A stretch of 64,000 nucleotides of DNA, from IMG/VR virus record IMGVR_UViG_3300027969_000041. The stretch is one strand, 5' to 3'. The translations under genes were made by a program, and so were the position numbers. Of this stretch, positions 1-64,000 are shown piece after piece. The notes beneath the pieces are model-generated. The model was not told the origin of the DNA. It searched no databases and saw only the letters and a program-made list of their open reading frames with translations. Positions within the stretch are counted from its first letter, which is position 1. Every line of letters begins with the position of its first letter. The DNA is from a virus (lineage: Duplodnaviria; Caudoviricetes).

Positions 1-1
1 A

Positions 2-3000
2 GGAAACATTTCTGTTAATCGAGATGACGGCGTCTGCTCAATCGAAACTGTTAATTCAACAGATGGAATTTATTTTGCAGTAATACACTCTGTACAAAAA
101 GAACATGCAATGGTCTTTAACAGTACTACAATTTTCAATGATACTATCTATGATATTGAAACAGGGTATCGTCAGCGTAGAATAAAATTATCAGGATTCC
201 GTACAGCAAATTGGAATGGAGATTATTTCAGTCCCGGTTTTATATACGACACTGCTCAGATTGCAGATTGGCAACAATATAAAGATTACAAATCTGGCGA
301 CCTAGTTAGATTTGCAAGTTTTTATTATTCTGCAAATAACAATGTTTCGGGTACCACCTCATTCGATTTTACTCAATGGACTAAGTTGGGTGAAAAACCA
401 GTTGCTGGTCTATTACCTAATTTTGATTATAAGATTAATCAGTTTGAAGATTTCTATAGTTTAGATATTGATAATTTTGATTCTGCACAGCAGAAGATGG
501 CACAACACCTAACTGGTTATACGCCCCGTGTTTACTTAAACAATATATTCACAAATCCTATTTCACAATATAAATTCTATCAAGGATTTATCAAAGAAAA
601 AGGTACCCGTAATGCTATCAACAAATTATCCAAAGCAACAGTACAAAATTTCCAAGGCGAAATTGATTTCAAAGAAGAATGGGCGTTCCGCATAGGCCAT
701 TACGGTGCATTTGAGACATATAACGAAATTGAAATTCCGTTAAATGAAGGCGGGTTTATAGAAAATCCTCAGGTAGTTAACTTTGTTAATTCAGTACCTA
801 CATCACCTAACGATTTAATTTATTATAGTGCTAGTGCTGATAGAGTAATCACTCCTGTAGATTACACAGCAAAGGATACCTTTCCAATTGACACAGATGA
901 TGATTTTGAATATCAGTTATCTACTGCGGGATATGTTAGACTTGACGATGTAACAGCTACATCCTATGATGATGCAACACTTCTTGAAATTACCAACAAT
1001 GGCAGCATACAAGAAGGCGATGTTATTTGGATAGGATTTAAGAAGAATGGAGATTGGGGAGTATCTCGATATACCAGATCCGACGCAGGAGTTGTGGGTG
1101 TAACACTAGATACTAATACATCAGAGCTTACCTTTATAACTGATAATCTTCACATGTTATCAGAAGGTGACATAGTTTCAGTTTCGCAATTTGGCAACAC
1201 AGTTAACGGAATTTATACTGTTAAATCTGTGGTTGGAACTAACACTTTTATAGTAGATACTACCTTAACATTCATTGACAGCACTTTACTATCTGCAAAA
1301 GGTGCTTTATATTCTTTTGTATCTGCAAGATTTGACACATTTGATAATTTACCGTTAGACAATGATTTATTATCTTTACCTGATGGTACAAAATTCTGGG
1401 TAGATCGTGAAGAACTTGTTGCCGGAGAAAAAACTAATAAATGGAAAGTTTATCAAAAGGTAAACAACTTTACTGCAATCTCTAATACTGGTGCATATAG
1501 TAATGAACAAATTGGATACAGTATCAATAAGAAAAATGGCAACGATATGTTTGTCGTGGGATCTCCGGCATTTAACACTGGTACAGGTGTTTCGAGAATC
1601 TCTGGAAAAGTTGCACTATACGAAAAGATAGGAGATACCCACGCCGAAAGAGCTGAGTTTTTCTTAAATGATTTACCTGTTACATACTATAATGTTTCAT
1701 CGGCACCAGTTTCAGAATTTGGCCGCTGTGTTGTCTATGACGACATTGAAACTACTAATTGGCATCAATATTGGAAACCTTCTGTAACATATACTGCTGG
1801 CATTATTGTTCGATATGGTCGTTATTCTTACAGATGTATAACATCTCATACGTCAACGATTGATATAGATTTAACAAAATGGTATAAACTTAATTTTGGA
1901 TTAATATTCTCTGGAGCACCTGGAGTTAGTTATGCTGGCACATCTACATATACAACCTATGTTCAACAAGGGTTAGTAAAAATTAGTAGTATTAATTCTT
2001 CTTTGTTAGAAGAAGTTACAGAAAAGGTATTGTCTAATCCGGTAACAGCAGCCAGTTATCAACGATTTGGTTCTTCTATATTTGTACAACGTAGTACAGG
2101 TACTAAGGCAATGATAATTAGTGCTCCTGGTACAGCAAGTACAGGAACTGGCGCAGTGTATGCTTATAGTATTACTGCAAATACAAGTACAGTGGGCGTA
2201 ACATACAGCAAGGTATTAACTCCGCCAGTGACATTAAATGTAGGTAGTCAGTGGGGTCATGCTATCAGCGGATCAGATGATGCAAGTATTATTGCAGTTG
2301 GTGCGCCTGGGTACTCAACTAGTACAGGTGTTGTTGCTATATTCACAGGTACATCAGTATCCACACATTATCAAGCTATCACTTCACCGTTTGGTAAGTT
2401 AGCAAGATTTGGAGAAACAGTGTTTGTTTCTGCCGATGGTACAGAATTGTTTGTATCTGCTCCTAATGTTAGAAACAGTGACCGATCTTTCGGAGCAGTT
2501 GTTGTCTATTCAAGAACAACTGGAACATTTAATACATCAACATATCAAATTATAGCTAACCCTGCAAAAGGTGCAGGCATGCACTTTGGTAAAGCAATTG
2601 ATATTACCGCTGACGGCGGAATATTAGTAGTGTCTGCATTAGGAAACAGTAAAAATGTACATACTACCTTTGATACCAGCACAACATTTGATGCTGGCTC
2701 AACAAGCTTCTTTGGAAACTTTAAAGACTCTGGTACTGTATATGTATTTGAGCGTGAACGAAAGTCTAGTAGATATGTACTAGCAGACGATCTAGAATCT
2801 ACAGTAACCGTTGCCGGCTCGTGGTACGGCAATAGTGTAGCAGTTGATGACACTGCTATTTTGGTAGGTGCTCCTGCTATTACTGGTTTAACAACTTCGA
2901 CAATGTATCAGTTTAATAAAATTGATAGTACTATTACAGGATTTGAAGTAGTTAGTGAAAAAGACGATCCAATAATGATCGATGCTATACAAAAAGTAAC

Positions 3001-6000
3001 ACTAATTAATGCGTTTACCGAAGAAGTTGTAGATTATCTTGATGTAGTTGATCCTCTAAAAGGAAAAATTGTAGGTATTGCAGATCAAGAATTAAAATAT
3101 AAATCTGCGTTTGACCCAGCAGTTTATTCTGTAGGTACAACATCTACTGTTACTGATCCGGAGTCTTGTTGGGTAGATAATCATGTAGGTGAATTGTGGT
3201 GGGATTTAAGTACCTCAAAATATATGTGGTATGAACAAAGTGATTTAACATATAGAAAAAATAACTGGGGTAAACTATTTCCCGGAGCAACTATAGATGT
3301 TTATGAATGGGTAGTTTCTATCTATCTGCCAAGTGAGTGGAACACAAAATCTAATTCTGCAGCCGGCCTAGCTGAAGGTGTAAGCGGTCAACCTAAATTT
3401 ATTGACGATAGTACTGTATCTGTTAAACAAGTGTACGATCGAATGACTAATTCTTTTAGTAATTATTATTACTATTGGGTTAAAAATAAAATCACAGTAC
3501 CTAATGCTAAGAATAGACGAGTAAGTGCTTATCAAGTTTCTTCGATGATTGCTGATCCTACCGCTTACGGAATTAAATTTGCCGCAATTATTGATAGTGA
3601 TGCAATTGCATTGGCTAATGTAGGACCTTTATTAGTTGACAATAGAATCCATTTAAATGTTTCCTTAGATTCAACAAATAAAAATGAAGCACTAAAGCAT
3701 ACAGAGTGGTTGCTATTACAAGAAGGGTCTGCTACAAGCACTCCAAACACACTACTTGAGAAAAAACTTCTTGATAGTTTATTAGGACATGATAGTTTAG
3801 GTAATCCTGTACCTAATCCGACATTGTCTGCAAGAACAAGATATGGTATAGGAATTCGACCACAACAAACTTTATTCAAAGATAGACTAGAAGCACTACG
3901 CAATCTTGTAGAATTTACAAATTCTGTGTTAATTAAAAATCTAATTACAGACAATTATAGTTTTTCTAATCTAAACAAACAAGATAACATTCCTGACGAA
4001 TATAGTCATCAGTACGATCAAGTTGTTGAAGATAACGAAGGTTTATTAATTATAGATACTAGATTATTTTCTAGACCAGTATTAACATGTACAGTTGCTA
4101 ACGGAAAAATTCGTAGTGTTCAAATTGTAAATCCGGGATTTGGTTATAAGATTTCTCCTACAGTTTCTATTATCAGTGATGTTAAATCTGATGCATTAAT
4201 TACAACTGAAATTGATGACCTAGGTAGAGTTACTTCGGTAAAAATTGATAATCCGGGTAACGGATTTACATCTGCGCCGACACTGGAAGTTCGCCAGTAC
4301 ACTGTAATTGTTCAGGCTGATACACAATTTAACGGAAAATGGTCTAAGTTTGTTTACAACTTAGATACACACGCATGGACTCGCATTGGTACACAAACTT
4401 ATAATACACCGTTATACTGGAATTATATAGATTGGTCTAGCACTGAGTATAATCCTTACCTAGATTATACAGCAACAGTTGATGATGTTTATGAAGTTAA
4501 TAAATTAGATTTAACAACAGGACAATATGTTAAAGTTAAAAACGGAGGATCTGGATCGTATATTATTCTAGAAAAAGTCTCTGCAGATACAGTAGGAACA
4601 TTTGATGCTGAATATAATATTGTTTACAGCGAAAACGGAACTATCCAAATAGCTAACAGTATCTGGGATACAAAAAATAGTACTCTTGGATTTGATCAAG
4701 TTGGAAGTTTTGATCAAACATTATACGATCAAACACCCGACATTGAATTACAATATATATTGGCAGCGTTAAAGAACGATATATTTGTCAACGAATTAAA
4801 AGTTAATTGGAATTTATTCTTCTTTAAGGCAGTTAAGTATGCACTAACAGAACAAAAATTATTAGACTGGGCTTTCAAAACATCATTTATTAATGTTGTT
4901 AATAATGCAGGTTTATTAGATCAACGACCTGTTTATAAATTATCAAATACTGATTATTATGAACAATATTTAGAAGAAGTAAAACCATACCATACTAACA
5001 TCCGTACATTTACTTCTAAGAACAGTGTCACAGACCCTACACATACTTACACAACTGATTTTGATTTGCCATCTGTTTACAATAAAACAACCGGCTTGTT
5101 TGAATCAATTGAAATTGGCAGTGATAAATTATCACAATATCCTTGGAAGTCGTGGGCAGATAATAATACCTATGAAGTTGGGGCTATTAAAGTAGGTGTT
5201 AAGGGTAGCGGATATACTGTTCCTCCTACAATTGAAATTATAACTGCCCCCGGAGACACTGGATCTGGAGCAACGGCTAGGGCATTTATTAGTTCTGGAC
5301 AGGTTACTGGAATCGAAGTTACAAATCCTGGATCAGGTTATATGAAATCTCCGACAGTCTCTATTGTTGGCGGAGGTGATACTCAATTAACTAAAGCGGT
5401 AGCGTATGCTCAGTTATCTAATGGTAAGATTAGAACAAATCAAATTTCTATGAAATTTGACAGAGTAAGTTCAGTTGATCAAATTGGCTCAAATACAGTA
5501 ACAGATAAATTTATTTGCAACGGAGCAATAAGTGAATTTACATTAAATTGGTTAGCAAAAGCAAGCAAACTTGATATAACTATTACTCTTGATGGTAATA
5601 TTGTTTTAAGTTCTGATTATACCCTTGAATATTTTACAGAAGACTATAATGGTTACAATAAAAAGTTTTCTAAGATTGTTTTCTTAAGTTATGTTCCTGC
5701 AAGTAATCAATTATTAGAAGTTACTTACTTAAAAAATACAGACTTATTCAATGCAACTGAAAGAATATTAAATTATTATACTGCAACTTCTGGAATGCCT
5801 GGGCTTGATCTAGGCCAACTAATGTTAGGTATTGATTATCCTAAGACTAAAATTGAAGGATTGTTGTTTGATAAAACTCAATCATGGGATTTAGTATTTC
5901 CTAACGGTGAAGGAACACCATTTGGGCAAAGTTCCTATGCTGACAGTATTAGTTATTATACTAAGACAACTTCAAGTTTTACATCTACTATTGTTAATGC

Positions 6001-8806
6001 AGGAACACAGACTAGTGTTGTATTAAGTACTACAACTGGCATTGCAGTAGGACAATTTGTTAATGTTATTAGTACCACTACAAATGCATTTACATCTTCA
6101 ACTGTTAAAGTTAGTAGTGTTAACAAAGCTACTAGAACAATTGTTCTTAATACAACAACGGTGGCTACACTTAATACTGGATCTATATTTGAGTTCTGGA
6201 CATACGATACAAACTCTAGTTTATTAGATAGTGCAATTGATGGTGGTAATCTATCATATTCAACTGCGTTAGGTATTAATCCTGCCGACATCAACATTGA
6301 CGGAGATAGTTTCTTTTCTGCAAATACAAGTCATGCTCCGGAAGAGTTTGTTCCTGGACAAGCATCTGAAAGTATCGGTATTAATGTCTACACTAAAAAT
6401 CCACAAGGTGCTCCGTTAGTATTTTCAGGATCAATTCCTATTCAATCTAATACAGTAACAACGTTTGCATTAGGTATGCGACCTATTAGCATTAATAATA
6501 TTTCAGTTAGTTTTAATCATCAATTGTTATCATATGCTACTAATTTGCAGTTTTTAACAAATGTTGGTACACCCGAATATCAAATTAATTGGGAAACAAA
6601 TGAAATTATTATTGGTCCACAAGGACCTTCAGGATATGTGGGATATACTATTACTAGTATAGGCGGTGGCCGCCCAGATATCGAAGCCGGTGTGATTGAT
6701 ACTGCGGTCAGCGTTGGTCAACCATATGTTGGGTTTGAAGATATTAATAGCCCTGCTATACAAGTAGTAAGTTTGTCTTCATACGATACTGTTAAGAGTG
6801 TATATGTAACATTAAATGGTATACCAATTGCTCAAGGACCTTCAAATACAACTTATTATGTTCTCACTTATGCTAATGAAAATGATAACAGAGCAGCAGT
6901 TAATGTTAGAAATCTTCCTAGCAATCAAATCAATACAGTTCAAGCATGGTTTTTTGGAACGCAATACGATTATTATAACGAAATTAGAGAACAGATAATT
7001 CCAATTTCGACAACTACCTACGAGTACACGTTACTATACCCTCCGGGCCCAACCGAACCCGCTGCCGCTTCTGCAATTATTGAACATCATTTTGCTACTG
7101 GTTTAACAAAACGGTTAATACCACCTCACATTAATTATTATCAAATAACTACATCAACTGAAACAACTTTTGTTATTGATAATAATGGAGTGTTTAACGC
7201 CTTAGATGGTACAGTAAGAGTTTACATTAATGGCAGACTGTTAGTAGGCGGTTTTGATTTTACTGTTGTATTAAAAGTTGTTACAATTATTGCCCCATTA
7301 ACTGCCGGTGACTTAGTTGCAATACTCAATACGCCTTTACCTGGTCCTAATTTGGATTATGATTATGACATTGACGGTACTACTCTTTATTTTAACCCAA
7401 ATAGAAGCCCGACAAGTTTCTCAACAACTGCAACTAATGGCTATCTTCGAGTTCTTACTTACAAAGATCACGACGAAATGCTAATGAGAACAGAACGATT
7501 TGATGGTAATCCTAATAGAAGATTTAAGATTTCTCGTCCAATAGAAGATAGCAAATATGTATGGGTTGATATCAACGGAGTACCATTAACTAGCGGTCTT
7601 GATTTTGAAATTCTTGATGATAAGGTAACTATTCAAATTAGTGATGATTATCGTCTTACACCTGGAGACAATATTGTTATTACTAGTATGGTACAACAAC
7701 GTTTTGCTACAACAATTGTTGGATATAGAATCTTCAATGACATGTTTAATAGAACACATTTTAAACGTTTGTCAAAACAAAACACTTCATTCTTAATCCA
7801 GCCATTGAAATTTACAGATACTGAAATTCATGTAAACGATGCAACAGTATTTGCACCGCCGTTAGTTGCCATGAATATTCCCGGAGTTGTAATTATTGAT
7901 GGAGAAAGAATTGAGTTCTTTACTGTCACTGATACTACATTAGGACAACTAAGAAGAAGTACATTAGGGACGGCACCTAGTTTCTATTCAGATGTTGGCA
8001 CAAAAGTAATTGATCAAAGTCCTGCACAGACTATTCCTTTCAGTGAAACTATTAAAAATCAATATCACTATATTTCAACATCGACTAGCACAGTTGTTTT
8101 AAATACGTCTACTAGTTCGTATACATTTATTATTAATACAGCTTCGACCGCAACAATAATTCCTTTAAGTATTAATACATCTACTATAACTAGTAACGGT
8201 ATTACTTTATCTACTGTAACTTCTGTAAATGCTGTTGATCAAATTCAAATATTCTACGGTGGACGACTGTTGAGAAAAGCAGGATATTATAAACACGACA
8301 CTACAATGTCCTATGATAGTCCCGATACTAAAGGTATTGAAATTAACTTTACATCCACTGTAGCAGCGTTACCGTATGCATTTGTACCTGGAACTGCGTA
8401 TGTTGTAACCGCAACAAATCAAGTCTGGGTTTATACTGATTCTCATGAATCAGATGCCGTTAAAGGATATGTTTATAGAGGAATGGATTATGTTCCTCCT
8501 GAATTTACTATTAACACCTCTACACAAGCAGTAACATTAAATATTGAAGGCGGTATAAGCAGCAATGTTAAATTACAAATTGTAAAGAAAGAATTTAATA
8601 AAGCAGAAGTTTGGAACGACGTTGATCCGTCAGACGCTAAAAGAACACTATCTATCATGGATAGTACCTCTACTCAAGCAACATTCCTACAATCTGAACC
8701 TGCAGAATTACCAGATAAGTACTATTTTGGAGGAGACATTACACTAGTTACTAGCGGCGGATCTCCACTAACTGATATTAATAACGAACCATTAGAAGGA
8801 TTTTAA
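2..8806 (+). CDS. Giant virion structural protein (baseplate wedge/tail-associated), 5'-truncated, >2934 aa
   Basis: The frame is open from base 2 (GNISVNRDDG...) into the ATG at 110, so the true start lies outside the window. It has FG-GAP-like repeats (FGSSI, VGAPG, FGETV, FGKAI, YGNSVAV..VGAP; about 1510-2885), repeated V..I.I.NPGxGY...P.V.I units typical of large myophage baseplate/tail proteins, and a Thr/Ser-rich C-terminal third. Confidence 0.7.
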   Translation, partial: GNISVNRDDGVCSIETVNSTDGIYFAVIHSVQKEHAMVFNSTTIFNDTIYDIETGYRQRRIKLSGFRTANWNGDYFSPGFIYDTAQIADWQQYKDYKSGDLVRFASFYYSANNNVSGTTSFDFTQWTKLGEKPVAGLLPNFDYKINQFEDFYSLDIDNFDSAQQKMAQHLTGYTPRVYLNNIFTNPISQYKFYQGFIKEKGTRNAINKLSKATVQNFQGEIDFKEEWAFRIGHYGAFETYNEIEIPLNEGGFIENPQVVNFVNSVPTSPNDLIYYSASADRVITPVDYTAKDTFPIDTDDDFEYQLSTAGYVRLDDVTATSYDDATLLEITNNGSIQEGDVIWIGFKKNGDWGVSRYTRSDAGVVGVTLDTNTSELTFITDNLHMLSEGDIVSVSQFGNTVNGIYTVKSVVGTNTFIVDTTLTFIDSTLLSAKGALYSFVSARFDTFDNLPLDNDLLSLPDGTKFWVDREELVAGEKTNKWKVYQKVNNFTAISNTGAYSNEQIGYSINKKNGNDMFVVGSPAFNTGTGVSRISGKVALYEKIGDTHAERAEFFLNDLPVTYYNVSSAPVSEFGRCVVYDDIETTNWHQYWKPSVTYTAGIIVRYGRYSYRCITSHTSTIDIDLTKWYKLNFGLIFSGAPGVSYAGTSTYTTYVQQGLVKISSINSSLLEEVTEKVLSNPVTAASYQRFGSSIFVQRSTGTKAMIISAPGTASTGTGAVYAYSITANTSTVGVTYSKVLTPPVTLNVGSQWGHAISGSDDASIIAVGAPGYSTSTGVVAIFTGTSVSTHYQAITSPFGKLARFGETVFVSADGTELFVSAPNVRNSDRSFGAVVVYSRTTGTFNTSTYQIIANPAKGAGMHFGKAIDITADGGILVVSALGNSKNVHTTFDTSTTFDAGSTSFFGNFKDSGTVYVFERERKSSRYVLADDLESTVTVAGSWYGNSVAVDDTAILVGAPAITGLTTSTMYQFNKIDSTITGFEVVSEKDDPIMIDAIQKVTLINAFTEEVVDYLDVVDPLKGKIVGIADQELKYKSAFDPAVYSVGTTSTVTDPESCWVDNHVGELWWDLSTSKYMWYEQSDLTYRKNNWGKLFPGATIDVYEWVVSIYLPSEWNTKSNSAAGLAEGVSGQPKFIDDSTVSVKQVYDRMTNSFSNYYYYWVKNKITVPNAKNRRVSAYQVSSMIADPTAYGIKFAAIIDSDAIALANVGPLLVDNRIHLNVSLDSTNKNEALKHTEWLLLQEGSATSTPNTLLEKKLLDSLLGHDSLGNPVPNPTLSARTRYGIGIRPQQTLFKDRLEALRNLVEFTNSVLIKNLITDNYSFSNLNKQDNIPDEYSHQYDQVVEDNEGLLIIDTRLFSRPVLTCTVANGKIRSVQIVNPGFGYKISPTVSIISDVKSDALITTEIDDLGRVTSVKIDNPGNGFTSAPTLEVRQYTVIVQADTQFNGKWSKFVYNLDTHAWTRIGTQTYNTPLYWNYIDWSSTEYNPYLDYTATVDDVYEVNKLDLTTGQYVKVKNGGSGSYIILEKVSADTVGTFDAEYNIVYSENGTIQIANSIWDTKNSTLGFDQVGSFDQTLYDQTPDIELQYILAALKNDIFVNELKVNWNLFFFKAVKYALTEQKLLDWAFKTSFINVVNNAGLLDQRPVYKLSNTDYYEQYLEEVKPYHTNIRTFTSKNSVTDPTHTYTTDFDLPSVYNKTTGLFESIEIGSDKLSQYPWKSWADNNTYEVGAIKVGVKGSGYTVPPTIEIITAPGDTGSGATARAFISSGQVTGIEVTNPGSGYMKSPTVSIVGGGDTQLTKAVAYAQLSNGKIRTNQISMKFDRVSSVDQIGSNTVTDKFICNGAISEFTLNWLAKASKLDITITLDGNIVLSSDYTLEYFTEDYNGYNKKFSKIVFLSYVPASNQLLEVTYLKNTDLFNATERILNYYTATSGMPGLDLGQLMLGIDYPKTKIEGLLFDKTQSWDLVFPNGEGTPFGQSSYADSISYYTKTTSSFTSTIVNAGTQTSVVLSTTTGIAVGQFVNVISTTTNAFTSSTVKVSSVNKATRTIVLNTTTVATLNTGSIFEFWTYDTNSSLLDSAIDGGNLSYSTALGINPADINIDGDSFFSANTSHAPEEFVPGQASESIGINVYTKNPQGAPLVFSGSIPIQSNTVTTFALGMRPISINNISVSFNHQLLSYATNLQFLTNVGTPEYQINWETNEIIIGPQGPSGYVGYTITSIGGGRPDIEAGVIDTAVSVGQPYVGFEDINSPAIQVVSLSSYDTVKSVYVTLNGIPIAQGPSNTTYYVLTYANENDNRAAVNVRNLPSNQINTVQAWFFGTQYDYYNEIREQIIPISTTTYEYTLLYPPGPTEPAAASAIIEHHFATGLTKRLIPPHINYYQITTSTETTFVIDNNGVFNALDGTVRVYINGRLLVGGFDFTVVLKVVTIIAPLTAGDLVAILNTPLPGPNLDYDYDIDGTTLYFNPNRSPTSFSTTATNGYLRVLTYKDHDEMLMRTERFDGNPNRRFKISRPIEDSKYVWVDINGVPLTSGLDFEILDDKVTIQISDDYRLTPGDNIVITSMVQQRFATTIVGYRIFNDMFNRTHFKRLSKQNTSFLIQPLKFTDTEIHVNDATVFAPPLVAMNIPGVVIIDGERIEFFTVTDTTLGQLRRSTLGTAPSFYSDVGTKVIDQSPAQTIPFSETIKNQYHYISTSTSTVVLNTSTSSYTFIINTASTATIIPLSINTSTITSNGITLSTVTSVNAVDQIQIFYGGRLLRKAGYYKHDTTMSYDSPDTKGIEINFTSTVAALPYAFVPGTAYVVTATNQVWVYTDSHESDAVKGYVYRGMDYVPPEFTINTSTQAVTLNIEGGISSNVKLQIVKKEFNKAEVWNDVDPSDAKRTLSIMDSTSTQATFLQSEPAELPDKYYFGGDITLVTSGGSPLTDINNEPLEGF

Positions 8807-8807
8807 C

Positions 8808-9062
8808 ATGCCAAATATCACACAACTTCCTGTCATTGACACCGCAGGCGATCAAACTTACTTTTTAACAGTTGATAGTAAACTAGCAAGACGCATAAAA
8901 GCTAGTTCACTAATTGATCAACTATCTGCTTCTAGAGCAGTACCAGTCCCTTCAACTTCATTATCTGCCGGAACAGTTGGAGATATCGCATACGATGACA
9001 GATATGTTTATATATGTGTTGCTGAAAATACTTGGCGTAGATTGTCTGCAGGCACATTTTAA
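8808..9062 (+). CDS. Small tail-fibre-associated protein
   Basis: 84 aa; the C-terminal GDIAYDDRYVYICVAENTWRR is a beta-rich motif common in phage fibre proteins; 1-nt gap after the giant gene. Confidence 0.5.
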   Translation: MPNITQLPVIDTAGDQTYFLTVDSKLARRIKASSLIDQLSASRAVPVPSTSLSAGTVGDIAYDDRYVYICVAENTWRRLSAGTF

Positions 9063-9067
9063 TACAG

Positions 9068-9075
9068 TATAAATA
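9068..9075 (+). promoter_or_regulatory. T4-type late promoter TATAAATA
   Basis: Exact TATAAATA ending 4 nt before the ATG at 9080, at the head of a structural operon. Confidence 0.65.
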
Positions 9076-9079
9076 CCAT

Positions 9080-9745
9080 ATGGAACCGACCGAAACTATG
9101 AAAAGCCAACAACCTCAACAACAAAATACCCCAGAATCAAAGCCTAACGAGCTTGGATCCGTTAGAGTTCAGGGCCATATTAAAATCTTTGATCCCGAAA
9201 CTAAAGAAGTGTTTATTGATAAGCGTAATGCTATCCATTATGAAAACTTCAGTATTGCAATGGCCCGTAGTTTAAGTAACCAAGGTTATGGTACTATCGG
9301 AGAAATGTGCTTTGGTAATGGCGGGACCCGAGTTGACCAAACTGGAATTATCACATATCTTACTCCGAACGTAGTAGGAACAAGTGCTAGTTTATATAAT
9401 CAAACTTATTATAAAACAGTTGATGCTAGACAGTCGAGTGACTTAGATCCTGCTAGAAATTTCATGGAGACTCGACACGTTGCTGGAACTTCTTATTCAG
9501 ATATCTTAGTTAGTTGCTTATTAGATTTTGGTGAGCCCAGCGGCCAAAGTGCATTTGATAATGCTACAAATTCAGACGGTGATTTTGTATTTGATGAATT
9601 GGGTCTTAGATCCTACAGTCCAGACGGAGCAGGTACAGGAGACTTATTAACACATGTTATCTTCCACCCTGTTCAAAAGTCGTTAAACAGAATGATTCAG
9701 ATCGATTATACAGTGAGAGTTCAGAGCCTTACTAGTGGAGTTTAA
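9080..9745 (+). CDS. Conserved structural protein (tail-collar/baseplate-like)
   Basis: 221 aa; FDELGL and LTHVIFHPVQKSLNR..IDYTVRVQ resemble fibre-attachment/collar proteins; lies between a late promoter and the fibre genes. Confidence 0.5.
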   Translation: MEPTETMKSQQPQQQNTPESKPNELGSVRVQGHIKIFDPETKEVFIDKRNAIHYENFSIAMARSLSNQGYGTIGEMCFGNGGTRVDQTGIITYLTPNVVGTSASLYNQTYYKTVDARQSSDLDPARNFMETRHVAGTSYSDILVSCLLDFGEPSGQSAFDNATNSDGDFVFDELGLRSYSPDGAGTGDLLTHVIFHPVQKSLNRMIQIDYTVRVQSLTSGV

Positions 9746-9747
9746 CA

Positions 9748-11337
9748 ATGACATATACACTACGATACTCAGATCTTACTAAAGACAAAACTGTTACAGT
9801 CCCTAATATGCCCCCTGGCATTAATACTGTTGACACAAGTTTGAGTCTAGTTGGGAGAGGTTATCCTAATTATGGTGAAAAGATTGCTGAAAATTTTTTG
9901 CATTTATTAGAAAATTTTTCCGGACCTATCCCTCCCGAGAACCCAATTGAAGGACAACTGTGGTACGATACTAGCGATATATCTAGGAAAGTTCTGCGTG
10001 TTATGGACGGTACTGCTTCGGCTACTCGCTGGCCTAGTGCCGCTGGAATATACCAACAAAATAGCGATCCTAAAGATACTTCGACTGCGGGGTTAAAAGA
10101 CGGAGATATTTGGGTAGACACTGCTGCTGTCCAACTTAGAATTTATAAAAATGGTGCTTGGACCACAGTTGGTCCTACTATTGCTTCTGGTTCTACAAAA
10201 ACAGGAATGGAAGCAACTACCCGTGAAAGCAGTACAGGCACAACTTCAACTGTAATATTAAATTATGTAGACGGGGTAATTGTATCTGTTGTTTCAAATG
10301 ATGAATTTATCCCGCAACCTTCTATCGAAGGTTTCAGTGTAATTCGTCCGGGCCTTAATATTAGACCTACTGAAGTTACTAAAAATTATAGAATTTGGGG
10401 AGATGCTGATAGAGCAGTAAACTTAAAGGTATCTGGCGTAAATTATTCAGGTGCTGAATTTTTAAGAAAAAATGATTATTCAAATCGTGGACAAGTTGTT
10501 AAAGGCCATATAGTATTCACACAAAGTAATGCAGCACTTAGAGATGCTAATTCCGTTAATAACGGTCTTGTTATTGACAGCGGAACAGGTAGTGAGTATG
10601 TTCAGTTTGCTAAAGAAAATGATAATGCAGTATTATACACTAGTGTTCTTGCTGGTAAACTTATTTTTAGAACAAATAATTTAGGAACGTCGTTTGATGC
10701 AATTTCTGTAGGAAGTTCATCAGTTGATATTATTACAACAACCACAGTTAGCAAAGATGTAACTATTGCTGGAACACTTTCAATTAGCAATACATCTACT
10801 ACTTCGATACAAACCGCGGGCGGATTAAGCATTGCTAAAGATATTATTGCAGGTAGTTCTATTTCTGTGTCCAAAGTAATATCTGCTAATACAGTAACGG
10901 TAGGGACTGCATCTGGAAACGGCGTTGCAATTGCAGTCAACAATGCTGGTACATACGATATTGGAACAGCAAGTAATAAATTTAGAAGTATATATGCATC
11001 AAATGTTTATTCTACTGTTGCAATCTATACTACAGCAGTTAATGCAGTTTCAGTAAGTGCATCATCTATATCTGCTACTACTGCTACTGTAAATAATTCA
11101 TTTGTTAATATTACTGGAGAAGTAAAATCTTTTGCAGGATCATCAATTCCATCTGGCTGGCTTACTTGTAATGGTGCAACTTTTTCAACATCTACTTATG
11201 CAGGGTTGTTTAGTGTAATAGGTTACACATATGGTGGTTCTGGAAGTAGTCCTAAAGTTCCAAATATGTCTACTTCGACATATATTACAACAGGAACAAG
11301 TACAGGAACATACCTAACATATATCATAAAGACATAA
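9748..11337 (+). CDS. Tail fibre/baseplate protein with C-terminal phage tail collar domain
   Basis: Shared N-terminal anchor (LVGRGYPNYGEKIAENFLHLLENF...GQLWYD); the C-terminal GEVKSFAGSSIPSGWLTCNGATFSTSTYAGLFSVIGYTYGG...PNM matches the tail collar motif. Confidence 0.7.
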   Translation: MTYTLRYSDLTKDKTVTVPNMPPGINTVDTSLSLVGRGYPNYGEKIAENFLHLLENFSGPIPPENPIEGQLWYDTSDISRKVLRVMDGTASATRWPSAAGIYQQNSDPKDTSTAGLKDGDIWVDTAAVQLRIYKNGAWTTVGPTIASGSTKTGMEATTRESSTGTTSTVILNYVDGVIVSVVSNDEFIPQPSIEGFSVIRPGLNIRPTEVTKNYRIWGDADRAVNLKVSGVNYSGAEFLRKNDYSNRGQVVKGHIVFTQSNAALRDANSVNNGLVIDSGTGSEYVQFAKENDNAVLYTSVLAGKLIFRTNNLGTSFDAISVGSSSVDIITTTTVSKDVTIAGTLSISNTSTTSIQTAGGLSIAKDIIAGSSISVSKVISANTVTVGTASGNGVAIAVNNAGTYDIGTASNKFRSIYASNVYSTVAIYTTAVNAVSVSASSISATTATVNNSFVNITGEVKSFAGSSIPSGWLTCNGATFSTSTYAGLFSVIGYTYGGSGSSPKVPNMSTSTYITTGTSTGTYLTYIIKT

Positions 11338-11341
11338 CAAA

Positions 11342-12916
11342 ATGGCATATACAATTTATAACACCGATGGAACAACTCTGCTATTATTAGCAGACAATAC
11401 TGTAGATCAATCTGCTACTAGTTTAAATCTTGTTGGCAAGAATGTTAATGGGTATGGTCAGTATGTGAACAACAACTTTATAAAGTTGTTAGGTAGTTCT
11501 GCAAGTGCAGCAGGTAGTCCTCCTAGAAGTCCATTAACGGGTCAATTATGGTTTGACACTACTGCTCGTAGGTTAAAAGTATATGATGGATCTTTTAAGC
11601 CAGTAACTGGTGCAAGTGTTTCGGGAAGTGCTCCTGCAAATCCTGTGTCCGGCGACCTATGGTTTGACTCAATTAACTATCAATTAAACGCATACAACGG
11701 AGCAGTTTGGACTATTGTTGGACCTCCATTCCAGGCCCGTGTTGGAGAAAACGGATGGATTGTTCCTCCCGGTTCTTTCCTTGACACTTATCAAAATAGA
11801 CAATTAGTTACTTTGATGAAGAACTACGGTAGGACACTGGGAATCATTTCTACTGCTTCTTTTACAACAACTGAGTTTACAACATCTACTACATTGTTGT
11901 CGACTAGTACAACTGATATAGTTAACGGATTAACAATATTTGGGTCTATACAAGCAACTGGCAATATGAAAGTGTATAATACACTTACTACTAAATTACT
12001 TCTTTCTACAAATATAATAAATTCTGGAACACTTACTACCATAGATCTTGATACAAGAACAATGTTAGCTAGCTCTACCGCAACATTTACAAAGACTACT
12101 AATAGTACTAGCACTACAACCGGGGCATTAATAATTTCTGGCGGTGTTGGTATTGGTAAAGATTTATATGTTGGTGGTAAGATTGTTGCACAAGAATTAG
12201 ACATTCAATATACAACAGTAACCACAACTTTAATAATTACAGATGATGTAATTTCTACATACAATACAACTCCTGCATATTCAACAAATACCGGAGCATT
12301 GGTAATTGGTGGAGGTATAGGTGTAAATGGTGGTGTATTTGTTGGTGCCGCATTAACTGCAACAACAGTGGTTGCAACTCATTCAACAACTACTAATGCA
12401 GTAATATCTAAACTAACAGCAACAAATGTACTAGTTACAACTATTACTGCTACTAATTCATTGGTTACAAATTTCACTGCTACTAATTCAACTCTTACTA
12501 ATGTTGTAATAGGTGCCGCACTGAATATGGGGACCAATAAAATTACCAATATGGCTGACCCTGTTGCTGATACAGATGCAGTAACCAGACAATTCTTATA
12601 TGGTAGAAGCATTGTATTAAGTATGGATGTCTCAGACGGAATAAGCAATGCTAATATTATTACTTACCTTGCTCAGATTGCTCCTGTTGCTGAATATAAA
12701 AATGGTACAAATGCTAGAATTTTGTGCTCAACAATTACCCTTAGTTCTGGTACAGTATCTGTAAGTACAACAAACGGTACATTCTTGATAACAACTTCAA
12801 CTTCCGGAACAGCATTAACTGGTGCAACTGCTAGTGCAACTGCACCTACTGTGAGTGTTTCAAGAGTTGTAAAGACATTTACAATATCCAGCGGAGCATG
12901 GACTTTTGTATCGTAA
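11342..12916 (+). CDS. Tail fibre protein, Thr-rich
   Basis: Same N-terminal anchor (LVGKNVNGYGQYVNNNF...GQLWFD); repeats of TGALxIxGGxGIG; KITNMADPVADTDAVT fibre motif. Confidence 0.65.
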   Translation: MAYTIYNTDGTTLLLLADNTVDQSATSLNLVGKNVNGYGQYVNNNFIKLLGSSASAAGSPPRSPLTGQLWFDTTARRLKVYDGSFKPVTGASVSGSAPANPVSGDLWFDSINYQLNAYNGAVWTIVGPPFQARVGENGWIVPPGSFLDTYQNRQLVTLMKNYGRTLGIISTASFTTTEFTTSTTLLSTSTTDIVNGLTIFGSIQATGNMKVYNTLTTKLLLSTNIINSGTLTTIDLDTRTMLASSTATFTKTTNSTSTTTGALIISGGVGIGKDLYVGGKIVAQELDIQYTTVTTTLIITDDVISTYNTTPAYSTNTGALVIGGGIGVNGGVFVGAALTATTVVATHSTTTNAVISKLTATNVLVTTITATNSLVTNFTATNSTLTNVVIGAALNMGTNKITNMADPVADTDAVTRQFLYGRSIVLSMDVSDGISNANIITYLAQIAPVAEYKNGTNARILCSTITLSSGTVSVSTTNGTFLITTSTSGTALTGATASATAPTVSVSRVVKTFTISSGAWTFVS

Positions 12917-12930
12917 ACTAGGAATAAAAA

Positions 12931-13959
12931 ATGGCTTCATATGATTTGAATAAAAAAGACGGAACAGTATTAACAACATTGTCAGATGGGGCAATAGACA
13001 CTACCCATGCAAGTCTAACGTTTGTTGGAAAGAATGTCGTTAATTATGGTCCTATACAAAACGAAAACTTTTTATACCTATTAGAAAATTTTGCAAATGG
13101 TGCTGCACCTTCGCTACCGGTAGCTGGACAATTATGGTATGATAGTGGTCCTGGCACATTAAAAATTTATGATGCTACTCGATGGAATCAATTACCTAAA
13201 GTTGTATATAACACGACAGCAACTAACCAAGCAAACGGTGACCTATGGTTCAATACAACCACTGGGCAACTATTTGTAAAAGCAGGATCTTCATATACAT
13301 TAATTGGTCCCAAAACTTCGGCAACCACAGCAGGATCATTAGAAGCTTCTGTTAATATTAATAATGTTCCTTTTACTGGAACAGCTAGTATTACAGTTTC
13401 TTCAACTACAACCAATGTGTTATCTACTGGATCATATATTACTGGTAGTAACTTTAATGGATCTGCCGCTACTACTTGGTCAGTATACACAGGTCAAGCA
13501 GGCGCCGCAACCGGCAATGCAGTCGTTGCTAGAGATGTTTCAGGAGATATTTGGTATGCTGTTGGGCACGGAATTGCATCATCTGCTCGTTATGCTGACC
13601 TTGCAGAAAAATATTTGGCTGATAAAGAATATGAAGTTGGAACAGTTATGTCAGTTAATGATTCTGGCGAGTCTGAAATTAGAGCTTCAAACATTGGAGA
13701 GCGGGCAATAGGCGTAGTTTCTGCAAACCCAGCTTATCTAATGAATACTGATTTAGAAGGTGGTACAGCAGTTGCATTAAAAGGTCGTGTGCCTGTTAAA
13801 GTATTTGGTCCTGTTAAAAAAGGAGATCGATTAGAAGCATTTAGCGATGGGTTAGCTACAAAGGCTGCAGATAACTCTACTAATGTGTTTGCTGTTGCAT
13901 TAGAAAGTAATATTGATACTAATCTAAAAATTAATTTAATCGAATCTGTTATACTGTAA
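12931..13959 (+). CDS. Tail fibre protein with C-terminal intramolecular-chaperone (peptidase G2/IMC-like) domain
   Basis: Shared anchor (FVGKNVVNYGPIQNENFLYLLENF); C-terminal ARYADLAEKY...GTV...IGVVS.NPAYLMN...VALKGRVPVKV. Confidence 0.65.
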   Translation: MASYDLNKKDGTVLTTLSDGAIDTTHASLTFVGKNVVNYGPIQNENFLYLLENFANGAAPSLPVAGQLWYDSGPGTLKIYDATRWNQLPKVVYNTTATNQANGDLWFNTTTGQLFVKAGSSYTLIGPKTSATTAGSLEASVNINNVPFTGTASITVSSTTTNVLSTGSYITGSNFNGSAATTWSVYTGQAGAATGNAVVARDVSGDIWYAVGHGIASSARYADLAEKYLADKEYEVGTVMSVNDSGESEIRASNIGERAIGVVSANPAYLMNTDLEGGTAVALKGRVPVKVFGPVKKGDRLEAFSDGLATKAADNSTNVFAVALESNIDTNLKINLIESVIL

Positions 13960-13971
13960 ATTGGAATAATT

Positions 13972-15219
13972 ATGCCTTATATCTTAAACAAAACAAATGG
14001 AAATGTACTTGCAACAGTTAATGATGCTGCGGTAGATCTTACTACAAATTTAACATTTGTGGGTAGAAATTATTCCGGGTACGGAGAAATTGTCAACGAA
14101 AATTTTCTAAAACTTCTAGAAAATTTTTCAAGCATTACAGATAATGCTCCTAGTAAACCTATTCAAGGACAACTTTGGTTTGATAGTACCGCACAACAAT
14201 TAAATATTTCTTATGATGGTAAATCTTGGAAAGGAATTGCTAACTTAAGAGCTCAATCAAACACACCTTCGGCTAACGCTTCTGCAAACGGGGACATCTG
14301 GTGGGATACATCTAATTCTCAACTAAAAGTATTTGACGGCACTGCCTATCAATTAATCGGTCCTCCGACATCTTCTTCTGCCAAAGCATTTTGGTCAGCT
14401 GTTGATGAACCTAAAACTACAACTCTTACCATTCCGATCCTTAAAGCAAAGATTGGCTCAGTACCAGTTGCTGTTATTTCTAATTACGGTGATACTGCTT
14501 TTACACCATTGGAGTCGTCCGATCTTTATAATACCTTTGGTACAATTAAAAAAGGTATAACATTACCCGGTGCTGATGCTGTAACAGGATCATCTACTTC
14601 TTCTGGTTATTACTTTTGGGGAACAGCAGCTGAGTCGTTAGTAACTTCTACAGCAAATAATTCTAATCGAGCAACTACTGCAACTAATGTTGTTACTACT
14701 TCTACTTTAATTAGTGGACAGACTAGATTTAATGTGCCGTTCCTCGGTACTGCAACTAACGAAAGTTCGGTAATGACTACCAATGCTTTCTACTTTACTC
14801 CTGCTACCAATGTACTAACTGTGACTGCTTCACAAGCTCGTTATGCTGATTTGGCGGAGCGTTATGAAGCTGATGCAGTATATGAGCCGGGCACTGTTGT
14901 AGTAATTGGCGGCGATAAAGAAGTTACTGTGACTGACAAATATGCAGATACAAGGGTAGCGGGCATAGTGTCTAAAAACCCTGCCTATATGATGAATTCC
15001 GAGGCTGGATCAGACGAAACTCACCCCTTTATTGCTTTAAAAGGCCGTGTTCCGTGCAAAGTTGTTGGGTCTATAAACAAGGGTGATCTGTTAGTAACAA
15101 GTACCTTTCCGGGGTATGCCGCAAGTTGGGCATCTCATGCTGAAGAAGGTTCTGTAATAGGAAAAGCCCTAGGAACTCAATCCGAGGGCTTTGGTGTTAT
15201 TGAAGTATTGGTAGTCTAA
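13972..15219 (+). CDS. Tail fibre protein with C-terminal intramolecular-chaperone (peptidase G2/IMC-like) domain
   Basis: Shared anchor (FVGRNYSGYGEIVNENFLKLLENF); C-terminal ARYADLAERYEADAVYEPGTVVVIGG...NPAYMMN...IALKGRVPCKV, paralogous to the previous gene. Confidence 0.65.
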   Translation: MPYILNKTNGNVLATVNDAAVDLTTNLTFVGRNYSGYGEIVNENFLKLLENFSSITDNAPSKPIQGQLWFDSTAQQLNISYDGKSWKGIANLRAQSNTPSANASANGDIWWDTSNSQLKVFDGTAYQLIGPPTSSSAKAFWSAVDEPKTTTLTIPILKAKIGSVPVAVISNYGDTAFTPLESSDLYNTFGTIKKGITLPGADAVTGSSTSSGYYFWGTAAESLVTSTANNSNRATTATNVVTTSTLISGQTRFNVPFLGTATNESSVMTTNAFYFTPATNVLTVTASQARYADLAERYEADAVYEPGTVVVIGGDKEVTVTDKYADTRVAGIVSKNPAYMMNSEAGSDETHPFIALKGRVPCKVVGSINKGDLLVTSTFPGYAASWASHAEEGSVIGKALGTQSEGFGVIEVLVV

Positions 15220-16100
15220 ACAGCCATTGGAGCCTTAATGGCTTCGTGACTTTGATAATCTACTAGATTAATATCAGACATATCAAACTCAGTAATAACC
15301 TCTATTTCTTTATTCAACTCTAAAGTTGGTAAAGGTAGGGGTTTTCTTTTGAGTTGTTCTTTTACTTGGTCGATGTGATTATTATAGATATGTGCATCGC
15401 CTATGGTAATAATTAAATCACCTACTTCTAAATTGCACACTTGTGCGAGCATGTGCGTGAATAATGCGTATGAAGCAATGTTAAATGGCACTCCGAGAAA
15501 CATATCTGCTGAACGTTGATACATCTGGCAACTTAGTTTACCGTTGTTAACATAGAACTGCGACATCATATGGCATGGGGGCAATGCCATTAAGTCAAGT
15601 TCGCCCGGGTTCCATGCTGTAATGATATGCCTCCGGCTGTAAGGATCATCTTTAATTCCGTTAATCAATTCAATTAATTGATCATGATTTTGTAAGATGA
15701 CTTTATTAACACGGACCAAAGGCTTACGCCACCTACGCCATTGTACTCCGTATACTCTTCCAAGGTCGCTAGGATGTCTCTGTAATCGCTTCTCTACCCA
15801 ATAAGGTGCTTGAGCATTATCTGTCCATATAGTTTTTTTATCAGTGTATCTTTCTCCGTGGAGGATTTCACGCAACCGACCTTCATCACCACTACCTTCG
15901 ATAAACCAAATTAGCTCACTTACAACAGCTTTCCATGCCAGCTTTTTTGTAGTAATAGCAGGGAAGCCTTCGGTAAGATCAAATCTCATCTGTAATCCAA
16001 AAATACTTTTTGTACCAGTACCAGTCCGATCAGGACGGTCATCGCCGTTTTCTAAAATATTTTTTAATGCGTCTAGATAAACTTTTTCTGGATGTGTCAT
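15216..16100 (-). CDS. thyA: Thymidylate synthase
   Basis: DRTGTGT, catalytic LPPCH, YQRSADMFLGVPFNIASY, GDAHIY. Confidence 0.97.
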   Translation of the reverse strand: MTHPEKVYLDALKNILENGDDRPDRTGTGTKSIFGLQMRFDLTEGFPAITTKKLAWKAVVSELIWFIEGSGDEGRLREILHGERYTDKKTIWTDNAQAPYWVEKRLQRHPSDLGRVYGVQWRRWRKPLVRVNKVILQNHDQLIELINGIKDDPYSRRHIITAWNPGELDLMALPPCHMMSQFYVNNGKLSCQMYQRSADMFLGVPFNIASYALFTHMLAQVCNLEVGDLIITIGDAHIYNNHIDQVKEQLKRKPLPLPTLELNKEIEVITEFDMSDINLVDYQSHEAIKAPMAV

Positions 16101-16573
16101 AGGTTGTACTCTTTTATAGTATATTTTATTGGTTCATTAAATGTAACATGTTCTTTAACTTTTGTAAAGTATTTTTGAACATAAGTCAAATTAAAATATT
16201 TGTCGCATTGGTATTCTGCATCAATTTCTGTTACATAGAATCTATCAATAATGTCAAGATACTGTTCATAAATGGCACCTCCGCCTATGATGAATATGTC
16301 TTTGTCGGGATATTCTACAGAACAATAATCTAATGCACTTCCGCAATCGTCGAAGGTGTGATCGCCTAATACTTGCTTTCGGCTTATTACTACATTGATA
16401 CGATTAGGTAAAGGCTTGCCTATACTTTTGTAAGTAGTGGATCCCATAATAACAACCTGTCCAGTTGTCATTCTTTTAAACCATTGCATGTCGTCCTTAA
16501 GGTGCGGCCAGGGCATTTGCCCTTCAAATCCAATACCTTGGTTCTTATCTACTGCTACTAAACAGCTAATCAT
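16097..16573 (-). CDS. folA: Dihydrofolate reductase
   Basis: AVDKNQGIG..GQMPW..LKDDMQWFK, VIMGSTTY.SIGKPLPNR.N.V, IIGGG.IY; overlaps thyA by 4 nt. Confidence 0.95.
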   Translation of the reverse strand: MISCLVAVDKNQGIGFEGQMPWPHLKDDMQWFKRMTTGQVVIMGSTTYKSIGKPLPNRINVVISRKQVLGDHTFDDCGSALDYCSVEYPDKDIFIIGGGAIYEQYLDIIDRFYVTEIDAEYQCDKYFNLTYVQKYFTKVKEHVTFNEPIKYTIKEYNL

Positions 16574-17211
16574 TTACCTGACCATACATCTCTTTTTGAA
16601 TAAGGATTGCCCTTTTCAAATACAGCAATACTATCGTAAAAACTAATTCCAAAAGTACTATCTAACAATGGATTTCTTTCTAACTCGCCCTTAGTATGTT
16701 GTAGATTAAGTTGATCTATGTAAGTCTTACTCTTATTAAGAAATGTATGTGGATTAGTTAATCCACCTTGCCATTCCGGCCAATATGCAGTATGCAGGTC
16801 TTCAACCATGTAAACTGCATTCTTATCCATTTTAGGATAAAGGAATTCAAAAGTAGCATTAACATGATGTTGTTGGTGGCTACCATCGTCTAACACAATA
16901 TCTGGTACACCAAACTCGTCTATAATAGATTGTAGGAATTGAGGATCTGATTGATCACCAATACGAACAGACACATTATTTTGTTCGTGTTGCTTACAAG
17001 TTGGATCAATGTCGATGCCTATAATCTTTGTCATAGGTCCAAAGTACTTACTCCACATTTTTGAAGAGCCTCCCCACGCAACACCAATTTCTAAAAATGT
17101 TAAACTACGATTTCTATGTTGAGCAAAGTGTCTCTCGTAGATTGGAAAGTAGTGCGCCCATTTGTAAATAGGCGGATCAGATTGAGCAAGGAACGTTTCC
17201 CATAAACTCAT
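16570..17211 (-). CDS. Class I SAM-dependent methyltransferase (sugar O-methyltransferase-like)
   Basis: FLEIGVAWGGS (motif I), IIGIDID, IGDQSD, IVLDDGSH, YMVEDL. Confidence 0.75.
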   Translation of the reverse strand: MSLWETFLAQSDPPIYKWAHYFPIYERHFAQHRNRSLTFLEIGVAWGGSSKMWSKYFGPMTKIIGIDIDPTCKQHEQNNVSVRIGDQSDPQFLQSIIDEFGVPDIVLDDGSHQQHHVNATFEFLYPKMDKNAVYMVEDLHTAYWPEWQGGLTNPHTFLNKSKTYIDQLNLQHTKGELERNPLLDSTFGISFYDSIAVFEKGNPYSKRDVWSGK

Positions 17212-17792
17212 TAGTCGGCTTCTACAGAAACTTTCTTTTTGCTCTTTGGAGGATCAATAGCATCTGCTTGTTTACGCAAAACTTGAGCCTGTTTGAACAA
17301 TGCATCTGCTTTACTACGCAGTTCTGCTGGAGTCATGTCCTCTGTAGATTCTACTGCCACCACCTCTGTAGATTCTTTCTTTGCAACCTTAGTTTTAGGA
17401 TTAGGTTTTGAACCATCAGTAATAGCTAGCTCGTCGACAGTTATACCTTTTTGTTCTGCAATCAATTGATTAAGTTCATCTAAAGGTACACTTGATTGAT
17501 TAGTTGGTGTTACTATCACTCCATTTGTGGGAACTTTCTTAAGATGACCACGAGTATGCAACCATTCTAACATATTGCTTCCGTCGGGGAATCGACGAAC
17601 TGCAAGTATATCTGCTAGTTCATTTGCCTGTTGAGCATTTTCATCTTGCAATAAACTCATTAATGCATCATGATAAGTATCACCTAGGTTGCTTGTACCA
17701 ATAACCAATGCGCTTAATGCATCACCTGGTATAGTACGATAAGCAATGGCAATCTTTGCTCCGTTGTTTTTCATTTTTCCCACATGTTTCAT
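17211..17792 (-). CDS. Hypothetical protein
   Basis: 193-aa ORF in the coupled minus-strand operon with an upstream AGGAG; no recognised motif. Confidence 0.6.
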   Translation of the reverse strand: MKHVGKMKNNGAKIAIAYRTIPGDALSALVIGTSNLGDTYHDALMSLLQDENAQQANELADILAVRRFPDGSNMLEWLHTRGHLKKVPTNGVIVTPTNQSSVPLDELNQLIAEQKGITVDELAITDGSKPNPKTKVAKKESTEVVAVESTEDMTPAELRSKADALFKQAQVLRKQADAIDPPKSKKKVSVEAD

Positions 17793-17804
17793 GTGATTCT
17801 CCTT

Positions 17805-18080
17805 TTAGGCCTGTGTTACAGGTTGTTCTGGTGTAGCGGCAGGTGTCGGCGTTACTGCAACTAAAAATGCACTAAGTCGATCATACACACTGCCTACTGC
17901 TGAAATCTCACCAGCGCCAAACGCACCGCGCTTAACTGCTACATCGATAATAGCTTTTAAATTTTGAAGATCAGCAATGCTCAACTCTGGCTGAGCGGCC
18001 GGCGCTTGAGGAGCCTCGCCTCCTACACCTTCTGTTCCTGCTACTTGTGCTTGTTCTTGATTTTCCATGTTAAAATTCAT
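17805..18080 (-). CDS. Hypothetical protein
   Basis: 91 aa, low-complexity ends around a helical core; the start could instead be the second ATG (18068). Confidence 0.55.
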   Translation of the reverse strand: MNFNMENQEQAQVAGTEGVGGEAPQAPAAQPELSIADLQNLKAIIDVAVKRGAFGAGEISAVGSVYDRLSAFLVAVTPTPAATPEQPVTQA

Positions 18081-18084
18081 CCTT

Positions 18085-18366
18085 TTATTTTTTATGTAAG
18101 TAAGGGCAACCTAAAGATAGCATAGTTAATTCTCTAGGATCTTCTATGCCAATTTCAATAACTTCGATCATCTTTTTATGTTGATCTAATGTTAACCTCT
18201 TTTTAATTGCGTACCTGCTATTTAAGTTGTAGCTAATCCAGTGATCTAAAAGTTTGGCGTCTATTAAACGGTCTACTGATAGTTTACTAAAGTGTTCTGG
18301 AATAAAGGAAAGTTTCCTTAGTCCCAAAACACCTAACGGGTTTATTTCCCCTCTGCTTAATGACAT
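18085..18366 (-). CDS. Hypothetical protein
   Basis: 93-aa ORF preceded by TATAAATA 12 nt upstream. Confidence 0.55.
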   Translation of the reverse strand: MSLSRGEINPLGVLGLRKLSFIPEHFSKLSVDRLIDAKLLDHWISYNLNSRYAIKKRLTLDQHKKMIEVIEIGIEDPRELTMLSLGCPYLHKK

Positions 18367-18377
18367 TAACTACCTAC

Positions 18378-19631
18378 TTATTTATAGTATGCAGTTTGCC
18401 CGAAGGGAGAAATGATACTGTCATTTCCATGAATAATAAACAGGCTTTCACAATAATCTTCATCGCCCCAACTACCGCAAGGATAACCGTCTGTAAACAT
18501 AATAAATCGTTTTGGCTCAATGCCCTCGTCTTTCATAAACTGGTAATTTACATCAAAGTCAGTACCGCCACCACCTTTTGGTTCGTAGCCCATAATCTCG
18601 TCGGCAGTATCGCCTGTGAAACGAGCATAGTTATACACTTGAGTATCAAAACACCACAAGTCTAGTTTGAAGTCCACATACTCATCCATAATGCCCTTGA
18701 CTTCGCTTAGGAAGTCTTTAGCCATTGCGTCACTAATAGAGCCAGACATATCAATAGCTACACTCACATCAATAGTTTCCTCGTTCATCATGCCCGGAAG
18801 CACAGCACCACAATGTTGGCTCTTACGATTAGGGCGTTGGAAACTAAAATTGCTCTTGATAATACTTTGGATGTTCATACGCAACAGTTGGCGCCAGTCC
18901 ATTTTAGGTTCTGTGAAGTCTTGAATAAGACGACGAACACCTGCAGGAACTCTGCCGGCACCTGCTGCCTGAGCAGCCGCTACCATTGCTTCTTTAATTT
19001 CGTCTTTGATTGCTTTCTTTTCTTCTGCAGTCAACCGTGGACGACCTTTGCCTTCTTTGTCCCCACCGTCACCTTCACTATCTCCGTCACCTTCCCCGTC
19101 CAAATGTTCGTCTAACAACTCGCCCAATGAACCGATATCAATTTTATCAGCTTTTTCGTACAAGTCATCGTAGATTTGTTCGTAGCTCAAGCCGCGATAT
19201 TTGTTATCTTGATAGATCTTAATCCAGCTAGGAACTTCGCCGATCTTTTCATCTTTAAGAATTTGATTAACAGCATAGTCAGCGGCAATGTTTGACAATG
19301 TAGGATCTCGATGATCGCGGCGACCAATGTGATCAAATACATTGTGTAATACTTCGTGAGCAAAACCAAACTCTGCTTCTTTAGGTTTGAGTTTATTTAC
19401 AAAGTCGTTATTGTAATAGAAGTTACGACCATCTGTGGCTAGTGTAGCACACCACTCACTGGCATCGATTAGTTTAAGGCGTGTAGCAAGATTGCCAAAG
19501 AATGGATGACGCAACAGCAATCCAATACGAGCTGTAACTAATTTCTCTACAATTTTAGATTTTTCTGCCGCAGTATATTCTTTAGTAGCAACAGGTTTTT
19601 TAATTTTTTCAGTTTTCATTACAGAAGTCAT
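18378..19631 (-). CDS. VWA-domain protein with N-terminal zincin-like metallopeptidase domain (DUF2201-like)
   Basis: ATLATDGR, HEVLH (HExxH), NIAADYAVN; MIDAS elements DMSGS, GGGT, FTDG. Confidence 0.85.
   Translation of the reverse strand: MTSVMKTEKIKKPVATKEYTAAEKSKIVEKLVTARIGLLLRHPFFGNLATRLKLIDASEWCATLATDGRNFYYNNDFVNKLKPKEAEFGFAHEVLHNVFDHIGRRDHRDPTLSNIAADYAVNQILKDEKIGEVPSWIKIYQDNKYRGLSYEQIYDDLYEKADKIDIGSLGELLDEHLDGEGDGDSEGDGGDKEGKGRPRLTAEEKKAIKDEIKEAMVAAAQAAGAGRVPAGVRRLIQDFTEPKMDWRQLLRMNIQSIIKSNFSFQRPNRKSQHCGAVLPGMMNEETIDVSVAIDMSGSISDAMAKDFLSEVKGIMDEYVDFKLDLWCFDTQVYNYARFTGDTADEIMGYEPKGGGGTDFDVNYQFMKDEGIEPKRFIMFTDGYPCGSWGDEDYCESLFIIHGNDSIISPFGQTAYYK
18379..18386 (-). promoter_or_regulatory. 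T4-type late promoter TATAAATA overlapping the end of the VWA gene
   Basis: The minus strand reads ...tacTATAAATAagtaggtagttaATG (ATG at 18366). Confidence 0.5.
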
Positions 19632-19659
19632 AACGGTCCTTGTTAGTGTCTAAGTATAT

Positions 19660-19688
19660 ATTATACATTAAATTTATCAAAAGAGCAA
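19660..19688 (-). promoter_or_regulatory. sigma70-type promoter for the VWA gene
   Basis: Minus strand TTGCTC-N17-TATAAT; the -35 lies just downstream of the terminator U-tract. Confidence 0.55.
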
Positions 19689-19690
19689 GC

Positions 19691-19710
19691 AAAAAAGGCC
19701 CTTGCGGGCC
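19691..19710 (-). terminator. Rho-independent terminator after the MoxR gene
   Basis: Minus strand GGCCC-GCAA-GGGCC followed by TTTTTT; GNRA tetraloop. Confidence 0.75.
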
Positions 19711-19714
19711 AATT

Positions 19715-20794
19715 TTACTCCATTGCTTGGATAATGTATTTGCCAAACTTGTCGTGGAAACGATCAAAGTTCTTCAATTTAGAAGCATCAAACGGCAGTT
19801 GATAATTTGTGAGAGCCACTTTGGCGCCCATAACAACCAGCTCTGTGGGGAAATTATCCATCATAAATCCAAAGAAGTTGTCTGCCATAGCATCCCAATC
19901 CTTGGCTTTTTTCTGATCGGCGCTCTGGAGTTCGTAGCACAACGACACTGTCAATGAATACATTGCAGAGATTTCTTTAATGTTGCACTTTTGAACCTTG
20001 CCGGACAAGATGTCCTCGGGCTTAGGCATCTGTTTTGCCACTTTGCGGTGTGCCATAAACTTAACAGCCAACCCTTCACCAATTGCACCCGCCACCAAAT
20101 CAGTCAATGTACCTTCGTCCAAGTCGTCGTCTGTTAACAGTTCGCTAACAAACATCCATGAACGAGGAGTAGCGAACGCCTTTGAGCTAGACTTTGGATC
20201 AAAGTCGTACAAGTCTTGTTTGGCAAAGCCAATATAACCTACAACCTGTTCGTGAACACGGTTGTTAGTAGCCCACTGCAACCAATCTTCGTAGTCGGAT
20301 TTTAGTTCAATGTGAACAAAACGGTTAGCCAACGGAGCAGGCATACGATAAGTTACGCCTTTGTCACCTTCACGGTTACCAGCGGCAACAATGCTAACAC
20401 CGTCCGGCAACTTATATGTACCAACACGACGGTTCAACACCAATTGGAAAGCCGCCGCCTGTGTAGCAGGAGCCGCAGAGTTCAACTCGTCCAAGAACAG
20501 GATAGCAGTAGACTCTGGATCTGTGGGCAATTCTGCAGGAGGAGCCCATGTCATAGTGTTTTCTATGCTATTAAAATATGGAATACCTTTAATGTCAGTA
20601 GGTTCCCAAAGGCTCAAGCGAACATCAATAACTTCGCGGCCTTGCTCGTCGCCAATTTGTTTAACAATATCGGATTTACCAATACCGGGAGGACCCCACA
20701 TGAATACTGGACGCTTAATTTTAACGCACTTGCGAATAGAGCGTTTTGCTTCGTTAGGAGTAACTGTACGATTAGATGAAATTTGTTCTGCCAT
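19715..20794 (-). CDS. MoxR-like AAA+ ATPase
   Basis: Walker A GPPGIGKS, Walker B LFLDE, AAGNR, PLANRF, TPRSW; adjacent to its VWA partner. Confidence 0.88.
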   Translation of the reverse strand: MAEQISSNRTVTPNEAKRSIRKCVKIKRPVFMWGPPGIGKSDIVKQIGDEQGREVIDVRLSLWEPTDIKGIPYFNSIENTMTWAPPAELPTDPESTAILFLDELNSAAPATQAAAFQLVLNRRVGTYKLPDGVSIVAAGNREGDKGVTYRMPAPLANRFVHIELKSDYEDWLQWATNNRVHEQVVGYIGFAKQDLYDFDPKSSSKAFATPRSWMFVSELLTDDDLDEGTLTDLVAGAIGEGLAVKFMAHRKVAKQMPKPEDILSGKVQKCNIKEISAMYSLTVSLCYELQSADQKKAKDWDAMADNFFGFMMDNFPTELVVMGAKVALTNYQLPFDASKLKNFDRFHDKFGKYIIQAME

Positions 20795-20856
20795 TTTTAA
20801 CTTTCAGTGTATAGTTGAGTTAATTTACTGACTGCCTTATGCTTCAGTATGTATTA

Positions 20857-20885
20857 ATTATACACGGTTTCTGTCTTTGTGTCAA
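20857..20885 (-). promoter_or_regulatory. Consensus sigma70 promoter for MoxR
   Basis: Minus strand TTGACA-N17-TATAAT, a perfect consensus. Confidence 0.8.
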
Positions 20886-21259
20886 GCAGATTTTAAGTTT
20901 TTTGCTTTTGCAGAGGAAAATTTTGCAATGTTGCCGGAAAACAACACTAGCTGTACAGCCATTTTTTCAGAAAATACAAAGATTTCCTTGTTGGACACAT
21001 ACCAAGGGCAATCTATAAAGTTATCCAATTGGATTATTAGCTGATTTGTATATTCTACAGGATGATCAAACCGGACTCTGTGTGCTTTAACTTGGGTAGT
21101 GAGTCTGGCAAATCCTTCGTCAGTTAATCGTAGCCCACCCTTTTCTTTTTTGCGGGGATTCTGCCACCACTGGGCAACGAGCTTTCTAATGGATTTTTCG
21201 TCAGTTGGTAATCCAGAGTGTTCTGCTATGTATTTGGTAAGATCAATCTTTTGATTCAT
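20882..21259 (-). CDS. Hypothetical protein
   Basis: 125-aa ORF (GGLRLTDEG motif) overlapping the upstream gene. Confidence 0.55.
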   Translation of the reverse strand: MNQKIDLTKYIAEHSGLPTDEKSIRKLVAQWWQNPRKKEKGGLRLTDEGFARLTTQVKAHRVRFDHPVEYTNQLIIQLDNFIDCPWYVSNKEIFVFSEKMAVQLVLFSGNIAKFSSAKAKNLKSA

Positions 21260-21542
21260 TGGTCAACTTATCCCCAGTTACCAATTTGAAAACAGCAAAT
21301 TCTGTAGTGTTGAATTGCTTATTGAGCTTTTCGGCAAGGTTAATAGCATGTCCAGAATTTGAGAAACTAACTTTTTTGTATTTTGGGCCCAATTGCTGTG
21401 CCACAATGCTACTAGTTTTTAAGTTAATAGGCTTGTCCTGATAGAAAACAGCCCAGATAGCATCAGCTTCTAGAACTTGTTCTGTTTTGTAAGTCTTTTT
21501 GCTAGTAACTTCTAGCAAGACTTTGGGTTTTGGCCTACTCAT
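21243..21542 (-). CDS. Hypothetical protein
   Basis: 99 aa (MSRPKP...KYKKVSFSNSGHA); TAAATA at 21571-21576 upstream. Confidence 0.6.
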   Translation of the reverse strand: MSRPKPKVLLEVTSKKTYKTEQVLEADAIWAVFYQDKPINLKTSSIVAQQLGPKYKKVSFSNSGHAINLAEKLNKQFNTTEFAVFKLVTGDKLTNESKD

Positions 21543-21586
21543 ATATACGTTTCTCCGAAAAGTGCGTATATATTTAGCAGGTTTTG

Positions 21587-21808
21587 TTAGAATTTTCCCC
21601 CGTTCATCCTAACTTCAATATTGCCTGTAGAGTCTGCAGATACGGATTGATCTATTTCTCCAGACAGTCTAGTCATTACAACAGCTAAACTATTTTGAAG
21701 ATCTGTTGCTTCTTTAATAGTAAGTGTTAGATTCTTTTGATTTGACTTGATTGCAACTCTAGTCTTATCTAAAAAGTCTTCAATCGGTAATGTGTTTAAC
21801 GGTTTCAT
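21587..21808 (-). CDS. Hypothetical protein
   Basis: 73-aa ORF with a 4-nt overlap with the upstream gene. Confidence 0.5.
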   Translation of the reverse strand: MKPLNTLPIEDFLDKTRVAIKSNQKNLTLTIKEATDLQNSLAVVMTRLSGEIDQSVSADSTGNIEVRMNGGKF

Positions 21809-22281
21809 TCTTTATTTACAGCCGATAAAGCTGATTTCATTTCAGTTTCTGTCTTAAACGGCCCGTGGAAGGGGTATCGTTCTAATGTAATCAACTTAGG
21901 ACAGAAGCTTTTAACCCAGCCCTTTTTAAACTTAATAATATAATGCCCTGCACAGTACTGACTTTTACTTTTAGCACTCTTTGCATATAACGGAAGGCGC
22001 TTTTTTACACTATAAACGGATTCGTAGGGCTTGCTACTGCACGGAAAGTCATAAATGTAATAACCTTCTGTGTTATCCTTTTTAACTTTCTTAATACTTT
22101 CTTCAAAGATAGCAATGCCAAATTGTGCATTAACGTCTGCTAGATTATCAAAGTTAATTTGTCTACCATTCTTAAAGAATACATAACCTTTTTTAGCTTT
22201 GGCTACGCTACCTATCTTTGTTTTTTCGTCTCTAAGTAACCACTCTTTATTAGGGATTACTACTTTAGCTGTTGAGTTCAT
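21805..22281 (-). CDS. Hypothetical protein
   Basis: 158-aa ORF, coupled to RNase H by a 4-nt overlap. Confidence 0.55.
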   Translation of the reverse strand: MNSTAKVVIPNKEWLLRDEKTKIGSVAKAKKGYVFFKNGRQINFDNLADVNAQFGIAIFEESIKKVKKDNTEGYYIYDFPCSSKPYESVYSVKKRLPLYAKSAKSKSQYCAGHYIIKFKKGWVKSFCPKLITLERYPFHGPFKTETEMKSALSAVNKE

Positions 22282-23270
22282 TGTACGTACCTCGCATTTA
22301 ATGGTTCAGCATAGCTTTGTACTTGTTCACTGATCTTATTAAGATCGTACTCGGCACAGAGTTTAAGCAAACGGACTCCTACCTGTGGAATATTCTTATT
22401 AGCAGTTGTTGCAGTATTGATTGTTTCTTGTATCAATGATTTAATGTCATCTGGTTGTGCTGTAAGATCGCATAATAGTTTATTACGAGTATAATCATCC
22501 AAAACACGATGTTCAACACCCTCGTGGTCGGACCACTTTTGGAGCATCATATTGTTCCAATTGTACCCTTTGTTGTTTCTATCGGCAAAAGCATCACGGA
22601 GACCAACTTTATTCTTTGTCCCCTTCTCACGTACTCCCGGATAAGCAGAGAAGATGTTATCGGAGGTGTCGCCACGCATACACTTCTCAAAGAGTAACCA
22701 TTCTGGGTCCGGTGCGGGTTTGACTTGTTTAGTCTTTTTATCAACGACATGCTTGCCCTTTTCATCAAAGTATCCCTCGTGTGTAGTTGTGATTGCCATA
22801 ACTCCGTTATACTGCTTGACATTGGGTGCAATTAATTGTGCAAAATCTCCATCTGTGCTTACAATAACATGTGTATCTTCTGGATGACTTTGAATCCATC
22901 CTGCAATTAGGTCATCTGCTTCAAGGCGAGGATGTTGTAGAACAGTTGTATTTGTTTTCTCTGTAATAAAGCCTTTGAACTCGTCAAACGTTTCCCAGAA
23001 TACCCGATCTTCTTCTGCTTCGCGTGGGCTCTGTGCCGCACGAGCTTCTGTACGTTGTCGTTTGTACGGAGCATATACATCTTTGCGCCAGCTACGCCCC
23101 TCTAAAAAGAAGATTACATGGTCACCTTTGAAGTCGCGCCATGCTTTACGCACACTACCTAATACTGTAGCTAGACTCATACCAATCTTATCTTCCAATG
23201 TACCACGAATGGCGTGACGAGCACGAAAGAAAGTATTTGCTGTATCTACAAGAATATATGTCTTTGACAT
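22278..23270 (-). CDS. rnh: RNase H / 5'-3' flap exonuclease (T4 Rnh-like)
   Basis: LVDTANTFFR, SWRK.VY..YK..R, LEADDLIA, STDGDF.QL, GDTSDNI helix-turn-helix acidic motifs. Confidence 0.88.
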   Translation of the reverse strand: MSKTYILVDTANTFFRARHAIRGTLEDKIGMSLATVLGSVRKAWRDFKGDHVIFFLEGRSWRKDVYAPYKRQRTEARAAQSPREAEEDRVFWETFDEFKGFITEKTNTTVLQHPRLEADDLIAGWIQSHPEDTHVIVSTDGDFAQLIAPNVKQYNGVMAITTTHEGYFDEKGKHVVDKKTKQVKPAPDPEWLLFEKCMRGDTSDNIFSAYPGVREKGTKNKVGLRDAFADRNNKGYNWNNMMLQKWSDHEGVEHRVLDDYTRNKLLCDLTAQPDDIKSLIQETINTATTANKNIPQVGVRLLKLCAEYDLNKISEQVQSYAEPLNARYVQ

Positions 23271-23641
23271 TAAGAAACCTCAGTTCTGCCGTTGCCTAAA
23301 TTGTTTACATTGATAAATCCGCTGCCTCTACGATCCATTTCGATTCCGTCGGCTGCCCCAACGTTGCGACATAGTTCGGAAAACCATTGATCTACAATTG
23401 CCTCATCCGATTCACCATTGTATCCGGATGCTCTTAATTGTAACACAAAGTATTCATTCCAGTCAAGCTCAAAAAATCCGTTGCGGATATTGTCTTTGTT
23501 TACATGAGTATCTAATACAGCTACCCAAGGCTCTTTATTAGCAGTTGCTTGTTCTTTGGGGGAAAGTCTTACAGGTTCTACTTTTTTAACAATTGGTTCT
23601 GGATCTTTAATGCCAAATAGTTTTTTAATAATTTGTTTCAT
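23270..23641 (-). CDS. Hypothetical protein
   Basis: Likely start MKQII at 23641, 2 nt after the QueE stop; GFFELDWNEYF motif. Confidence 0.55.
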   Translation of the reverse strand: MKQIIKKLFGIKDPEPIVKKVEPVRLSPKEQATANKEPWVAVLDTHVNKDNIRNGFFELDWNEYFVLQLRASGYNGESDEAIVDQWFSELCRNVGAADGIEMDRRGSGFINVNNLGNGRTEVS

Positions 23642-23643
23642 TT

Positions 23644-24501
23644 TCAAGTACCCCACTCATTCTTAAACAACGGCACCTGCAATCGATCACTGTAGCGGAG
23701 ACCGTGTTTCATGGCCGCTAGTGCTACTGTTTTATTATTTAAAGCGTAAACACTCTCAATACCGCCCACTGGCATCAAATATACAAGACCTGTAAATCCT
23801 TCAGCACGGAATTCTTCTGTGGCCTTTAGTGCATCTTCAATATCTTGTTCTGTTGCTACCACAAATTTCAAATACACATATCCGTAATCTTGATAGTCAA
23901 CAACTACCTTAGGCTTAATTGCATCTTTCCACGGCTCGCCACTTGCCGGAAGTTTAGCACTAACGCTGAATGTAATTTCACGCATAAAATCTTTAGTGTG
24001 ATGGTGTGCCCAGGTATGTAAGTATTGTTTAAACTCTTTTGTTAAACGCATTGTGCCGTTTGTTTCAAAAGTAATTTCTTTTAATCCTTGCATACAAGGT
24101 TGCTCTAGCAAGTTCGGATACGCCTTTTGCCAACCTAGCAACGGCTCGCCACCTGTAATAACTAGATGCTCATCACGCCATGCACCAAAGGGCAATGTTT
24201 CTACAATGCTCTTAGCAAGACCATCTACGTTAATCATAGGACTTAGGTCCTTAAATGCAGGATGCCAGCTTGCATAACTATCACAACCTGTACTAACTAA
24301 CGGCAATGATTTGTATTCTGTAAATTCAACAGCACGTTCTGCAACCTTATCTGCTTCCGTGCTTAGTTCCCCACGGGGCATACCAAATCCTTGACAGGTA
24401 AAGTTACAACCAAATGTACGCAGAAACACAGAAGGGACACCCATAAAACGTCCTTCACCTTGGATGGAATAAAATAATTCTGATACTTTAATTTTGTTCA
24501 T
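23644..24501 (-). CDS. queE: 7-carboxy-7-deazaguanine synthase-like radical SAM protein
   Basis: ELFYSIQGEG...PSVFLRTFGCNFTC...GCDS, VITGGEP, FETNG, YSDRLQ; the cluster motif is Cx3Cx36C. Confidence 0.85.
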   Translation of the reverse strand: MNKIKVSELFYSIQGEGRFMGVPSVFLRTFGCNFTCQGFGMPRGELSTEADKVAERAVEFTEYKSLPLVSTGCDSYASWHPAFKDLSPMINVDGLAKSIVETLPFGAWRDEHLVITGGEPLLGWQKAYPNLLEQPCMQGLKEITFETNGTMRLTKEFKQYLHTWAHHHTKDFMREITFSVSAKLPASGEPWKDAIKPKVVVDYQDYGYVYLKFVVATEQDIEDALKATEEFRAEGFTGLVYLMPVGGIESVYALNNKTVALAAMKHGLRYSDRLQVPLFKNEWGT

Positions 24502-24766
24502 AAATGTTTGACCACTTTTTTAGTTTTTCAATTTTTGCTCTTTTAGCAATTTCTAAATGTTCTAATGATATTACACTCTTTTCTAGCATGATGTCAATCA
24601 TTGCAAGCATATCTCCAAGTTCTTCTTCCAAATGTTCTCTATTTGTTTTTGGCTTACCTGGTTTAAGATTATCAATTCCGAATCTACTAATCTTACTAAC
24701 TGCTTGGATAACTTCTGCACATTCTTCTTGCAGGATATCCATTACTTCTTTTAACTTATTATCCAT
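24488..24766 (-). CDS. MazG-like NTP pyrophosphohydrolase
   Basis: EECAEVIQA and LEEELGD acidic helical motifs. Confidence 0.75.
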   Translation of the reverse strand: MDNKLKEVMDILQEECAEVIQAVSKISRFGIDNLKPGKPKTNREHLEEELGDMLAMIDIMLEKSVISLEHLEIAKRAKIEKLKKWSNIYEQN

Positions 24767-25220
24767 TTGTTTTTCTATTTTCTAAATATTTGTCGTTGTG
24801 AATCCATTTGTTGTCGACAAGGAATCCCCATTCACGCCTTTGTGGACCAGGCATGAACATTGTCCAGCAGTCTGTTCCTTCTTTAAGCTCAACACGGTGA
24901 TAGCTATTAGCAGGGCAAATACGGAAGTGCCCAGGACCACGCCAATGCCGTGTTTCACTGATCTTGGCACCTTGTGAATTAAAGTTAGGAGTCCATTCAT
25001 AATAACCGCCTTTTAAAATTAGAGTAGCGTAAGGCCATGGATGATCATGCACATCATCGGGGTCTGACTTAAGAAACTTGTGTAAAAAAACATTAAAGGG
25101 AAACTGCTTTCTGTCTTTAAGAAACAAATAATATCGTTCAAGATAAGGTTCATTATCTTGTCTATCCATTACAATGCGTTTGCGACCAAGCCGGTCAAGT
25201 ATATTTACAAACCATTTCAT
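24759..25220 (-). CDS. Cupin-fold metalloprotein
   Basis: HDHPW...ILKGGYYE...YHRVEL: His/His/Glu/His cupin ligands. Confidence 0.65.
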   Translation of the reverse strand: MKWFVNILDRLGRKRIVMDRQDNEPYLERYYLFLKDRKQFPFNVFLHKFLKSDPDDVHDHPWPYATLILKGGYYEWTPNFNSQGAKISETRHWRGPGHFRICPANSYHRVELKEGTDCWTMFMPGPQRREWGFLVDNKWIHNDKYLENRKTNG

Positions 25221-26317
25221 TTAATCATCTCCAATAACTTGTTTGCACTAAAGAAGTTTTCAGTTAGATCTCTTGTTTGTTTGCGAACTTGATATTTGAA
25301 CTGATCATAATTATTCATATATTGAATAATTTTATAACACAATGCTTGTCGAGATGACTCGTATGCTTTGTAGTTTTCGGTCCAAATACTAGGATACTTA
25401 AATGTGTCGTAGTACATTTCGCTATAAGATAAACGATCCGGTACCATCGGAATAGCATCTACAATGGCACCTTCGTAACAACTAATACCCAGAGTTTCTT
25501 GTAGATTTGCACTAAACACAATTTTACTTTCGCCTAACAAATTATGATATTCATTTTTTGTTAATTGTTGATCCTGACAAACTACAAATTCATATTGCGG
25601 CAAATGTGTAGCTAGGTCACGGAAAATTTCAACCTGTTTCTCTGGCGCTATGCGATGAGGAAACAGTATAAGATCACGTTTGGGCATATTCTTATACATA
25701 GTCAATGTATTGTCCATATACTCCATAGGCCAACCTGTTCGAACAAATCTTAGATCTTCACCTTTTAAGATTTCATCTAGATGTTCACTAAACCAAGGAT
25801 TTTCTGTAGGATAATCGTTTAACAGATTAGTATAGAACATACTAATATGAAAGTCTGTAGCAAAGTAGTTATAATCAAATGCATGGAAGAAACTCTTCTC
25901 AGCGTTTCTCACCCAAGGCTTATTGCCAACCAACCTACCTAGAAAGTCTTGAGGATCATAACTACCAGCATGCCATAAGCCGTGTGTGGTTACTGGGATG
26001 CCCAGTAACTCACTCATATATTTAAGATTGATGATGCCAGGGTGCCAAGCATCAGTAAATATAAAATGATCACCTGCATGAACGGTTCCGTCGCAAAATA
26101 GCCTACCCATCTGCTCAACCTGCCGAGCCTTGTAGATGTTTGTGCCGCCAAAATTAAGAAAGGCACCAGGAGTAGTAGCACTAGGGATATCTGTAGGGCC
26201 AGAGATAATTTGAACATTGTGTCCTGCTTTCTTAAGTAGATTAGGTACATGAGACTTCCATTGTCCCGTGTACCTAGTTTCTACGCTTTCCAAATCAATT
26301 AGGAAAACGTTTGCCAT
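25217..26317 (-). CDS. GT-B (GT4-like) glycosyltransferase
   Basis: The start is likely MANVFLID at 26317, 1 nt after the upstream stop. ILFPHRIAPEK and the E-x7-E motif ETLGISCYE are typical of retaining GT4 enzymes. Confidence 0.75.
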   Translation of the reverse strand: MANVFLIDLESVETRYTGQWKSHVPNLLKKAGHNVQIISGPTDIPSATTPGAFLNFGGTNIYKARQVEQMGRLFCDGTVHAGDHFIFTDAWHPGIINLKYMSELLGIPVTTHGLWHAGSYDPQDFLGRLVGNKPWVRNAEKSFFHAFDYNYFATDFHISMFYTNLLNDYPTENPWFSEHLDEILKGEDLRFVRTGWPMEYMDNTLTMYKNMPKRDLILFPHRIAPEKQVEIFRDLATHLPQYEFVVCQDQQLTKNEYHNLLGESKIVFSANLQETLGISCYEGAIVDAIPMVPDRLSYSEMYYDTFKYPSIWTENYKAYESSRQALCYKIIQYMNNYDQFKYQVRKQTRDLTENFFSANKLLEMIK

Positions 26318-26318
26318 T

Positions 26319-26543
26319 TTATTGTTCCTGACGCTGTGCTCGTCCTTCGCGACGGGCTTTTCGTTCAAGATACTCTTGACCACGCTGGAATGCTCGGTAA
26401 GCATCGGACCTATAAAGATCCTTTTCGTTGTATGGAAGAAGATTAAATCGGCAATGATCTAACCATGTGTCGAGGTCGTCAAAAATACGAGTGACCTCTG
26501 GTTTCATCTTAAGAGTTTTTTGAATGTAAGTTGGCTGTGCCAT
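26319..26543 (-). CDS. Hypothetical protein
   Basis: 74-aa ORF with an upstream AGGA, within the modification operon. Confidence 0.55.
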   Translation of the reverse strand: MAQPTYIQKTLKMKPEVTRIFDDLDTWLDHCRFNLLPYNEKDLYRSDAYRAFQRGQEYLERKARREGRAQRQEQ

Positions 26544-26560
26544 TTTACGTTTTCCTATTA

Positions 26561-26944
26561 TTAGGGTTGATTAACAAATGTAAGTGTAGCGCCATTCTCG
26601 CCATCCTCACTTACTTCAATAATGGTCTTACGACCAGGCCACCTTGCAGTGATTGTCGTGTTAAGTTCACGAGCAATCATTTCACAAGATTTGTGGTTGA
26701 GTTCAAGAATGCCATCGCTGTAGCACTTCTCAAGCCAACGCTTAAACTGGATAAATTCAATATCGCGGTCATCTTGGAAGACCTCAATAGAAACTTTAAA
26801 ATGGAAAATATGTCGATGCGGTGTTCCAAGAAAACTAACATCATATTCGTCGCCTGTAGCTAACTTAGGATCAGTTGCCGCGGCAGGGTACATGTGAATA
26901 CCTTCTTTACGGAAGGTTACCCAAATAAATGATAGATTGTTCAT
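26561..26944 (-). CDS. QueD-like T-fold protein (DpdL-type, proposed CDG decarboxylase)
   Basis: GIH.YP, LGTPHRHIF (LxxxHRHxF in place of the canonical QueD CxxxHGH), SCE, VSEDGENGA. Confidence 0.7.
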   Translation of the reverse strand: MNNLSFIWVTFRKEGIHMYPAAATDPKLATGDEYDVSFLGTPHRHIFHFKVSIEVFQDDRDIEFIQFKRWLEKCYSDGILELNHKSCEMIARELNTTITARWPGRKTIIEVSEDGENGATLTFVNQP

Positions 26945-27132
26945 TACTCTGCGGTTTTCTTAGTAGTTTTCTTAGCGGATGTTGAAGATGCATTTTCTGT
27001 TTTTTCAGGAGCCGCTTCCTTCATCATGTTCATCATTTCCCAAAGTTTCCAATCTATGCTTTCAAGCAATTTGAATAGTTTTTCTTCAGTTGAATGTTGA
27101 GCAATGGATTTTGTAAGTTTAGCATTAATCAT
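26944..27132 (-). CDS. Hypothetical protein
   Basis: 62-aa ORF overlapping both neighbours. Confidence 0.45.
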   Translation of the reverse strand: MINAKLTKSIAQHSTEEKLFKLLESIDWKLWEMMNMMKEAAPEKTENASSTSAKKTTKKTAE

Positions 27133-27641
27133 TTAATTACCTCGTCGTTTTTATATTGGTTCCAGTCTGTAAAGTTTTTACGATCCATTAGTGTGTGCAG
27201 ACTGTGTGACCACACACCGGGATTAGTTGCATTAAAATCTTTGTCGTCAATTTTAATCATTGTATTATAATTCCATAATTTAATATATGGAATAGGAACT
27301 CGAATTTGTGGAATAAAATTATTACTTTCACATAATCCATTTTCGAGAAATTCTTCTGCAAGAGCAATTGGAATATCAAGACTACACAGATATCCTTTTT
27401 CTAAAAAGAATTCAATCATAGATTCCCAACTTTTCCACTCGTTGTAGGTAGTGGGAAGGAAACTGTGATTAGCACCAAAAAAGATATGTTCTGCTCCGTT
27501 TAAGTTGGCAGAAATTTCTTCTATTGTATGTATGCCTGTGACAAATAGTGTCTTTAATCCAAACGCAGGTGTGTGTTCAATTTCAGTTCCTGTAAAGAAT
27601 TGAATATTGTTTGCTTCACCGTTGATATAATCTCGTTTCAT
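27129..27641 (-). CDS. Conserved hypothetical protein heading the queE/GT operon
   Basis: Likely start MKRDYING at 27641; FFTGTEIEHTPAFGLKTLFV and HIFFGANHSF motifs. Confidence 0.6.
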   Translation of the reverse strand: MKRDYINGEANNIQFFTGTEIEHTPAFGLKTLFVTGIHTIEEISANLNGAEHIFFGANHSFLPTTYNEWKSWESMIEFFLEKGYLCSLDIPIALAEEFLENGLCESNNFIPQIRVPIPYIKLWNYNTMIKIDDKDFNATNPGVWSHSLHTLMDRKNFTDWNQYKNDEVIK

Positions 27642-27647
27642 AATATT

Positions 27648-27676
27648 AGTATAGCGTAATTTGTGCCAACATGCAA
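27648..27676 (-). promoter_or_regulatory. sigma70-type promoter giving a probably leaderless mRNA
   Basis: TTGCAT-N17-TATACT-N6-ATG(27641); no SD. Confidence 0.55.
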
Positions 27677-27680
27677 CCAA

Positions 27681-28166
27681 TTAATTGCCCGGAAACGGCC
27701 AAGCGTTGCTGGGTTCTGGGCGAGATTTTAATTTAATATCTTCTTCAATGATCAACCCATCCTCGTCACAAAGACTAACTTGAAATGGTGCAATGATATG
27801 TACTGCGGCATCTTCTTCTTGCCAATCATGTTCACCATCGTACAGCCAACCTGCACCACCTTCGTAGTAAAGCTCTTTTAATTCTTGTTGTTCTAGTCCA
27901 CTAATGTCATCGCTAAATTCCCATTCAACACTAATGCTATCATCGAACTCACAGCCCCAACCCGCATCCACTTTAGTGTATGCCACTCGATCGCCGTCAT
28001 AAGGAAGGTTACAATCCATATCTTCTTCAATAAACCCTTGCCCCCAACGATAGGTTTCATCTATGTTAAACCAACTTGTAGTACCGTCTGGATTATCACG
28101 GAACATTTCTACATGGTAGATAACACTTTTCTTTTCAAGAGGTTTGATTAGGTATACTTTACTCAT
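27681..28166 (-). CDS. Acidic hypothetical protein
   Basis: 161-aa Asp/Glu-rich ORF with a 4-nt overlap upstream. Confidence 0.55.
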   Translation of the reverse strand: MSKVYLIKPLEKKSVIYHVEMFRDNPDGTTSWFNIDETYRWGQGFIEEDMDCNLPYDGDRVAYTKVDAGWGCEFDDSISVEWEFSDDISGLEQQELKELYYEGGAGWLYDGEHDWQEEDAAVHIIAPFQVSLCDEDGLIIEEDIKLKSRPEPSNAWPFPGN

Positions 28167-28567
28167 TTTGATTTCTCTGCTAGTTCTTTATAACCCGCCC
28201 AACTAGGATGTATCTTATCTTTTTGCCAACGAGTTGTAACTAAAACAGTATCACCGAATTGTTCTGCGACTCGACGAATGTGCTGTACTGCTTCAAATTT
28301 TTCTTCTCGATTTGGTTCAATCCAAAATACTCTTGGGTTGCCTTTAATTTTAGTACGGATATTCATTAACATTCCGTAGGTATCTGCCTTTGCCCAGTCA
28401 TTGGTTCCTAAACTAATAATAACTGTATTAGCAGTTAGATCATTTTTTCCGTATTGTTTATTCCAGCCAATACTAGTAATGCCACCTTTGGCATAATCAA
28501 TACAATCAGGACGAAACATTTTTGTTCCGACGGCAATACTGTCACCTATAATTAAACAATCAATCAT
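28163..28567 (-). CDS. SGNH/GDSL hydrolase-like protein
   Basis: IIGDSI (block I), ISLGTND (block III), DKIHP (block V). Confidence 0.75.
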   Translation of the reverse strand: MIDCLIIGDSIAVGTKMFRPDCIDYAKGGITSIGWNKQYGKNDLTANTVIISLGTNDWAKADTYGMLMNIRTKIKGNPRVFWIEPNREEKFEAVQHIRRVAEQFGDTVLVTTRWQKDKIHPSWAGYKELAEKSK

Positions 28568-28986
28568 TCTAAATCCTCATTGCGATTGCTAGGGTACTTA
28601 CTACTGGCCATCCTAATTAGTACTAGGCTAACAGCAAGTATGAAAGTTGCCCCTGCTAATATCAGTATGTTTGTTATATGTTCGTCGCCGATTGCTACTA
28701 GATCTATCATATGTCGAGTTAGTGCGGTAATAGCAATGTAAATTAAAAAACGCACCGGCATATGGTTAGTTTTGAAATATATCCCAACCATTGCACCAAT
28801 TTCCAAGTAGATGAATAGTAATAGTAAATCTTGAATATTGACATGATGTTTTTGAAATAATTCAAAAAATGTATAGCCAGCCGCCCATACTGTGGCAGCA
28901 CCTATACTAAACAGAGCAATTCTATGGAATATACCAACTAGGGTATTTCCGAAATTGTCTAATTTTTGTAGTTGATTATTCAGCAC
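28564..28986 (-). CDS. psiE: Phosphate-starvation-inducible PsiE-like membrane protein
   Basis: Four hydrophobic segments; DLLLLFIYLEIGAMVGIYFKTNHMPVRFLIYIAITALTR; GTG start with SD GGAG. Confidence 0.75.
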   Translation of the reverse strand: MLNNQLQKLDNFGNTLVGIFHRIALFSIGAATVWAAGYTFFELFQKHHVNIQDLLLLFIYLEIGAMVGIYFKTNHMPVRFLIYIAITALTRHMIDLVAIGDEHITNILILAGATFILAVSLVLIRMASSKYPSNRNEDLE

Positions 28987-29000
28987 GATATTCTCCAGGT

Positions 29001-29582
29001 TTACTTTACTGCTATATTAAATGATATAGAAATCCTGTCTTCATCATTTAAGTTTGGTTCTACATAATGTTCTAGCCATGCAGGAAATAGTAATAATTGT
29101 CCCTCTTTAGGAGTAACAGTCCAATTGGCCGAACTAACTGCGTTATAATTATCTACAAATTGATCTTGTAAATGATATTGCAAATTGGATGCAGGATTCT
29201 TAAATAGAATGTTTCCTTTTTTATCTCCAACTGATACATAATAAGCACCTGACATAACACAATCGGTGTGTATGTGAGGTCTATTAAATCCAGACTTGGG
29301 ATTAATGTTTATCCACAAATGATTTATAAATGTTCTGGTAGAAGATTTTAATCCGCATTCAGTTTTAATAGATTCTGCTCGAGAAAGTATTTCGTTGACT
29401 AATTTTTGTATTTCTGGATTAGGCTTAATTAACGCCCCACTTTGCCAACCGTAAAAATTACTACGCACAACTCCTGGAGACGATTTTTTTACATCATATG
29501 CATACTTCTTTAATTCAGCATTGTCTATACTTGTTAGTGTATCTGAAACAACAAATGATGAAAATACATAAGACAAATTCAT
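29001..29582 (-). CDS. 2OG-Fe(II) oxygenase family protein
   Basis: WININP, HIH, SGAYYV, LFPAWLEHYV, RISISFN. Confidence 0.8.
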   Translation of the reverse strand: MNLSYVFSSFVVSDTLTSIDNAELKKYAYDVKKSSPGVVRSNFYGWQSGALIKPNPEIQKLVNEILSRAESIKTECGLKSSTRTFINHLWININPKSGFNRPHIHTDCVMSGAYYVSVGDKKGNILFKNPASNLQYHLQDQFVDNYNAVSSANWTVTPKEGQLLLFPAWLEHYVEPNLNDEDRISISFNIAVK

Positions 29583-29583
29583 G

Positions 29584-31218
29584 TTATTCTCCTAATCCAC
29601 CTTCTTCAAGTTCTCGAAGTTTATCATCATCTGGATTTTCTAAATCTACTTCTTCAGAAGTCGTTACTTCTTCAAATGCAAATAAATTTCTAAATTCATT
29701 TTGCTTAGGACCGCCCTGTAGTCGAGCACCTTCTAAACTGCGTAAGAATGGACCTGCTTGATCTATCATAGCAAATGCTTCGTCTTTAGTAGTAGTATTA
29801 AACAAGTCTTCAACTAAACTTGAGAAGTATAATATGTTACGGGGAACCCAGTCGCTATGCTCATCACTCATGTCCGAGCCTTTGACCTTCTTCCACTGTT
29901 TCCATGTCAGCCGATCTTTAACTTTGGCAATTTCGATATCCATTAGTTGTTGAGCACGTTGTACTGCAACAATATGACATTCTACATTATGACCCATCAT
30001 CAATGCATAAGCAAAACTATCCCAACTTGTTTTGTTTGGAATTTTACCTAGCTTGTTTAGTCTAGGAACTTCATGATAGTGTTCTGGATTTAAGTGATCA
30101 AATTTGACACCATTTAATTCTTTATCTGTTTTCCGATTGCCTAGATTATAATAGGCAATGTCTGTCATTGTCAATCTACGGCCGATTGACGATTCGAAGG
30201 GAAACGGAATGTCTGACCCCGATAATGATTTGTTATCTGGTGCTTTGTCCATAATAACACTCCACCTCTTGGGAGTGTGGACTGCGCTGGTGTAGACAAG
30301 TCCGTGCGCTGTTGCGATGAACGGTGAGGCGCAGTCAAAAGATATGGTAATTTCTTCATTGATATGTTTCCTGATTTGTCGTTGAATTAAAGTTAAGTAG
30401 CATGACCAATCCAGCTGAGCAGTTCCCAGAAAGTGGATCCAATTTTTGCCTTTCAGCAAACCATCTTCTCTTAATGTCATTAGACGTTTAAGAGTAATAT
30501 CCATTTTGCACATGTTAGCACCACCAAAGGCCCAACCTTCTGCTTCACGACCCGCATACTTACCTTTAGGGTCGCTAAATTCTTTTACACCTTGATACCA
30601 CTGTTCAGCAGTATCCCAGTCCCCACCTTGTAACACATTGAGCCATTTAGTTTGACCTAACCGATTCATTAGAAAGTAATCATTGTTATAACGAGTCTTA
30701 TCTAAACAATCTTCAAATGTTTTCAATCCTGTCTTAGGACTATGAATATGGTCACATGCCCATGTGGGCACGTCTAGCATCATTGACCAGTCTGCGGTTA
30801 CTTCTAACCACTCGAGAATCTTTTGACGAGTCTTTGTAGCTTCCTTGCCCTCAAAGTCTAACCAATCAAACTTAAGAACACCTTTACCAATCTGGTATCC
30901 ACCCGAGTCACCGAGAATCATAGTGTTATTACGATCTCGTTGTTGAATCATTGATTCTTGTGTTAGACTCTTTTGTAGATCTAACTGTGCATGACCTGCT
31001 GAATACAATCCGTACTTGTAAGTAAAATATCCTTGTTCTGGATTAAGGAAATTCATACCTTCAATACCTCGATCAAATCCTGCAGGGATACGATCCTTAG
31101 ATACAAACTCTTCTAGGCGTTGTTTAGCAACGTAAGTACTGTAGAAACTACTAATAGCTGGCAAATAGACAGCATAGTCTTTCTGTAATGGTGTTAGGTT
31201 AACTTGTTGATGTATCAT
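29584..31218 (-). CDS. dpdA: TGT-like DNA 7-deazaguanine transglycosylase (DpdA family)
   Basis: GDSGGYQ (catalytic Asp), MLDVP, VLQG, GWAFGG, IHFLG, ISFDCASP (second catalytic Asp); queE and QueD-like genes nearby. Confidence 0.75.
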   Translation of the reverse strand: MIHQQVNLTPLQKDYAVYLPAISSFYSTYVAKQRLEEFVSKDRIPAGFDRGIEGMNFLNPEQGYFTYKYGLYSAGHAQLDLQKSLTQESMIQQRDRNNTMILGDSGGYQIGKGVLKFDWLDFEGKEATKTRQKILEWLEVTADWSMMLDVPTWACDHIHSPKTGLKTFEDCLDKTRYNNDYFLMNRLGQTKWLNVLQGGDWDTAEQWYQGVKEFSDPKGKYAGREAEGWAFGGANMCKMDITLKRLMTLREDGLLKGKNWIHFLGTAQLDWSCYLTLIQRQIRKHINEEITISFDCASPFIATAHGLVYTSAVHTPKRWSVIMDKAPDNKSLSGSDIPFPFESSIGRRLTMTDIAYYNLGNRKTDKELNGVKFDHLNPEHYHEVPRLNKLGKIPNKTSWDSFAYALMMGHNVECHIVAVQRAQQLMDIEIAKVKDRLTWKQWKKVKGSDMSDEHSDWVPRNILYFSSLVEDLFNTTTKDEAFAMIDQAGPFLRSLEGARLQGGPKQNEFRNLFAFEEVTTSEEVDLENPDDDKLRELEEGGLGE

Positions 31219-31949
31219 GCCTGTGCTGGAATAATATATTTGTAAGTAGCAAGACCGCTGTCTAATTCAATTTGCATAGCACCGTCATTGCTAAAACCAA
31301 TTTTAGCATTGTTAGCATCTGCAATCTTCAAGATGCTCAGCACTGGCATAACAGGCCATGTCCATGCTTTAGTAATCTTACCTGTTACACCTGTGGCAAA
31401 TACAAACTCACCACCGTGACTTGCGGCATCGCCAAATGTAAAGATCAATTTGTCGCCATCTGTCTTAGCTAAGAATGTTGTGTGCTCTGTGTTAGCACCT
31501 GCTTGGAATTGGAAACGCTGTACAGAAGCAACTGTAGGCGCAACTTCAACATGCCAATTAACACCACGAAACTTGACAGTCTTCAATTTCTCATTGATGA
31601 TGTCTTGATTCATAAATCGATAGTCATTCTTAAAGTCGCCGTCTTTGTTTTCAAAGTGAAGACCGACTGGAATAGTTTCCCCGTTGCGATCACCTGTAAC
31701 AACTTCAATCTTAGCATCTTCTTGATACTCTTTACCATCAACTAGATATCGTAGTTTTTCAAGTTGTGGCATACCAAATGTACCGATCATATCGGGATGT
31801 GGATTGGTAGTCTCTGCATACATGATAACACTACGGTCATCTGCCATAGAGTCGATCAATGTTTTAGCTTCTGTGCCTGTAATTTTTACAATGTTTAAGA
31901 AGCCTAGTTTGTTGGTGTGAGCAACGATGTCTTGTAGAATGTCTTTCAT
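31215..31949 (-). CDS. DNA polymerase sliding clamp (gp45-like)
   Basis: 244-aa alpha/beta pattern immediately downstream of the B-family polymerase; a clamp loader is present at 55.3 kb. Confidence 0.65.
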   Translation of the reverse strand: MKDILQDIVAHTNKLGFLNIVKITGTEAKTLIDSMADDRSVIMYAETTNPHPDMIGTFGMPQLEKLRYLVDGKEYQEDAKIEVVTGDRNGETIPVGLHFENKDGDFKNDYRFMNQDIINEKLKTVKFRGVNWHVEVAPTVASVQRFQFQAGANTEHTTFLAKTDGDKLIFTFGDAASHGGEFVFATGVTGKITKAWTWPVMPVLSILKIADANNAKIGFSNDGAMQIELDSGLATYKYIIPAQA

Positions 31950-31966
31950 ATTAATTCCTTTGTATA

Positions 31967-31995
31967 AGTTTATTTAGATTTATGAGTAAAGTCAA
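31967..31995 (-). promoter_or_regulatory. Putative sigma70 promoter (TTGACT-N17-TAAACT) with internal TAAATA
   Basis: Read on the minus strand between the pol stop and the clamp start. Confidence 0.45.
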
Positions 31996-32002
31996 ATATA
32001 TT

Positions 32003-34672
32003 TTACTCAAACGAGAAAAGCGAACCAAACGTATTTGTTTGGGTAGTAGAGTCTAGATCCCAGTCTAGTACTCCAATAAGGTTATCAAGTTTATTATTGA
32101 TAATAGTTGCTTCCATTTCAGCATGATCAAATGGCAGATCTTGGAACCATTTAGGTAAGCGTAGTTCATCTACAGGATATGCAATACTGGTGTAACCTAA
32201 CGGATTAGCTTTCACTTTGCAGACAATAACTTTCATACCATCTACTATTTGCATAGAATACTTGTCGCCGTTCATACGACGAAGGGTATTCCAATTAATA
32301 CTAGCCCGAACGTGTCCTGGCATATTTGCCTTACCGGACTTTTCTTCTTTCTTTTGGTATTCAGCAATGTTGTTGGCACGTTTAGGACTACCCTTCTCCC
32401 ATCCAGGACGAGATTTGAACTCAGTTCTAAATTCACTGATGCGATCTAGAATTTCTGTTTCTTGTGCGTTGTTAAGTACCTTTGTTAGAATCTCTTCTAA
32501 GAATTTCTGCATAAATTCTGGTGTGTCACTACGCTTAAGATCTAAACCCATGGCCTTAATTTTACCTGGCTTGCCATCTACATCACTGCGTTTGCCTTCT
32601 TTGTCATAGTACAACACAGCATATCGTTTTTTAGTAATAAACAATCCCTTGATGGCAACAATCTCGCGGCCTGCTTTAATAACTTCACCACGACTCTTTG
32701 GACAGTGGTGTGCATCCAACATAAACTGCGGAAATGTACTATTAACTTCTTCAGCAATTGTATCATACAACTGTACTACAGTATCTTTATTCCATGTTAT
32801 CTCTTTCTTTTCAATTTCCTTACGGAGACTTGAATAAGCACTAAAATAAGCAGAGTCTGTATCACCGTAGATAATACTTTTGCCTAAGTGATCATACTCG
32901 CCCGTAACTACTTCATTGATTTTACTAGCCATGTGTCGAGCAATGCCGCGGCCTGTAAGGGTAGTGGATTGACCAATTCGATTATCAAAGAAGCGACAAC
33001 CGGCGTTAAGAATGGCACCATACAAACTATTAAGCAAAATCTTTTTAACGAGCTGTCGCTTGTCCCAATATTCTTCTTCAATTTTATTACCTGCCTTAAT
33101 TGCATCCTTAAGTTTTGCCTGCATCTCTTTACGCTCTGCGTACCACCGTTTTAGCAATCCAGGAATAATACCTTCACGTTCATGAGTAATGATTGTACCA
33201 TTAGCACTAAGCATCCACGGCTTACCACTTTCAAATATTAGTTCGTAGATTTGTGCTCCACTCATAATATCAGTTTCACCGTTTTCCCAGTCAATGATAA
33301 TGTCGTGACTGCGATCTTGAGTCATAACAAATTCATATTCGTTAGCACCAAACTTGCCCTCCCATGCAGCCGCAAAAGAGTTACCTTTGGCAATCTTTTC
33401 TTCGATTTCCGCTTTAGTATAATCTTGGCGTAACTGTCCTACAATGGTTTCTGGACCCATGTTCAATGCACGAATTACAGATGGATACAAACTGTTAATG
33501 TCCATTGATCCAATATAATCGTGCAGTCCTTTTTTAGGATAAGCAACATACGCACCAGCGGCCTGATTAACAGCGTCCTCGTCACGCTTAGGGCGACTAG
33601 GAACAATAAGTCCCCTTGCATGGGATTCGTTTACAATAGCCTGTTCAGTAACAGCGACAGCACCCATTGTAGTTTGTAGTAACACAGTATTCTCATGTGC
33701 AATAGTACTGGCAAGATCTAAGAACTTTAATTTTTTATCTAGCTTGTTTAACAATGCCGTATCTTGTCTATTATATTCAATAAACTTTCGGAAGTCATTG
33801 TTATAAAGTTGATCTAGTGTACCTTCGTAGACTGTCTTGCTCTCACCTACCTCAGTTTCTCCGATGGCATCCAGTCGATAAGTGTGTCGTTCTTCGTATG
33901 TGTACTTGCGGTACAATTCGAGACTATCCAAATGAACACGACCAACAAGGTCATAAGTAACAGCCGCTTTTCCATATTTTTCGTATTCTCTTTTCTTAGG
34001 GAATTGATCCCACAAACAAAATCTACGTGTATCTTCTTTGCTGAGAACTTTAGTAACACGATTAACAGTATAGGGGATATCAAAACCTTCGCTATTCCAC
34101 CCACTGAGTACATCGCTATCCTGAATTAAATCTAAGAACGCATCTAACATCTCCGCTTCTGTTTCGAACAACATAGTGTTAGGAAACTCTTTGACTTGTT
34201 CTTCTGCTTGCTCCATAGTCAGTGTCTTTGGCGGAACTGCAAGACATACTAGTGTATCCAACCATTGTAGGTGAACAGCAATAGCAGTGATTGGCATAAA
34301 AGCATCTTCTGGAGTGCTATAGCCACGTTCTGGATCAAAGTCCACCTCGATATCAAAAAATGCTACATTGAGTTTTGGAGCATCCTTGCCTAGATAGTTT
34401 TCTTCTAGACAACGGAATACTGGATTGATGTCACTTTCAAATAATTTGTGACTACTGTGAATTTTTTGTTCTTTGACAAACTCTTTCCAGTTACGTGCAG
34501 TAACTTTGTTAAGATTGTCTCCGTAAATGGATTTATACTTACCCCGTTGGTCTGGGTAATAGAACATATACTTTGCAGGATATTCTTGATAAAGTCTACC
34601 CTTCTTTGGATCACGTTCGATAACCTGAACAATGTCCTTTTCTCGGTCCCACCGAGCATCTACATAACTCAT
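32003..34672 (-). CDS. polB: Family B DNA polymerase (gp43-like)
   Basis: ExoI FDIE, ExoII WNSEGFD, ExoIII YNRQD, motif A DINSLYPS, motif B KILLNSLYG, motif C YGDTDS; start MSYVDA at 34672 after SD AAGGAG. Confidence 0.96.
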   Translation of the reverse strand: MSYVDARWDREKDIVQVIERDPKKGRLYQEYPAKYMFYYPDQRGKYKSIYGDNLNKVTARNWKEFVKEQKIHSSHKLFESDINPVFRCLEENYLGKDAPKLNVAFFDIEVDFDPERGYSTPEDAFMPITAIAVHLQWLDTLVCLAVPPKTLTMEQAEEQVKEFPNTMLFETEAEMLDAFLDLIQDSDVLSGWNSEGFDIPYTVNRVTKVLSKEDTRRFCLWDQFPKKREYEKYGKAAVTYDLVGRVHLDSLELYRKYTYEERHTYRLDAIGETEVGESKTVYEGTLDQLYNNDFRKFIEYNRQDTALLNKLDKKLKFLDLASTIAHENTVLLQTTMGAVAVTEQAIVNESHARGLIVPSRPKRDEDAVNQAAGAYVAYPKKGLHDYIGSMDINSLYPSVIRALNMGPETIVGQLRQDYTKAEIEEKIAKGNSFAAAWEGKFGANEYEFVMTQDRSHDIIIDWENGETDIMSGAQIYELIFESGKPWMLSANGTIITHEREGIIPGLLKRWYAERKEMQAKLKDAIKAGNKIEEEYWDKRQLVKKILLNSLYGAILNAGCRFFDNRIGQSTTLTGRGIARHMASKINEVVTGEYDHLGKSIIYGDTDSAYFSAYSSLRKEIEKKEITWNKDTVVQLYDTIAEEVNSTFPQFMLDAHHCPKSRGEVIKAGREIVAIKGLFITKKRYAVLYYDKEGKRSDVDGKPGKIKAMGLDLKRSDTPEFMQKFLEEILTKVLNNAQETEILDRISEFRTEFKSRPGWEKGSPKRANNIAEYQKKEEKSGKANMPGHVRASINWNTLRRMNGDKYSMQIVDGMKVIVCKVKANPLGYTSIAYPVDELRLPKWFQDLPFDHAEMEATIINNKLDNLIGVLDWDLDSTTQTNTFGSLFSFE

Positions 34673-34683
34673 ATTTTCTCCTT

Positions 34684-34733
34684 TGTGTAATTTGCGGCCT
34701 ACACATACCTCTATGATCATTTGTGGCTGATCA
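34684..34733 (-). promoter_or_regulatory. Tandem RNA hairpins abutting the polymerase RBS (putative translational operator)
   Basis: TGATCA-GCCACAAA-TGATCA and TGTGTAG-GCCGCAAA-TTACACA, followed directly by AAGGAG-N5-ATG. Confidence 0.6.
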
Positions 34734-34743
34734 AACCTTTCTC

Positions 34744-35034
34744 TTACATATTTATTAGTCTAATGTAGCCAATAAGATCAATAGTGACTAATAGAATATA
34801 ATTTGCTACCATACCTGTACTCTTACGTGTCCAAGCAGCCCATCCAAAGATGGCGCATTGTGTAATGAATATTGGATATAACCAAATAAACAATGGATCA
34901 GTTGCGCCGGCGGCAAGTGTAAGAGAGCAGCCGAGACTCATAGCCCATGCTGTAATTTCTAAAACAAAACGAGTAGGCCAAACTTTATAATCGGTCTTAG
35001 CCCATTCTATAATACCACTTAACAATTTATTCAT
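34744..35034 (-). CDS. Small membrane protein
   Basis: 96 aa with about three hydrophobic segments. Confidence 0.6.
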   Translation of the reverse strand: MNKLLSGIIEWAKTDYKVWPTRFVLEITAWAMSLGCSLTLAAGATDPLFIWLYPIFITQCAIFGWAAWTRKSTGMVANYILLVTIDLIGYIRLINM

Positions 35035-35659
35035 CGAGATTTTCTAACAACAAGTTAATGTTAATTACCATTCTATATTCGCTGTCTACCGGCGTCCAAT
35101 TGCAATGATAGTATGTAGAATCGAATATAAAAAGTTGTCCTTGCTTGGGTGTAACTTCCATTAATACTTTTGGCATTTCATCTAACTGTGTAAAAATATT
35201 TGTTTTTTTATCAAATAAAACAGTATTGCCATCAGCTGTGTTTACATAATATAATAGCGATATAAACTTTGAACCTTTTGGAAGAGCAACATTTTCTGGT
35301 ATTGTCATATCAGTATGAGGTGTTCTTAGACTTGATGTTTTATCTGGTGTATCAAAGTTTGCCTGTGCTCGTTCAACATAGTTAACAACATAATCTGTTC
35401 CTTCTAAGAACTTAAAAAGTATATAGTCAACTATCTTAACATTTTTATTAAGAGGCTGTCCGCCCTGAATAAAATAATAACTAAAAATATGTCGATCTGC
35501 AGGAAACACATCGTTACAGATTGCTGGATCGACTGAATGCGGCCTAAAAGACCATAGGCCTTCTGCTTTTAGTGTTTCTAAAAGAAATTCCTGATCTTCT
35601 TCATCTAAAAAATTATCGATTACAATTGGATCGAAATCTTTTTTAAGTTGAATAGGCAT
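35027..35659 (-). CDS. 2OG-Fe(II) oxygenase-like protein
   Basis: PHTD (HxD), LLYYVN, YHC (distal His), RMVININ. Confidence 0.7.
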   Translation of the reverse strand: MPIQLKKDFDPIVIDNFLDEEDQEFLLETLKAEGLWSFRPHSVDPAICNDVFPADRHIFSYYFIQGGQPLNKNVKIVDYILFKFLEGTDYVVNYVERAQANFDTPDKTSSLRTPHTDMTIPENVALPKGSKFISLLYYVNTADGNTVLFDKKTNIFTQLDEMPKVLMEVTPKQGQLFIFDSTYYHCNWTPVDSEYRMVININLLLENLDE

Positions 35660-35928
35660 TAGTCTTCCTTGCGAAAACTATGACCGCTGATGTCGACAAT
35701 AGTTTCAAGATCGTCAAACTCGCGGAATACTTGATCCCATGTATCTTTCTGTGCAATCTTAATTGCTTTTTTAATCACGCTAGGTTTAACTTCTAGTTCT
35801 TCTGCTACTGCTTTAATTGTTTCGTTCAATCCTTCTGTAAGGTCTTGAATCTCTTGCATGACAGTCATGCCTTCTGCTACGATTTGTTTAATCTTAGCTT
35901 GTTCCGGTGCGCCAAATGCTTTGCCCAT
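35659..35928 (-). CDS. Small helical dsDNA-binding protein (T4 DsbA-like)
   Basis: Start MGKAFG at 35928 after SD AGGAG; IKAVAEELEVKPSVIKKAIK pattern. Confidence 0.55.
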   Translation of the reverse strand: MGKAFGAPEQAKIKQIVAEGMTVMQEIQDLTEGLNETIKAVAEELEVKPSVIKKAIKIAQKDTWDQVFREFDDLETIVDISGHSFRKED

Positions 35929-35948
35929 AAAAAATCTCCTTGTAAGTA

Positions 35949-35977
35949 AGTATATACTAAGCAAGGAGACAAGTCAA
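35949..35977 (-). promoter_or_regulatory. sigma70-type promoter for the DsbA-like/oxygenase/pol transcription unit
   Basis: TTGACT-N17-TATACT. Confidence 0.65.
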
Positions 35978-35985
35978 TGGTTATT

Positions 35986-36528
35986 TTATAAACGGGCGTC
36001 TATAATATTCCAATTGATAATTTTCCAATGATTTGTGAGATACCCTTTTTTGTCTGCTTGATAATCCAATGCCCAAGCATGTTCCCACCAATCGATTAAT
36101 AATATTATATCGTTCTTAATTTGATGATTGACAATAGTTTTGATCTCACCATTCTTGGCAAGATACACCCATCCACTGCCCTGTATGCCCATGGCAACTT
36201 TGGTAAATTCTTCTTTGAACTGGTCAAATGATTTGAAATGTTGCTCAATAAACTCTTTGGATGCTCCAACTGGTTCGTTTGTTTCATCTGGAATTTGTAG
36301 TTGCGGAAAATAGATACTATGTAAGTATGCACCTGCTTCGTTAAAATCTAAGTCACCTTCGCCTGCGTTGAAACGATTAACATAAGTTCTGTACAGTTTG
36401 CCATAATGATAATCTATAGCGTCTTCGCTTAGGCAAGGCTCTAGCGCATCGCGAGCATAGGATAACTTCACTTGTTCAAGTGGTTTAACCTCTTTACCCT
36501 CTACAACATATTTTATAAAATTAAACAT
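35986..36528 (-). CDS. sod: Fe/Mn superoxide dismutase family protein
   Basis: LSYARDALEP, YHYGK, LHSIYF, DWWEHAW: all four metal ligands are present; 10-aa N-terminal extension. Confidence 0.85.
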   Translation of the reverse strand: MFNFIKYVVEGKEVKPLEQVKLSYARDALEPCLSEDAIDYHYGKLYRTYVNRFNAGEGDLDFNEAGAYLHSIYFPQLQIPDETNEPVGASKEFIEQHFKSFDQFKEEFTKVAMGIQGSGWVYLAKNGEIKTIVNHQIKNDIILLIDWWEHAWALDYQADKKGYLTNHWKIINWNIIDARL

Positions 36529-37127
36529 TATTTCTTTTTACCTGAACGCATATTGGCTTGCCAATGTGCAAGTTGCCCTTTACGACCACCTTGTTTGGCA
36601 ATCTTTCTTAAACTGCTGATACTAGCATGTTTAGGAATACCGTGTCTAGCACTATCACCTTTGTCTTGCGGATTACGACCGTCAGCGAAGTTTTCCTCTA
36701 CATCCTGCTGACCTTCTATAGTCAATCTGTCTAATGCTATCGGATTTAATACAACATTTGGTTTCAAGCCCTTGCTGCTGGCATAGGCCACATACACTTG
36801 ATCTGTAGGTTCTATAACAAAACTTACACAATGCTTACCGGGCCAGTCTGGTTTGCCCACACTAAACCAAATGCCTATGACAGGAATAAATGGATGTTCA
36901 TCTGTGCTCAACCGACCATATTCTCGTTCGCCTGTGGCATCACGGCGTGGCTTTAGTCCTCCACTTTTCTTAATTGCTTCTAGCCTATTAGTACAATGAT
37001 AAACTCGTTGACCTACTATGTCCTGTCCAGGAAATAGATTTGTACCAGGAATATTCTTGGGGGGTCTAAGTCCTTGGTAGTTGGTAAATCCTTCGGCAAA
37101 GTTTTCAATTAGTTCTTGAATTTTCAT
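36528..37127 (-). CDS. Putative internal virion protein with an ADP-ribosyltransferase-like domain
   Basis: Start MKIQELIE at 37127 with SD GAGG; VYHCT...GGLKP...GIWFS resembles the NAD-binding lobe of KptA/PARP-like ARTs; basic C-terminal module. Confidence 0.5.
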   Translation of the reverse strand: MKIQELIENFAEGFTNYQGLRPPKNIPGTNLFPGQDIVGQRVYHCTNRLEAIKKSGGLKPRRDATGEREYGRLSTDEHPFIPVIGIWFSVGKPDWPGKHCVSFVIEPTDQVYVAYASSKGLKPNVVLNPIALDRLTIEGQQDVEENFADGRNPQDKGDSARHGIPKHASISSLRKIAKQGGRKGQLAHWQANMRSGKKK

Positions 37128-37128
37128 A

Positions 37129-37716
37129 TTACCTCTTAGGAGGTTGAGCACTGGCTACCATGCCGTTATAGTCAGCGTTCTTAAATTGAGGAATAGTATT
37201 CATAGCAATAGTTTCAGCTTCTCTAGCATGACTTGCTTTAATTTTAACTGCTGGTATCTCAGGAAACTCTAAACTGTAGACCCAAAATTCAAGTCCGGGT
37301 TTAGTCACTGTAAATGATTCCCCGTAGTGTTGTAGGTCCCAACTTGGTAATAATCTTTTTACCATTTTTGCGTATAAGCCTTGTCTTGAACCTTCTTTGG
37401 CAGCAAAGGTTAATCGTCTTACTGCGCCTTTTCTATCTGCTAGGAATGTTTTTAGAATATCAACTACTGTACCAAAAACTTCTGCGGCATTGCCCGTACC
37501 TGTAACACCCCATGTAGCATTTCCAGAAGATTCTACTTTAGCTGTAAATTCAATTTCCCAATCTCCCGGCGCCTCGTCCGAATCTTGTGCAGCAAAGAAT
37601 TTATAAGGAACTCCGCCAATTTCAAAATTAGCTATTGCTTGGTTGTCATCTTGAAATGTCCACTGCCATTGTTTATTGCCAGTGAACAATTCTGCAATAA
37701 ATTCATCGGCTCTCAT
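37129..37716 (-). CDS. Putative internal virion protein
   Basis: Start MRADEFIAE at 37716 (ATGA overlap); TGTGNAAEVFGTV...LTFAAKEGSRQGLY domain of unknown function. Confidence 0.55.
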   Translation of the reverse strand: MRADEFIAELFTGNKQWQWTFQDDNQAIANFEIGGVPYKFFAAQDSDEAPGDWEIEFTAKVESSGNATWGVTGTGNAAEVFGTVVDILKTFLADRKGAVRRLTFAAKEGSRQGLYAKMVKRLLPSWDLQHYGESFTVTKPGLEFWVYSLEFPEIPAVKIKASHAREAETIAMNTIPQFKNADYNGMVASAQPPKR

Positions 37717-38507
37717 TCGCAGTTCCACTTTCTTAATGCTAGAGCTTTGCGTGTAGGTTCACCGTTGGGCTTTTTCATTGGCCCTTTACTGCCACCCATT
37801 CTAGCACAAAATGATTTACGACGCTTGGCCGCCTTGCTTCCGGGTTTAAGTTTGCTAGGTTTAGTAGTAACTGCTGTTTGTAATTTGCTGCCTGGATTTT
37901 CTCTACGATAGCTAGCAACACCTTTAGCATTTAAGCCACCGTTCTTGTTCTTGCCTGCCTTGCGATGCCAAGCAGCTGATTCGGCAACATGACCATCTAA
38001 GAATGTATCGGCAAACTTTTTACAAAGAGTGCGTATAGCAGGATTGCGAGTTTCTTCTAAAGTAAATGTGCGTTCATCATGCTTATCATCACCTTGACTT
38101 GGGTCTTGATATCCGCAATATACTTTATGTACTATGGAGTCATTAATTAGTTCTGTACAGCTTTCGCCATAGCGTCCGTCTGCTGTAATATCACTGTGCT
38201 CGCTACATGGACTAAGAGTTGTAATAATGATACTACCTTTTGGCACAGGTTGACCATAATTACTTTCATATTCTTCAATGGCAGCTCTTTCTGCGTGTAC
38301 TCGACTACCATCTTCGTTGGGATAATTTACAGAGGCAGCTAAATTATTATCAGGATCTAGAACACCGGCAGCAACCATACCGTAGTGTTTGCTGTCCTCT
38401 TGTTGTCCTTCGATAACCATCTCACATAACTTAACTAGTATTTGATCTAGTTTTTCGTGGTTATGTATTTCGTAGTCATCTGACTCTAATAAATCGGTTA
38501 TTTTCAT
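37713..38507 (-). CDS. Zn-dependent deaminase (RibD/CDA fold) fused to a basic DUF6321-like module
   Basis: HAE...TLSPC...SC..LI...V..GYQDP; C-terminal AAWHRKAGKNKNGGLN...RRKSFCARM...LRKWNC. Confidence 0.65.
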   Translation of the reverse strand: MKITDLLESDDYEIHNHEKLDQILVKLCEMVIEGQQEDSKHYGMVAAGVLDPDNNLAASVNYPNEDGSRVHAERAAIEEYESNYGQPVPKGSIIITTLSPCSEHSDITADGRYGESCTELINDSIVHKVYCGYQDPSQGDDKHDERTFTLEETRNPAIRTLCKKFADTFLDGHVAESAAWHRKAGKNKNGGLNAKGVASYRRENPGSKLQTAVTTKPSKLKPGSKAAKRRKSFCARMGGSKGPMKKPNGEPTRKALALRKWNCE

Positions 38508-39859
38508 TTCTTCTTAGGAACACGGATTGGTAGTTTGCTGATGTCGTGACCTTGGTCTGCATTGGCAAATTCTTGTCCAACGTTTTGTTTGACTTTTACT
38601 TTTTGTGCAAATTGTGGATTATTTGCAACACCTACCATTAAGTTATGCTGTGCTTGACTAACAGAACGCTCTAACATGTTTGTCAGTGATTCCATATAAG
38701 CATCTTCATCTACTAGAGATATCATAGCATTAGAAAGATCTACACCGGCTGCTGCCTGTCCTCTGCCCCATTTAATTAAGTTACTACGACCCGTAATAGG
38801 TTGAGGATTTAATGGCTTACCGTCAATGGTAAGATTGTATTTTCTAAATTCTCTAGGATCATCTTCGCCTTCGGGATCTCTTGGCCCCCGACTAAACCCT
38901 GTAGTGTTGGCGTGATAGTTATTCCTATATACCCCTTCTACCTTGGCTTTTAATTCTGCTAAACGGGCTTGTAATTCTTCCTTCATTAAAGAATCATTGC
39001 CAGTCTGACGTTCTACTTCACGCTCTTTATCACTGATCATAAAGTTCATAATACCAACAACTGATTCTTGTGCCTGACTAAGTTTCATCTGTACCCATTC
39101 TGGTAAATCTTCTTCATCACCGATAGCATGTTCTAAATGTTTTAAGACTCGTAGCATAGTATGGATTTGATTCTTTACAAAACTACCTTCCATACTGTCG
39201 TGGTCTTGTGGATCAATGGTATCTAATTCTGTATCCGATACGTTGCCTTGATCGTCTTCCGCCACACCTTGCCCTAATGGACTTTTTGGTGGAACATATT
39301 TCTTTCCAGTCCTCGGATCCACTCTCTGCGAGGGGTGATTTCCATAGCCTTGTTCCGCCACACCTTGCTGATCTTTTTGTAACCAATCATAAACACTTAC
39401 TAGGTCACTGGGAAAGTCTTCGTCATAGTTAAATACAGACATAGCTCTTTTATTACCTAGGTCTTTTACTGCTATAGGCCAAGCTGCATCTAATATTGCG
39501 TTCTCGTCTTTGATATTTGGATTTGCGCCAAACACTTGTTTTGCTAAATCTTCAGCATATGAAGATTCTGCTAGAGGCTTTTTATGTTTTACATCACCTT
39601 GCTTCATTGCTTTTTTCTTATCTTTGTGTTGACCAGCACCACCCATCTTGGCGTTCTTAGCAACAAAGTTACGAGGCTTTGGAGTTTCTTTCTTTTCTTG
39701 TGCAAGGATGTTATCGCCCGGTGGGTTGCGTCTTTGCATACCGCCTAGTGTACTATCCATACTTGCAATGTCGCTTGTACTAGAACTTCCACCTGTTGCG
39801 CTTTCTAATGTGTAAACAGTTTGTTCTTTAGATTTTGTAACTTTAAATTCGTGTTTCAT
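38504..39859 (-). CDS. Modular putative internal virion polyprotein
   Basis: Short modules separated by TLE, LAE, VAE, VAE, MLE; includes a DLPEWVQMKL helical module. Confidence 0.55.
   Translation of the reverse strand: MKHEFKVTKSKEQTVYTLESATGGSSSTSDIASMDSTLGGMQRRNPPGDNILAQEKKETPKPRNFVAKNAKMGGAGQHKDKKKAMKQGDVKHKKPLAESSYAEDLAKQVFGANPNIKDENAILDAAWPIAVKDLGNKRAMSVFNYDEDFPSDLVSVYDWLQKDQQGVAEQGYGNHPSQRVDPRTGKKYVPPKSPLGQGVAEDDQGNVSDTELDTIDPQDHDSMEGSFVKNQIHTMLRVLKHLEHAIGDEEDLPEWVQMKLSQAQESVVGIMNFMISDKEREVERQTGNDSLMKEELQARLAELKAKVEGVYRNNYHANTTGFSRGPRDPEGEDDPREFRKYNLTIDGKPLNPQPITGRSNLIKWGRGQAAAGVDLSNAMISLVDEDAYMESLTNMLERSVSQAQHNLMVGVANNPQFAQKVKVKQNVGQEFANADQGHDISKLPIRVPKKK
39257..39368. repeat. 16-bp direct repeat TTCCGCCACACCTTGC (39257-39272 and 39353-39368), encoding QGVAE on the minus strand; near-copy at 41236-41250
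   Basis: Read directly; the third copy has 1 mismatch over 15 nt. Confidence 0.85.
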
Positions 39860-40212
39860 TTTTTCATCCAGTTTGCTACAGGACTTACAGTATATACGTT
39901 GTCCATTTCTTGACTGCGACTATTAGTCCAAACTTGCTTACTACCGTCACCAACTTGTTGTGAAGCATAATTAATGATATCCATTTCGGCCTCTGTGTAA
40001 GGTGCTAATAACGGATCACCACCGATCCAGTTTTCTGCTTTAGTAGGAAATTCAGGAGCACCTGCCATTGCCAATCCAAAACGATAATGTAACCGAGCAC
40101 TGCCGTGATTCATATTCTGTGCAGGCATTGTGGTTACACTTCTCATAGAAGACTTTACATTTTTAGAAATCTTCTTTATCCCGCCTTCGACAACAAATTC
40201 TTGTGCTCTCAT
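39856..40212 (-). CDS. Putative internal virion protein
   Basis: N-terminus MRAQEFVVE. Confidence 0.55.
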   Translation of the reverse strand: MRAQEFVVEGGIKKISKNVKSSMRSVTTMPAQNMNHGSARLHYRFGLAMAGAPEFPTKAENWIGGDPLLAPYTEAEMDIINYASQQVGDGSKQVWTNSRSQEMDNVYTVSPVANWMKK

Positions 40213-40213
40213 A

Positions 40214-40654
40214 TTAATTACTCTTTAGACTAGCACGTAGGAACCAACCGTGTTTTTCGTGTGCGTCCATGCGTTCTGCTAGGAAATTGCTGAAGCCATG
40301 CTTACCGGCAGCTTCTGCGGCATCGTATGTTTTCTTTAGGATAATAATCATCTTTTCATTATCCATTAATAATTCTTGCATCATTGCACCTGGAAGAAGA
40401 ATTTCAGTTTCGTCTTCTACCTTGCTCAACATATTAAACCGTGATAAACTAGCAGGAGTATATGTTTCTATTTTGCGAATATTTTCTGCAAAGTTGTCAA
40501 TGCTGCCGTATACTTCTGTATAGATAACATCAAATAATTGATGATATTCGTAAAAGTCTTTACCTTCTACATTCCAGTGAAAGTTCTGTGCTTTTAGCGC
40601 AAAACTAAATTCACTGGCGAAGGCAATTTTTGCAATTTGTTGTAGCTGTTCCAT
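40214..40654 (-). CDS. dps: Dps/ferritin-like DNA-protecting protein
   Basis: KAQNFHWNVEG..FYEYHQLF, DNFAENIR, HEKHGWFL; start MEQLQQ at 40654, with ATAAATA ending 7 nt upstream. Confidence 0.85.
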   Translation of the reverse strand: MEQLQQIAKIAFASEFSFALKAQNFHWNVEGKDFYEYHQLFDVIYTEVYGSIDNFAENIRKIETYTPASLSRFNMLSKVEDETEILLPGAMMQELLMDNEKMIIILKKTYDAAEAAGKHGFSNFLAERMDAHEKHGWFLRASLKSN

Positions 40655-40667
40655 GATACTATATTTA

Positions 40668-40922
40668 TTATTTTCCAAACCATAACTTAAACCATTCATC
40701 TGTGCCTGGTTTAATGTTTTGTTCTCGTTGTATTTGCCCTTTATTGCTGCCTACAACAGGCTGTCTTAGTGTAGCTCTATATTCTGATAGGCGCTCTGCA
40801 ACCCCTAATCCACCCATCATAGCGGCAGCTTTTAATTCGTGTATAGGATCTTCCGGAGCAAGATAAGCATCTTCTGCACTATCTTGTACTAGATCATCTA
40901 CGGTTATTCTGTATTGCTTCAT
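40668..40922 (-). CDS. Hypothetical protein
   Basis: 84 aa; C-terminal IKPGTDEWFKLWF; internal GVAE. Confidence 0.55.
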   Translation of the reverse strand: MKQYRITVDDLVQDSAEDAYLAPEDPIHELKAAAMMGGLGVAERLSEYRATLRQPVVGSNKGQIQREQNIKPGTDEWFKLWFGK

Positions 40923-43900
40923 TTACAATAATCTTATTGATCAATGCATCCATGATGTTTTGTACATCTTCGCTTACAGGCACATACTTATTCTCGCTGA
41001 TCTTTTTACAACTACCTTCTTCGCCTCGTGCTTTACCTGGAACTTTTCTAAAACCTGTCCAGCACTTATCGTAGATTTTACTGTTGCCGTGTGCTTCGCA
41101 CATACCACAATCTGGGCATACTGCTTCCATGTCAATGCTTTCATCGTGCTTCTTTTTACCGGCACAGTGAGCCTTTTGTGAGAATCCTTTTGGATGACTG
41201 CAATTGATACTGCTCTTGTACTTTTGACTCCACTCTTCCGCCACTCCTTGATGTATTCGTGTCAAATCACTAGTAAGTACATCTTTAGTAATACCACCAA
41301 AGTCAGACAAAATTGTAATGCGAGAATATTTACGATCTTTTGATTGGGCTTCAATCTTTGCTTTTCGTCCTAGGTAAGATACTATATCACCAACTCCTAG
41401 TTGTTTAACTGTTGCGCCGCCTAGGTTAACTGGCGTATCACCTGCAAAGTTGCCTTGTGGTCCCCATGGATCATCGTTTGCTGATTCACCTTGCTGTTTT
41501 TGTTTTTCGGCCCATTGCTTTTCAAACTCTGCTTTTGCTTGTGCAGCTCTTTCTTTACTTGCGTCGGACTTTTGTTTTTGTTGATCCCAAGCCTTGCCTA
41601 ATTTTGCGGCAGCACTTGTACGAGTAGTCTCAGTAAGTCGAGGGCGAATTAATGCTGTGGATAATCTTTCAGCAACTGGTTGTGCTACCGGAGCAGGTTG
41701 TTGTACTGCGGGTTGTTGTGCAGGTTGTTGTGCTGGTGGTTGTATTTGCATCTTATTCCCCGAAATGTCCATTAAATGTTTAATCCAGTTTGGTGGAAGT
41801 TTTTGAGCACCATAATTTCCGCCGTTAAATCCGTTATTCCAAAAAGCAAATTTTTGTTCTGCTGTTTCAGTAGGAACCCATTTGCCCTTGGTTACCTCTA
41901 CAGAACTTTGAGATAGTGCTTGACGCATTTTGGTAAAACTCATACCGCTGCCGCCAGCCGCTTCATCTCGTTCTGTAACTTCTACTTCTATTTTAACATG
42001 CTCGTACCCTGGAAACTTTCTAACTTTCATTAACGACGCCCGGAACTGTTCGGCCATTGCTTTTCTGTCCTTACCTACTACTATCCAAACTGTATCGTAT
42101 CTTGGAGGTTTTCCTGGTAGAGGATTAATCAATTCATGCTTAATCTTTTGAAGTAAAGATCCGCCGTCGTGATCTACTGTTGAAATATTTTTAGCATATT
42201 GAGGATATAACTTATTCCATGTTTGTACTTTAACTGCTGGAGGAATAGGATCATCCGGGCCTTCAGCATTGCCAATGAACAAATAAGGATCACCACCTGT
42301 TTTATTTGCCAGTGCAATAGCCTCACTAAACAGTTGTTGATGTCCCATGTGACCAACTAAACTACCGACAGCGACTACTGCTGTTTTACTTTCGCCCCTC
42401 GGGCGTTCTGTTCTGGCACTGGCCATAGCAGCGTTCTTAGCACTGATAACATCGCGCTGTTCTTGGCTAGTAACTTTGATAGGACCTAGGCGACTATTGA
42501 TAACAATGCCTTCGTAGTCTTTGCCTAATATATCTTTACCAATAATATTAGGATCTTCAATAATGGCTTTTTCTAATGACAGCTTAATAGGTTGTAGTTT
42601 TTCTTCAACTTCTCTTTTAAGTTGTTGACTTACACGATCACGCTTGCCTGATGTATCACTGACAATCTGTTTTAATTCTTCGATGTTGTCCAATGGATTA
42701 ATAAGTTCAGTAACATCCAGTCCTTCTTTTTGTGTAAGACTATTATCAATAAACATTACACTACCACTGCTACCTACACTTAATAATTCTTTGATAAACT
42801 TATTAGAATCTTCTAGGTCTTCTCCTGTGCCAGCATCTGTGACACGGAATGGTACTAACGCAAGTTGTACACCTTCTGGTAATTTGTCATACTGTATACC
42901 TACAAATTTTAATTTACCTTCTGGAGTTTCTGTAGCAAACGGCAAATACAATACTTCGCAGGTTACTTGTTTGTTAACTAAAAACTCCGCACCTAGTTTG
43001 CTGTCTACTAATTGAATAGCATTCATCATTTCGTTGAATAGTTGATCAAACAACTGAGCACGACCTAGTATATCTGGATCAGTTGTACCTTTTTGTTTAT
43101 GGTATGCTAGGAAACCTGCTTGATAGCGCGGCTCAGTACGGCTAGTACCCATAAAAGGTTTGCCGTCTGCGTTCTTACCGAAGCGACCACCAAATCCATC
43201 TACTTTAACATTTAACGGAATATTCTGTAATCTAAAACTTCCATTACCGTCGCTTATTTCATCTAGTAGATCTAAAAAATCAGGTGCCTTTAGATCACGA
43301 AGGTGTGGCATACCTTTGCGTAGCTGTGCTTTAACTTCTGCTTCTGCTAATGGTTGAGCGGGCTTCTTGGCATTAAACGCAGCTTCATAATCTTTGGCCA
43401 TTTGTAAAACTTGCTTACGCATGTTCTTCATACCTGTTTGGTCTAACAGATAATCTATGGCTGTCATTTTTGTTTTGAAATCAGTCGTTGGATCATCGGC
43501 ATCGATCATTTGAGCGCCTTTGCCAAAGTTAATCTTTAAGAATTCATTAACTACAATTTGATGTTGATCGGGCGTAAAATATTGTTTCATTAATTCTACA
43601 CTGCCAACAAAGCTGGCCATCATTTTAGTTTGATTGCCTTCGGCAGGTGTACCAAAGAACTGCTCAAATTGTAGACTCATGTCTTTGATATATTCACTGT
43701 CTTTTGGCTCCAACGGAACCATTACAGGAACACCGTTAATTTCTAACGGAATATTTTCTTCTGGAGTAGGTTGGCGATATTTGGCACGAACCCCACCGCC
43801 TCCTACACTAGCTACAGCAAAACTAAAATTGGCATCGTGGAATGGCGGTGGCGGACTATCTAAATCTGCAACATACTCTTTGCCGTCGTCGCCTCCGAAT

Positions 43901-44682
43901 ATTCTAACACCCTTTTTCTTACCGGCACCTGTTACTTTAGCAATATATTTGTCAGTAGGAGCAACTTTGGCCAATGAACGATACAGCCATTGACGGAATA
44001 CACCCTTCATACCTACTTCTAGATCTTCCCAAGCACTACCATGACTTACCTGTGCCCATTCTGTAGGAATTTCAAATCCTCTAGCATCTGTGGTATAATC
44101 ACTAAATTCTAAATCAACTTGTAAAGTAATAGGCGGTTCGTGTACTTGCCATAATGCTAACCATTGGTCACTTCCCTTTTTTGTACCTAACAATGTAGCA
44201 CTACCAATATTAGCGCCGATGTTTTTATGTACAAATTCTTCTATCTGTGGTTCTAATCTGCGATCAATTTGTGTATCAATGTCGCCGACTTTTTTCTTTA
44301 CACGTTGAAAGTCTTTGTCAGCGACGCCAATCTCTTTTGGGTTAGTATCTGACTCGGGCTGATTTGGATTAAATCTAGGATTTGGTTGACGCAACTGCAT
44401 AAACCATTTACTGCTTCCGCTAATAAATGTTTCTACTTCTTTTTCAATTAACTCTGGACTCCAAATTGGTCTGCCGTATTGTTTAGTGAATAAGTTATTG
44501 ATATCGACTAATAGTTGTTTTACCGCAGGCTGCATAGCGGCACGGTTCTTTGAATCTATTTTACCTGCACTATAGGTGCCTGGCACGCCGGTCCATCCAA
44601 CAGTAGGTGTACCTGCAGCAGTATGACTGGCAAGGTTACCGCCTTCGTTGATTTGTTTTTTGAATATATCCCTCAGTATCAT
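40894..44682 (-). CDS. Multidomain protein: Pol-beta-like nucleotidyltransferase + ligase-like (KxDG) adenylation domain + HIGH-family nucleotidyltransferase + small C-terminal modules
   Basis: GS(89-90)..GDID(133-136)..QVD(188-190); KVDG(493-496), EGIVI(724-728), K736; GHMGH(777-781), VVGKDR, GMSFTKMR; Cys-containing tail peptides. Confidence 0.6.
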   Translation of the reverse strand: MILRDIFKKQINEGGNLASHTAAGTPTVGWTGVPGTYSAGKIDSKNRAAMQPAVKQLLVDINNLFTKQYGRPIWSPELIEKEVETFISGSSKWFMQLRQPNPRFNPNQPESDTNPKEIGVADKDFQRVKKKVGDIDTQIDRRLEPQIEEFVHKNIGANIGSATLLGTKKGSDQWLALWQVHEPPITLQVDLEFSDYTTDARGFEIPTEWAQVSHGSAWEDLEVGMKGVFRQWLYRSLAKVAPTDKYIAKVTGAGKKKGVRIFGGDDGKEYVADLDSPPPPFHDANFSFAVASVGGGGVRAKYRQPTPEENIPLEINGVPVMVPLEPKDSEYIKDMSLQFEQFFGTPAEGNQTKMMASFVGSVELMKQYFTPDQHQIVVNEFLKINFGKGAQMIDADDPTTDFKTKMTAIDYLLDQTGMKNMRKQVLQMAKDYEAAFNAKKPAQPLAEAEVKAQLRKGMPHLRDLKAPDFLDLLDEISDGNGSFRLQNIPLNVKVDGFGGRFGKNADGKPFMGTSRTEPRYQAGFLAYHKQKGTTDPDILGRAQLFDQLFNEMMNAIQLVDSKLGAEFLVNKQVTCEVLYLPFATETPEGKLKFVGIQYDKLPEGVQLALVPFRVTDAGTGEDLEDSNKFIKELLSVGSSGSVMFIDNSLTQKEGLDVTELINPLDNIEELKQIVSDTSGKRDRVSQQLKREVEEKLQPIKLSLEKAIIEDPNIIGKDILGKDYEGIVINSRLGPIKVTSQEQRDVISAKNAAMASARTERPRGESKTAVVAVGSLVGHMGHQQLFSEAIALANKTGGDPYLFIGNAEGPDDPIPPAVKVQTWNKLYPQYAKNISTVDHDGGSLLQKIKHELINPLPGKPPRYDTVWIVVGKDRKAMAEQFRASLMKVRKFPGYEHVKIEVEVTERDEAAGGSGMSFTKMRQALSQSSVEVTKGKWVPTETAEQKFAFWNNGFNGGNYGAQKLPPNWIKHLMDISGNKMQIQPPAQQPAQQPAVQQPAPVAQPVAERLSTALIRPRLTETTRTSAAAKLGKAWDQQKQKSDASKERAAQAKAEFEKQWAEKQKQQGESANDDPWGPQGNFAGDTPVNLGGATVKQLGVGDIVSYLGRKAKIEAQSKDRKYSRITILSDFGGITKDVLTSDLTRIHQGVAEEWSQKYKSSINCSHPKGFSQKAHCAGKKKHDESIDMEAVCPDCGMCEAHGNSKIYDKCWTGFRKVPGKARGEEGSCKKISENKYVPVSEDVQNIMDALINKIIVNEAIQNNRR

Positions 44683-44683
44683 G

Positions 44684-45058
44684 TTAGCGTCCTAACTTGT
44701 ACTTATCTTTGACTACATCTTCACGGAAGTGATTGAATAACTTTTCGCAGAGTTCTTTGCGTAATTCTTCTGTGAATGTTTTTTCAGGACGACCTGTTAA
44801 CTTTTTGTGATGATAGTATTCCATGCAACCTTTGTTAACCATAGGTAAGAATTCTTTAATACATTGTTCTTTGTCTAACTCTTCTTTCATACTCTGATGC
44901 TTCATCTTTTTTGCAATGGGCAAGGCATAGTCTTTGTGTAGTTTATCGTGATCTAGAATGTACCAAAATAGGTCATCGTGCATCTCTTTGTCGTCACTAT
45001 TTTTAGACATCTCTTTGCTGATATCTATTGTTTTTCCAAAAAATTCATTTAATAACAT
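44684..45058 (-). CDS. Hypothetical (putative internal virion) protein
   Basis: N-terminus MLLNEFF; ATAAATA at 45112-45118 upstream. Confidence 0.55.
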   Translation of the reverse strand: MLLNEFFGKTIDISKEMSKNSDDKEMHDDLFWYILDHDKLHKDYALPIAKKMKHQSMKEELDKEQCIKEFLPMVNKGCMEYYHHKKLTGRPEKTFTEELRKELCEKLFNHFREDVVKDKYKLGR

Positions 45059-45140
45059 ATAATTAATATACCTAGATTTCGTGAGAACAGGATATACTCT
45101 CTCGTATAGAGTATTTATTACAAGTTGATCAAACGGAAAT

Positions 45141-45536
45141 TTAGTGATTGACTAGTACTGATTGTACAGTACCAGCATTTATTTGAACTTTGCCACGAAC
45201 CCACACAAAATTGCCTGTAAAATTAAAGCAATCTACTGTGCTAGTAGACCTATTATCTATTAATCTATATGAAACTCTTGTATCTATTATATCGAACCAG
45301 TCAGTAGCTACAGGCTCAGATGCAAGGGTTGCTTGGGTTGTCATAGTACCAACAAACAAAGGAGAAGCAGTATACATAACAGTATGCATGCCATCGCCGC
45401 TACTAAAATATCCGTCGCCTTTGACTTTATCACTGACATATACTAGTGTAGTTGTGGCGGTGTTTGGATAAACAACCTGTACAGACGGGTTGCCGTTGGT
45501 GTTTGTAAAAAGAAAAGTTTGACTTAGTGCTGGCAT
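45141..45536 (-). CDS. Late-expressed beta-rich hypothetical/structural protein
   Basis: KGDGYF, NFTGNFVWVR; ATAAATA at 45546-45552. Confidence 0.55.
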   Translation of the reverse strand: MPALSQTFLFTNTNGNPSVQVVYPNTATTTLVYVSDKVKGDGYFSSGDGMHTVMYTASPLFVGTMTTQATLASEPVATDWFDIIDTRVSYRLIDNRSTSTVDCFNFTGNFVWVRGKVQINAGTVQSVLVNH

Positions 45537-45548
45537 AGTAAAGTATAT

Positions 45549-46220
45549 TTATGCCACTATTAGGTTCTCTCTTAGTACATATTCTTCTACAACCCGAACA
45601 TTATTACCTAAAAATAGACCAAACATGGCCAGTGTTTTATCATCCTCAACATACATAAATGGTGCTTGTACATAGGCGTTTCTGCCAGATAACCATCTAC
45701 TTGTAGAGTCTGCAATAGATATACTGCTGCCATATTTTTTAGCCCATTCTAAGAACTTAGGTCTAGAATCTAATGGCATGTTTGGTCTAAAGTTTATCTT
45801 GTATCTATATTTGTCATACGGAAAATTACTACAAATAACTTTCTTTTTACCACTGGACAGCATGAATTCTAGTTCTTCGTCGCTATCTGGCCCTGTAACT
45901 GCTTTGAGCCATTTGCCCATGTCTTTAACGATAGCATCTTTTAATTCACGATCCTTGCAAAAGAAGTTAAAATGACTTCCCTCTGCACGAATCTGTAAAT
46001 CCTTGTCTAGATAAGGTTCAACTACATTTAAAAATTCAATCACACAGGCTTTTTCCTGATCGGAGGATTTAACCCATGTGTTTGTTTTCTGTGCTGCCCA
46101 ATGTCTAGTGCCTTCTGCGCCAAGCCTAATAATCATACTAGACCTAGTTAGGATACATTCAATCTTAAAAGGCCACTTACCGTAGTAGAGCTTATTGATT
46201 TTCTGCTTCAGCCGGCTCAT
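45549..46220 (-). CDS. Hypothetical protein
   Basis: 223-aa ORF overlapping the ClpA 3' end by 29 nt. Confidence 0.55.
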   Translation of the reverse strand: MSRLKQKINKLYYGKWPFKIECILTRSSMIIRLGAEGTRHWAAQKTNTWVKSSDQEKACVIEFLNVVEPYLDKDLQIRAEGSHFNFFCKDRELKDAIVKDMGKWLKAVTGPDSDEELEFMLSSGKKKVICSNFPYDKYRYKINFRPNMPLDSRPKFLEWAKKYGSSISIADSTSRWLSGRNAYVQAPFMYVEDDKTLAMFGLFLGNNVRVVEEYVLRENLIVA

Positions 46221-48471
46221 CTTTGACCTTCATAATAGGCATAATATCAATGATATTAAGTTTTAGCTCGTTATTTGCAACTGTGACTTCGACTACGCCA
46301 CCGTTAATTAACTTACCAAACAATATCTCTTTACTCAGAGGCTTTTTAATCATTTCATCAATAGTACGTTGCAGTGGGCGAGCACCCATCTTACTGTCAA
46401 ACCCTTTGCTGATCAAGTACTCAACTGCTTCTGTGTTAGGTTTAACATGGATATTCTTATCTTTGACTAATGCATTAAGTTCGTCGATAAACTTCTTAAC
46501 AATTTTAATCATTGTTTGTTGATCTAACTTGCCAAACTTGATAACACCATCTAACCGATTACGGAATTCTGGAGCAAAGAACTTATTAACAGCGTCTTTC
46601 GGATCGCTATCGCGTTCCAAACTGCCAAAGCCGACGCTGTTCTTTTCAGCATCGGCAGCACCTAAGTTACTGGTTAGAATAACAATGGCATTACGACCAT
46701 CTGCTTTCTTACCATTACTGCCGGTGATAAAACCGTTATCCATTAATTGTAATAAAATAGTCAACACATCTGGGTGTGCTTTTTCAACTTCGTCTAGTAA
46801 TAGTACACAGTTAGGGCTTTCTTGCAAGCTGGTAATCAGCTGACCAGCATTGTCGTCAAACCCTACATAGCCCGGAGGAGCACCGATGAACTTGGCAACA
46901 CTGTGTTTCTCTTGAAATTCACTCATATCAAATCGTACAAGTTTGGTATTAAGATTTGCAGCCAGTTGTTTGGCAGCTTCTGTTTTGCCTACACCCGTCG
47001 GGCCTACAAATAAGAAGCTACCAATAGGTTTGTTAGGTGATTTTAAACCTGCTTGTGCAATAAACACTTTATCCAACAATGTTTCGATGGCTTTTTCCTG
47101 ACCATAGACCTTGGCTTTCATGTTCTTTTCTAGAGTTGCTAGATTAGCACCTTCTTTATTTGTTAGTTGTTCAACTGGCAATCCAGCAATACGACTAACT
47201 TCGAACAAAATTTCTTCATGATCAACAACACCGTCTTCTTGATCTTTGACTTTAAATCTAGCACAGGCACAGTCGATTAAGTCAATTGCTTTATCGGGCA
47301 ACTTCTTATCGCTCATATACTTGATAGAATATTTTACACTGTCAATAATTGCTTGATTAGTGATCTTAACACCGTGATGTTTTTCGTAATACTTCTTAAG
47401 ACCTTTAATAATCTTAATAGCAGTTGCTTCGTTAGGCTCATCTATGGTAACACGCTGGAATCGACGCATTAATGCACGATCCTTTTCAAAGTGTTTACGA
47501 TATTCTTCCCATGTGGTACTTGCTACAACTTTAATTGTTCCTTTACCTAGAGCAGATTTAAGCATATTGGCCATATCGTTGCTACTACCGTTGGCTGCTC
47601 CAGCCCCATTCATCATGTGTGCTTCGTCTATGAACAAGATACACTTGCCTTTTTTCTCAATAGCCCCAATAACAGTTTTGAGTCTTTCTTCAAAATCACC
47701 ACGATACTTGCTGCCTGCAAGCATAGCACTAATGTCTAGGCTATAAACAGTATGGTCCTGAATAAACTTAGGCACATTACCTTCAACAATCTTACGGGCA
47801 AGCCCTTCTGCGATGGCAGTTTTACCCACACCTGGATCACCAATCATAATAGCATTGGCTTTTGTACGGCGAGCAAGTACTAGTTGAATATCTTCAATCT
47901 CTTTTTCGCGACCAATAACAGGGTCAATCTTTCTATTCTTTGCTTTAGCTGTAAGATTAGTACAGAATTGTACAATCATCTTTTCTAGTTGTGCAGTTTG
48001 TCGAGATATACCCGGATCATCTGTAACTTGTTCTTCTTTGATAATTTCTTTCTTAATAAAACTAATGAATTGATCTTTGTCAATGTTAGCTTTACGAACA
48101 AAGTAACTAGCATGACTCTTTTTTTCTGCAAACATACTAATAAAACAATCAGCAGGTTCGATAATTTGACGACCACTAAACAATACATGTGTGAACGCAC
48201 GATTTAACATGCGGTCTACTGTGCTGGTCTTTTTAGGTTTTTCAGTATCAGCGTTGACAATTTCTTTTAGTTCATTAGAAATATATTGTTCGACATCGTC
48301 TTTTAAGACCTTGACATCTGTTCCGAAAGAAGTTAGTAGTTTTACAAACGATTCGTTATTCAGCATACTGAATAAAAAATGTTCTAGTGTAACGTACTCG
48401 TGACTATTCACACTGGCTACTTGTACAGCCTTTTCAAAGATTTCTTCTAGGTCTTTATTTGGTTCTAACAT
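46192..48471 (-). CDS. clpA: ATP-dependent Clp protease ATP-binding subunit (ClpA-like)
   Basis: N-domain EYVTLEHFL, two AAA+ modules ([16 protein letters not shown]), GYVG pore loop, VGF ClpP-docking loop, no ClpB middle domain. Confidence 0.92.
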
Positions 48472-48971
48472 TAACGATATTTCCTTTTTTGTGTTTTCTT
48501 AACTGCCAGTGCCCATTTAAGGGTACTAACACGATCTTGGAATACAATACCTTCTAAATGATCTAATTCATGTAAGAAGCATTTGCAATTATATCCGTCA
48601 AATTCACTTTCTTGCCACTCACCCTTGGAGTTTTGCCAGCGAGCAAGTATTTTCTTAGGACGCTTTATATTAACATAAATGCCGGGGAAACTCAAACATC
48701 CTTCCTCCACATCTTCTACTATATCTACAGTAGCAACAACCATTGGATTGAAGAATGCCTGTGCGGCATCGGGGTAGTCTCTGTGTCCCATAACAAACAT
48801 ACGAGCAGGGATTCCGACTTGATTTGCGGCAAGTCCAATGCCGTCATGTGCCAGCATTGTTTTGATCATATCTTTTTCTAACTGTACTGGATCTAGACTA
48901 GGATTAGAAAAATCAAATTCGGGTAATTGTTCTCTTAATAACGGAGAAGGAAATTTATGTATGTGTAACAT
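48471..48971 (-). CDS. def: Peptide deformylase
   Basis: GIGLAANQ, EGCLS, HELDH. Confidence 0.95.
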   Translation of the reverse strand: MLHIHKFPSPLLREQLPEFDFSNPSLDPVQLEKDMIKTMLAHDGIGLAANQVGIPARMFVMGHRDYPDAAQAFFNPMVVATVDIVEDVEEGCLSFPGIYVNIKRPKKILARWQNSKGEWQESEFDGYNCKCFLHELDHLEGIVFQDRVSTLKWALAVKKTQKRKYR

Positions 48972-48976
48972 ATTAT

Positions 48977-49795
48977 TTAAGAGAAAAGTTGTTTAATAAT
49001 ATCACGTTGATACTCGTTTAATGTTGGTACTGTTATGTTAAGTTGAATTAACATACGACCTTTAAAACGATGATCGCTAATATGTGGCATACCGTAACCA
49101 TTTGCTGCCAACATTTGTCCTGGTTGTGTTCCCGGCTTAACTTCTATTTCTAAAGTCTTGCCATCTATTGTATCTACGGTAATAGTTTTACCTATCATTG
49201 CATCGATACAGCTAACATCTATAGACCTAATTAAATCGTCACCTTGTCGAGTGAATATTGGGTGCGGATATATATGAACACTAAGATGAATATCACCTCG
49301 GGGTATATTTGGAATACTATCATCGCCCATGCTAGCTAATCGCAGAGTTGTTCCGTCTTGCACACCTGCAGGAATTTTAACATCAATTAACTGTTCTTTA
49401 CCGCTGGGTAATACAATATTTGCCATTAGGTCCTTGCCACTGAACGCTTCTTCTAAAGAGATGTCGGTTCGCATATTCAATGTTCGGTTGCGTTGTTGTC
49501 TACGCCCTCCAAACATATCTCCAAATGGTCCTCCTCCAAAAGCATTGAATATATCTTCAAAGCCCGGGGGCATTCCTCCTCCGAATTGCTGGAATCCTTG
49601 AGGCATGGGATTATCGTATTGTTGTCGTTTTTGCGGATCACTGAGTGTGCGATATGCTTCTTCAACTTCTTGAAATTTAGCTGTATCACCACCTCTATCC
49701 GGATGATGGTTTGCCGCCATCTTTCGATAGGCCCGTTTAATTTCGTCTGGTGTAGCGCCTCGATTAACGCCTAATGTTTGATAAAAGTCTGTCAT
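48977..49795 (-). CDS. dnaJ: DnaJ-family co-chaperone (no Zn finger; CbpA/type II-like)
   Basis: J-domain with HPD, G/F-rich linker, C-terminal beta domains (GDDL...MIG, GTQPG, GMP). Confidence 0.93.
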   Translation of the reverse strand: MTDFYQTLGVNRGATPDEIKRAYRKMAANHHPDRGGDTAKFQEVEEAYRTLSDPQKRQQYDNPMPQGFQQFGGGMPPGFEDIFNAFGGGPFGDMFGGRRQQRNRTLNMRTDISLEEAFSGKDLMANIVLPSGKEQLIDVKIPAGVQDGTTLRLASMGDDSIPNIPRGDIHLSVHIYPHPIFTRQGDDLIRSIDVSCIDAMIGKTITVDTIDGKTLEIEVKPGTQPGQMLAANGYGMPHISDHRFKGRMLIQLNITVPTLNEYQRDIIKQLFS

Positions 49796-49800
49796 AATTG

Positions 49801-49845
49801 AAAAAAGGTATAGTAAATTATACTATACCTTTTGGGCAATGTCAA
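49801..49845 (-). promoter_or_regulatory. Consensus sigma70 promoter overlapped by a 13-bp inverted repeat (possible terminator/operator)
   Basis: TTGACA(49845-49840)-N17-TATAAT(49822-49817); IR AAAAGGTATAGTA (49803-49815) / TACTATACCTTTT (49821-49833). Confidence 0.75.
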
Positions 49846-49850
49846 GAATT

Positions 49851-50060
49851 TTATTTCTTAGCTGGCGGAACTTCTGTGCCCTCTAACTTTTTATGTACCT
49901 TAATTTTCTTGCAATCTTGTTTTGCTTTACCATCTTTATCCAAAACTGGTTTACCAGCTTTGTCTACTTTATCGTGGCAAACTTCTTTTATTTCTGCTTC
50001 AGCAATTGCTGGACCGGATAAAAGTAAACATAGGCCTGCTACAAATATAATATTTTTCAT
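49851..50060 (-). CDS. Small exported protein
   Basis: Signal-peptide-like N-terminus (MKNIIFVAGLCLLLSGPAIA); Lys-rich mature part with two Cys. Confidence 0.6.
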   Translation of the reverse strand: MKNIIFVAGLCLLLSGPAIAEAEIKEVCHDKVDKAGKPVLDKDGKAKQDCKKIKVHKKLEGTEVPPAKK

Positions 50061-50072
50061 AATTTTAATTCC

Positions 50073-50627
50073 TTATAATAATGGTTGTGGTTCTTGGGCA
50101 GGAGCCGGCTTACCGCCAAATCCTGTTACGACTGCTGGTCCTGTTGAGATTGGAGTTGTCCCCCAGCTTGGTGTTGAATTAACTGGCCCACCCGCTGGCG
50201 CTCCAAATCCTGAATTGCTACCAAAGCCTGTTGGTGCTGGTGCTGGTGAATTAAAACCGCCGGGGTTGCCGAATCCTCCTGCTGACGGTTGGCCAAATGT
50301 TGCTGACCCGCTCTGAAATCCTGTTGCTGGTGTTTGTAGTCCGCCATTGTTGGCTCCTCCTAGTTTTTCTTGAGTACGACCAAATGCCGCAATACCTAAT
50401 ACAGCACCCATAGCAATATGGAATAGTCCTGCACCTTGAAGTGTTAAAGGATTCCATTGCGTGATATTAGTATGAGTGAAGGTCTGTAATAGACTCCATA
50501 AGATTGGAAATACAATCATGTCCATGGTACATACTAACATGTACATCCAACCCATCATTGGACGCCATTTACTGTTCATCCAATCTTCTTTTTTTGATTC
50601 GCTTGCGCTTTTTACTTCTTCTGCCAT
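50073..50627 (-). CDS. Holin-like protein (3TM/GTA holin type) with a long GF/FG-rich tail
   Basis: KWRPMMGW...hydrophobic segments...GAVLGIAAFGRTQEK; located in the lysis module. Confidence 0.6.
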   Translation of the reverse strand: MAEEVKSASESKKEDWMNSKWRPMMGWMYMLVCTMDMIVFPILWSLLQTFTHTNITQWNPLTLQGAGLFHIAMGAVLGIAAFGRTQEKLGGANNGGLQTPATGFQSGSATFGQPSAGGFGNPGGFNSPAPAPTGFGSNSGFGAPAGGPVNSTPSWGTTPISTGPAVVTGFGGKPAPAQEPQPLL

Positions 50628-50651
50628 TTGTCGCTCCTAGTGTTTGTTATG

Positions 50652-51215
50652 TTAGAACCAAAGGTATAAGCCGTTTAGACTTAATAGTATTCCGACGCCA
50701 GCAACTACAAAACTGCCCCAGAACATGGCTACACTAACTGCTAAAATACTTGCTGATAGTACAACAATGGCTAATTGATAGGCAGTGCTTGCATATCCAA
50801 TCCAAGGGCTGGATTTTTTAGCCTCTTCGCGGGCAGCCTCCATTTCTCTTGCTTTAACAGCAATTTCTTTCTTGTCAGAATCCATGCGCTCTTTCTCAGC
50901 TTGGAATTCTGCTTTTAGTTTTGGATCAGCTGTTGTCTTTGCGGCAATTTCATATGTAACACCGCGACCTGCTTTGGCTTGATACTGTGCCCAAGTGTTA
51001 TTAGCACCTAGTGTGTTGTTTAATACTGTGCTGGACAATTTGCCACCATACCATGCGTTGACTGCCAGCAACAATGCGAATACGGAAATAACCATACCTG
51101 CTTTGTCTTTTAATTTTGCTTCACGCTCTGAACGTGAACCTGCCGGTGGCTTAGGTGCATCCGGATCTTTTGCTTGTTTAGTTACTAAATTTAGTACTGA
51201 ATCTATTAGTGCCAT
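50652..51215 (-). CDS. Membrane protein (DUF4337-like)
   Basis: N-terminal TM (VISVFALLLAV), NNTWAQYQAK, helical region, two C-terminal TMs. Confidence 0.55.
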   Translation of the reverse strand: MALIDSVLNLVTKQAKDPDAPKPPAGSRSEREAKLKDKAGMVISVFALLLAVNAWYGGKLSSTVLNNTLGANNTWAQYQAKAGRGVTYEIAAKTTADPKLKAEFQAEKERMDSDKKEIAVKAREMEAAREEAKKSSPWIGYASTAYQLAIVVLSASILAVSVAMFWGSFVVAGVGILLSLNGLYLWF

Positions 51216-51230
51216 TTATTTTGCTCCTTA

Positions 51231-51419
51231 TTAAACTACGGCCATTGCAATGTTACATGCTTGTACGACATATCTAAATAAAACTTCATTGCCTGCACAT
51301 TCTTGAGCAGCACGAATATCTCTAATCTCTTGAAGTAGATAATTTCTTTCATCTAAACTAATATTGCCCATTTGGCATTGTTCAGTGATACTTTGAATTT
51401 CTTGTTCTAACGGATGCAT
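51231..51419 (-). CDS. Hypothetical small protein
   Basis: 62 aa with three Cys; TAG/ATG 1-nt overlap with the upstream gene. Confidence 0.5.
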   Translation of the reverse strand: MHPLEQEIQSITEQCQMGNISLDERNYLLQEIRDIRAAQECAGNEVLFRYVVQACNIAMAVV

Positions 51420-51769
51420 TATCTACCCTCCCATGCAGACTTGGCTGCGTCTATTCTTTGTTTTGCGGTCTTCTTTCCTAGTTCGCAGAAAGTTTTCGAA
51501 CCACCTTTACTCATGCGTTCTATATGCTTTTCTAATCCTCTAAGATTAGTAGACTGTGGATCTTGTCGCCACTCTGTGTACTTTGCTAGTTGTTCTGTAA
51601 TAGGATGTATTTCGGACCATGTTGGTTTTTCACAATCTTGTTTTTCCACGGAAAGGTCAACTGCTACAAGTTGATTGAACATTACTGGATCGTGGGGTCT
51701 TGGCCAGTATTCTTTAATAGTAGAACATCCACTCAGTGCTATTACCGCTATTAATAAAAGATGTTTCAT
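51419..51769 (-). CDS. Lipoprotein
   Basis: Lipobox LSGC after a hydrophobic signal; coupled to the endolysin stop. Confidence 0.65.
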   Translation of the reverse strand: MKHLLLIAVIALSGCSTIKEYWPRPHDPVMFNQLVAVDLSVEKQDCEKPTWSEIHPITEQLAKYTEWRQDPQSTNLRGLEKHIERMSKGGSKTFCELGKKTAKQRIDAAKSAWEGR

Positions 51770-52395
51770 TAGTGAGTACCTAATACGTGCAAGGCATGTT
51801 CATAATGCTTGATGCGATCGTCTAATCCAATTGTACCACCGTTGATACGTTTGGTTAATGTTAGGATATCGCTTTTGTCGGCCCACTGATTTAAATTGTT
51901 AGCTTCCCAAAACCAGCAAGCACTTTGTACAGCACCTTCAAATGTTGCTAGGAATTCTGGAATATCTTCTACAGGTGTTTCAATACTGTCAGCAAAATTC
52001 TGATAATTTTGTTTGCCTGTTAATTGAATTAGTCCACGACCGCAATAACGGAATCCGTCACCGCTGGCTTCTGGTCCATTGCCCATTCGTCCGCCATAGA
52101 CACGATTGGCAATCATCTCCGGCTTTTGTGCGTATTGATTAGCAAGATCGTCATTGGGGAAATACTTAGGAAATACCTTGCGTAATGTTACAGCACGATA
52201 ATTTAAGTTTTCTTTTAACGCTCTAAAGCCACCACTTTCATGAGAGCATTGAGCAATAAAGGCTGCTACACGATGCGGGGTGTTAATATCGTAGTCTGGT
52301 AATGCTTGCTCTAAGGCATGATACCAATGATCTAAGTATGGATTACCTGGTAATAGTTGAGCCAGTTGCTCTCTTGATAAAATAAAATCTGACAT
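51769..52395 (-). CDS. Glycoside hydrolase family 19 endolysin
   Basis: FIAQCSHESGGF, YCGRGLIQLTGKQNY, ACWFW, TKRINGG..GLDDR. Confidence 0.9.
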   Translation of the reverse strand: MSDFILSREQLAQLLPGNPYLDHWYHALEQALPDYDINTPHRVAAFIAQCSHESGGFRALKENLNYRAVTLRKVFPKYFPNDDLANQYAQKPEMIANRVYGGRMGNGPEASGDGFRYCGRGLIQLTGKQNYQNFADSIETPVEDIPEFLATFEGAVQSACWFWEANNLNQWADKSDILTLTKRINGGTIGLDDRIKHYEHALHVLGTH

Positions 52396-52664
52396 TACTT
52401 ATTAGCTTCCTCTGAAATAATTTTTTGTATTTGATACCATTCTTGCCATCCTTCTGCGACAATAACACATTGATAATATGTAGAATAGTTTTTAACCACA
52501 ACTTTTAGCAAATCTGCTAACGAAGTTGTATCGTTTGCTACCATATCTAAGTCTGGACATTTAAACATTAACTTACTAGGCGCTTCTGGGAATTTTTGTT
52601 TAACAGGAACTGTTGTAGAACATGCAGCTAGGAACACAGTTAGTACAAGGATAATTTTTTTCAT
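52395..52664 (-). CDS. Outer-membrane spanin (Rz1-like lipoprotein)
   Basis: Lipobox LAAC, Pro-rich N-terminal part, overlaps the i-spanin stop. Confidence 0.7.
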   Translation of the reverse strand: MKKIILVLTVFLAACSTTVPVKQKFPEAPSKLMFKCPDLDMVANDTTSLADLLKVVVKNYSTYYQCVIVAEGWQEWYQIQKIISEEANK

Positions 52665-53110
52665 TTCTTATCTCCTCCAGCCGCCTTGTTCATTTGCGCT
52701 GCCGCATTATGAATTTCAATTGCTTCTTTAGGCAACGGGCAAATTTCTACAAATTTTGTAATTTCGGTGTTTCTATCAATGTACTTGATAATTTCCTCGC
52801 CCTTTTCCTTAATCACTTTAGTTTTGGTGATTATTTTTTCTTCAATTTTTACATTCTCTTCTTTGCTTTTTTCGTCAGCAATTGCTAATTTAGCTTCTAG
52901 TTCTTTAACACGCACCTGCCATTTTTCTTCATTGCTGGCAGCACCTAAGAACCAAACACTAATAACTAGAGCAACTGCTCCACCTATTTGTAATAGCAAT
53001 TTGTAAGGTTTTAAAATGTATGATAACCCAATTGACCCTATACCTGCAAAAAATAATAACGTCCAGAACCAGTCCGGAAGGAACGAAAGTATCCATGTAA
53101 GTTGCCACAT
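52661..53110 (-). CDS. Inner-membrane spanin (Rz-like)
   Basis: N-terminal TM segments followed by a coiled-coil periplasmic region with a C-terminal Cys. Confidence 0.65.
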   Translation of the reverse strand: MWQLTWILSFLPDWFWTLLFFAGIGSIGLSYILKPYKLLLQIGGAVALVISVWFLGAASNEEKWQVRVKELEAKLAIADEKSKEENVKIEEKIITKTKVIKEKGEEIIKYIDRNTEITKFVEICPLPKEAIEIHNAAAQMNKAAGGDKK

Positions 53111-53111
53111 A

Positions 53112-53870
53112 TTACCACCTATCTTTTTCTATGACTACAGCTTGTTTGCCGTTCCTAATTAAAAACTTATTTCCAATTTTATTGATATCGTAGTTACCGA
53201 TATACTTATTTAAGAACAGTACTTGACTTTGACTACTTTCATCTAAAGATAGTCTTCCAGGAACTGTATTTTTAACATCGTCGTATTCACCAATTGCAAT
53301 GAATTTTGCTTGAATAGGACCAGCATACGGTCTGCTAAATGTTATTGTGTTATTCTCTGCAAGCTCTACATCAACAGCACCTTGATCAAAAAAACCTTTA
53401 ACATCAATTGATTTAATTTCTGTGATCTTAGCAGCGTATTCTGCAGGAGTTGTAGGAATGTTTTCTAGTACAGCTTCTTCGTTGAATTCTACACTGTTAG
53501 GATTTTTTTGGTATCTGAAACGCCAGTCTCTAAATCCACACAAATGACTAACTCCGCTTAACAGGTCTTTCATTTGATAAGGAAGTTCCGGAGTACGTTC
53601 CATTTCAACAAACACTTGATATTGACCATCGTGTTCTTCACCCGCGCTCATATCAGCATCAAGAATAAAAGGATAACCTTTTTCAATAAATTCCATTAAG
53701 TCAGTTGCGGGATATTTTTCTTTAACACGGAATCCTAAAACTACAATGTCTGCATCCTCGCCCATCTTACTGCGATATTGATCTACAGTGAATATATCAC
53801 TAACTAATTCTTTTAGATCACCGTAGCGTAATCCTTCTGTTAAGATGTTATTGTGTTGGTTGTTCGACAT
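53112..53870 (-). CDS. Conserved hypothetical protein (late)
   Basis: 252 aa; YRSKMGED.DIVVLGF and ILDADMSAGE motifs. Confidence 0.6.
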   Translation of the reverse strand: MSNNQHNNILTEGLRYGDLKELVSDIFTVDQYRSKMGEDADIVVLGFRVKEKYPATDLMEFIEKGYPFILDADMSAGEEHDGQYQVFVEMERTPELPYQMKDLLSGVSHLCGFRDWRFRYQKNPNSVEFNEEAVLENIPTTPAEYAAKITEIKSIDVKGFFDQGAVDVELAENNTITFSRPYAGPIQAKFIAIGEYDDVKNTVPGRLSLDESSQSQVLFLNKYIGNYDINKIGNKFLIRNGKQAVVIEKDRW

Positions 53871-54375
53871 TCTGTGGTTCCTCTTGTGCTACTTCGTTGG
53901 CTTCTAGGTCTTCAGTGTTGCTATAACGCATCATCTCAACATGCTGATTATGATCACGATTTTCTTTGCCAATGTAGACATCTTGCATTAGTTTCTTAGG
54001 CATAGTAATTTCTACAGTCCAAATAGGATGTGCATCAATTTTGCCTTTTTTGGTACCTGGGCGGAAATCGCCTGGTTCTTTAATTTTTCTAGGAAGTAAG
54101 ATATCTTCCTTTTTATAAACTACTTGGCATCCGTAGCCAAATAAACGCTTTGCACCTTCGGGATCAGGCATTTCTTGGTCGTCCCACATGAATGTACATT
54201 TAACACCGTATCTAGAAACTTCAGGGCCTGCAATTAATTCACCTTCTTCCCAGTTTTTAAATACATAGATATCTAATTCGTCGATAACACGCTCGAAGTC
54301 TTTTAATACTTTGAACGCACTATTATTCTCGCTGAGAGTTTGTAGGTTTTTAATTACATCAACAATATCGTGCAT
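53848..54375 (-). CDS. Conserved hypothetical protein (late)
   Basis: 175 aa; LKDFERVIDELDIYVFKNW motif; TATAAATA upstream. Confidence 0.6.
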   Translation of the reverse strand: MHDIVDVIKNLQTLSENNSAFKVLKDFERVIDELDIYVFKNWEEGELIAGPEVSRYGVKCTFMWDDQEMPDPEGAKRLFGYGCQVVYKKEDILLPRKIKEPGDFRPGTKKGKIDAHPIWTVEITMPKKLMQDVYIGKENRDHNQHVEMMRYSNTEDLEANEVAQEEPQNVEQPTQ

Positions 54376-54394
54376 GGTGGTTTCCGTTATTGTA

Positions 54395-54402
54395 TATTTA
54401 TA
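54395..54402 (-). promoter_or_regulatory. T4-type late promoter TATAAATA heading the structural/lysis transcript
   Basis: Exact match ending 19 nt upstream of ATG 54375. Confidence 0.65.
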
Positions 54403-54522
54403 CCGAGATAACTTCTAAAATCTATTAATTTATTGGATCCATTTTTGGTGTATTTGAGCATACTTTTGAAGTTCGGATGTAAATATCTATGCAGATCGAT
54501 CTTCATTCATAGGGAGGTACAA

Positions 54523-55278
54523 TTGCCTAGAGCTAGAAGACACGAAAAAAATCAGTCACAGCGAGATCCTCGTTTTGTAACTGAAACAAATAACTTGATC
54601 CAGATCAAGCCATATTTGAAAAGAAAGCAGCAAGTCACGATTGTTCCACGGAACTTATCGCAGGAAAATTATCTTGAATTGCTAAAAAATCCCAAGAAAT
54701 ACATTGTTTTTGCCATAGGACCTGCGGGTACGGGTAAAACTATGTTGGCTGTACAGATGGCTATAAAACTGTTCAAAGAGGGGGTGATCAATAAAATTAT
54801 TGTTACACGACCAGCTGTCAGCGTAGATGAAGAACATGGGTTCTTACCAGGAGACCTTAATGCCAAGATGGCTCCTTGGACAAGACCTATATTTGACGTA
54901 TTTGAAGAATATTACCATCCAAAAGAAATAGCGGAAATGCTAGAGGATGGAGTGATTGAAATATCACCATTGGCCTATATGAGGGGCCGCACGTTCAAGA
55001 ATGCTTTTGTTGTTGCAGACGAAATGCAGAACGCCACACCGTCACAGATGAAAATGTTGTTAACACGACTAGGAGATAATTCTAGAATGGTAGTTACAGG
55101 AGACTTAAATCAAGCAGACAGACCACGTGAGAACGGGTTGCTAGAATTTTGCAGTTTATTCGGCCGAGGAGGTGAGTATCGGATGATTGCTATGGCACAG
55201 TTTGAAATTAGAGATGTGGAACGTCACCCTGTAGTTAAAGAAATCTTAAAAATATATAAGGAAGATTCTATCGAGTAA
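54523..55278 (+). CDS. phoH: PhoH family ATPase
   Basis: GPAGTGKT, RPAV, GFLPG, LAYMRGRTF, DEMQN, TGDLNQAD, RHP; probable TTG start at 54523 after SD GGAGG. Confidence 0.93.
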   Translation: MPRARRHEKNQSQRDPRFVTETNNLIQIKPYLKRKQQVTIVPRNLSQENYLELLKNPKKYIVFAIGPAGTGKTMLAVQMAIKLFKEGVINKIIVTRPAVSVDEEHGFLPGDLNAKMAPWTRPIFDVFEEYYHPKEIAEMLEDGVIEISPLAYMRGRTFKNAFVVADEMQNATPSQMKMLLTRLGDNSRMVVTGDLNQADRPRENGLLEFCSLFGRGGEYRMIAMAQFEIRDVERHPVVKEILKIYKEDSIE

Positions 55279-55299
55279 CCCCAAACTCAATTCAACAGA

Positions 55300-55339
55300 A
55301 AACCGCATAGTAATCGATCTGCAAACGACTATGCGGTTT
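55300..55339. terminator. Inverted repeat between convergent phoH and clamp loader (probable bidirectional terminator)
   Basis: AAACCGCATAGT (55300-55311) / ACTATGCGGTTT (55328-55339): 12-bp stem, 16-nt loop. Confidence 0.7.
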
Positions 55340-55343
55340 CTTG

Positions 55344-56270
55344 TTATTGTAAGCGAGCTAATTTTACAAGTGTGGCTGCAAGATTTATCTCAGGATCTGC
55401 AATCAATGTATGATCTACTAATCCTTGTTTAATTACAAGTAATGCTGAATCTTTTTGTTCTTCGCTTTGACCAAACAAATCTAAATTCTGATACATCCAT
55501 GTATAGATGTCTTCAATCTCTTCTGGACGCACTCGACCGCACAATAATGTACGTGCTTCTTTGATCTTGCCCTTCTTAAACAATTCAACCATATCAATCT
55601 TATAATCAGCGGCAGCACTGTCTCCAGCTGTAGGAGTGGCAAGTTTTTTATCTTCTGTAATGTTTTGTTGTACTTGATTAATACATTTACGCAAATCTGG
55701 ATATGTTAGTTTGACATAAGTGTCAAGTGTATCCATATCAAAATCAATATTTTCTGTAAGCAAAATAGTTGCTACACGAGCAGTAAATTCTACTTGGTCA
55801 GTTTTCTCAACATGGTAACCTTGGCACCGACTGTGAATAGCAGGAATAATTTTGTTACGATAGTTACAAGTTAGAATGAATCTACTTGTGCTAGAGTACG
55901 TTTCCATTAATCCACGCAAGATAGCCTGCGATGCAGGGGTTAGATAATCGGCTTCGTCTAAGAGCACAACCTTAAATGGACCAAATGGAATCATTTGTAC
56001 AAAGTTTGTAATCTTATCTCGCATGTCGTCAATACGATTTTCTCTAGATGCGTTCATTTCTAACACATCGTAGTCTTCGATACCTAGTTCGTGTAACAAC
56101 ACCTTTGCCAGCGTTGTCTTACCAATACCTGCACTGCCACTAAACAACAAATGTGGAATACTGCTTTCTTTAATCCAAGCCTTGACCTGACGTTTTTGAG
56201 ACTCGTCCTTAAACACATAATCTTCAATTGTTTTAGGTCGATATTTTTCAACCCATAGTTCTTTAGCCAT
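55344..56270 (-). CDS. Clamp loader ATPase subunit (gp44/RFC-like)
   Basis: WVEKYRP, GSAGIGKT, MNAS, LLDEAD, SRC; start MAKELW at 56270. Confidence 0.92.
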   Translation of the reverse strand: MAKELWVEKYRPKTIEDYVFKDESQKRQVKAWIKESSIPHLLFSGSAGIGKTTLAKVLLHELGIEDYDVLEMNASRENRIDDMRDKITNFVQMIPFGPFKVVLLDEADYLTPASQAILRGLMETYSSTSRFILTCNYRNKIIPAIHSRCQGYHVEKTDQVEFTARVATILLTENIDFDMDTLDTYVKLTYPDLRKCINQVQQNITEDKKLATPTAGDSAAADYKIDMVELFKKGKIKEARTLLCGRVRPEEIEDIYTWMYQNLDLFGQSEEQKDSALLVIKQGLVDHTLIADPEINLAATLVKLARLQ

Positions 56271-56541
56271 TATTTGGAACCCTTGTAAAGATGTGCCAGA
56301 CACCTGATTCGTGATGTACAGTATTAAGGAATCTAAATACTCCACCTGTCATGTCAAGTGGTTCGCCAGTTCCGAAGATTCTAAATTCACGATCTTCGAC
56401 TTCTTCTTCCTCAGAGTTTACAGCCGCCCAGATGCAAAGTAGATTTCCTTGAAACTCTGCGGTAAACGGATCTGCCCCAACAGGCATTTTTATAAGTTGT
56501 GTACCTGTTACATCTAACTGATACTTGTAAATTGTTTTCAT
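56263..56541 (-). CDS. Small conserved phage protein
   Basis: Start MKTIYKY at 56541; IWA.V...REFRIFGTG motif. Confidence 0.55.
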   Translation of the reverse strand: MKTIYKYQLDVTGTQLIKMPVGADPFTAEFQGNLLCIWAAVNSEEEEVEDREFRIFGTGEPLDMTGGVFRFLNTVHHESGVWHIFTRVPNNG

Positions 56542-56792
56542 TATACTACTTCCTCTAAAATTCCTAATATTTCTGCTAGGATTAACAACCAACCTACTAG
56601 AGATAATCCTGCCATAATAAGTGCAGCCCCTGCGGAAATTCGTACAGCACTTTTTACAACACTGACATAAAAATGCCCTTTGCTTGTGTCCTTAGGCTGG
56701 ATGTTTAGCATAGGAGAATGATGCGGGCACCGTCCTTGATTGTAATCACAGTCTGGACTATATTCTTTATTGCAAGTCTTACATTTATCCAC
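56541..56792 (-). CDS. Small membrane protein with a Cys-rich N-terminus
   Basis: GTG start at 56792 overlapping the upstream stop; CxxC..C..C followed by two hydrophobic segments. Confidence 0.5.
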   Translation of the reverse strand: MDKCKTCNKEYSPDCDYNQGRCPHHSPMLNIQPKDTSKGHFYVSVVKSAVRISAGAALIMAGLSLVGWLLILAEILGILEEVV

Positions 56793-57078
56793 GCAGACTC
56801 TCCAAGGTAATAATTTTACCCAAACATTCACCAAGGTCTTGATCATGCCCAACAATGTGTAGTTGTTGAAAACTGCGATCTTTCTGTCTATCGTACATAT
56901 GAGTTTGTACCACAGTACCACCGTTGGCTCTAAAAATGTTAAAACGTAATGGTTCACCGTCTAGTTCGTGACTGTCTCTTGCGCTAACAACTGAGTTCCC
57001 GCCAAGTTTAGAACTAACATATTCAACGTCGTCATCTCTGTTTAACCAGTCGCGAAGTCGTCGCTTAAGCCATCTCAT
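56785..57078 (-). CDS. Hypothetical protein
   Basis: 97-aa ORF with coupled overlaps. Confidence 0.55.
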   Translation of the reverse strand: MRWLKRRLRDWLNRDDDVEYVSSKLGGNSVVSARDSHELDGEPLRFNIFRANGGTVVQTHMYDRQKDRSFQQLHIVGHDQDLGECLGKIITLESLRG

Positions 57079-57278
57079 TCAGATAACCCTTTGGCTAGTG
57101 TACGCATTTCTTCATCAGTCATAAAGAAATTATAAGTTGATGAAAAATCAACATCACCTTCTTTATTTTTAGATTCTTGTATAAATTCAACAGAATTTAA
57201 ATTTGATGGGCTAAGGCATTTCCAAGACTTAACACGGAGTCGAAATGCTTGATCTTCTTTAACTACAAAGTTTTTCAT
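57075..57278 (-). CDS. Hypothetical protein
   Basis: 67-aa ORF with 4-nt overlaps on both sides. Confidence 0.5.
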   Translation of the reverse strand: MKNFVVKEDQAFRLRVKSWKCLSPSNLNSVEFIQESKNKEGDVDFSSTYNFFMTDEEMRTLAKGLSE

Positions 57279-57739
57279 TGTTTATTCCTTTCTGATTCTG
57301 CTACACGTTTACGGAGACTACTACTACTAAATGAATGATCTCGATGATTGAATACATGTACCATACCTCGACCGGCGCCTTCATTACGACCTGTGAAATT
57401 TGTATCTTCGTACTCAACTCCTAGTATACGCACATCTAGGGGTAATGTCAAGATTAAATCAATCAAATCTTGCTCAGTGCTATAGACTACAATTTCGTCA
57501 ACATATCGGCAAGCACCTAGAGTAATTTGTCGTTCAACTATTGTCTGAACAGGTTTATTTTTAGTATCCGGACGATCAATAGTTGGATCAGTTTGTAATC
57601 CGCAAATTAAGTAATCACAATGATTCTTGGCTTCTGCTAGCATAGCAATATGCCCTGCGTGAAGTAGGTCAAACGTTGAACAGGTAAACCCTACTGTTAA
57701 TCCTTGCTCTTTGAGCTCTTTTATTTTATTAAATATCAT
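57275..57739 (-). CDS. Cytidylyltransferase (TagD/HldE-C-like)
   Basis: FTCSTFDLLHAGH, LICGLQTD, ER...L.ACRYVDE, SSSSLRKR. Confidence 0.85.
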   Translation of the reverse strand: MIFNKIKELKEQGLTVGFTCSTFDLLHAGHIAMLAEAKNHCDYLICGLQTDPTIDRPDTKNKPVQTIVERQITLGACRYVDEIVVYSTEQDLIDLILTLPLDVRILGVEYEDTNFTGRNEGAGRGMVHVFNHRDHSFSSSSLRKRVAESERNKQ

Positions 57740-57971
57740 TTTTGAGAATTTTTATAACTTTTTTCTTTTCTTGCTCTCGTAACCACTCATCCTCGCCTGA
57801 GAATGTAGGGCACCTTTTTAAAGCATCATCTAAAATCCATTTTATCCTATACAAATCTTGTTTGGTATAAAAGCTGGTAAATCCGTCATTACGAGGATCA
57901 CTGCACTCATAGACGGCACAATTAATTTGTTTAGCGATGTCTGCAACATCCCATGATTTTTTAAATCCCAT
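57729..57971 (-). CDS. Hypothetical protein (probably leaderless mRNA)
   Basis: 80-aa ORF; the ATG is 6 nt after a -10 TATAAT. Confidence 0.55.
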   Translation of the reverse strand: MGFKKSWDVADIAKQINCAVYECSDPRNDGFTSFYTKQDLYRIKWILDDALKRCPTFSGEDEWLREQEKKKVIKILKNDI

Positions 57972-57977
57972 GTACTA

Positions 57978-58014
57978 ATTATAGAGACAAAACAAGGGTC
58001 TGTCAAGACCCTTG
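57978..58014 (-). promoter_or_regulatory. Consensus sigma70 promoter whose -35 forms the loop of an 8-bp hairpin (probable groES terminator)
   Basis: CAAGGGTC-TTGACA-GACCCTTG-TTTT; TTGACA-N17-TATAAT-N6-ATG. Confidence 0.75.
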
Positions 58015-58029
58015 ATTGCCAAGTGTTAA

Positions 58030-58410
58030 TTAACCTGGGATGTTAAAGTTAAAGTTTGATCCAGCCCCAACAGCGTGGTTACGCTGTGCGCCACTTGGTT
58101 TTTCATCTGCTGACATTAGAATAGCATTTAGATCGGCAAGTCGGATAACAATGTCGTTGCCTTCCGGTGTTCGATAGTTAATACCGCGACTCCAACGACC
58201 GTGTTCAAGTAAGATCCATTCTCCTACTTTTACATCTATTTGGTTTGGCCCAATTGCATATACCTTGGCCCAGCGTGGATGAATGCCTGTGCTTTTACCG
58301 TCATCGGAGGGTAGAAAAATTCCACCTACTGATTTTTCTATTCCAAATTCCATCTCATGAACTAAAACTTTGTTGTCCAATGGACGTAATGTGCCTTCTA
58401 CTGGTTTCAT
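58030..58410 (-). CDS. groES: Co-chaperonin GroES
   Basis: LRPLDNKVLV, mobile loop KSVGGIFLP, VYAIGP, VKVGE.IL, DLNAIL. Confidence 0.85.
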   Translation of the reverse strand: MKPVEGTLRPLDNKVLVHEMEFGIEKSVGGIFLPSDDGKSTGIHPRWAKVYAIGPNQIDVKVGEWILLEHGRWSRGINYRTPEGNDIVIRLADLNAILMSADEKPSGAQRNHAVGAGSNFNFNIPG

Positions 58411-58710
58411 TTATTCCTCGGATTTCTTATTAGATTTTGTAGTAACCGCTGGAGCAGGTGTTACTACAACAGATTCTGGAACAATTATTTCTTCTTCAAC
58501 TACTTCAGTGACTACCATGGGCTTTGCATTTGGATTATCTTCATAATAATCTGCTACAATATCTTCACGCCTGCGAATAATTTTACCACCGGTGCCTAAT
58601 TCGTCACCACGTGCGTTGACATTCATGTTGCCGATTGCCGGCATCAATTCGTTTTGTCGCATTAGTTTTTCCATATCTACGACTTTGCCCTGCATTGTTT
58701 TGTATGACAT
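58411..58710 (-). CDS. Hypothetical protein
   Basis: 99 aa; AIGNMNVNARGDELG.GG.I motif; SD GGAG. Confidence 0.6.
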   Translation of the reverse strand: MSYKTMQGKVVDMEKLMRQNELMPAIGNMNVNARGDELGTGGKIIRRREDIVADYYEDNPNAKPMVVTEVVEEEIIVPESVVVTPAPAVTTKSNKKSEE

Positions 58711-58719
58711 TATAGTCTC

Positions 58720-59241
58720 CTATTTCAAAAATTCTTTTATATCTAACTCATATTTAATTGAGTCAACTTTATGTACGCCTAACAAGTATAGCACATAACT
58801 GGCTACGCTACTACCTCGACCTACACCCCATACAATGTTGTTTTCTCGCATCGTATCTACCAAGTATTTAAGGTAATACAATAGGTCCATCATATTATGT
58901 TGGATAAACAATTCTAGTTCTTCACTTACTCTATTAGTCTGTTCTTTAGTACTGCACATCCCATAAAGCATTTCTACTAAATTTGGACAATAGTCGTTGG
59001 GCATAAACCAATTAGATTGATTATATTTGTCAAACGATTTTAGATCTACATTTGGATCTATTTCTAGTTTTTCAAGGTCGGGCAGTCTGTCTGCATTAAG
59101 TCTGCGAGCATTATTATATTGCTCAATGACACTGTCACTGTCAATATACACATTTTCTAATGTGTCAATCTTTTGATTGTATAGTGCGGAAAATGCTTCT
59201 TGCTCAGTTACTTCTACTTGACTGTATTGGTTAAGTTTCAC
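58720..59241 (-). CDS. Miniature DNA polymerase III alpha (DnaE)-like fragment
   Basis: RVSEELELF...WGVGRGSSVASYVLYLLGVHKVDSIKYELDIKEFLK aligns with DnaE RLETEL...GPGRGSGAGSLVAY.L.ITDLDP...LLFERFL, then stops before the catalytic DxD. Confidence 0.75.
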   Translation of the reverse strand: MKLNQYSQVEVTEQEAFSALYNQKIDTLENVYIDSDSVIEQYNNARRLNADRLPDLEKLEIDPNVDLKSFDKYNQSNWFMPNDYCPNLVEMLYGMCSTKEQTNRVSEELELFIQHNMMDLLYYLKYLVDTMRENNIVWGVGRGSSVASYVLYLLGVHKVDSIKYELDIKEFLK

Positions 59242-59782
59242 TTAGACCACCTTTGATAATTCTCGGTTCGAAACGAGGACCATCGCTGATGTTCAAATCT
59301 TCCCATGACGTTGTGTCGCCTGAGCCTGTATTCACTGAATCTGTATTCCACCAATGATCGCCTTGTAAATCTAATCCGGATTCTGCCGGATGTGATATAC
59401 TATACTGTACACGATCGCCTACTAGACTGTCAATAGTAAAGTGACTAATATGGAAATATTTTTCTGTAATTTTTAAGAATTTAGCAAACAATACACACCC
59501 AACATAGAAGTCATACGGATCATCTGGTAAATGTACTATGTTTGTTTCCATTTCTTTTAGAGATGGTAATAGCGGATGTTTGGAACATATAACAATACTA
59601 TTTTCCAAATACTCGTCTACAAACTGTCTTATTTTTCTAAATCCCAACCCTATATTATTGATCTGTCCAATTGGTTCAACAGCAATAGTAATGTTGTAAA
59701 GATTTGAAAGGATTAAGTTATCGGTTACTAAGGTACAGCTAAATTCTGTGGGCCATACTACTTGATCTGCGTCAGTCAACAT
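59231..59782 (-). CDS. Hypothetical protein, possibly a degenerate T-fold (QueD-like)
   Basis: The pattern GFRKIRQFVDEYLENSIVI...DDPYDFYVG.VLF.K loosely parallels QueD, but the His triad is absent. Confidence 0.4.
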   Translation of the reverse strand: MLTDADQVVWPTEFSCTLVTDNLILSNLYNITIAVEPIGQINNIGLGFRKIRQFVDEYLENSIVICSKHPLLPSLKEMETNIVHLPDDPYDFYVGCVLFAKFLKITEKYFHISHFTIDSLVGDRVQYSISHPAESGLDLQGDHWWNTDSVNTGSGDTTSWEDLNISDGPRFEPRIIKGGLSET

Positions 59783-60014
59783 TAATTAAATCGTCCAAGC
59801 CTTTGTTTTGTTTTTTCAACATCGTTTGTGAATTTTCCATCTGTCTACGATGTTGTTCGGTTCTATATGTATCTAATGCTACTACAATTTGTTGTGCAGC
59901 CCCACCTTGACCCATGCGAGCAGCAATATGATATTTGCGACTAAGATCTAGAATTTTATTTTCTAGATCTTGATCTTTTAATTTGCTAGGGTCGTCTAAT
60001 AACGGATGATACAT
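59772..60014 (-). CDS. Hypothetical helical protein
   Basis: 80-aa ORF (MYHPLLDD...). Confidence 0.55.
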   Translation of the reverse strand: MYHPLLDDPSKLKDQDLENKILDLSRKYHIAARMGQGGAAQQIVVALDTYRTEQHRRQMENSQTMLKKQNKGLDDLINVD

Positions 60015-60022
60015 AAGTTAAT

Positions 60023-61633
60023 TTATATATAAGTGAATATGCTAGTTCCAGTTCCTGATCCTGCGGCATTGTATACTACAACATTTACTGTGCCTGAGCT
60101 TGCGGCAGCAGTTGTTCCTTGAATACTTGTGATATTAAGTACAGCAAAACCTGTTACAGGTACACCGCCAATTTGTGCCGCAGTAGCACCTGTAAAGTTT
60201 GAGCCGGAGATAATAACGGTAGTTCCGCCAGTGCGCGGCCCTGATGATGGACTAATAGTTATTCCGCTAGGTGGTAAACTTGTTGCCGCAACCTGGAATG
60301 ATAGACTTCCTGTCTTTGTTAATACTCCGCCATCGCTACTATCTGTAATAGAATAAGGGATTATAACACTTCCTGATGCAGTTGGCGTTCCTGATACAAT
60401 TAATGTGTTGCCTGCATTGATAGATATTCCACTAACTGATTGATATCCGCTGACATTCCAACTGTAAGGAGAAGTTCCGCCGGATACTGTAATAGTTTGA
60501 TTGTATGATGATCCAACTACTCCGTCAGGCAATGATGTAGGATTAATTGACAATACGCTAGTATTCCCTGTTCCGCTAGATAGAACGTTTAATGTATACG
60601 ATGAAGTTGAGCTATGCCCTGCTGTATCTGTTGCAGTAATAGTAAACGGTAAGGTTCCGACAGTTGACGGATTATAGCTTAAGAATCCAGTTGAGCTATT
60701 TAAGCTAGAACCTATACCAGAAGATGACCAAGAGTATACACCGTTACCACCACTCGCAGAAAATTGCAGGGTATATACTACTCCGACAACAGCATTGCCG
60801 ATAGTAGAAGGGCTAATAGTAATAGAGTTTCCTCCAACTGTGCCTGTGCCAGTTGGAGAAATTGTTAATTTTAAGATTTGTTGAAGATTAAAACTAAATG
60901 CATAGTATCCTTCTCCTCTTTCAGGATCATCATTTTGTCGGAATTCGGATGTATAAAACCCGTCCTTTATTGTTAACGGAGTATAAGAATGAGTAAGATT
61001 TCTACCAGACCATGCTTTTTCAACTACTCTAGCTCTAGGCCAATTAGTTATTACTTCAGATTTTACAGGAGACATTGTAACCGTTGCACCAATGTCTCCG
61101 TGATAACCTTGATATTTTACTTTATACAATGCATTAACACCATCTGCCGCAACGGAGACTCCTTCGTTGGTACTGGCGTTAGTTACTCCAACTCCAGTTG
61201 GAGTAGCAGCAGAATAATCTACAACTAACCAACCGTCAATCAATGAGCCGACTGTAATAACAGTTGTATCAAATGCTGGCAAGGTATAGCTAGTCGAAGT
61301 GTTTACATATACAGAACTTGTACTTCCGTATTCGCCAATTTTAACAGCGATTTCTTGACCTGGTGTTACATTTGGAATACCAAAAGTATTCATTCCAGCA
61401 GGAGTGGGATATGTTAATTGTAGATTATAAACACCGTCTGGTACCGTATAGGTAAAATCTCCAGCGTAGTTATATTCTTGATCTAAATTTGAACCAGCAC
61501 TTTGTGTAAGATGCCATTGACCGTTATGATGCACGTATGCATTTTTGACCAAATGCCATTGGCCAGCTTGGTGGGCATAGGTATTTTTAGTTAGGTGCCA
61601 TTGGCCAGCTTGGTGAACATATGAGTTTTGCAT
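60023..61633 (-). CDS. Tail fibre/adhesin with N-terminal triple repeat, Ig-like domains and a C-terminal IPT/TIG domain
   Basis: Start MQNSY at 61633 (TAATG overlap); 3 x 14-aa YxHxxGQWHL repeat; two SISP..L..G.VG..Y Ig-like units; ISPSSGPRTGGTTVIISGSNF. Confidence 0.65.
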   Translation of the reverse strand: MQNSYVHQAGQWHLTKNTYAHQAGQWHLVKNAYVHHNGQWHLTQSAGSNLDQEYNYAGDFTYTVPDGVYNLQLTYPTPAGMNTFGIPNVTPGQEIAVKIGEYGSTSSVYVNTSTSYTLPAFDTTVITVGSLIDGWLVVDYSAATPTGVGVTNASTNEGVSVAADGVNALYKVKYQGYHGDIGATVTMSPVKSEVITNWPRARVVEKAWSGRNLTHSYTPLTIKDGFYTSEFRQNDDPERGEGYYAFSFNLQQILKLTISPTGTGTVGGNSITISPSTIGNAVVGVVYTLQFSASGGNGVYSWSSSGIGSSLNSSTGFLSYNPSTVGTLPFTITATDTAGHSSTSSYTLNVLSSGTGNTSVLSINPTSLPDGVVGSSYNQTITVSGGTSPYSWNVSGYQSVSGISINAGNTLIVSGTPTASGSVIIPYSITDSSDGGVLTKTGSLSFQVAATSLPPSGITISPSSGPRTGGTTVIISGSNFTGATAAQIGGVPVTGFAVLNITSIQGTTAAASSGTVNVVVYNAAGSGTGTSIFTYI

Positions 61634-63048
61634 TAGATAATTTGATACCAAATGTCGCCATCAACACCACCTGTCGGTGCGCTGTATGAAACTGTTCTTG
61701 CTCCAAATCCGTTTGTACCTAAAACCATTGAGGATGCAGTGGTAGCATAGACTGCATTAACAGCATAGGTTGCAGTAGTAGCATAACTTGCAGTTGTGGC
61801 ACGAGCAACAAACGTTGTACTGCTATTGACAAAATTATAAACAAATTCTGCTGTGGCAACCACTGTAGAAGTTGTACCAACTGGTTGTGTAGTTGCAGTG
61901 CTTGAACCTAGAGCACGTGGGTTACCGGAGTTGTCACCACTGATCTGTATTTTATTAATTAGTCCGGCATCTGCATCTGCAAAGATAATAAATGCAGTAC
62001 TAGTATTTGCATAAACTTGACCTTTAAGTTCTCGGGTAGAAGATGTTGTAGCTGTTGGTAATGTACTTGTAAGATTAAGAGCTAGATTTTGTCCTGTGAA
62101 TGTTGGATTAACAAAAGTAATTTGATCACCAAGTGTCATAGAACTATAAGGCAATGCTGCTGTAGGGGTAACATAGTTAGTTACTGTGTTCAATGCTCCT
62201 ACTACATATTTTGTAGATGTAGAACCTATGTAAATTAATGCACCGTTAGAAATCCCAGTAGTTGAATTAACTTTGAATGCATAAGAACCAAAGTCTGGAC
62301 TTTGATTATATGTCTTAACAACTACGTTAGGAACTAACGCAATTGACCCTAATTGTCCGTTTGATGATACTATAGTTTCTGCAGTTGTACTTGTGCTATA
62401 AGTATTAGCACCTATCTTATTCCAATTAGTTGATGTCGATGCATTGTATCCGACTTGTTTAACAAAGTATCGTGGATCTCTGTTTGAAACGGATTCTTCA
62501 CTCCATAGTTCAAACATATTGGTACCTGGATACAGGTTATATATCACACTAGAACCAGTTGACGTAGAGTCTAATGATCTAAACTTGTCATTGGAAAAAT
62601 TAATACTAGTATCAATAACATCATCGGGCGTTACAACTAACGTTAATCTTCCTGAATTTCCGGATGATGCTCCCGGCCAGTTAATTACATTTAGATTATG
62701 TAAGCCGGCAGTAATAGACATTGCCTGATATCCACCTGCGGCATAGTCAATGATGATATCTTCTGTTTGTAGTGGCAATTCGACTAAGGTAACAGAGCTG
62801 TTTTCTAAGTTTACATCTTTAATCGTGTTACCATAAAAGGATGTAGTTTCGTTGGTCTTAATTGCATTAATATTAAGATCTTTAACTCCTTCATTTACTG
62901 CTTTAATTGCTCCGTGAATATTTGCCCATTGATCTCTAAAGCCCTGTGAATCATTGTCTACACCGGGTATAGGGAATGTGCTTAGATCATTGATCTTAGC
63001 CAAATAATTTGTAGCTGAACTAATAGCTGTTGTTGCGTTGGTTGTCAC
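61633..63048 (-). CDS. Virion fibre/structural protein
   Basis: N-terminal FPIPGVDNDSQGFRD + coiled coil, Thr-rich stalk, C-terminal SAPTGGVDGDIWYQ; TAAATA at 63071-63076. Confidence 0.6.
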   Translation of the reverse strand: MTTNATTAISSATNYLAKINDLSTFPIPGVDNDSQGFRDQWANIHGAIKAVNEGVKDLNINAIKTNETTSFYGNTIKDVNLENSSVTLVELPLQTEDIIIDYAAGGYQAMSITAGLHNLNVINWPGASSGNSGRLTLVVTPDDVIDTSINFSNDKFRSLDSTSTGSSVIYNLYPGTNMFELWSEESVSNRDPRYFVKQVGYNASTSTNWNKIGANTYSTSTTAETIVSSNGQLGSIALVPNVVVKTYNQSPDFGSYAFKVNSTTGISNGALIYIGSTSTKYVVGALNTVTNYVTPTAALPYSSMTLGDQITFVNPTFTGQNLALNLTSTLPTATTSSTRELKGQVYANTSTAFIIFADADAGLINKIQISGDNSGNPRALGSSTATTQPVGTTSTVVATAEFVYNFVNSSTTFVARATTASYATTATYAVNAVYATTASSMVLGTNGFGARTVSYSAPTGGVDGDIWYQII

Positions 63049-63088
63049 TGTATAACTCCGTTCTCCCTAATATTTAACCTGGTAAACA

Positions 63089-64000
63089 TTAAGGTAATTT
63101 TTTCTTAATTTCGTCTATTTCTGTTTTAAGCTCTTTAATTGCTTCAATTACTAGACCGATAATGTTACCGTAGGCAACAGAATATAATCCGTTTTCGTTT
63201 AATCTCACAGCTTCAGGTAGAACAGATAATAATTCCTGCGCAATAACACCTGTACTGTCCACGCCGTCGTCGATACGAGTAAACAATACACCTCGTAATT
63301 TTAGAAGTTTATCTAGGGCATTTTCAATAGTTCTAATGTTAGTCTTTGTTCGTTCGTCTGATGTTATAGTAACGTCTACAAACTGTGGTGAACCGCCCGT
63401 TGTCAAGTTTTGTGTCATTGACAGGCTAAGAGTACTACCAGAAAAACTGCCCTGAACACCGTTATTACCGCTAACAGTTATGCTAGCAATACCGCCCGGA
63501 CCTGATGGACCGCTTGGACCACTTACATTACTAGGTTGATTACTGGCTGCATTACTTGCAGGACCTGATGGACCGCTCGGCCCTTGACTTCCTTGATTCC
63601 CTTGGTTACCTTGATTCCCTTGGTTACCTTGATTTCCTTGAGGACCTGATGGTCCACTTGGACCTTGATTTCCTTGAGGACCTGATGGTCCACTTGGACC
63701 TTGACTGCCTGGATTACCTTGATTACCTGGATTACCTTGATTACCTGGATTACCGGCTGCATTACTTCCAGGCCCTGATGGTCCTTGTGCGCCACTCGGA
63801 CCTTGAGGTCCACTTGGTCCTGATGTATTGCTACCTGGACCACTTGGACCTTGACTTCCTTGGTTGCCGTTTGGACCACTTGGACCACTTGGTCCTTGTG
63901 CTCCTGCACCCGAAGGTCCGCTCGGACCAGATACAGTACTTGGAGTGTTATTTGTAGGTCCTGATGGTCCTGATGGACCACTTGGACCAGCTGCATTACT
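63089..64000 (-). CDS. Collagen-like (Gly-X-Y) tail fibre with C-terminal peptidase S74 chaperone domain, 5'-truncated
   Basis: The minus frame is open from 64000 (SNAAGPSGPSGPS...GNQGNQG...) into MTQNL...SDERTKTNI...GVIAQEL...VAYGNIIGLVIEAIKEL. The ORF track shows only the last 109 aa. Confidence 0.85.
   Translation of the reverse strand, partial: SNAAGPSGPSGPSGPTNNTPSTVSGPSGPSGAGAQGPSGPSGPNGNQGSQGPSGPGSNTSGPSGPQGPSGAQGPSGPGSNAAGNPGNQGNPGNQGNPGSQGPSGPSGPQGNQGPSGPSGPQGNQGNQGNQGNQGNQGSQGPSGPSGPASNAASNQPSNVSGPSGPSGPGGIASITVSGNNGVQGSFSGSTLSLSMTQNLTTGGSPQFVDVTITSDERTKTNIRTIENALDKLLKLRGVLFTRIDDGVDSTGVIAQELLSVLPEAVRLNENGLYSVAYGNIIGLVIEAIKELKTEIDEIKKKLP
63631..63702. repeat. Perfect 36-bp tandem duplication in the collagen region
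   Basis: GATTTCCTTGAGGACCTGATGGTCCACTTGGACCTT x2, flanked by 9/18-bp GNQ/GNP repeats. Confidence 0.9.

Follow-up and report, generated by a model that had tools for sequence, protein, structure and literature searches.

The window (the whole stretch of 64,000 nucleotides that was analysed) carries on its minus strand a family B DNA polymerase (PolB) gene, a 244-aa gene (31215-31949) and a 544-aa gene, in this order. The source phage is a giant phage. The 244-aa and 544-aa genes share a 4-base overlap, ATGA, at 31215-31218. The features named in the earlier note, which had read the order as pol-clamp-dpdA with such an overlap, were all confirmed. The features of the locus and two more distant genes are the following:

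32003-34720, minus strand: family B DNA polymerase (RB69/T4 gp43-like), 905 aa, stop at 32003-32005 (Pfam, PHROG and PDB sequence match)
32006-32041, minus strand: polymerase C-terminal peptide QTNTFGSLFSFE, presumed clamp-binding epitope (direct sequence reading)
31215-31949, minus strand: predicted PCNA/gp45-type sliding clamp subunit, 244 aa (fold match, AF2 and Foldseek)
29584-31218, minus strand: TGT-fold DpdA-like transglycosylase, 544 aa (fold, catalytic motifs, gene context)
30892-30909, minus strand: DSGGYQ motif, D104-Q109, compare D102-SGG-Y106-Q of TGT (86-sequence alignment)
30331-30339, minus strand: FDC motif with the invariant D295, compare the nucleophile Asp280-Cys281 of TGT (86-sequence alignment)
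29671-29706, minus strand: polymerase-like peptide KQNEFRNLFAFE, residues 505-516, candidate clamp-binding motif (disordered-tail model, conservation, co-variation)
29587-29670, minus strand: acidic tail EVTTSEEVDLENPDDDKLRELEEGGLGE, 28 residues (517-544), core DL.NPDDD.LR.LEE (conservation in close homologues)
55344-56345, minus strand: RFC/gp44-like clamp-loader AAA+ subunit, 333 aa (Pfam)
23644-24501, minus strand: QueE-like radical-SAM gene (7-carboxy-7-deazaguanine synthase-like), 285 aa (tblastn, weak Pfam)

PolB was matched by Pfam DNA_pol_B (1.5e-38) and DNA_pol_B_exo1 (8.8e-19) and by phrog_262 (1.3e-197), and its top PDB sequence match was RB69 gp43 (E 1.1e-63). The alignment with RB69 gp43 runs to residue 850 in both proteins, beyond which each has an equivalent C-terminal tail some 55 residues long. 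The last residues of PolB are TNTFGSLFSFE, and the ending at 32006-32041 reads QTNTFGSLFSFE, as the earlier note had it. The pattern [NT]F..LF.F[ED] terminates every complete polymerase tail recovered from 80 close loci. In T4 and RB69, the C-terminus of the polymerase binds a hydrophobic patch on the sliding clamp. The terminal peptide of PolB stands in the same position as the C-terminal 11-mer of RB69 gp43, with which the RB69 clamp has been co-crystallised (PMC2988020).

The 244-aa protein had no match in Pfam or NCBIfam, no gp45/PCNA sequence model detected it, and its PHROGs family, phrog_12062, is labelled 'unknown function'. The AF2 model (pLDDT 90.1, pTM 0.87) consists of two beta-alpha-beta domains, and all of its top 50 Foldseek matches in the PDB were PCNA (E 2.5e-11, probability 1.0, TM 0.65-0.73). 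By its modelled fold, the product of the middle gene is thus a PCNA-type sliding clamp, which bears out the role that had been proposed for it. The 333-aa clamp-loader subunit was matched by Pfam AAA (1.7e-14), DNA_pol3_delta2 (5.3e-10), Rad17 (1.2e-8) and, weakly, Gp44_lid. Homologues of the clamp lie between the polymerase and transglycosylase genes in PA5oct, Vibrio phage 2.275.O, L084, L085, L088, L091 and L093. In Phosso, the 240-aa gene upstream of the transglycosylase gene was no detectable clamp homologue.

The 544-aa protein was matched neither in Pfam, PHROGs, NCBIfam and PADLOC nor in the PDB sequence search. All the top Foldseek matches of its AF2 model (pLDDT 89.1, pTM 0.89) were tRNA-guanine transglycosylases (TGT) with a probability of 1.0, and VIA-align with TGT resulted in Z 18.3 over 302 residues. 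The catalytic domain spans approximately residues 1-500 and is followed by a flexible tail. In an 86-sequence alignment, D104, S105, G106, G107, Q109 and D295 were invariant; both catalytic aspartates of TGT are kept. The corresponding TGT positions appear in the PDB entry titles as the mutants D102N, Y106F (Z. mobilis) and C281S. The CxCxxC zinc motif of TGT is absent from the 544-aa protein. The protein is a member of a large DpdA-like family, in which 873 clusters were counted at 50% identity (E <= 1e-3) and all GenBank entries carry the annotation 'hypothetical'.

FolE, QueE, QueF and QueC genes adjoin homologues of the enzyme; in PA5oct, a relative that can be cultivated, the homologue is gene EST35_0316. 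The QueE-like gene of the window was found by tblastn with the annotated QueE of PA5oct (8e-23) and with the QueE-like protein of L086 (7.6e-36), and has a weak Pfam Radical_SAM match. The DNA of PA5oct is resistant to restriction enzymes with G-containing sites (PMC12191111). We infer that the substrate of the 544-aa enzyme is DNA, not tRNA, and most likely the enzyme exchanges guanine in the phage DNA for a phage-made 7-deazaguanine. The name DpdA given to it earlier holds as a resemblance: a TGT/DpdA-like transglycosylase is supported by the fold, the catalytic motifs and the 7-deazaguanine gene context, but no DpdA or TGT sequence model matched it, the zinc site is absent, and the sequence family lies outside the library models.

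The peptide common to the two proteins, described earlier as N-x-F-x-x-L-F-x-F-E, was found in both: TNTFGSLFSFE in the polymerase and QNEFRNLFAFE at residues 506-516 of the 544-aa protein, where KQNEFRNLFAFE leads into an acidic tail, also as described, of 28 residues (EVTTSEEVDLENPDDDKLRELEEGGLGE). The peptide is not buried in the modelled fold but lies where the model shows a disordered, exposed segment (pLDDT <50 at residues 502-524 and 526-530). Among 56 unique close homologue tails it forms an island of conservation, in which N, F, L and F each reach a conservation of about 90% or higher, with variable residues between them. It also recurs at or near the C-terminus of many distant family members, so that the conservation in DpdA orthologues on which the earlier proposal depended holds. 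[LMIF]F occurs in the last 12 residues of 34 of the 106 full-length representatives (7% background, p = 2.6e-14), and a further 13 carry LF and then an acidic tail. The C-termini of several representatives are xLxLF-like or xxLF peptides. The motif is degenerate in a few close homologues (TYNKLMIV in L060/L061, NKHFLEF in L072, FTAHFDV in L047). In contrast to the carriers, two family members that lack the motif adjoin integrases or defence genes and have no polymerase or clamp nearby.

A functionless chance match of two short hydrophobic stretches is strongly disfavoured. The motif is a short one, and the regex also matched, in a close relative of 331.6 kb (93% complete), a baseplate wedge protein, three radical-SAM paralogues and a spurious ORF; however, the only credible carriers near the C-terminus were the polymerase and the 544-aa homologue. 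A scan of the ORFs of at least 60 aa in all six frames of the window gave exactly two matches to N.F..LF.F and exactly two to the looser F..LF.[FWY], in each case the polymerase and the 544-aa protein. When the residues of 59 window proteins were shuffled 2000 times, 0.033 proteins with F..LF.[FWY] in the last 45 residues were expected, and P(>=2) was 0.0005. The conservation island in a disordered tail, the enrichment at the family C-termini and the co-variation with the polymerase tail given below speak against chance as well.

The tails of the two proteins also differ. In the window clade, the enzyme carries its motif internally, with 28 residues between it and the C-terminus, whereas that of the polymerase is terminal, and the last hydrophobic position varies in the enzyme tails (F, I, V, L, Y) but stays F in the polymerase. 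The core residues of the acidic tail are 90% or more conserved in close homologues, and its residues 532-542 were modelled as a short helix with moderate confidence. PA5oct and several representatives of 45-50% identity have related segments, F....DE.L..LE. Since this acidic element is absent from the polymerase, the enzyme tail is more than a copy of the polymerase end. As a second conserved element after the motif, this DL.NPDDD.LR.LEE segment of the window clade and PA5oct would suit a role internal to the enzyme (autoinhibition, oligomerisation, or folding onto the DNA-binding surface with the acidic helix), the likeness to the polymerase being convergent or left over from recombination. 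Such a role is quite improbable, because many family members end exactly at LFx[FWY] without an acidic tail and a lineage-specific match to the polymerase tail would not be expected.

That match was observed in eight deep lineages, the tails of which are paired as follows:

Window: polymerase TFGSLFSF, transglycosylase EFRNLFAF
PA5oct: polymerase HFDSLFGW, transglycosylase SFNSLFDV
Vibrio 2.275.O: polymerase NNTDLFDW, transglycosylase NNNDLFGW
L084: polymerase LDDLFDF, transglycosylase VNNLFDF
L085: polymerase LSTFFEF, transglycosylase NLSLFEF
L088: polymerase KFESLFD, transglycosylase TFDGLFD
L091: polymerase KAMKLFNY, transglycosylase KAKSLFEF
L093: polymerase DSGLFGW, transglycosylase DNGLFDW

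With the LF columns left out of the score, an exhaustive permutation gave 110 for the own pairs compared with 30 +/- 25 (p = 3e-4); the eight lineages are not phylogenetically independent, which should weaken this test, not inflate it. Most loci of the L084 clade have the LFDF signature that is specific to it. Phosso has a loose match only (DLFTF and EGLF). The co-conservation anticipated for pol/DpdA pairs was thereby found. The co-variation shows that both tails share a partner, the identity of which is left to the T4/RB69 analogy. The peptide is read as a clamp-binding motif because an RB69-like polymerase shares it, the T4/RB69 polymerase C-terminus docks on the clamp, and a PCNA-type clamp gene lies between the two carriers. 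By this analogy, we infer that the clamp is the partner.

As the co-variation indicates a common partner only, the peptide could dock both proteins on another hub of the replisome (helicase-primase, single-strand-binding protein or clamp loader), which would keep the coupling to the replisome without the clamp. In the single complex prediction made, with the clamp trimer and transglycosylase residues 490-544, the score was 0.05 and the peptide was not placed on the clamp, an outcome that speaks neither for nor against docking there, and in Phosso the transglycosylase gene directly adjoins primase and DnaB-like helicase genes. Nevertheless, another hub is unlikely: the polymerase is RB69-like with a tail positionally equivalent to the clamp-binding 11-mer of RB69, a clamp gene lies between or adjoins both peptide carriers in at least eight lineages, and the hydrophobic-acidic xLFxF is a classic signature of clamp clients (PMC2988020).

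The partner might also be the beta sliding clamp of the host instead of the phage clamp. Many of the tails (such as NLSLFEF, DPDLFG and ETGLF) resemble what we take to be the bacterial beta-clamp-binding motif, QL[SD]LF. Yet the phage has its own PCNA-type clamp and RFC-like loader, and the details of the peptide co-vary in two phage proteins across very different hosts (Pseudomonas, Vibrio, freshwater and marine metagenomes), which suits a partner that evolves together with the phage more than a conserved host clamp; binding to the latter is very improbable. The phage's own sliding clamp remains the probable anchor, and the clamp-riding transglycosylase of the earlier note is supported.

The arrangement resembles that of T4, in which gp43, gp33 and gp55 bind gp45 by interchangeable hydrophobic-acidic C-termini and the epitope still functions when internal (PMC2988020). 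As in the T4/RB69 clients, a short hydrophobic-acidic epitope on a flexible linker is near-identical in the polymerase and a non-polymerase protein; the polymerase is RB69-like, and the predicted clamp is a trimeric-type two-domain ring subunit. Unlike the transcription factors gp33 and gp55, the second client would be a DNA base-exchange enzyme; the clamp is too divergent for gp45/PCNA sequence models, and in the window-clade enzyme a conserved acidic tail comes after the motif, which is internal. With the known DpdAs (bDpdA, DpdA1-DpdA4; PMC6884629, PMC10516641, PMC10164549) the enzyme shares the fold of TGT and the motifs of the two catalytic aspartates, and its family is likewise phage-encoded beside FolE, QueD, QueE, QueC and QueF genes. 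However, the family was missed by Pfam TGT, by PADLOC and by tblastn against annotated phage DpdAs, and its profile found nothing in the DpdA3-encoding phage CP220. Its members, 450-600 aa, are larger than TGT and have extra helical regions.

In concept, a DNA-modifying enzyme that rides a sliding clamp behind the fork by a short peptide is like the eukaryotic and archaeal DNA-modifying or repair enzymes (DNMT1, UNG2, FEN1, ligase I) that attach to PCNA through a PIP box. The window peptide, Q-N-E-F-R-N-L-F, has a spacing that we take to be PIP-like (Q-x-x-h-x-x-a-a). The lineage, the clamp and the chemistry (base exchange instead of methylation or excision) are different, and no homology is implied. 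No paper making the link between the clamp and DpdA was found; in the published DpdA papers searched, the insertion is described as post-replicative and no link to the replisome is named.

The reading that we consider probable, by analogy with T4/RB69, is a clamp-tethered base exchange. A divergent TGT-fold DNA transglycosylase would act like DpdA, replacing guanine with a 7-deazaguanine made by phage genes, and its tail peptide, N-x-F-x-x-L-F-x-F, would tether it to clamps loaded on the phage DNA. Held in this way, the enzyme could search newly replicated duplex DNA one-dimensionally, with efficient modification at the fork or behind it, and the new phage DNA would then be modified when it is made.

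The peptide that closes the DNA polymerase was also found near the C-terminus of a second protein encoded at the same locus. The features are as follows:

32003-34720, minus strand: family B DNA polymerase, 905 aa, first of three consecutive genes
31215-31949, minus strand: 244-aa protein, second gene
29584-31218, minus strand: 544-aa protein, third gene, with an ATGA overlap with the stop of the 244-aa gene
29671-29706, minus strand: KQNEFRNLFAFE, residues 505-516 of the 544-aa protein, followed by an acidic 28-residue tail

The C-terminal end of the polymerase is QTNTFGSLFSFE. The earlier note had claimed that the same peptide is present in the polymerase and in the 544-aa protein, described there as DpdA, and both copies were read in the sequence. 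A six-frame search of the window (64 kb) detected N.F..LF.F and the looser variant F..LF.[FWY] only in these two proteins. According to residue shuffles of 59 window proteins, 0.033 proteins are expected to contain F..LF.[FWY] in the last 45 residues, and the probability of two or more is 0.0005. The proposed search for further NxFxxLFxF proteins was extended to the proteome of a close relative of 331.6 kb (93% complete). At the protein level, the credible carriers were again only the polymerase and the homologue of the 544-aa protein. The regex matches in a gp6-like baseplate wedge protein and in three radical-SAM/SPASM paralogues ending in Y..LFPY of this relative were set aside, and a 140-aa stop-to-stop frame without plausible coding character was dropped. 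When the motif was searched as a DNA pattern in the genomes of three relatives, only noise at the control level was obtained.

The 544-aa protein had no match in Pfam, PHROGs, NCBIfam, PADLOC or PDB sequences. The family profile against PDB gave tRNA-guanine transglycosylase (TGT) matches only below the threshold (E about 0.8-0.9; positions 95-218 to TGT residues 99-232), and Pfam PF01702 was touched by only 2 of 86 family members at E 0.043. The fold and the catalytic residues were computed directly. The AF2 model (86-sequence alignment) had a pLDDT of 89.1, every top Foldseek match was a TGT (probability 1.0, E 3.5e-6), and the VIA-align comparison with TGT resulted in a Z of 18.3 and an rmsd of 4.5 over 302 aligned residues (model residues 12-464). 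Every one of 86 diverse family members retains D104, S105, G106, G107, Q109 and D295, and the catalytic motifs read DSGGYQ and FDC. By motif identity and the mutant names in PDB titles, the D104 and D295 motifs appear to correspond to D102/Y106 and D280/C281 of Z. mobilis TGT. CxCxxC, the zinc motif of TGT, is missing, and the family alignment contains no invariant cysteine, the best kept being C171 (68/86 sequences). Judged by the predicted (beta/alpha)8 barrel fold and the catalytic aspartates, the 544-aa protein is a TGT/DpdA-like transglycosylase. Clustering of the family at 50% identity (E <= 1e-3) gives 873 clusters, and their number exceeds 6000 at 90% identity; a very large DpdA-like enzyme family missed by annotation pipelines was hereby brought out.

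The tblastn search against 50,697 phage records (E <= 1) resulted only in 'hypothetical proteins' of jumbo phages. The family profile had no match in the DpdA3-encoding T4-like Campylobacter phage CP220, where the DpdA3 gene, intended for a tail comparison, was located neither by this profile nor by the DSGGxQ DNA pattern. By sequence (tblastn, the CP220 profile and PADLOC), the 544-aa protein appears to lie outside the published subfamilies bDpdA and DpdA1-4.

The genomic surroundings of the transglycosylase refer to 7-deazaguanine. The window contains the following gene 5 kb downstream:

23644-24501: QueE-like gene

QueE is also found near the PA5oct homologue of the 544-aa protein. The neighbours of the Vibrio phage 2.275.O homologue are QueF, a YhhQ-like (preQ-transporter-like) gene, QueC, an amidotransferase and FolE, and FolE adjoins the homologues in three metagenomic contigs (L084, L086, L089). 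The DNA of Pseudomonas phage PA5oct is resistant to several restriction enzymes with G-containing sites according to a preprint which notes QueE and QueD-like genes and names no transglycosylase (PMC12191111); a 'deazaguanine synthesis/incorporation system' was listed for PA5oct by Iyer et al. (PMC7824862). Since deazaguanine genes adjoin the homologues and PA5oct DNA is restriction-resistant, we infer that the 544-aa protein works like DpdA, with DNA as the probable substrate and a putative exchange of guanine for 7-deazaguanine.

Several other genes of the region were recorded. A 395-aa protein without a Pfam match (25217-26404, minus strand) is kept beside the transglycosylase in other phages, with homologues in PA5oct (EST35_0317, 43% identity, 4.6e-77) and L084 (358-aa gene, 2e-67), and probably belongs to the same modification module. 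On either side of the polymerase-clamp-transglycosylase block lies a gene of the 2OG-Fe(II) oxygenase family (29001-29582 and 35027-35659, both minus strand), one of them beginning one base past the transglycosylase stop. The auxiliary genes unrelated to the finding are:

35986-36528, minus strand: Fe/Mn superoxide dismutase
46192-48471, minus strand: ClpB-like double-AAA+ chaperone
48977-49795, minus strand: DnaJ homologue

The polymerase matched Pfam DNA_pol_B with 1.5e-38 and phrog_262 with 1.3e-197, its best PDB sequence match was RB69 gp43 (E 1.1e-63), and on these sequence matches it is RB69/T4 gp43-like. The alignment stops at residue 850 in both proteins, beyond which both have equivalent tails of about 55 residues. 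The search of the last 59 polymerase residues against PDB, aimed at a residue-by-residue tail alignment to RB69 gp43, found no match, and therefore the equivalence of the tails rests on position and literature. In PA5oct (L001 1605-6831), L091 (4955-9154) and L093 (360-4745), a homing endonuclease or an intein-like element interrupts the PolB gene, and the clamp-type tail is retained on the C-terminal fragment.

The 244-aa protein had no sequence match in Pfam, NCBIfam or PDB chains, and its single PHROG was of 'unknown function'. Its AF2 model (pLDDT 90.1, 15-sequence alignment) consists of two helix-plus-sheet repeats. The best 50 PDB structure matches were all PCNA (E down to 2.5e-11, probability 1.0), with TM values of 0.65-0.73 over about 260 columns. 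On the predicted structure, the 244-aa protein is a PCNA/gp45-type sliding clamp subunit with two repeated domains. The window also encodes a loader subunit:

55344-56345: RFC/gp44-like AAA+ clamp-loader subunit

Both this subunit and the RB69-like PolB are thus present, and the PolB gene lies directly upstream of the clamp gene. In addition to the window, seven of the lineages compared below have a clamp homologue between or beside the polymerase and transglycosylase genes. PA5oct EST35_0314 (L001 6912-7658) and Vibrio phage 2.275.O NVP2275O_465 (L003 4439-5158) matched the window clamp with E values of 7e-50 and 3e-36, respectively. In phage Phosso, the gene upstream of the transglycosylase homologue had no detectable clamp homology and was therefore left out of the synteny cases. 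A divergent sliding clamp was brought out by these comparisons; its PCNA-fold homologues are labelled in GenBank as 'structural protein (ESI-MS/MS)' in PA5oct and 'hypothetical protein' in Vibrio 2.275.O. The PA5oct label is either a misleading annotation or an indication that the clamp is packaged into virions.

The phage encodes a polymerase of the RB69 type, a clamp, a loader and another carrier of the polymerase tail peptide. Most economically, the transglycosylase is read as a putative clamp client, and the clamp as the partner it would share with the polymerase. Beside this phage-encoded set, it is highly improbable that the host beta clamp is the partner. The C-terminal clamp epitopes of T4 gp43, gp33 and gp55 are interchangeable and still work internally in a fusion protein, and a crystal structure of the RB69 clamp contains the 11 C-terminal residues of RB69 polymerase (PMC2988020). 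Similarly to the clients of the T4 gp33/gp55 type, the transglycosylase bears a short peptide of hydrophobic and acidic residues, carried by a flexible linker at the C-terminal end or close to it, and this peptide matches the C-terminus of the cognate polymerase and co-varies with it. For the complex prediction with three clamp copies and transglycosylase residues 490-544, the score was 0.05 (mark 0.32) and the output contained no interface, which weighs neither way. It is unlikely that both peptides share a different replisome hub as their partner.

The strongest result was obtained with the polymerase tails. The earlier note had proposed to check the co-conservation of the motif in polymerase/DpdA pairs of related phages. 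The tail of the transglycosylase was found to resemble the C-terminus of its own polymerase in lineage-specific detail in eight deep lineages.

Matching tails of polymerase and transglycosylase in eight lineages (lineage; polymerase; transglycosylase)
Window; TFGSLFSF; EFRNLFAF
PA5oct; HFDSLFGW; SFNSLFDV
Vibrio 2.275.O; NNTDLFDW; NNNDLFGW
L084; LDDLFDF; VNNLFDF
L085; LSTFFEF; NLSLFEF
L088; KFESLFD; TFDGLFD
L091; KAMKLFNY; KAKSLFEF
L093; DSGLFGW; DNGLFDW

The pairs were scored at the variable positions only, leaving out the LF columns, and all 40,320 partner permutations were computed. The own-genome pairing scored 110 compared to 30 +/- 25, a value reached by 0.03% of the permutations (p = 3e-4). 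A merely accidental likeness of the two peptides is hardly credible with these values. In most of the ten loci of the L084 clade, LFDF is present in both proteins. Phosso is a looser case, with the polymerase ending in TTFNDLFTF and the transglycosylase in EGLF.

The exposure and conservation of the peptide were also determined directly. In the AF2 model, transglycosylase residues 502-524 and 526-530 have pLDDT values below 50, and the catalytic domain is above 90. Residues 507-516 of the peptide are inside this 502-530 segment and therefore the peptide is not buried in the fold. Burial had been named in the earlier note as a refuting outcome. The motif is located 28 residues before the C-terminus in the window protein and is terminal in many relatives. 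An internal role for the tail within the transglycosylase is very unlikely.

The motif proved to be conserved in the orthologues. In 56 unique tails, taken from 80 close loci with 81-93% identity, each of N, F, L and F is kept at about 90% or more; the residues between them and the last hydrophobic residue are variable, and degenerate versions (TYNKLMIV, NKHFLEF, FTAHFDV) occur in a few homologues. In the distant set of 106 full-length representatives (about 28-50% identity), [LMIF]F was detected in the last 12 residues of 34, compared to a background of 7% (p = 2.6e-14), and LF followed by an acidic tail in 13 further ones. The motif was commoner in the closer half of this set (35/53) than in the other (12/53). 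When further loci were sought with single proteins, the scan with P0376 resulted in no match and that with P0285 in a single locus.

Integrases and genes of defence type adjoin two distant motif-less members with readable context, L087 (P0373) and L145 (P0291), and neither a polymerase nor a clamp is near. These are bacterial or temperate-element contexts, and the neighbours include GmrSD-like, Vsr, DNA methylase and HEPN genes besides the integrases. The motif-less branch of the TGT-like family may be defence- or island-associated.

A second conserved element of the tail, with the core DL.NPDDD.LR.LEE, follows the LF motif in the window (29587-29670, minus strand) and in L001 (about 9500-9614). 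It is predicted to form a short amphipathic acidic helix and is absent from the polymerase and from many other family members. Related F....DE.L..LE segments were found in PA5oct and several representatives at 45-50% identity.

In the main DpdA paper, base insertion is post-replicative and no tether is mentioned (PMC10516641). Full-text searches found no paper linking DpdA or a deazaguanine transglycosylase with a sliding clamp. Both kinds, clamp client and DpdA-like enzyme, are already known, and their proposed combination in one protein would be new. According to the proposed mechanism, the transglycosylase would attach to clamps that encircle phage DNA after loading and would scan the duplex for target guanines, and the base modification would presumably take place at or just behind the fork. 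With slightly less than even confidence, it is proposed that a large jumbo-phage clade of 7-deazaguanine transglycosylases, with hundreds of clusters undetected by DpdA/TGT models, consists of replisome-built sliding-clamp clients, that their base exchange is processive and fork-coupled instead of free and post-replicative, and that the acidic helix is a second regulatory or docking element.

With 7-deazaguanine modifications in their DNA, phages escape restriction enzymes and some CRISPR systems. To our knowledge, no explanation has been given for how DpdA reaches a sufficient number of sites, which in some phages amounts to complete replacement. In eukaryotes, DNMT1 and UNG2 ride PCNA. A clamp-docking peptide would offer a concrete and testable mechanism, namely the delivery of the enzyme to fresh duplex DNA and sliding, as with DNMT1 and UNG2 on PCNA. 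Pseudomonas phage PA5oct, the DNA of which already appears to carry modified G, is a cultivable model. If the proposal is true, fork-coupled exchange could account for the near-complete replacement of G in some phages.

Follow-up and report, generated by a model that had tools for sequence, protein, structure and literature searches.

Two tandem, probably pseudoknotted hairpins form a conserved RNA leader of a giant-phage DNA polymerase gene

The family-B DNA polymerase gene of a tailed virus (Duplodnaviria; Caudoviricetes; IMG/VR record IMGVR_UViG_3300027969_000041) was found to be preceded by two small tandem hairpins that lie against its Shine-Dalgarno (SD) sequence and covary among relatives. 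Each hairpin probably forms a mini H-type pseudoknot with its own 5′ flank, a feature that is newly described here. On the evidence of sequence comparison, this twin-pseudoknot leader is an uncatalogued RNA family that is specific to the polymerase gene and widespread among contigs of giant phages from fresh and marine waters. The best reading of its role, which we hold tentatively and by analogy with other phages, is that of a translational operator through which the polymerase would repress its own synthesis. The whole stretch of DNA that was analysed, 64,000 nucleotides in length, is called the window throughout.

Organization of the leader and start of the polymerase gene

All features of the leader lie on the minus strand, in the 5′ to 3′ order TAAATA, GAG-AAA, GGU, hairpin 1, GGU, hairpin 2, SD and ATG, and the two modules within it measure about 28 nt each. 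Upstream, on the same strand, is an ORF for a small membrane-like protein of 96 aa that ends at 34744, and its end is overlapped by the TAAATA box. The positions in the window are:

34749..34754, minus strand: TAAATA box, 12-17 nt 5′ of the first GG
34735..34737, minus strand: module 1 GGU, predicted 5′ strand of helix S1, pairing with GCC of loop 1 (34727-34725)
34714..34733, minus strand: hairpin 1 (helix S2 of module 1), UGAUCA / GCCACAAA / UGAUCA, from the centroid fold, covariation and covariance model
34707..34709, minus strand: module 2 GGU, putative 5′ strand of helix S1, expected by analogy to pair with GCC of loop 2 (34698-34696)
34684..34705, minus strand: hairpin 2 (helix S2 of module 2), UGUGUAG / GCCGCAAA / UUACACA, from the centroid fold, covariation and covariance model
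34678..34683, minus strand: Shine-Dalgarno sequence AAGGAG, directly 3′ of hairpin 2 (gap 0 nt), followed by 5 nt and then ATG
32003..34672, minus strand: family-B (T4 gp43-type) DNA polymerase gene, 889 aa, with its ATG at 34672

An earlier note, made from the letters of the window, had described twin hairpins with 8-nt loops adjoining the polymerase SD. Their sequence and coordinates were confirmed on the minus strand, where the ViennaRNA centroid structure consists of exactly these two hairpins. The stem of hairpin 1 pairs 34733-34728 with 34719-34714 around the 8-nt loop GCCACAAA (34727-34720); a single U separates it from the GGU at 34737-34735, and a 4-nt linker follows on its 3′ side. 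The stem of hairpin 2, with a G-U closing pair, joins 34705-34699 to 34690-34684 around the 8-nt loop GCCGCAAA (34698-34691), and here a single A lies between the stem and the GGU at 34709-34707. Across 158 distinct leaders, loop 1 and loop 2 are offset by 28-31 nt, the SD core starts between -1 and +5 nt from the 3′ end of the hairpin 2 stem, and the start codon is found 8-18 nt 3′ of hairpin 2. The SD itself is unpaired, or is overlapped by at most 1-3 nt.

The polymerase ORF has Pfam matches to DNA_pol_B (1.4e-38) and DNA_pol_B_exo1 (8.5e-19), and the RB69 gp43 structures match the encoded protein with an E-value of 1e-63. Its nearest cultured relatives are jumbo phages, with 50% identity for Phosso, 47% for Atu_ph07 and 42-43% for the RaK2/121Q group; no near-identical phage records were found for the window. 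Mechanical ORF lists give a product of 905 aa because of an in-frame ATG at 34720 on the minus strand, which lies within hairpin 1. Since this upstream ATG is missing from relatives with other stems, and since the N-terminus MSYVDA is kept in all relatives as well as in Phosso, we take the ATG at 34672, and not that at 34720, to be the true start.

Two further observations concern the coding region. At three other loci (L283, L284 and L285; match 401-3637), where the twin motif is absent, the polymerase match spans about 3.2 kb as against 2.67 kb, which suggests an insertion in the gene, for example an intein, an intron or an extra domain. In a lake-water metatranscriptome, a 237-nt contig was identical to window positions 33887-34123, inside the polymerase coding region, although DNA carry-over is possible for it; the one lake RNA run gave only short contigs, all from within the polymerase coding region, so that the leader was not covered.

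Conservation and covariation among relatives

Taken by itself, the window sequence gives the hairpins no statistical distinction. The folding energy is ordinary (z-score -0.46), and the window contains the loop word GCCRCAAA 6 times versus 4.3 expected, which is no enrichment. Because these single-sequence statistics were uninformative, we relied on comparison with relatives. A protein-first scan of IMG/VR returned more than 600 polymerase loci, and both hairpins were present in all of the best 80, whose polymerases are 82-95% identical to that of the window. Stem sequences differ among the relatives, with GAUCA, GCGA, GGUCG, GCGG, UAUCA and AGUCA recorded for hairpin 1, and UGUGUAG, UGCCG, UUGCAA, UUGAGA, GUGA and UGUCU for hairpin 2. 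RNAalifold recovered both hairpins, with double-sided changes at 8 out of 8 core pairs and almost no broken pairs.

Covariation was scored on a covariance-model alignment of 100 protein-first leaders, 81 of which are distinct. Among the distinct leaders, 93.1% of cells were paired compared with 75.6% in shuffled alignments, and the covariation score was 0.587 versus 0.262, a level reached by none of 500 shuffles. As a control, the 3′ partners were slid by 1-3 columns, upon which the score fell to 0.04-0.12. The exchanges at single pairs illustrate the result: in hairpin 1, one pair is A-U in 49 leaders, G-C in 29 and G-U in 3, and another is C-G in 54, G-C in 25 and A-U in 2, while pairs of hairpin 2 include one with U-A 38, C-G 34, A-U 7 and G-C 2, and one with C-G 48, A-U 17 and G-C 15. 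The covariation analysis of relatives that the earlier note had named as a check has thus come out in favor of the hairpins, by RNAalifold, against the shuffles (0/500) and over more than 150 distinct leaders. Judged from these alignments, they are a conserved, covarying RNA structure on the mRNA-sense strand.

The strand assignment follows from the wobble pairs. Sense-strand G-U pairs are frequent (G-U 23 and U-G 24 are examples), and since each of them would read as a C-A mismatch on the opposite strand, the structure is assigned to RNA with the polarity of the mRNA. This bears on whether the element might instead be a signal at the level of DNA, on one strand or the other, for example an origin, a primase site or a hairpin promoter, or might have arisen by chance. 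Ordinary folding energy and an ordinary loop word in the single sequence are in keeping with such an origin, but conservation and covariation in more than 150 distinct leaders exclude chance, the G-U pairs speak against a role as DNA, and the element is linked to the mRNA by its constant placement with respect to SD and start codon. Together these points make a DNA-level or chance origin exceedingly improbable.

The earlier note had also reported that both loops share the identical sequence GCCRCAAA. The 8-nt length was borne out in the window, but the family is not strictly GCCRCAAA: loop 1 reads RCC-A-Y-A-A-N and loop 2 reads RCC-N-N-A-A-N. In loop 1, A4, A6 and A7 were invariant in 81 of 81 leaders, and the AA was invariant in both modules in the same 81. 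Position 5 of loop 1 prefers a pyrimidine, and positions 4-5 of loop 2 vary freely.

Pseudoknot pairing within the modules

A GGY trinucleotide, complementary to loop bases 1-3 (RCC), lies at a fixed distance of 7 nt 5′ of loop 1 whatever the length of the stem, and 5-9 nt 5′ of loop 2 in every leader. For module 1, the 81 distinct protein-first leaders gave a first S1 pair of G-C in 78 and A-U in 2, a second pair of G-C in 81, and a third pair of U-G in 58, C-G in 18, U-A in 3 and A-U in 1, so that 99.2% of S1 cells were paired. Double-sided changes were seen twice over, as AGU:GCU in loci L020 and L027, which differ in both stems, and as GGA:UCC in the marine L223 group (9 contigs). The combinations in module 2 were GGU:GCC (61), GGU:ACC (3) and GGC:GCC (2), none of them incompatible with pairing, and no double-sided change was seen for GGY:RCC in this module. 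Loop-flank pairing, compensatory changes and groove-crossing loops, which characterize an H-type pseudoknot, were accordingly found in module 1. As far as sequence comparison can establish a structure, it establishes the first pseudoknot helix (module 1) and both hairpins; for module 2, we infer the pseudoknot pairing by analogy with module 1.

The geometry predicted for each module comprises a helix S1 of 3 bp, a helix S2 of 4-7 bp and a linker of 0-3 nt, the linker and the S2 strand adding up to a constant 7 nt in module 1. There is no second loop, and the third loop is 5 nt long (N-N-A-A-N). In the modeled fold, the first loop crosses the deep groove of S2 and the third loop crosses the minor groove of S1, which is the classical H-type geometry, and the invariant AA of the loop fits A-minor contacts with the two G-C pairs of S1. 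Covariation also links the last loop base to the one that follows GG, with a mutual information of 0.39 bit, the highest outside the stems: C occurs with G in 24 cases, with U in 4 and with A in 0 of 28, and U occurs with A in 95 of 124. A Watson-Crick pair between these two positions was considered on account of the covariation but was rejected as topologically incompatible with the G0-C pairing. Since the polarity of that pairing is fixed by the A-U-for-G-C change, we read the last loop base as part of a junction base triple.

Pairings between the modules were rejected as well, whether by kissing of the two loops or between the GGY of module 1 and loop 2. Where the flank is AGU, loop 1 has GCU while loop 2 stays GCC, so that each loop appears to pair with its own 5′ flank; covariation between the modules was sought and none was found.

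These results change the weight of one argument in the earlier note, which had taken different stems with matching loops to be the signature of recognition by a protein. RNA tertiary structure accounts for most of the conservation among the loop bases, through GGY:RCC, the docking AA and the covarying last base, and loop identity is weakened as a sign of protein recognition. Beyond the fold, the candidate contact bases are reduced to A4 and Y5 of loop 1. The same finding lends some support to a leader that works without any ligand, in which the pseudoknots would act alone and set a fixed level of polymerase translation with no sensing. Such a leader could act by one or more routes: as a 5′-proximal stabilizer against RNase, as an insulator that keeps the SD free, or as a platform on which the 30S subunit docks or stands by. 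The fold alone would account for nearly all of the conserved positions, and an SD that is free of pairing but for 1-3 nt at most is what an insulator or platform would leave. On the other side, A4 of loop 1 is invariant with no structural reason, and the tight two-module architecture at a fixed offset of 28-31 nt suggests a partner. We consider a ligand-free structural leader rather unlikely on balance, also in view of its distribution.

Distribution and gene specificity

Two covariance models were built, R1 for the twin motif and R2 for the single module, and the window was scanned with filters off. R1 scored 79.7 bits at the leader, compared with 12.3 bits for the next best match, and R2 scored 36.1 bits at hairpin 1 and 22.3 bits at hairpin 2, compared with 11.5 bits for the next best. 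Neither these models nor a regular-expression scan revealed another copy within the 64-kb window. Two weaker candidates look like chance, one at 38244 with a 4-bp stem that includes a G-U pair, and one in G008 (18.6 bits) with an A4/U4 "stem"; both lie inside coding regions. Ten large contigs of relatives, among them a 353-kb record that CheckV rates as 99% complete, contain one twin site each and nothing else above noise. A general stabilizer or enhancer of the ligand-free kind would be expected on more than one gene, and the confinement of the module to one site in this nearly complete genome and in the window argues against it.

A motif-first scan of IMG/VR used a degenerate pattern of which the polymerase was no part, and it returned at least 117 new loci. 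Among the 117 matches listed, a polymerase homologue lay directly 3′ in 116, and both hairpins could be formed in 113. The odd one, L199, is GC-rich, lacks the hairpins and was set aside as a chance match. The same pattern applied as a control to cellular genomes (596 Gb) gave 120 scattered matches, none of which was able to form both hairpins.

The motif was found with polymerases down to 66% identical to that of the window. The gene upstream of it varies, being mostly the small membrane protein but in other cases encoding proteins of 104, 121, 219, 227 or 229 aa, and the distance from its stop codon to the motif ranges from 0 to 40 nt. Because the motif stays while the upstream gene changes, the element belongs to the polymerase gene and not to its neighbor. 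Translational coupling or reinitiation from the upstream ORF was considered and is unlikely given the same variation in gene and distance. In one locus (L090:2868-3008, minus strand), an ORF of 46 aa with a CxxC...CxxC pattern has been inserted and separates the twin pseudoknots from the polymerase gene. Its TGA overlaps the ATG of the polymerase, an arrangement suggestive of translational coupling between these two. Such an insertion would be expected of control that is exerted where initiation first takes place and that reaches the next gene through coupling.

The limit of the family was sought with a protein-first scan that took the 66%-identical polymerase as query. All relatives down to about 79% identity to this query carry the twin motif. 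Outside this range, the leaders diverge by clade. Loci L250, L251, L254 and L255 (about 318-403) form a clade with the SD-proximal module only, in which an unrelated but covarying bulged hairpin, with GCAUGUAG on its 3′ side, takes the place of module 1; L252, L261 and L266 (about 318-403) share a conserved segment containing AUUGGCAGGAA with weak predicted structure; and further sister clades have other leader structures or none that is recognizable. The motif is absent from Phosso, Atu_ph07, RaK2, T4 and RB69.

The swap of module 1 in the first of these clades implies that the modules can be separate binding units, and it is one of the points in favor of an operator that is read by some other phage protein, for instance the single-strand-binding protein or an RNA-binding repressor that acts as a dimer. 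One subunit would sit on each module, in the way that the ThrRS dimer binds the two anticodon-like hairpins of the E. coli thrS leader. Two near-identical modules at a fixed offset would fit a dimer equally well. A single target in the whole genome, by contrast, is typical of autogenous control, and a dedicated regulator of one other gene is less usual. RegA-type proteins (PF01818) gave 0 matches in three relatives, one of them 99% complete, although the control genomes lacked RegA too, and no candidate protein was identified. We therefore regard an operator of this kind as unlikely.

Comparison with catalogued RNAs gave no match. No Rfam 15 family reached its gathering score anywhere in the window, and relaxing the cutoff to E ≤10 for positions 34500-34900 produced preQ1-II as the sole match, at 16.5 bits against a threshold of 47 (E 4.9). 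No published description of the motif was found in full-text literature searches. The search results weigh on the notion of a tandem riboswitch, in which each mini pseudoknot would be an aptamer in the style of preQ1-I or SAM-II for a nucleotide-related metabolite, such as a dNTP or a precursor of 7-deazaguanine. In its favor, several small riboswitches are built on an H-type pseudoknot whose third loop is rich in A, and tandem aptamers exist. Apart from the low preQ1-II score, however, the helical junction is variable (Y:R with N8) and loop positions 4-5 of module 2 are free, which leaves no conserved pocket; the structure is replaced in sister clades; and the motif was not found before any biosynthetic gene in the contigs of relatives. 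The differing leader structures of the sister clades fit a co-evolving protein-RNA pair better than a metabolite sensor, and we rate a riboswitch as quite improbable.

A conserved TAAATA box upstream of the modules

Among the 158 distinct leaders, the TAAATA box at positions -17 to -12 is conserved to.75 (T),.80 (A),.83 (A),.68 (A),.69 (T) and.71 (A), and it is followed by five A/T and then GAG. Its position does not change with the frame or identity of the upstream gene. The box resembles the 3′ part of the T4 late promoter TATAAATA and is a candidate promoter element of the -10 type; it may be the T4-late-like promoter core of the window phage. Located 12-17 nt upstream, it could place the 5′ end of the transcript a few nucleotides before module 1, which would suit the ligand-free reading of the leader described above.

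Within the window, WTAAATAWW is depleted, with 9 copies compared with 24 expected. Minus-strand copies occur also at 45544-45552, 48972-48980, 54393-54401 and 63069-63077, and several of the nine sit just 5′ of minus-strand gene starts. We also considered TAAATA-N5-RAG as a repeated promoter unit; it has only two exact matches in the window.

Proposed function and significance

The gp43 polymerases of T4, RB69 and RB49 repress their own translation through a hairpin in the mRNA leader (PMC3014915). We propose that the window leader serves as a translational operator in a similar way. The 5′ leader of the polymerase mRNA would fold into two tandem compact H-type pseudoknots, each module consisting of GGY, a linker of 0-3 nt, a stem of 4-7 bp, an 8-nt loop RCC-NN-AA-N and the return strand. 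Within each module, GGY would pair with the RCC of the loop, and the A-rich remainder of the loop would lie in the minor groove of the short helix so formed. The folded leader would then be bound by a phage protein, the polymerase free of DNA being the most likely one, and access of the 30S subunit to the adjacent SD would be blocked, which would make polymerase synthesis self-limiting as it is for T4 and RB69 gp43. Any factor that binds or stabilizes the folded block would occupy the place where the 30S platform holds the SD helix.

Both translational repression and the polymerase as its ligand are drawn by analogy in this proposal. Autogenous control is favored by the single target per genome, by the gp43-type gene that it precedes, by the position against the SD and by the turnover of leaders between sister clades. 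The mechanism put forward in the earlier note is accordingly one that we still find plausible, even though its argument from the loops has lost force.

Autogenous translational control of a replicative DNA polymerase has been documented only for T4, RB69 and RB49, and no structure exists of a gp43 operator RNA-protein complex (PMC3014915). The twin-pseudoknot leader would add a second candidate operator, of different structure, for this family of enzymes, and it is very small with unusually rich natural covariation. If the polymerase does bind it, the leader would offer a tractable system for asking how a polymerase of family B distinguishes one specific RNA from primer-template DNA, and also a regulatory part that is compact and portable. 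Should the polymerase turn out not to bind, the leader would still be an RNA family that is not in Rfam 15. In the improbable event that the riboswitch reading is true, polymerase synthesis would be coupled to the availability of the precursors from which the phage makes its modified DNA.

Comparison with known systems

Several known RNAs share one or more traits with the window leader. Guanidine-II (mini-ykkC) also has two small hairpins with conserved loops and free stems, but it needs ACGR tetraloops that pair loop to loop, whereas the loops here are 8 nt long (RCC-NN-AA-N) and do not kiss. The preQ1-I, preQ1-II and SAM-II riboswitches have the same compact H-type topology, with an A-rich loop in the minor groove and a position adjoining the SD. 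In these, the short helix is formed 3′ of the hairpin, whereas it is formed 5′ of it here, and the window leader lacks a conserved junction pocket.

Among autogenous systems of cellular genes, the closest in arrangement are thrS and rpsO. In E. coli thrS, two anticodon-like hairpins just 5′ of the SD are bound by the ThrRS dimer, which represses its own synthesis, and in rpsO, a pseudoknot at the ribosome-binding site is the target of S15 in autogenous translational repression. The window leader is like thrS in having a pair of hairpins with similar loops immediately 5′ of the SD, and like rpsO in placing a predicted pseudoknot at the ribosome-binding site. Neither system is related to it in sequence or fold, and both concern cellular genes; the thrS loops mimic the 7-nt anticodon loop of tRNA, and no mimicry target is evident for the loops of the window leader.

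Closer in kind is the leader of gene 32 in T4 and T2, whose pseudoknot is the nucleation site for gp32 in autogenous translational control. It too is an H-type pseudoknot that precedes a replication gene of a T4-related phage, and its first loop, which spans a helix of 5-7 bp, is very short (PMC3014915). It differs in preceding another gene, in being single and in lying about 40-70 nt upstream, where a long A/U-rich tract without structure, which gp32 coats, lies 3′ of it. The window leader, by comparison, has two much smaller predicted knots, each with a first helix of 3 bp, that touch the SD.

The operators of gp43 in T4, RB69 and RB49 are nearest in gene and position. As in those phages, the window leader precedes a gp43-type family-B polymerase gene and places a hairpin just 5′ of the SD, with an 8-nt loop and a single site per genome; the distance from hairpin end to SD, as read from the genomes, is 9 nt in T4 and 2 nt in RB69, compared with 0 nt here. 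The run of YAA in the loop, which is UAAC in T4 and RB69 and UAAA in RB49, has a counterpart in the Y-A-A-N of the window leader, a resemblance and nothing further (PMC3014915). The gp43 operator is otherwise a single hairpin of 4-5 bp with the loop AAUAACUC and no pseudoknot, whereas the window leader has two modules, loops of the form RCC-NN-AA-N in place of AAUAACUC, and loop bases 1-3 that are engaged in the predicted pseudoknot. The R2 model found no match in the gene 43 leaders of T4 and RB69. The earlier note had cast the element as a variant of T4 gp43 autoregulation. What holds of that description is a covarying RNA, specific to polymerase leaders, that adjoins the SD as the RB69 operator does and has 8-nt loops; what does not hold is kinship of the loop or of the covariance model with T4 and RB69. 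Some T4-related polymerases do not autoregulate, and gp43 operators have no known pseudoknot (PMC3014915). For both reasons, the parallel that we draw is one of working in a like manner, as a candidate operator set against the SD of the same kind of gene, rather than one of membership in the gp43 operator family.

Follow-up and report, generated by a model that had tools for sequence, protein, structure and literature searches.

A cluster of ten genes in a T4-related jumbo phage appears to encode a multi-enzyme head cargo that would be loaded by T4-type leader peptides and cut by the prohead protease, a reading that we consider likely. The 64-kb stretch of DNA analysed here (the window) comes from a freshwater jumbo myophage, uncultured and T4-related. 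Its DNA polymerase shares 50% identity with the Sinorhizobium phage Phosso enzyme, and the genomes of relatives measure 340–525 kb. The ten ORFs (35986–45058) all lie on the minus strand, densely packed and overlapping by 1–4 nt, and we infer that they form a single co-directional operon coding for head-internal cargo, probably transcribed late. An initial annotation had listed these ORFs and their N-termini, all of which were found where it had placed them, and had proposed T4-type leaders on unrelated payloads with Glu at domain borders; several independent comparative lines support that core reading. Its statement that most genes carry a leader holds for eight of the ten products (four strict, three variant, and a variant on the superoxide dismutase [SOD]) but fails for the Dps/ferritin-like protein and the 84-aa protein (Table 1).

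The strict leader was defined as M[KR]x(1-3)[DE][FLI][ILVF]x(0-1)E and searched as M[KR].{1,3}[DE][FLI][ILVF].{0,1}E in six frames over the whole 64 kb. It matched four times (at 40212, 38507, 37716, and 37127), each time at the start of one of a set of adjacent cluster genes, and was found in none of the window's 66 other ORFs. Across 80 IMG/VR loci of relatives, sampled around polymerase homologues (913 kb), there were 88 matches, of which 86 lay on the gene strand and 69 coincided with an ORF start. All seven matches in one complete relative genome (G007, 352,754 bp) were at ORF starts, and five complete genomes held 4–7 leader matches each, versus 0–1 with a reversed-pattern control. The leader set is far above chance expectation. 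As cautioned initially, [ILV]xE is a common tripeptide, and the density of [ILVM]xE in the cluster (0.5–3.6 per 100 aa) is that of the background (1.67); the signal resides in the position of the leader at gene starts, not in tripeptide counts. The leader was not found in the cultured relative Phosso.

Three leader types were distinguished: A, MRAxEF[IV]xE; B, M[KR]Ix[DE]L[LI]E; and C, M[LI]LxEFF...[LI]xE. When relatives are compared, the leader Glu is followed by non-homologous modules (one leader, many payloads), and the leader is conserved at the protein level even though the bodies are only 30%–60% identical (118-aa family and homologues of the ART-like core). Leader codons in relatives show free synonymous variation, which indicates that the leaders are selected as peptides.

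For comparison, T4 propeptides were taken from record NC_000866 (a slash marks the cleavage site, known or predicted): IPII/IPIII, MKTYQEFIAE/A; IPI, MKTFKEF..ITE/A; gp24, MAKINELLRE/S; and gp23, ..FLTE/AE. The leader MRADEFIAE has the same last five residues as IPII/IPIII, as had been noted before, and type B (MKIxELLE) resembles gp24. In the T4 propeptide, targeting depends on residues 4 and 7 and processing on residues 8 and 10 (PMC9026906); T4 residues F, I, and E are retained in the window leaders. A gp21-like protease (Peptidase_S77) gene was located in all eight relatives checked whose contigs are complete or sufficiently long, with matches in all five complete genomes and in three of five large contigs from close relatives; the 64-kb window itself contains no protease, scaffold, or capsid genes. 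The gp23-like capsid protein of a relative matches T4 gp23 (BLASTP, 3e-36) and has a predicted cut site at ..RKYLAE/AATSGATSSGNIAT (YLAE/AATSGATSSG). The motif after this site also follows leaders, both in relatives (MKIxELLE/SATSGGTSSG) and in the window (YTLE/SATGGSSS), and the P1 and P1' context is common to the leaders and the predicted capsid-protein site. In relatives, the small protein encoded between portal and protease, at the gp67 position, also has a type C start (MLLNEFIYF, MILNELYSK).

Table 1. Features of the cluster and its surroundings in the window
Feature	Position	Strand	Description
124-aa protein	44684..45058	-	Type C leader MLLNEFFGK
1262-aa polyvalent cargo protein	40894..44682	-	Leader plus several predicted enzyme and basic modules
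84-aa protein	40668..40922	-	Without leader
Dps/ferritin-like protein	40214..40654	-	Pfam Ferritin 7.6e-18; without leader
118-aa basic protein	39856..40212	-	Type A leader MRAQEFVVE/GG; mature pI 9.3
451-aa multi-module protein	38504..39859	-	19-aa leader MKHEF..YTLE/SATGGSSS
264-aa protein	37713..38507	-	Type B leader MKITDLLE/, CDA-fold deaminase, HVAE/, DUF6321
195-aa protein	37129..37716	-	Type A leader MRADEFIAE/LF
199-aa protein	36528..37127	-	Type B leader MKIQELIE/NFAEG, core, DVEE/NFADG, basic C-terminal module
Fe/Mn superoxide dismutase	35986..36528	-	Pfam Sod_Fe_C 7e-24, Sod_Fe_N 9e-12
QGVAE 15-mer	41236..41250	-	Precedes WSQKYK..PKGFSQKAHC module of 1262-aa protein
Two QGVAE junctions in 451-aa protein	39353-39367, 39257-39271	-	Flank 27-aa mini-module
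ATAAATA late-promoter-like motif	45112..45118	-	60 nt upstream of first cluster gene
ATAAATA	45546-45552		Motif match
ATAAATA	40662-40668		Just upstream of Dps/ferritin-like start

Among the larger products, the 1262-aa protein has a leader at residues 1–13 (MILRDIFKKQINE/GGNL), and ..[LI]xE/GGNL, located 13–17 residues after an M[LIK]LxEFF start, is conserved in the giant proteins of relatives. PHROG profiles matched its residues 38–417, 469–616, and 743–946. Three nucleotidyltransferase folds had been proposed among the payloads: a cytidylyltransferase of the HxGH kind was identified (residues 743–946, PHROG match 1e-13), and a ligase-type fold is supported for residues 448–745, which follow PLAE/AE, by an AF2 model (pLDDT 89) whose best 50 PDB matches were all ATP-dependent RNA/DNA ligases (best E 5e-4) and by a KVDG motif, while the pol-beta-type enzyme (residues 14–447) stays a lead from the atlas. 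The C-terminal part consists of small basic Cys modules after PVAE/, RLTE/, QGVAE/, and MCE/, which in relatives occur directly after leaders or QGVAE. The leader of the 451-aa protein is conserved in relatives, with ..YTLE/SATSGGTS and MKIxELLE/SATSGGTSSG. This protein includes a basic module (pI 10.1) ending in PLAE/, and its 27-aa mini-module recurs with both flanking QGVAE in an unrelated architecture (P0018). The deaminase proposed initially was borne out in the 264-aa protein (Pfam dCMP_cyt_deam_1, 5e-9), together with a basic DUF6321 module (9e-22, pI 11.2) that lies directly after the leader in relatives (e.g., MRAEEFITE/SAAWQK).

The 118-aa family is the most conserved cargo family of the cluster. 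A HMMER search against 1.84 billion representatives clustered at 50% identity recovered 92 relatives, and 63 of these begin with the leader. Where the domain is internal, [LIVM]xE/ precedes it in about half of 22 cases. In G007, two copies adjoin a putative terminase. The 124-aa protein has no family match in Pfam or PHROG, and its N-terminus (M[LK]LxEFF) is kept in 17 homologues. Similarly, homologues of the 195-aa protein start with MRANEFITE/VF, MRASEFITE/VF, or MRATEFIAE/LF, and its payload gave sub-threshold family matches only. The 199-aa protein has 1648 database relatives, and homologues of its core nearly all start with a leader; its C-terminal module (pI 11.5) is of the NFADG kind, which is fused elsewhere to deaminase, GNAT, ImmA-like, ParB, and other domains. 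The ART-like payload suggested initially is weakly indicated for this core, as an atlas lead (ART-PolyVal, score 0.82) and an AF2 model (pLDDT 60.7) with ART-fold proteins (KptA/Tpt1 and others) as top PDB matches, not significant at E 0.07–0.7. The SOD, which Pfam confirmed, has a 10-residue N-terminal extension (MFNFIKYVVE/G) that reads as a divergent leader; M[FY]NFIK..xE/G is kept in relatives, and in more distant SODs the extension reads MRDIITLLEE/ or MREFITLLEE/. The 84-aa protein, whose N-terminus (MKQYRIT..) is kept in 30 relatives without a leader-like end, is probably not cargo. The Dps/ferritin-like protein probably starts at Met16 (40654), and its relatives start with MEQLQQ or MLSDDLK.

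Internal modules are joined at Glu (PLAE/, HVAE/, RLTE/, DVEE/), consistent with the LAE, VAE, LTE, and VEE domain borders reported initially, and modules that directly follow a leader in one phage sit after an internal ..xE in another. For example, the WSQKYK module is found directly after MRANEFLTE/ and MRAQEFITE/ in relatives, and also in cyanophage proteins adjoining capsid and terminase genes. An ..xE/ always precedes DUF6321, NFADG, and WSQKYK, and mostly precedes the 118-aa domain, whether N-terminal or internal. Some junctions have a non-hydrophobic P3 (QADE/, KTDE/, RTNE/NFADG), and some internal junctions are without Glu. C-terminal modules are very basic (pI 10–11.5), resembling T4 internal proteins.

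The commonest internal Glu junction is QGVAE, a near-invariant 15-mer at the DNA level. All 110 copies retain the GA of its Glu codon, Val to Met is the sole change at P3, and G, A, or E occupies P1' at 88 of 106 sites. A protease site alone does not account for the nucleotide-level invariance, and the 15-mer coincides with module-swap breakpoints; QGVAE is probably also an in-frame recombination joint. In T4-type phages, short conserved border sequences (flanks of internal-protein genes, PeSL elements) coincide with the exchange of variable genes, whereas the joint described here lies within protein-coding sequence, as an in-frame element of 15 nt, and joins protein modules rather than whole genes.

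The late-type motifs described initially were present as ATAAATA at all three sites (Table 1), but the full canonical late motif TATAAATA has three copies in the whole window and none inside the cluster. ATAAATA itself occurs only seven times in the window, and six of these copies precede a gene start on their own strand by ≤60 nt. In G007, 33 of 38 copies lie 7–80 nt upstream of gene starts, including those of structural genes, the SOD (11 nt upstream), and a leader gene, and among relatives 7 of 39 type A leaders have the motif ≤30 nt upstream. A search of RNA sequencing runs found none that contain this phage.

The capsid-targeting sequence of T4 (IPI, IPII, IPIII, and Alt, with gp21) is likewise a short propeptide on unrelated, dispensable-looking proteins, ending in hydrophobic-x-Glu, and the core EF-I-x-E is identical in MRADEFIAE and MKTYQEFIAE. 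Further shared features are a gp21-family protease (here in relatives), basic mature products, and payload genes that are hypervariable between related phages. However, the window leader has 8–9 residues rather than 10, is without the Tyr4 of T4, and comes in three types; complete relatives have 4–7 genes with the 9-residue leader, with the shorter type B and type C in addition. Moreover, where T4 has three small proteins, the predicted payloads here comprise large enzymes and polyproteins of several modules with internal junctions, and both host and phage are uncultured.

Unrelated effector domains (NTases, deaminase, ART-like, GNAT, ParB, peptidase) are likewise combined, and heavily shuffled, in the polyvalent proteins that phages and conjugative elements encode; packaging and delivery together with DNA have been predicted for these proteins (Iyer, Burroughs, Anand, de Souza, and Aravind 2017, PMC5512222). 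Any processing of them is thought to use their own zincin-like peptidase domains, whereas the junctions in the window look like prohead-protease sites and entry would be via a T4-type leader. The QGVAE 15-mer junction does not appear in the available portion of that paper. The phiKZ-like ejection or inner-body proteins of SPN3US are comparable in belonging to a giant phage with many head-internal proteins, and a related protease (gp245, A-x-E sites) cuts after Glu, with small P1' residues and propeptides cut at several sites; their propeptides are, however, mostly long (111–254 residues) and not a common short tag (PMC10052503), and the lineage and gene set are unrelated to the T4-core jumbo clade of the window.

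Virion-associated cytidylyltransferase/NMNAT-like and kinase proteins of the T4-like cyanophages S-CREM2, S-CBWM1, S-SZBM1, and S-SCSM1 share the enzyme family (..GR[WY]NPPHKGH..) and DUF6321 (PMC10665884). Table 3 of that paper records ORF154 (cytidylyltransferase), ORF137, and ORF156 of S-CREM2 as detected by virion mass spectrometry. ORF154 has a CTS-like start (MKNFSSFLTE/), ORF137 ends in DUF6321 after ..MNE/, and ORF156 is a pol-beta-type NTase. These detections are the sole experimental support for cargo of the window type, and the authors warn of possible co-purification of soluble enzymes with virions (PMC10665884). The cyanophage proteins differ in being single-domain and scattered over the genome, and a leader, cleavage site, or polyprotein arrangement does not appear in the available portion of PMC10665884.

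In T4, most proteins of the core are fragmented and lost from the head, and IPIII has an effect on assembly (PMC9026906). The cluster products could similarly be head-core or scaffold accessories that are built in and processed and then degraded or expelled, or that serve only assembly or DNA condensation, the enzymes not being delivered effectors. Small SATSGG proteins mimic the N-arm of the capsid protein, the type C start is common to the core protein at the gp67 position, and many of the freed modules would be small and basic, suiting DNA condensation. Yet an intact deaminase, SOD, cytidylyltransferase, and ligase-type NTase would be pointless if destroyed, and T4 Alt, IPI, and the cyanophage virion-associated enzymes are precedents for retention; we consider this account unlikely.

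A role for the leaders, QGVAE, and ENF purely as microhomology joints in cassette shuffling, with no sorting and with ordinary cytoplasmic enzymes as products, seems improbable. The QGVAE 15-mer does have rare codons and sharp bounds, is exact even in genomes with 59%–65% polymerase identity, and joins one left module to differing right modules, and there are fossil internal leaders in fused proteins. Against this, the synonymous freedom of the leaders marks selection on the peptide, the leaders are like T4 propeptides known to be cleaved and share their terminal Glu with the capsid-protein maturation site, and the residue constraints of QGVAE suit a protease site. Shuffling and sorting are not mutually exclusive. 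The poorest candidate, which we judge very improbable, is that the leader serves as a RiPP-like tag recognised by a modifying enzyme (radical SAM, 2OG-Fe(II) oxygenase) or directs the protein to secretion or to a membrane. Although a 2OG-Fe(II) oxygenase gene adjoins the cluster (35027–35659) and a radical-SAM gene lies inside the leader-gene region of G007, the latter is without a window homologue and has matches in only 3 of some 200 related loci. The leader, a short and acidic amphipathic peptide, does not look like a signal peptide, and its best matches are T4 head propeptides.

For the preferred reading of leader-loaded head cargo, we infer targeting, cleavage, head retention, and injection as follows. 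The propeptide would bind the scaffolding core as the T4 capsid-targeting sequence does, and the protein would thereby be incorporated into the prohead; the gp21-type (S77) protease would cleave after the terminal Glu of the leader and, in multi-module proteins, also at QGVAE/, xLAE/, xVAE/, and xVEE/NF. This would free a deaminase, ligase-type, HxGH-type, and probably pol-beta-type nucleotidyltransferases, SOD, and a possible ART-fold protein, along with many small, very basic modules (DUF6321, NFADG, WSQKYK-Cys, SATSGG). The freed cargo would remain associated with the DNA in the head and probably accompany it into the host. The capsid of this phage hence probably carries both enzymes and small basic proteins, loaded via T4-like leaders.

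Ten minus-strand ORFs, overlapping by 1–4 nt, make up the cluster, and we searched them for leaders, i.e., short N-terminal peptides ending in Glu (predicted cuts are marked ↓). The strict form of the leader, defined from the examples of the initial annotation as M[KR]x(1-3)[DE][FLI][ILVF]x(0-1)E, had exactly four matches across the six frames of the window (MRAQEFVVE, MKITDLLE, MRADEFIAE, and MKIQELIE), each being the start of an adjacent cluster gene, and was found on none of the other 66 window ORFs. Four other cluster genes bear variant leaders that are kept in their homologues, and Dps and the 84-aa protein have no leader. Leaders are therefore present on 8 of the 10 cluster genes, so that the claim that most genes here start with an [ILV]xE peptide stands, with Dps and the 84-aa protein as exceptions. 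The leader ends in the cluster (FIAE, FVVE, LIE, LLE, INE, TLE, and VVE) correspond to hydrophobic-x-Glu. Across 913 kb around polymerase homologues, 88 strict-leader matches were detected, of which 86 lie on the gene strand and 69 coincide with ORF starts, and a complete relative (G007; 352,754 bp, ~444 ORFs) contained seven, all at ORF starts. Five complete genomes had four to seven matches apiece versus zero to one for a reversed-pattern control. The density of bare [ILVM]xE was 0.5–3.6 per 100 aa in cluster proteins versus 1.67 in the rest of the window; this comparison revealed no enrichment, and the caution that [ILV]xE is a common tripeptide was warranted. The leader signal is positional and does not reside in tripeptide frequency.

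Leader codons vary at synonymous positions (e.g., GCA, GCT, GCC, or GCG; ATT, ATC, or ATA), and therefore the peptide is the conserved entity in the leader. One leader is shared by many non-homologous payloads in relatives and databases. Directly after the leader Glu, relatives encode DUF6321 (SAAWQK..GKNKNGG), NFADG, WSQKYK..C..PKGFSQKAHC, or SATSGG modules, a ~120-aa family, or enzymes. For example, when the 118-aa protein was searched exhaustively with HMMER, 92 representatives (clustered at 50% identity) were returned, 63 of which are leader-initial, with bodies only 30%–58% identical, and homologues of the 199-aa core start with MRAxEFIxE or MRINELLE. The modules located behind a leader in one phage stand behind an internal ..xE in another. 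This agrees with the earlier proposal that LAE, VAE, LTE, and VEE bound internal domains, as the same modules are found behind leaders or ..xE↓ elsewhere in relatives. Among 22 internal occurrences of the 118-aa domain, roughly half come after [LIVM]xE↓, and P3 of junctions is sometimes non-hydrophobic (e.g., QADE↓NFADG and KTDE↓NFADG). Fossil leaders were also observed within fused proteins of three database relatives (P0174, P0185, and P0012), such as ..REMRAQEFIRKQLAE↓G.. and ..VINELLE↓NF.., indicating that gene fusion turns former N-terminal leaders into internal junctions.

Positions and sequences of leaders, junctions, and associated features in the window and in related loci
Feature	Location	Strand	Detail
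Leader cluster	window 35986-45058	minus	ten ORFs
Variant leader, 124-aa protein			M[LIK]LxEFF
Variant leader, giant protein (1262 aa)			M[LIK]LxEFF, then [LI]xE↓GGNL after 13-17 residues
Variant leader, 451-aa protein			MKHEF...YTLE↓SATGG
Variant leader, SOD			M[FY]NFIK..xE↓G; more distant SODs read MRDIITLLEE↓ or MREFITLLEE↓
Junction, deaminase			HVAE↓SAAWHRK
Junction, 199-aa protein			DVEE↓NFADG
Junction, giant protein			QGVAE↓EWSQKYK
Other junctions			RLTE↓TTRTSAAAK and MCE↓AHGNSKIYDKCW; equivalents of both behind QGVAE↓ in relatives
QGVAE sites	window 41236-41250, 39353-39367, 39257-39271	minus	three sites
ATAAATA (first base)	window 9069, 18385, 34755, 40668, 45118, 45552, 54401
Family-B DNA polymerase	window 32003-34720	minus
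Protein-quality-control set	window 46192-49795		directly upstream of cluster
Genes resembling a tail-fibre set	window 110-8806
Pol-beta-type nucleotidyltransferase (lead only)	giant protein, residues 14-447
Ligase-type fold (predicted)	giant protein, residues 448-745
Cytidylyltransferase	giant protein, residues 743-946
Two polymerase copies	G010 18719-21430 and 508482-511193		opposite orientation
Capsid protein compared	G001 133586-134761 (L090:13586-14761)
58-62-aa SATSGG proteins	L033:1968, L055:95, L073:2456, L080:8080
Proteins with small basic modules	L104:2174-2602 (S-SM2); L105:1958-3079 (P-TIM68); L246:1975-3258 (S-B43); L247, L248 (S-CREM2)

In the T4 record (NC_000866), IPII and IPIII read MKTYQEFIAE↓A, IPI reads MKTFKEFTSTTTPVSTITE↓A, gp24 reads MAKINELLRE↓S, and gp23 reads ...GSFLTE↓AEIGG. 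Type A leaders (MRAxEFIxE) have EF-I-x-E in common with IPII and IPIII, and type B leaders (M[KR]IxELLE) resemble the gp24 propeptide. As with the T4 capsid-targeting sequence (CTS), eight of the 10 adjacent genes of the cluster have a short putative propeptide common to otherwise unrelated proteins, and the leaders end in hydrophobic-x-Glu, the motif of the T4 prohead protease gp21. In T4, exchanging the P1 Glu for Asp blocks cleavage. The first 10 residues of IPIII are enough for packaging in T4, where targeting depends on residues 4 and 7 and processing on residues 8 and 10; CTS-like sequences are also carried by variable basic proteins of related phages (PMC9026906).

The proposed search for a gp21-like protease was successful in relatives: Peptidase_S77 (the gp21 family) is encoded by three of the five large contigs from close relatives and by each of the five complete genomes of the clade, an example of a clade S77 protease being G001 131816-132448. 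None was found in the 64-kb window, where tblastn with the portal, protease, scaffold, and capsid proteins of a relative gave no match. The head module of one relative (contig G001) is ordered portal, 84-aa protein, acidic protein, protease, scaffold, and capsid protein, with the 84-aa protein starting MLLNEFIYF and occupying the position of T4 gp67. The capsid protein, which is homologous to gp23 (3e-36), reads ...RKYLAE↓AATSGATSSGNIATLNRV.. just before the block aligning to mature T4 gp23; the counterpart in G007 is ..YLKE↓NASAGSTVSGNIAT. The AATSG or SATSGG motif at this site is also found behind leaders, i.e., MKIQELLE↓SATSGGTSSG in small cluster proteins and YTLE↓SATGGSSS in the window. 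Given this common context, the boundary between the leader Glu and a small residue therefore appears equivalent to the putative capsid maturation site, an equation that assumes the capsid site to be rightly placed by T4 analogy. Proteins of 58–62 aa, consisting of a leader and SATSGGTSSGxxAT.., were also found at four loci; they copy the predicted mature capsid N-terminus (..YLAE↓AATSGATSSGNIAT) and may mimic the capsid N-arm or act as decoy substrates.

Matches to the DUF6321 module were found in proteins of T4-like cyanophages and pelagiphages. Table 3 of the S-CREM2 study (PMC10665884), which reports a mass spectrometry proteome of CsCl virions, includes three relevant proteins: ORF137, which has DUF6321 at its end after ..MNE↓ (4 peptides); ORF154, a cytidylyltransferase starting MKNFSSFLTE↓ with FGRYNPPHKGH inside (3 peptides); and ORF156, a pol-beta-type nucleotidyltransferase. 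This detection of related payloads is the sole indirect evidence for cluster proteins in virions. According to the authors of that study, cytidylyltransferases are recurrent in cyanophage virion proteomes, and contaminants may co-purify with virions (PMC10665884). S-SM2 and P-TIM68 have the WSxKYK..PKGFSQKAHC module on proteins whose genes neighbor those for terminase and capsid; one of these proteins starts MKTLKQFLKE. Both modules are shared with marine T4-like cyanophages and pelagiphages, where the proteins that contain them are encoded next to terminase and capsid genes, and several of these module proteins have CTS-like starts (MKTLKQFLKE, MKNFSSFLTE, and MQTFSMFFSE).

The payloads listed in the initial annotation were recovered in part. 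Pfam matches above gathering thresholds identified an Fe/Mn SOD (Sod_Fe_C, 84.3 bits; Sod_Fe_N, 45.7 bits), a CDA-fold deaminase with DUF6321 (dCMP_cyt_deam_1, 36.4 bits), and Dps/ferritin (Ferritin, 65.2 bits), and a cytidylyltransferase was identified in the giant protein (PHROG, 1e-13). The preceding region of the giant protein (predicted model, pLDDT 89) had no sequence-profile match; it contains KVDG, a KxDG lysine motif, and its top 50 PDB matches were all RNA/DNA ligases (E 5e-4 to 1e-2, probability 0.84–1.0, TM 0.26–0.42). It is predicted from this model to fold as an ATP-dependent RNA/DNA ligase-type nucleotidyltransferase. The pol-beta-type nucleotidyltransferase proposed for the N-terminal part is a lead only (atlas score, 0.94). 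The 199-aa core is weakly ART-like by structure prediction: the AF2 model (pLDDT 60.7) had ART-fold proteins as best PDB matches at non-significant values (E 0.07–0.7, TM ~0.3), the atlas lead to ART-PolyVal (0.82) was below the reliable range, and 16 members had no Pfam match at E ≤1. PDB sequence searches with three cluster proteins yielded nothing useful, and Pfam and NCBIfam searches of segments at E ≤1 gave sub-threshold matches only, the most apt being FAD_syn (0.03), consistent with an HxGH fold. The C-terminal modules are very basic (pI 10–11.5), and the NFADG module occurs in fusions with deaminase, GNAT, ImmA-like, ParB, and DUF6321 domains within a set of 1648 database relatives. 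Like the polyvalent proteins characterized by Iyer et al. (2017), the giant protein, the deaminase-DUF6321 protein, and the fusions of relatives combine at least two unrelated effector or enzyme domains per polypeptide. Unlike them as characterized there, cluster proteins do not have their own zincin-like MPTase domain, and no peptidase families were found in them (Pfam, PHROGs, and NCBIfam); the relative P0012 has an ImmA-like HExxH domain.

The window (GC ~38%) contains T4-type replication and structural genes. Its DNA polymerase is nearest to that of Sinorhizobium phage Phosso (50.5%), and compares at 46.7% with Agrobacterium phage Atu_ph07 and at ~43% with Rak2/CBB-like jumbo phages. No near-identical genome was found among 50,697 phage records, nor did the 9-kb cluster have a megablast match. 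Related polymerases were detected on at least 600 IMG/VR contigs (the best 80 are 82%–95% identical), and complete IMG/VR relatives are 340–525 kb long with polymerase identities of 59%–72%. Metagenomes of freshwater, lakes, and rivers in at least 10 studies contained the stretch itself, and RNA runs searched for it gave no match. A protein identical to the 199-aa protein is encoded on a 201-kb contig. Based on polymerase kinship, the size of relatives, and these metagenome occurrences, the source is an uncultured freshwater jumbo myophage. A scan of 469 kb of its cultured relative Phosso gave a single chance match to the leader pattern, and the Phosso genes upstream of the polymerase have no leader; hence, the leader system is not common to all relatives.

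Several other features of the window and its relatives were observed. Directly upstream of the cluster are genes for a ClpA/B-type AAA+ chaperone, peptide deformylase, and DnaJ, and further on a 3-TM holin and a GH19 endolysin; the protein-quality-control set is syntenic in G001 and G007. A 2OG oxygenase gene adjoins the cluster. Elsewhere, a 2898-aa ORF followed by four paralogous 342–529-aa proteins with similar N-termini (MxYxL..) looks like a tail-fibre set. The IMG/VR contig G010 (524,565 bp) has two polymerase copies near opposite ends, with repeated QGVAE clusters at both ends too, and may be an assembly chimera or the bearer of a long inverted terminal duplication.

The canonical T4 late promoter, TATAAATA, occurs three times in the window versus eight expected, and not in the cluster. 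ATAAATA is depleted three- to fivefold (7 in the window; 38 in G007 versus ~116 expected), and nearly every copy precedes a gene start on its own strand by 7–80 nt, the distance to the ATG often being just 11–19 nt. Genes behind it include tail-fibre and head genes, the G007 SOD gene, and a leader gene, and one copy precedes the DNA polymerase gene. As had been noted, ATAAATA occurs upstream of cluster genes, namely 60 nt before the first gene and just before the Dps start; in relatives, 7 of 39 type A leaders have a copy ≤30 nt upstream. Judging from sequence, ATAAATA is plausibly a late-type promoter of the clade, with very short mRNA leaders.

QG[VMIL]AE is the commonest internal junction, with 92 occurrences across the loci, the window, and contigs G1 and G2 (G1 repeats the three sites of locus L080). 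With one exception, these occupy long open frames of the gene strand; most are found in the region of the cluster, upstream of the polymerase. The 65 distinct ORFs have 1–4 sites apiece, modules between two sites comprise 32–388 residues, and 88 of 106 sites have G, A, or E at P1'. The 15-mer CAAGGTGTGGCGGAA encodes QGVAE at 61 of 80 sites and uses the rare codons GTG and GCG (7% and 6% of this phage's Val and Ala codons, respectively). Its conservation is sharply bounded (positions −2 to +15), and it is still found unchanged in complete genomes at polymerase protein identities of only 59%–65%, with the element seen in loci L001–L080 and genomes or contigs G006–G010. Changes are mostly at third positions, Val is replaced by Met only, and all 110 copies retain GA in the Glu codon. 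Moreover, one left module is joined to differing right modules exactly at the element (VKIISANNFK-QGVAE-GLENIG, -APKSAAV, and -DQLDDL), and a 27-residue mini-module between two QGVAE copies occurs in the window 451-aa protein and in an unrelated ART-like architecture. Conservation of the 15-mer together with these breakpoints therefore indicates that QGVAE behaves like a recombination joint in addition to being a candidate cleavage site. Literature searches retrieved only alpha-synuclein papers for QGVAE and no paper for DUF6321. The nucleotide-fixed QGVAE joint is the most novel element of the system. As a tentative possibility, to which we give rather less than even chances, CAAGGTGTGGCGGAA may be a dual-purpose cassette joint, combining a prohead-protease site that releases modules in the capsid with an in-frame DNA recombination signal, and thereby a built-in diversification of capsid-delivered effectors. 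As DNA, the 15-mer would promote recombination by microhomology, gene conversion, or nuclease targeting, and such a signal would let the clade shuffle modules of ~30–390 residues among injected polyproteins.

The leader pattern on the cluster genes is real, and several explanations may be considered. Were leaders and junctions purely recombination linkers, the behavior of the 15-mer would be accounted for, but that of the leaders, which are selected as peptides, would not. Core proteins that serve in assembly only are a possible reading of the small modules, although the intact enzymes argue for retention in the head. The leader could also be a recognition tag for a modifying enzyme, such as that of the radical-SAM gene present among the leader genes of G007 or the 2OG oxygenase encoded next to the cluster; however, the window lacks a homologue of the radical-SAM gene, which was matched in only 3 of ~200 related loci, such that the tag is not supported for radical-SAM. 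Targeting to the capsid and protease processing of the T4 type is the likeliest mechanism, and we consider this putative role probable; injection of the cargo into the host is likewise putative and less probable than targeting and processing. Known T4-type targeting and processing thus appears to have been expanded to a modular cargo set, including polyvalent polyproteins.

If true, a widespread clade of freshwater giant phages (at least 600 polymerase-bearing IMG/VR contigs) labels its injected proteome with a readable tag. Leader-initial genes and QGVAE-bounded modules would then be candidate first-minute weapons or protectants, including the deaminase, nucleotidyltransferases, an RNA/DNA ligase-like enzyme, a capsid-borne SOD, and small DNA-binding proteins. 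The T4 capsid-targeting principle would be extended from three small proteins to large modular polyproteins, and the 'polyvalent proteins' of Aravind would gain a concrete route for loading and processing. It would also provide a sequence rule for mining anti-defence effectors of uncultured phages, and short tags with which foreign proteins could be loaded into large capsids. Lastly, the nucleotide-invariant junction would be a rare case of one sequence selected as both peptide and DNA.

Follow-up and report, generated by a model that had tools for sequence, protein, structure and literature searches.

Gene content of the locus

The window analyzed in this work is a 64,000-nt stretch of the viral record IMGVR_UViG_3300027969_000041 (Duplodnaviria; Caudoviricetes). 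It comes from a T4-related giant phage, which carries a family-B polymerase and an RFC-type clamp loader and shows synteny with the phages MIJ3 (PA5oct-like), GAP32, and Phosso. The polymerase, reported as complete in the initial annotation, is indeed so; it is encoded on the minus strand at 32003-34720, with a match to PF00136 (E = 1.5e-38) as well as an exonuclease domain. The ORF under study is separated from the clamp loader by about 2.4 kb, and its product corresponds to the beginning of the palm of bacterial DNA polymerase III alpha (DnaE); it is termed here the N-half. The features of this region are as follows:

57275-57739, minus strand: gene resembling cytidylyltransferases (PF01467, similar to heptose-phosphate adenylyltransferase), at a distance of about 1 kb from the N-half
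58030-58410, minus strand: GroES/gp31-like co-chaperonin (PF00166, E = 6.8e-07), two genes downstream of the N-half, as in MIJ3 and Phosso
58411-58710, minus strand: 99-aa companion ORF (phrog_14844, E = 5.4e-14), directly downstream of the N-half
58708-58722, minus strand: junction TAGGAGACTATAATG, in which the Shine-Dalgarno sequence of the next gene (TAGGAGA) contains the TAG stop of the N-half (translational coupling)
58720-59241, minus strand: N-half of a split minimal Pol III alpha, 173 aa and a TAG stop (ORF, PF07733, phrog_11127)
58723-59007, minus strand: DnaE palm start, residues 79-173 (helices, first strand, GS loop, and the following helix), ending at the ERFL equivalent
58807-58821, minus strand: codons for GRGSS (residues 141-145), which forms the G[GS] loop for nucleotide binding in the polymerase-beta-like fold
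59008-59241, minus strand: phage-specific N-terminal domain, residues 1-78, variable in sequence, confidently modelled, and without an aligned DnaE counterpart
59239-59253, minus strand: Shine-Dalgarno sequence AAGGTGG, 5-nt spacer, and GTG start (read from the sequence)
60023-61651, minus strand: 542-aa protein with three N-terminal Y-x-H-Q/H-x-G-Q-W-H-L repeats and with Ig-like stretches rich in Ser/Thr/Gly; its C-terminus carries an IPT/TIG domain (PF01833)

The GTG start of the N-half is located at 59241, and the first 11 nt of the ORF overlap the end of the upstream ORF (59231). In the relatives, the N-halves begin at the same aligned position, many of them with ATG, and a TA[AG]GGAG junction 3' of the gene is common to most of them. 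The intact coupling to the neighbours described in the initial annotation is borne out by the Shine-Dalgarno sequence, the overlap, and the position of the stop. Moreover, the order of the mini-DnaE gene, a small ORF, a GroES-like gene and, slightly further, a clamp loader is shared by the window and by Pseudomonas, Cronobacter, and Sinorhizobium jumbo phages. The 542-aa product is probably a fibre or decoration protein, encoded just upstream of the replication-type genes.

Homology, predicted structure, and conserved end of the N-half

The sole Pfam match of the ORF is PF07733 (DNA_pol3_alpha, E = 1.9e-13), in which residues 89-172 align with profile positions 11-94 of 260, i.e., with the first third of the domain only; PHP, fingers, clamp-binding, and OB domains were absent from the polypeptide in this search. 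The protein also matches phrog_11127 (E = 3.9e-38) over positions 30-171 of a 171-position profile, reaching its last position. In phmmer and profile searches of the PDB, residues 99-172 were placed on residues 320-392 of Escherichia coli DnaE and 336-406 of Mycobacterium tuberculosis (Mtb) DnaE1. The identity of the N-half to cellular DnaE is 18-22%.

The structure predicted with AlphaFold from 44 homologues (pLDDT 87.8) agrees with this assignment. Residues 79-173 of the model superpose on residues 278-393 of E. coli DnaE and 307-413 of Mtb DnaE1 (Z 9-11, rmsd 2.3-2.7 A, 91-94 residues aligned on the E. coli protein); apart from DnaE and PolC, the best match in the fold search reached only Z 3.3. 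All structural matches begin at residue 79-82. The preceding residues 1-78 show few conserved columns in the alignment of the family, with a pLDDT of 81-96 for residues 1-60 and of 74-81 for residues 61-80. The residues invariant among 44 aligned sequences are W138, G139, G141, R142, G143, S144, and S145, the last five of which form the GRGSS loop; in enzymes of the polymerase-beta fold, the G[GS] loop holds the triphosphate of the incoming nucleotide. The GRGS strand itself is modelled as coil, with a dip in pLDDT. Thus, the alignment of the C-terminal part with the GRGS region of Pol III alpha, proposed in the initial annotation, is supported by both the Pfam match and the model.

The position at which the protein ends was likewise read correctly. 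Its C-terminus, ...KEFLK, is the equivalent of ERFL in DnaE, and the stop falls about 8 residues before the catalytic PDxDxD motif (the catalytic Asp pair of the E. coli enzyme begins at residue 401), so the chain ends before the catalytic aspartate triad, which it does not contain. A clamp-binding tail on the N-half was considered and rejected, as the polymerase of this phage ends in ...SLFSFE, whereas the N-half ends in the ERFL equivalent.

Shortness relative to DnaE is the only feature that might be taken as a sign of pseudogene decay, of a frameshift in a dnaE gene, or of faulty assembly, and the data collected from other genomes refute this reading, the probability of which we regard as negligible. 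At least 157 relatives of the N-half were found in IMG/VR (identity to the window up to 70%). The N-halves of all 80 relatives that were fetched, and likewise those of MIJ3, GAP32, and Phosso, terminate 0-9 residues past the aligned end. A profile search of 1.84 billion cluster representatives returned 389 with E<=1e-30; every one of the best 150 of these is 136-196 aa long, and in nearly every case the match extends to the last profile positions. Close relatives compared in pairs gave dN/dS values of 0.06-0.30 (about 0.1). Furthermore, the neighbouring frames in the window are unrelated conserved genes, with no frameshifted dnaE remainder next to the N-half, and in the complete relatives PF07733 finds the N-half only, with no other match to it or to a finger domain above threshold. 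The N-half gene is intact and under purifying selection, and its stop is not an error.

Among the longer proteins, three joined products were observed. In P0001 (ENA, 666 aa, single contig), a complete N-half is joined to the C-terminal part of a ribonucleotide reductase (PF02867), and in P0004 and P0005 unrelated N-termini are joined to the last ~70 residues of the N-half. All three are probably calling or assembly chimeras.

The aspartate-bearing C-half and its linkage to the N-half

The initial annotation had proposed that the ORF could be one half of a split C-family polymerase, the partner of which begins near a DIDID motif, and such a partner was found in related phages. PF17657 (the DnaE finger family) was searched in five related genomes, and it gave sub-threshold matches only, in four of the five, several of them within open frames of ~200 aa. 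Four of these frames begin with M(P)DIDIDF or TDIDIDF. The proteins concerned, termed here the C-half, have 186-196 aa in the relatives and correspond to phrog_11778 in PHROGs, without Pfam recognition. At all 50 C-half loci fetched, D-[IV]-D-[IL]-D-F is preceded only by M or MP at the start of the protein, and an in-frame stop is present 0-33 codons upstream, which means that not only the end of the first half but also the beginning of the second is conserved.

An alignment of 32 C-halves revealed the invariant residues D2, D4, D6, F7, K65, D67, R134, P135, K137, K166, H169, and Y173, with D67 lying within a K-x-D-F/L-L third-aspartate motif. The C-half therefore carries three catalytic aspartates together with the RPG(K) and KSH(A)xxY finger motifs, as conserved in DnaE. 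Its profile aligns with Mtb DnaE1 in three blocks (positions 1-11 with 414-424, 52-136 with 566-663, and 156-173 with 771-788), and deletions of about 100 residues flank the third aspartate and the fingers. The model of the C-half (pLDDT 78, with 52-69 in the palm strands) superposes on residues 401-781 of E. coli DnaE with Z 10.2, and, as for the N-half, its best fold matches are DnaE and PolC only.

The two breaks are complementary. On Mtb DnaE1, the N-half ends at residue 406 and the C-half begins at 414; on E. coli DnaE, the N-half covers 278-393 and the C-half 401-781. Because these ranges adjoin, the two proteins represent consecutive pieces of one DnaE core. It should be added that the absence of an intein motif, noted in the initial annotation, extends to both sides of the break: the N-half has a tail of only 0-9 aa past its DnaE-homologous end, and the C-halves have M or MP directly before DIDIDF, with no intein pieces detected. 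As there is no room for such pieces, the split is an intein-free one.

Both halves are present in nine of ten relatives that are either GenBank genomes or IMG/VR records rated complete, i.e., in MIJ3, GAP32, and Phosso and in six of the seven IMG/VR records so rated (G001, G002, G019, G030, G031, and G033); several large fragments also contain both. Among the GenBank phages, the C-half occurs in 96 records, and the N-half query matches 118, which include the full-length DnaE of Bacillus and Clostridium phages. The counts of N-half and C-half by genus are the same in Escherichia (34/34), Pseudomonas (11/11), Salmonella (8/8), Erwinia (8/8), and Xanthomonas (4/4). The two genes are never adjacent, being separated by 30-225 kb in the relatives, and no fused N+C protein was found among the longer proteins and the best 150 of the 389 cluster representatives. 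Both genes lie within replication modules; in G001, the C-half gene adjoins a primase and a DnaB-like helicase. A similar cytidylyltransferase-like gene (L093:1822-2238 (+)) is also present there, directly upstream of the C-half, together with a sugar epimerase gene.

Within the 64-kb window, the partner was not found, either by tblastn with four C-halves or by hmmsearch --max with the C-half profile. The best profile match in the window (E=0.93) is an 80-aa helical ORF at 59772-60014 on the minus strand (phrog_15348), and its homologue in the distant phage G014 likewise gives the best, insignificant match in that genome. These ORFs were rejected as partners, and both matches were read as due to chance. 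As a separate observation, the phrog_15348 ORF lies 5' of the N-half, at a short distance in the window and immediately next to it in G014 (L150:3122-3352 (-)).

The initial annotation had also raised the possibility of a decoy, which would mimic the DnaE of the host and poison its replisome. Such a role might be suggested by the occurrence of a host-type replicase fragment in a phage with a family-B polymerase of its own for replication. In the Pol III of E. coli, the PHP domain is the binding site of epsilon, and the clamp and tau bind beyond residue ~900. The phage fragment corresponds to palm residues 278-393 only and lacks the PHP, clamp-binding, and tau-binding parts. As every DnaE part known to contact epsilon, the clamp or tau is missing, the decoy proposal was not upheld. 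The low identity of the fragment to cellular DnaE, its equal conservation in phages of very different hosts, and its co-occurrence with a matching catalytic half also speak against this proposal, and we consider it very improbable.

The exception among the records rated complete is the phage G014 (IMGVR_UViG_3300046318_000439; loci L069 and L145-L155), a 202-kb record with a rating of 100% complete with terminal repeats. It carries the N-half, PolB, a primase, and a helicase, and no C-half was found in it by profile, Pfam or motif search; a clamp and a clamp loader were not detectable by tblastn. Its N-half is 55% identical to that of the window (28% for PolB), and dN/dS of the N-half in this clade is 0.07-0.16. 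However, the 127-nt element forming the terminal repeat is also present internally, at 196,620, and the 74%-identical relative G024 (163 kb) was rated 46% complete. The completeness of G014 is thus doubtful, and it may be a fragment rather than a complete genome.

The second observation that has to be weighed here concerns the companion ORF, whose acidic/Pro-rich tail and basic end follow a conserved N-terminal part of ~55 aa. This ORF comes immediately after the N-half in 48 of the 49 relatives in which its position could be tested, as it does in MIJ3, GAP32, Phosso, G019, and G020; its matches are confined to virus clusters, and most of its Atlas model is disordered. Two ENA proteins (P0002, 400 aa, and P0003, 383 aa) contain it fused to the N-half, with Gln at the usual stop position. 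Although the two genes are in frame in the window, a programmed read-through from the N-half into the companion was rejected, because their frame relation among the relatives is random (19/18/11).

The constant pairing of the N-half with the companion may mark a third partner. It may further be imagined that the N-half works alone or in combination with some other protein. Together with the small downstream product, for instance, it might serve as a regulator that binds nucleotides or as an accessory of the replisome, and the C-half would be a separate matter. The strong conservation of the N-half in G014, the low dN/dS of its clade, the coupling to (and occasional fusion with) the companion, and the distance between the two halves are in line with such a function. 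On the other side stand the uncertain completeness of G014, the presence of both halves in all other records rated complete, and the nature of the invariant residues, which form a triphosphate-binding loop in a chain that lacks the catalytic strands of the fold to which this loop belongs. Hence, we regard this explanation as unlikely. An equally low likelihood is given to a related proposal, in which the companion would be a third component tethering or regulating the N-half, and the N-half of G014-like lineages would act without the aspartate-bearing half.

A predicted two-chain enzyme among the C-family polymerases

Taking the above data together, the N-half is best explained (with a probability of roughly three in four) as the subunit that binds the nucleotide in a minimal, DnaE-like nucleotidyltransferase of the C family, composed of two chains and found in T4-related giant phages. 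According to the proposed mechanism, the N-half would supply the first palm strand and a scaffold of helices together with the GRGSS triphosphate-binding loop, and the C-half (~190 aa) would contribute the remaining palm strands, the three metal-binding aspartates, and cut-down fingers in which the RPG(K) and KSH(A)xxY motifs are retained. Non-covalent association of these chains would most likely yield an enzyme of ~365 residues with a polymerase-beta-fold active site. An obligate two-chain fold would also fit the models of the halves, neither of which forms a complete palm alone.

Since the reconstituted enzyme would be devoid of PHP, thumb, clamp-binding, HhH, and OB parts, as well as of those for tau binding and proofreading, it is predicted to be distributive and non-processive, and its putative role would be short-patch DNA synthesis (gap filling, repair or primer handling) beside the family-B replicase. 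Even ordinary templated synthesis is uncertain for the predicted enzyme, because the thumb and the duplex-binding domains have been lost. This leads to another explanation, in which the two halves would form a nucleotidyltransferase other than a templated DNA polymerase, catalyzing terminal transfer, nucleotide-signal synthesis or a DNA-modification step. The absence of the thumb, HhH/clamp-binding, and OB parts, which hold the primer-template, and the large deletions around the third aspartate and the fingers are consistent with this possibility, but the retained RPG and KSH-x-x-Y finger motifs are those conserved in DnaE, and the location of both genes within replication modules points in the same direction; we therefore consider a non-templated activity improbable.

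The split arrangement itself has been described before. Based on sequence analysis, Iyer, Anantharaman, Krishnan, Burroughs, and Aravind (Iyer et al. 2021, Viruses 13:63, PMC7824862) predicted that the minimal, phage-specific Pol III alpha of group 2.2 jumbo phages is divided between two proteins encoded by distant genes, of which the N-terminal one binds NTP and the C-terminal one binds Mg2+ and the template, and suggested that the halves reconstitute an enzyme acting beside the family-B polymerase in strand synthesis or repair. Even earlier, a truncated 172-aa "Pol III alpha" was noted in the CBB genome paper. In the searchable literature, we found no experimental study on the activity or association of the split mini-DnaE. 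The window ORF shares with the N-terminal unit of this system (phrog_11127) its length, the DnaE segment, and the stop point, as well as the neighbourhood (small ORF, GroES-like gene, and clamp loader) and the T4-type family-B polymerase, and in its relatives the partner gene is far away. It differs in coming from an uncultured phage and in being at most about 40% identical to the cultured members. The ORF is therefore an uncultured, newly found member of a kind that has already been published and annotated.

In comparison with the one-chain DnaE and PolC enzymes of about 1160 aa (PDB 2HNH, 5LEW, 3E0D, and 3F2B), the phage system has a homologous palm start with the GRGS loop, and the N-half and its partner show the three aspartates, RPG, and KSH in the same order. 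In contrast, the N-half comprises only 173 aa, the catalytic residues are placed on another polypeptide, the PHP, thumb, clamp-binding/HhH, OB, and tau-binding parts are missing from it, and its residues 1-78 are without a DnaE counterpart.

A C-family polymerase encoded by two distant genes is also present in cyanobacteria (for example, Synechocystis and Nostoc), in which the products of dnaE-n and dnaE-c are joined by a split intein. Despite this likeness, the cyanobacterial break is located far downstream and is followed by trans-splicing, whereas the phage halves meet with DnaE-homologous residues and leave no room for an intein.

If active, the two-chain enzyme would have by far the smallest core among the C-family polymerases (~365 vs. 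~1160 residues), in a natural two-piece design, and would constitute a second polymerase beside a T4-type replisome. It would then bear on the evolution of the bacterial replicase and on the need of giant phages for a second polymerase. The family is a large one: it comprises 389 clusters (E<=1e-30) and is represented in about a hundred cultured jumbo phages, among them phages of E. coli, Klebsiella, Pseudomonas, and Salmonella. Finally, the GenBank annotations of the N-half vary between genomes, as exemplified by GAP32_323, MIJ3_00130, and CBB_328.
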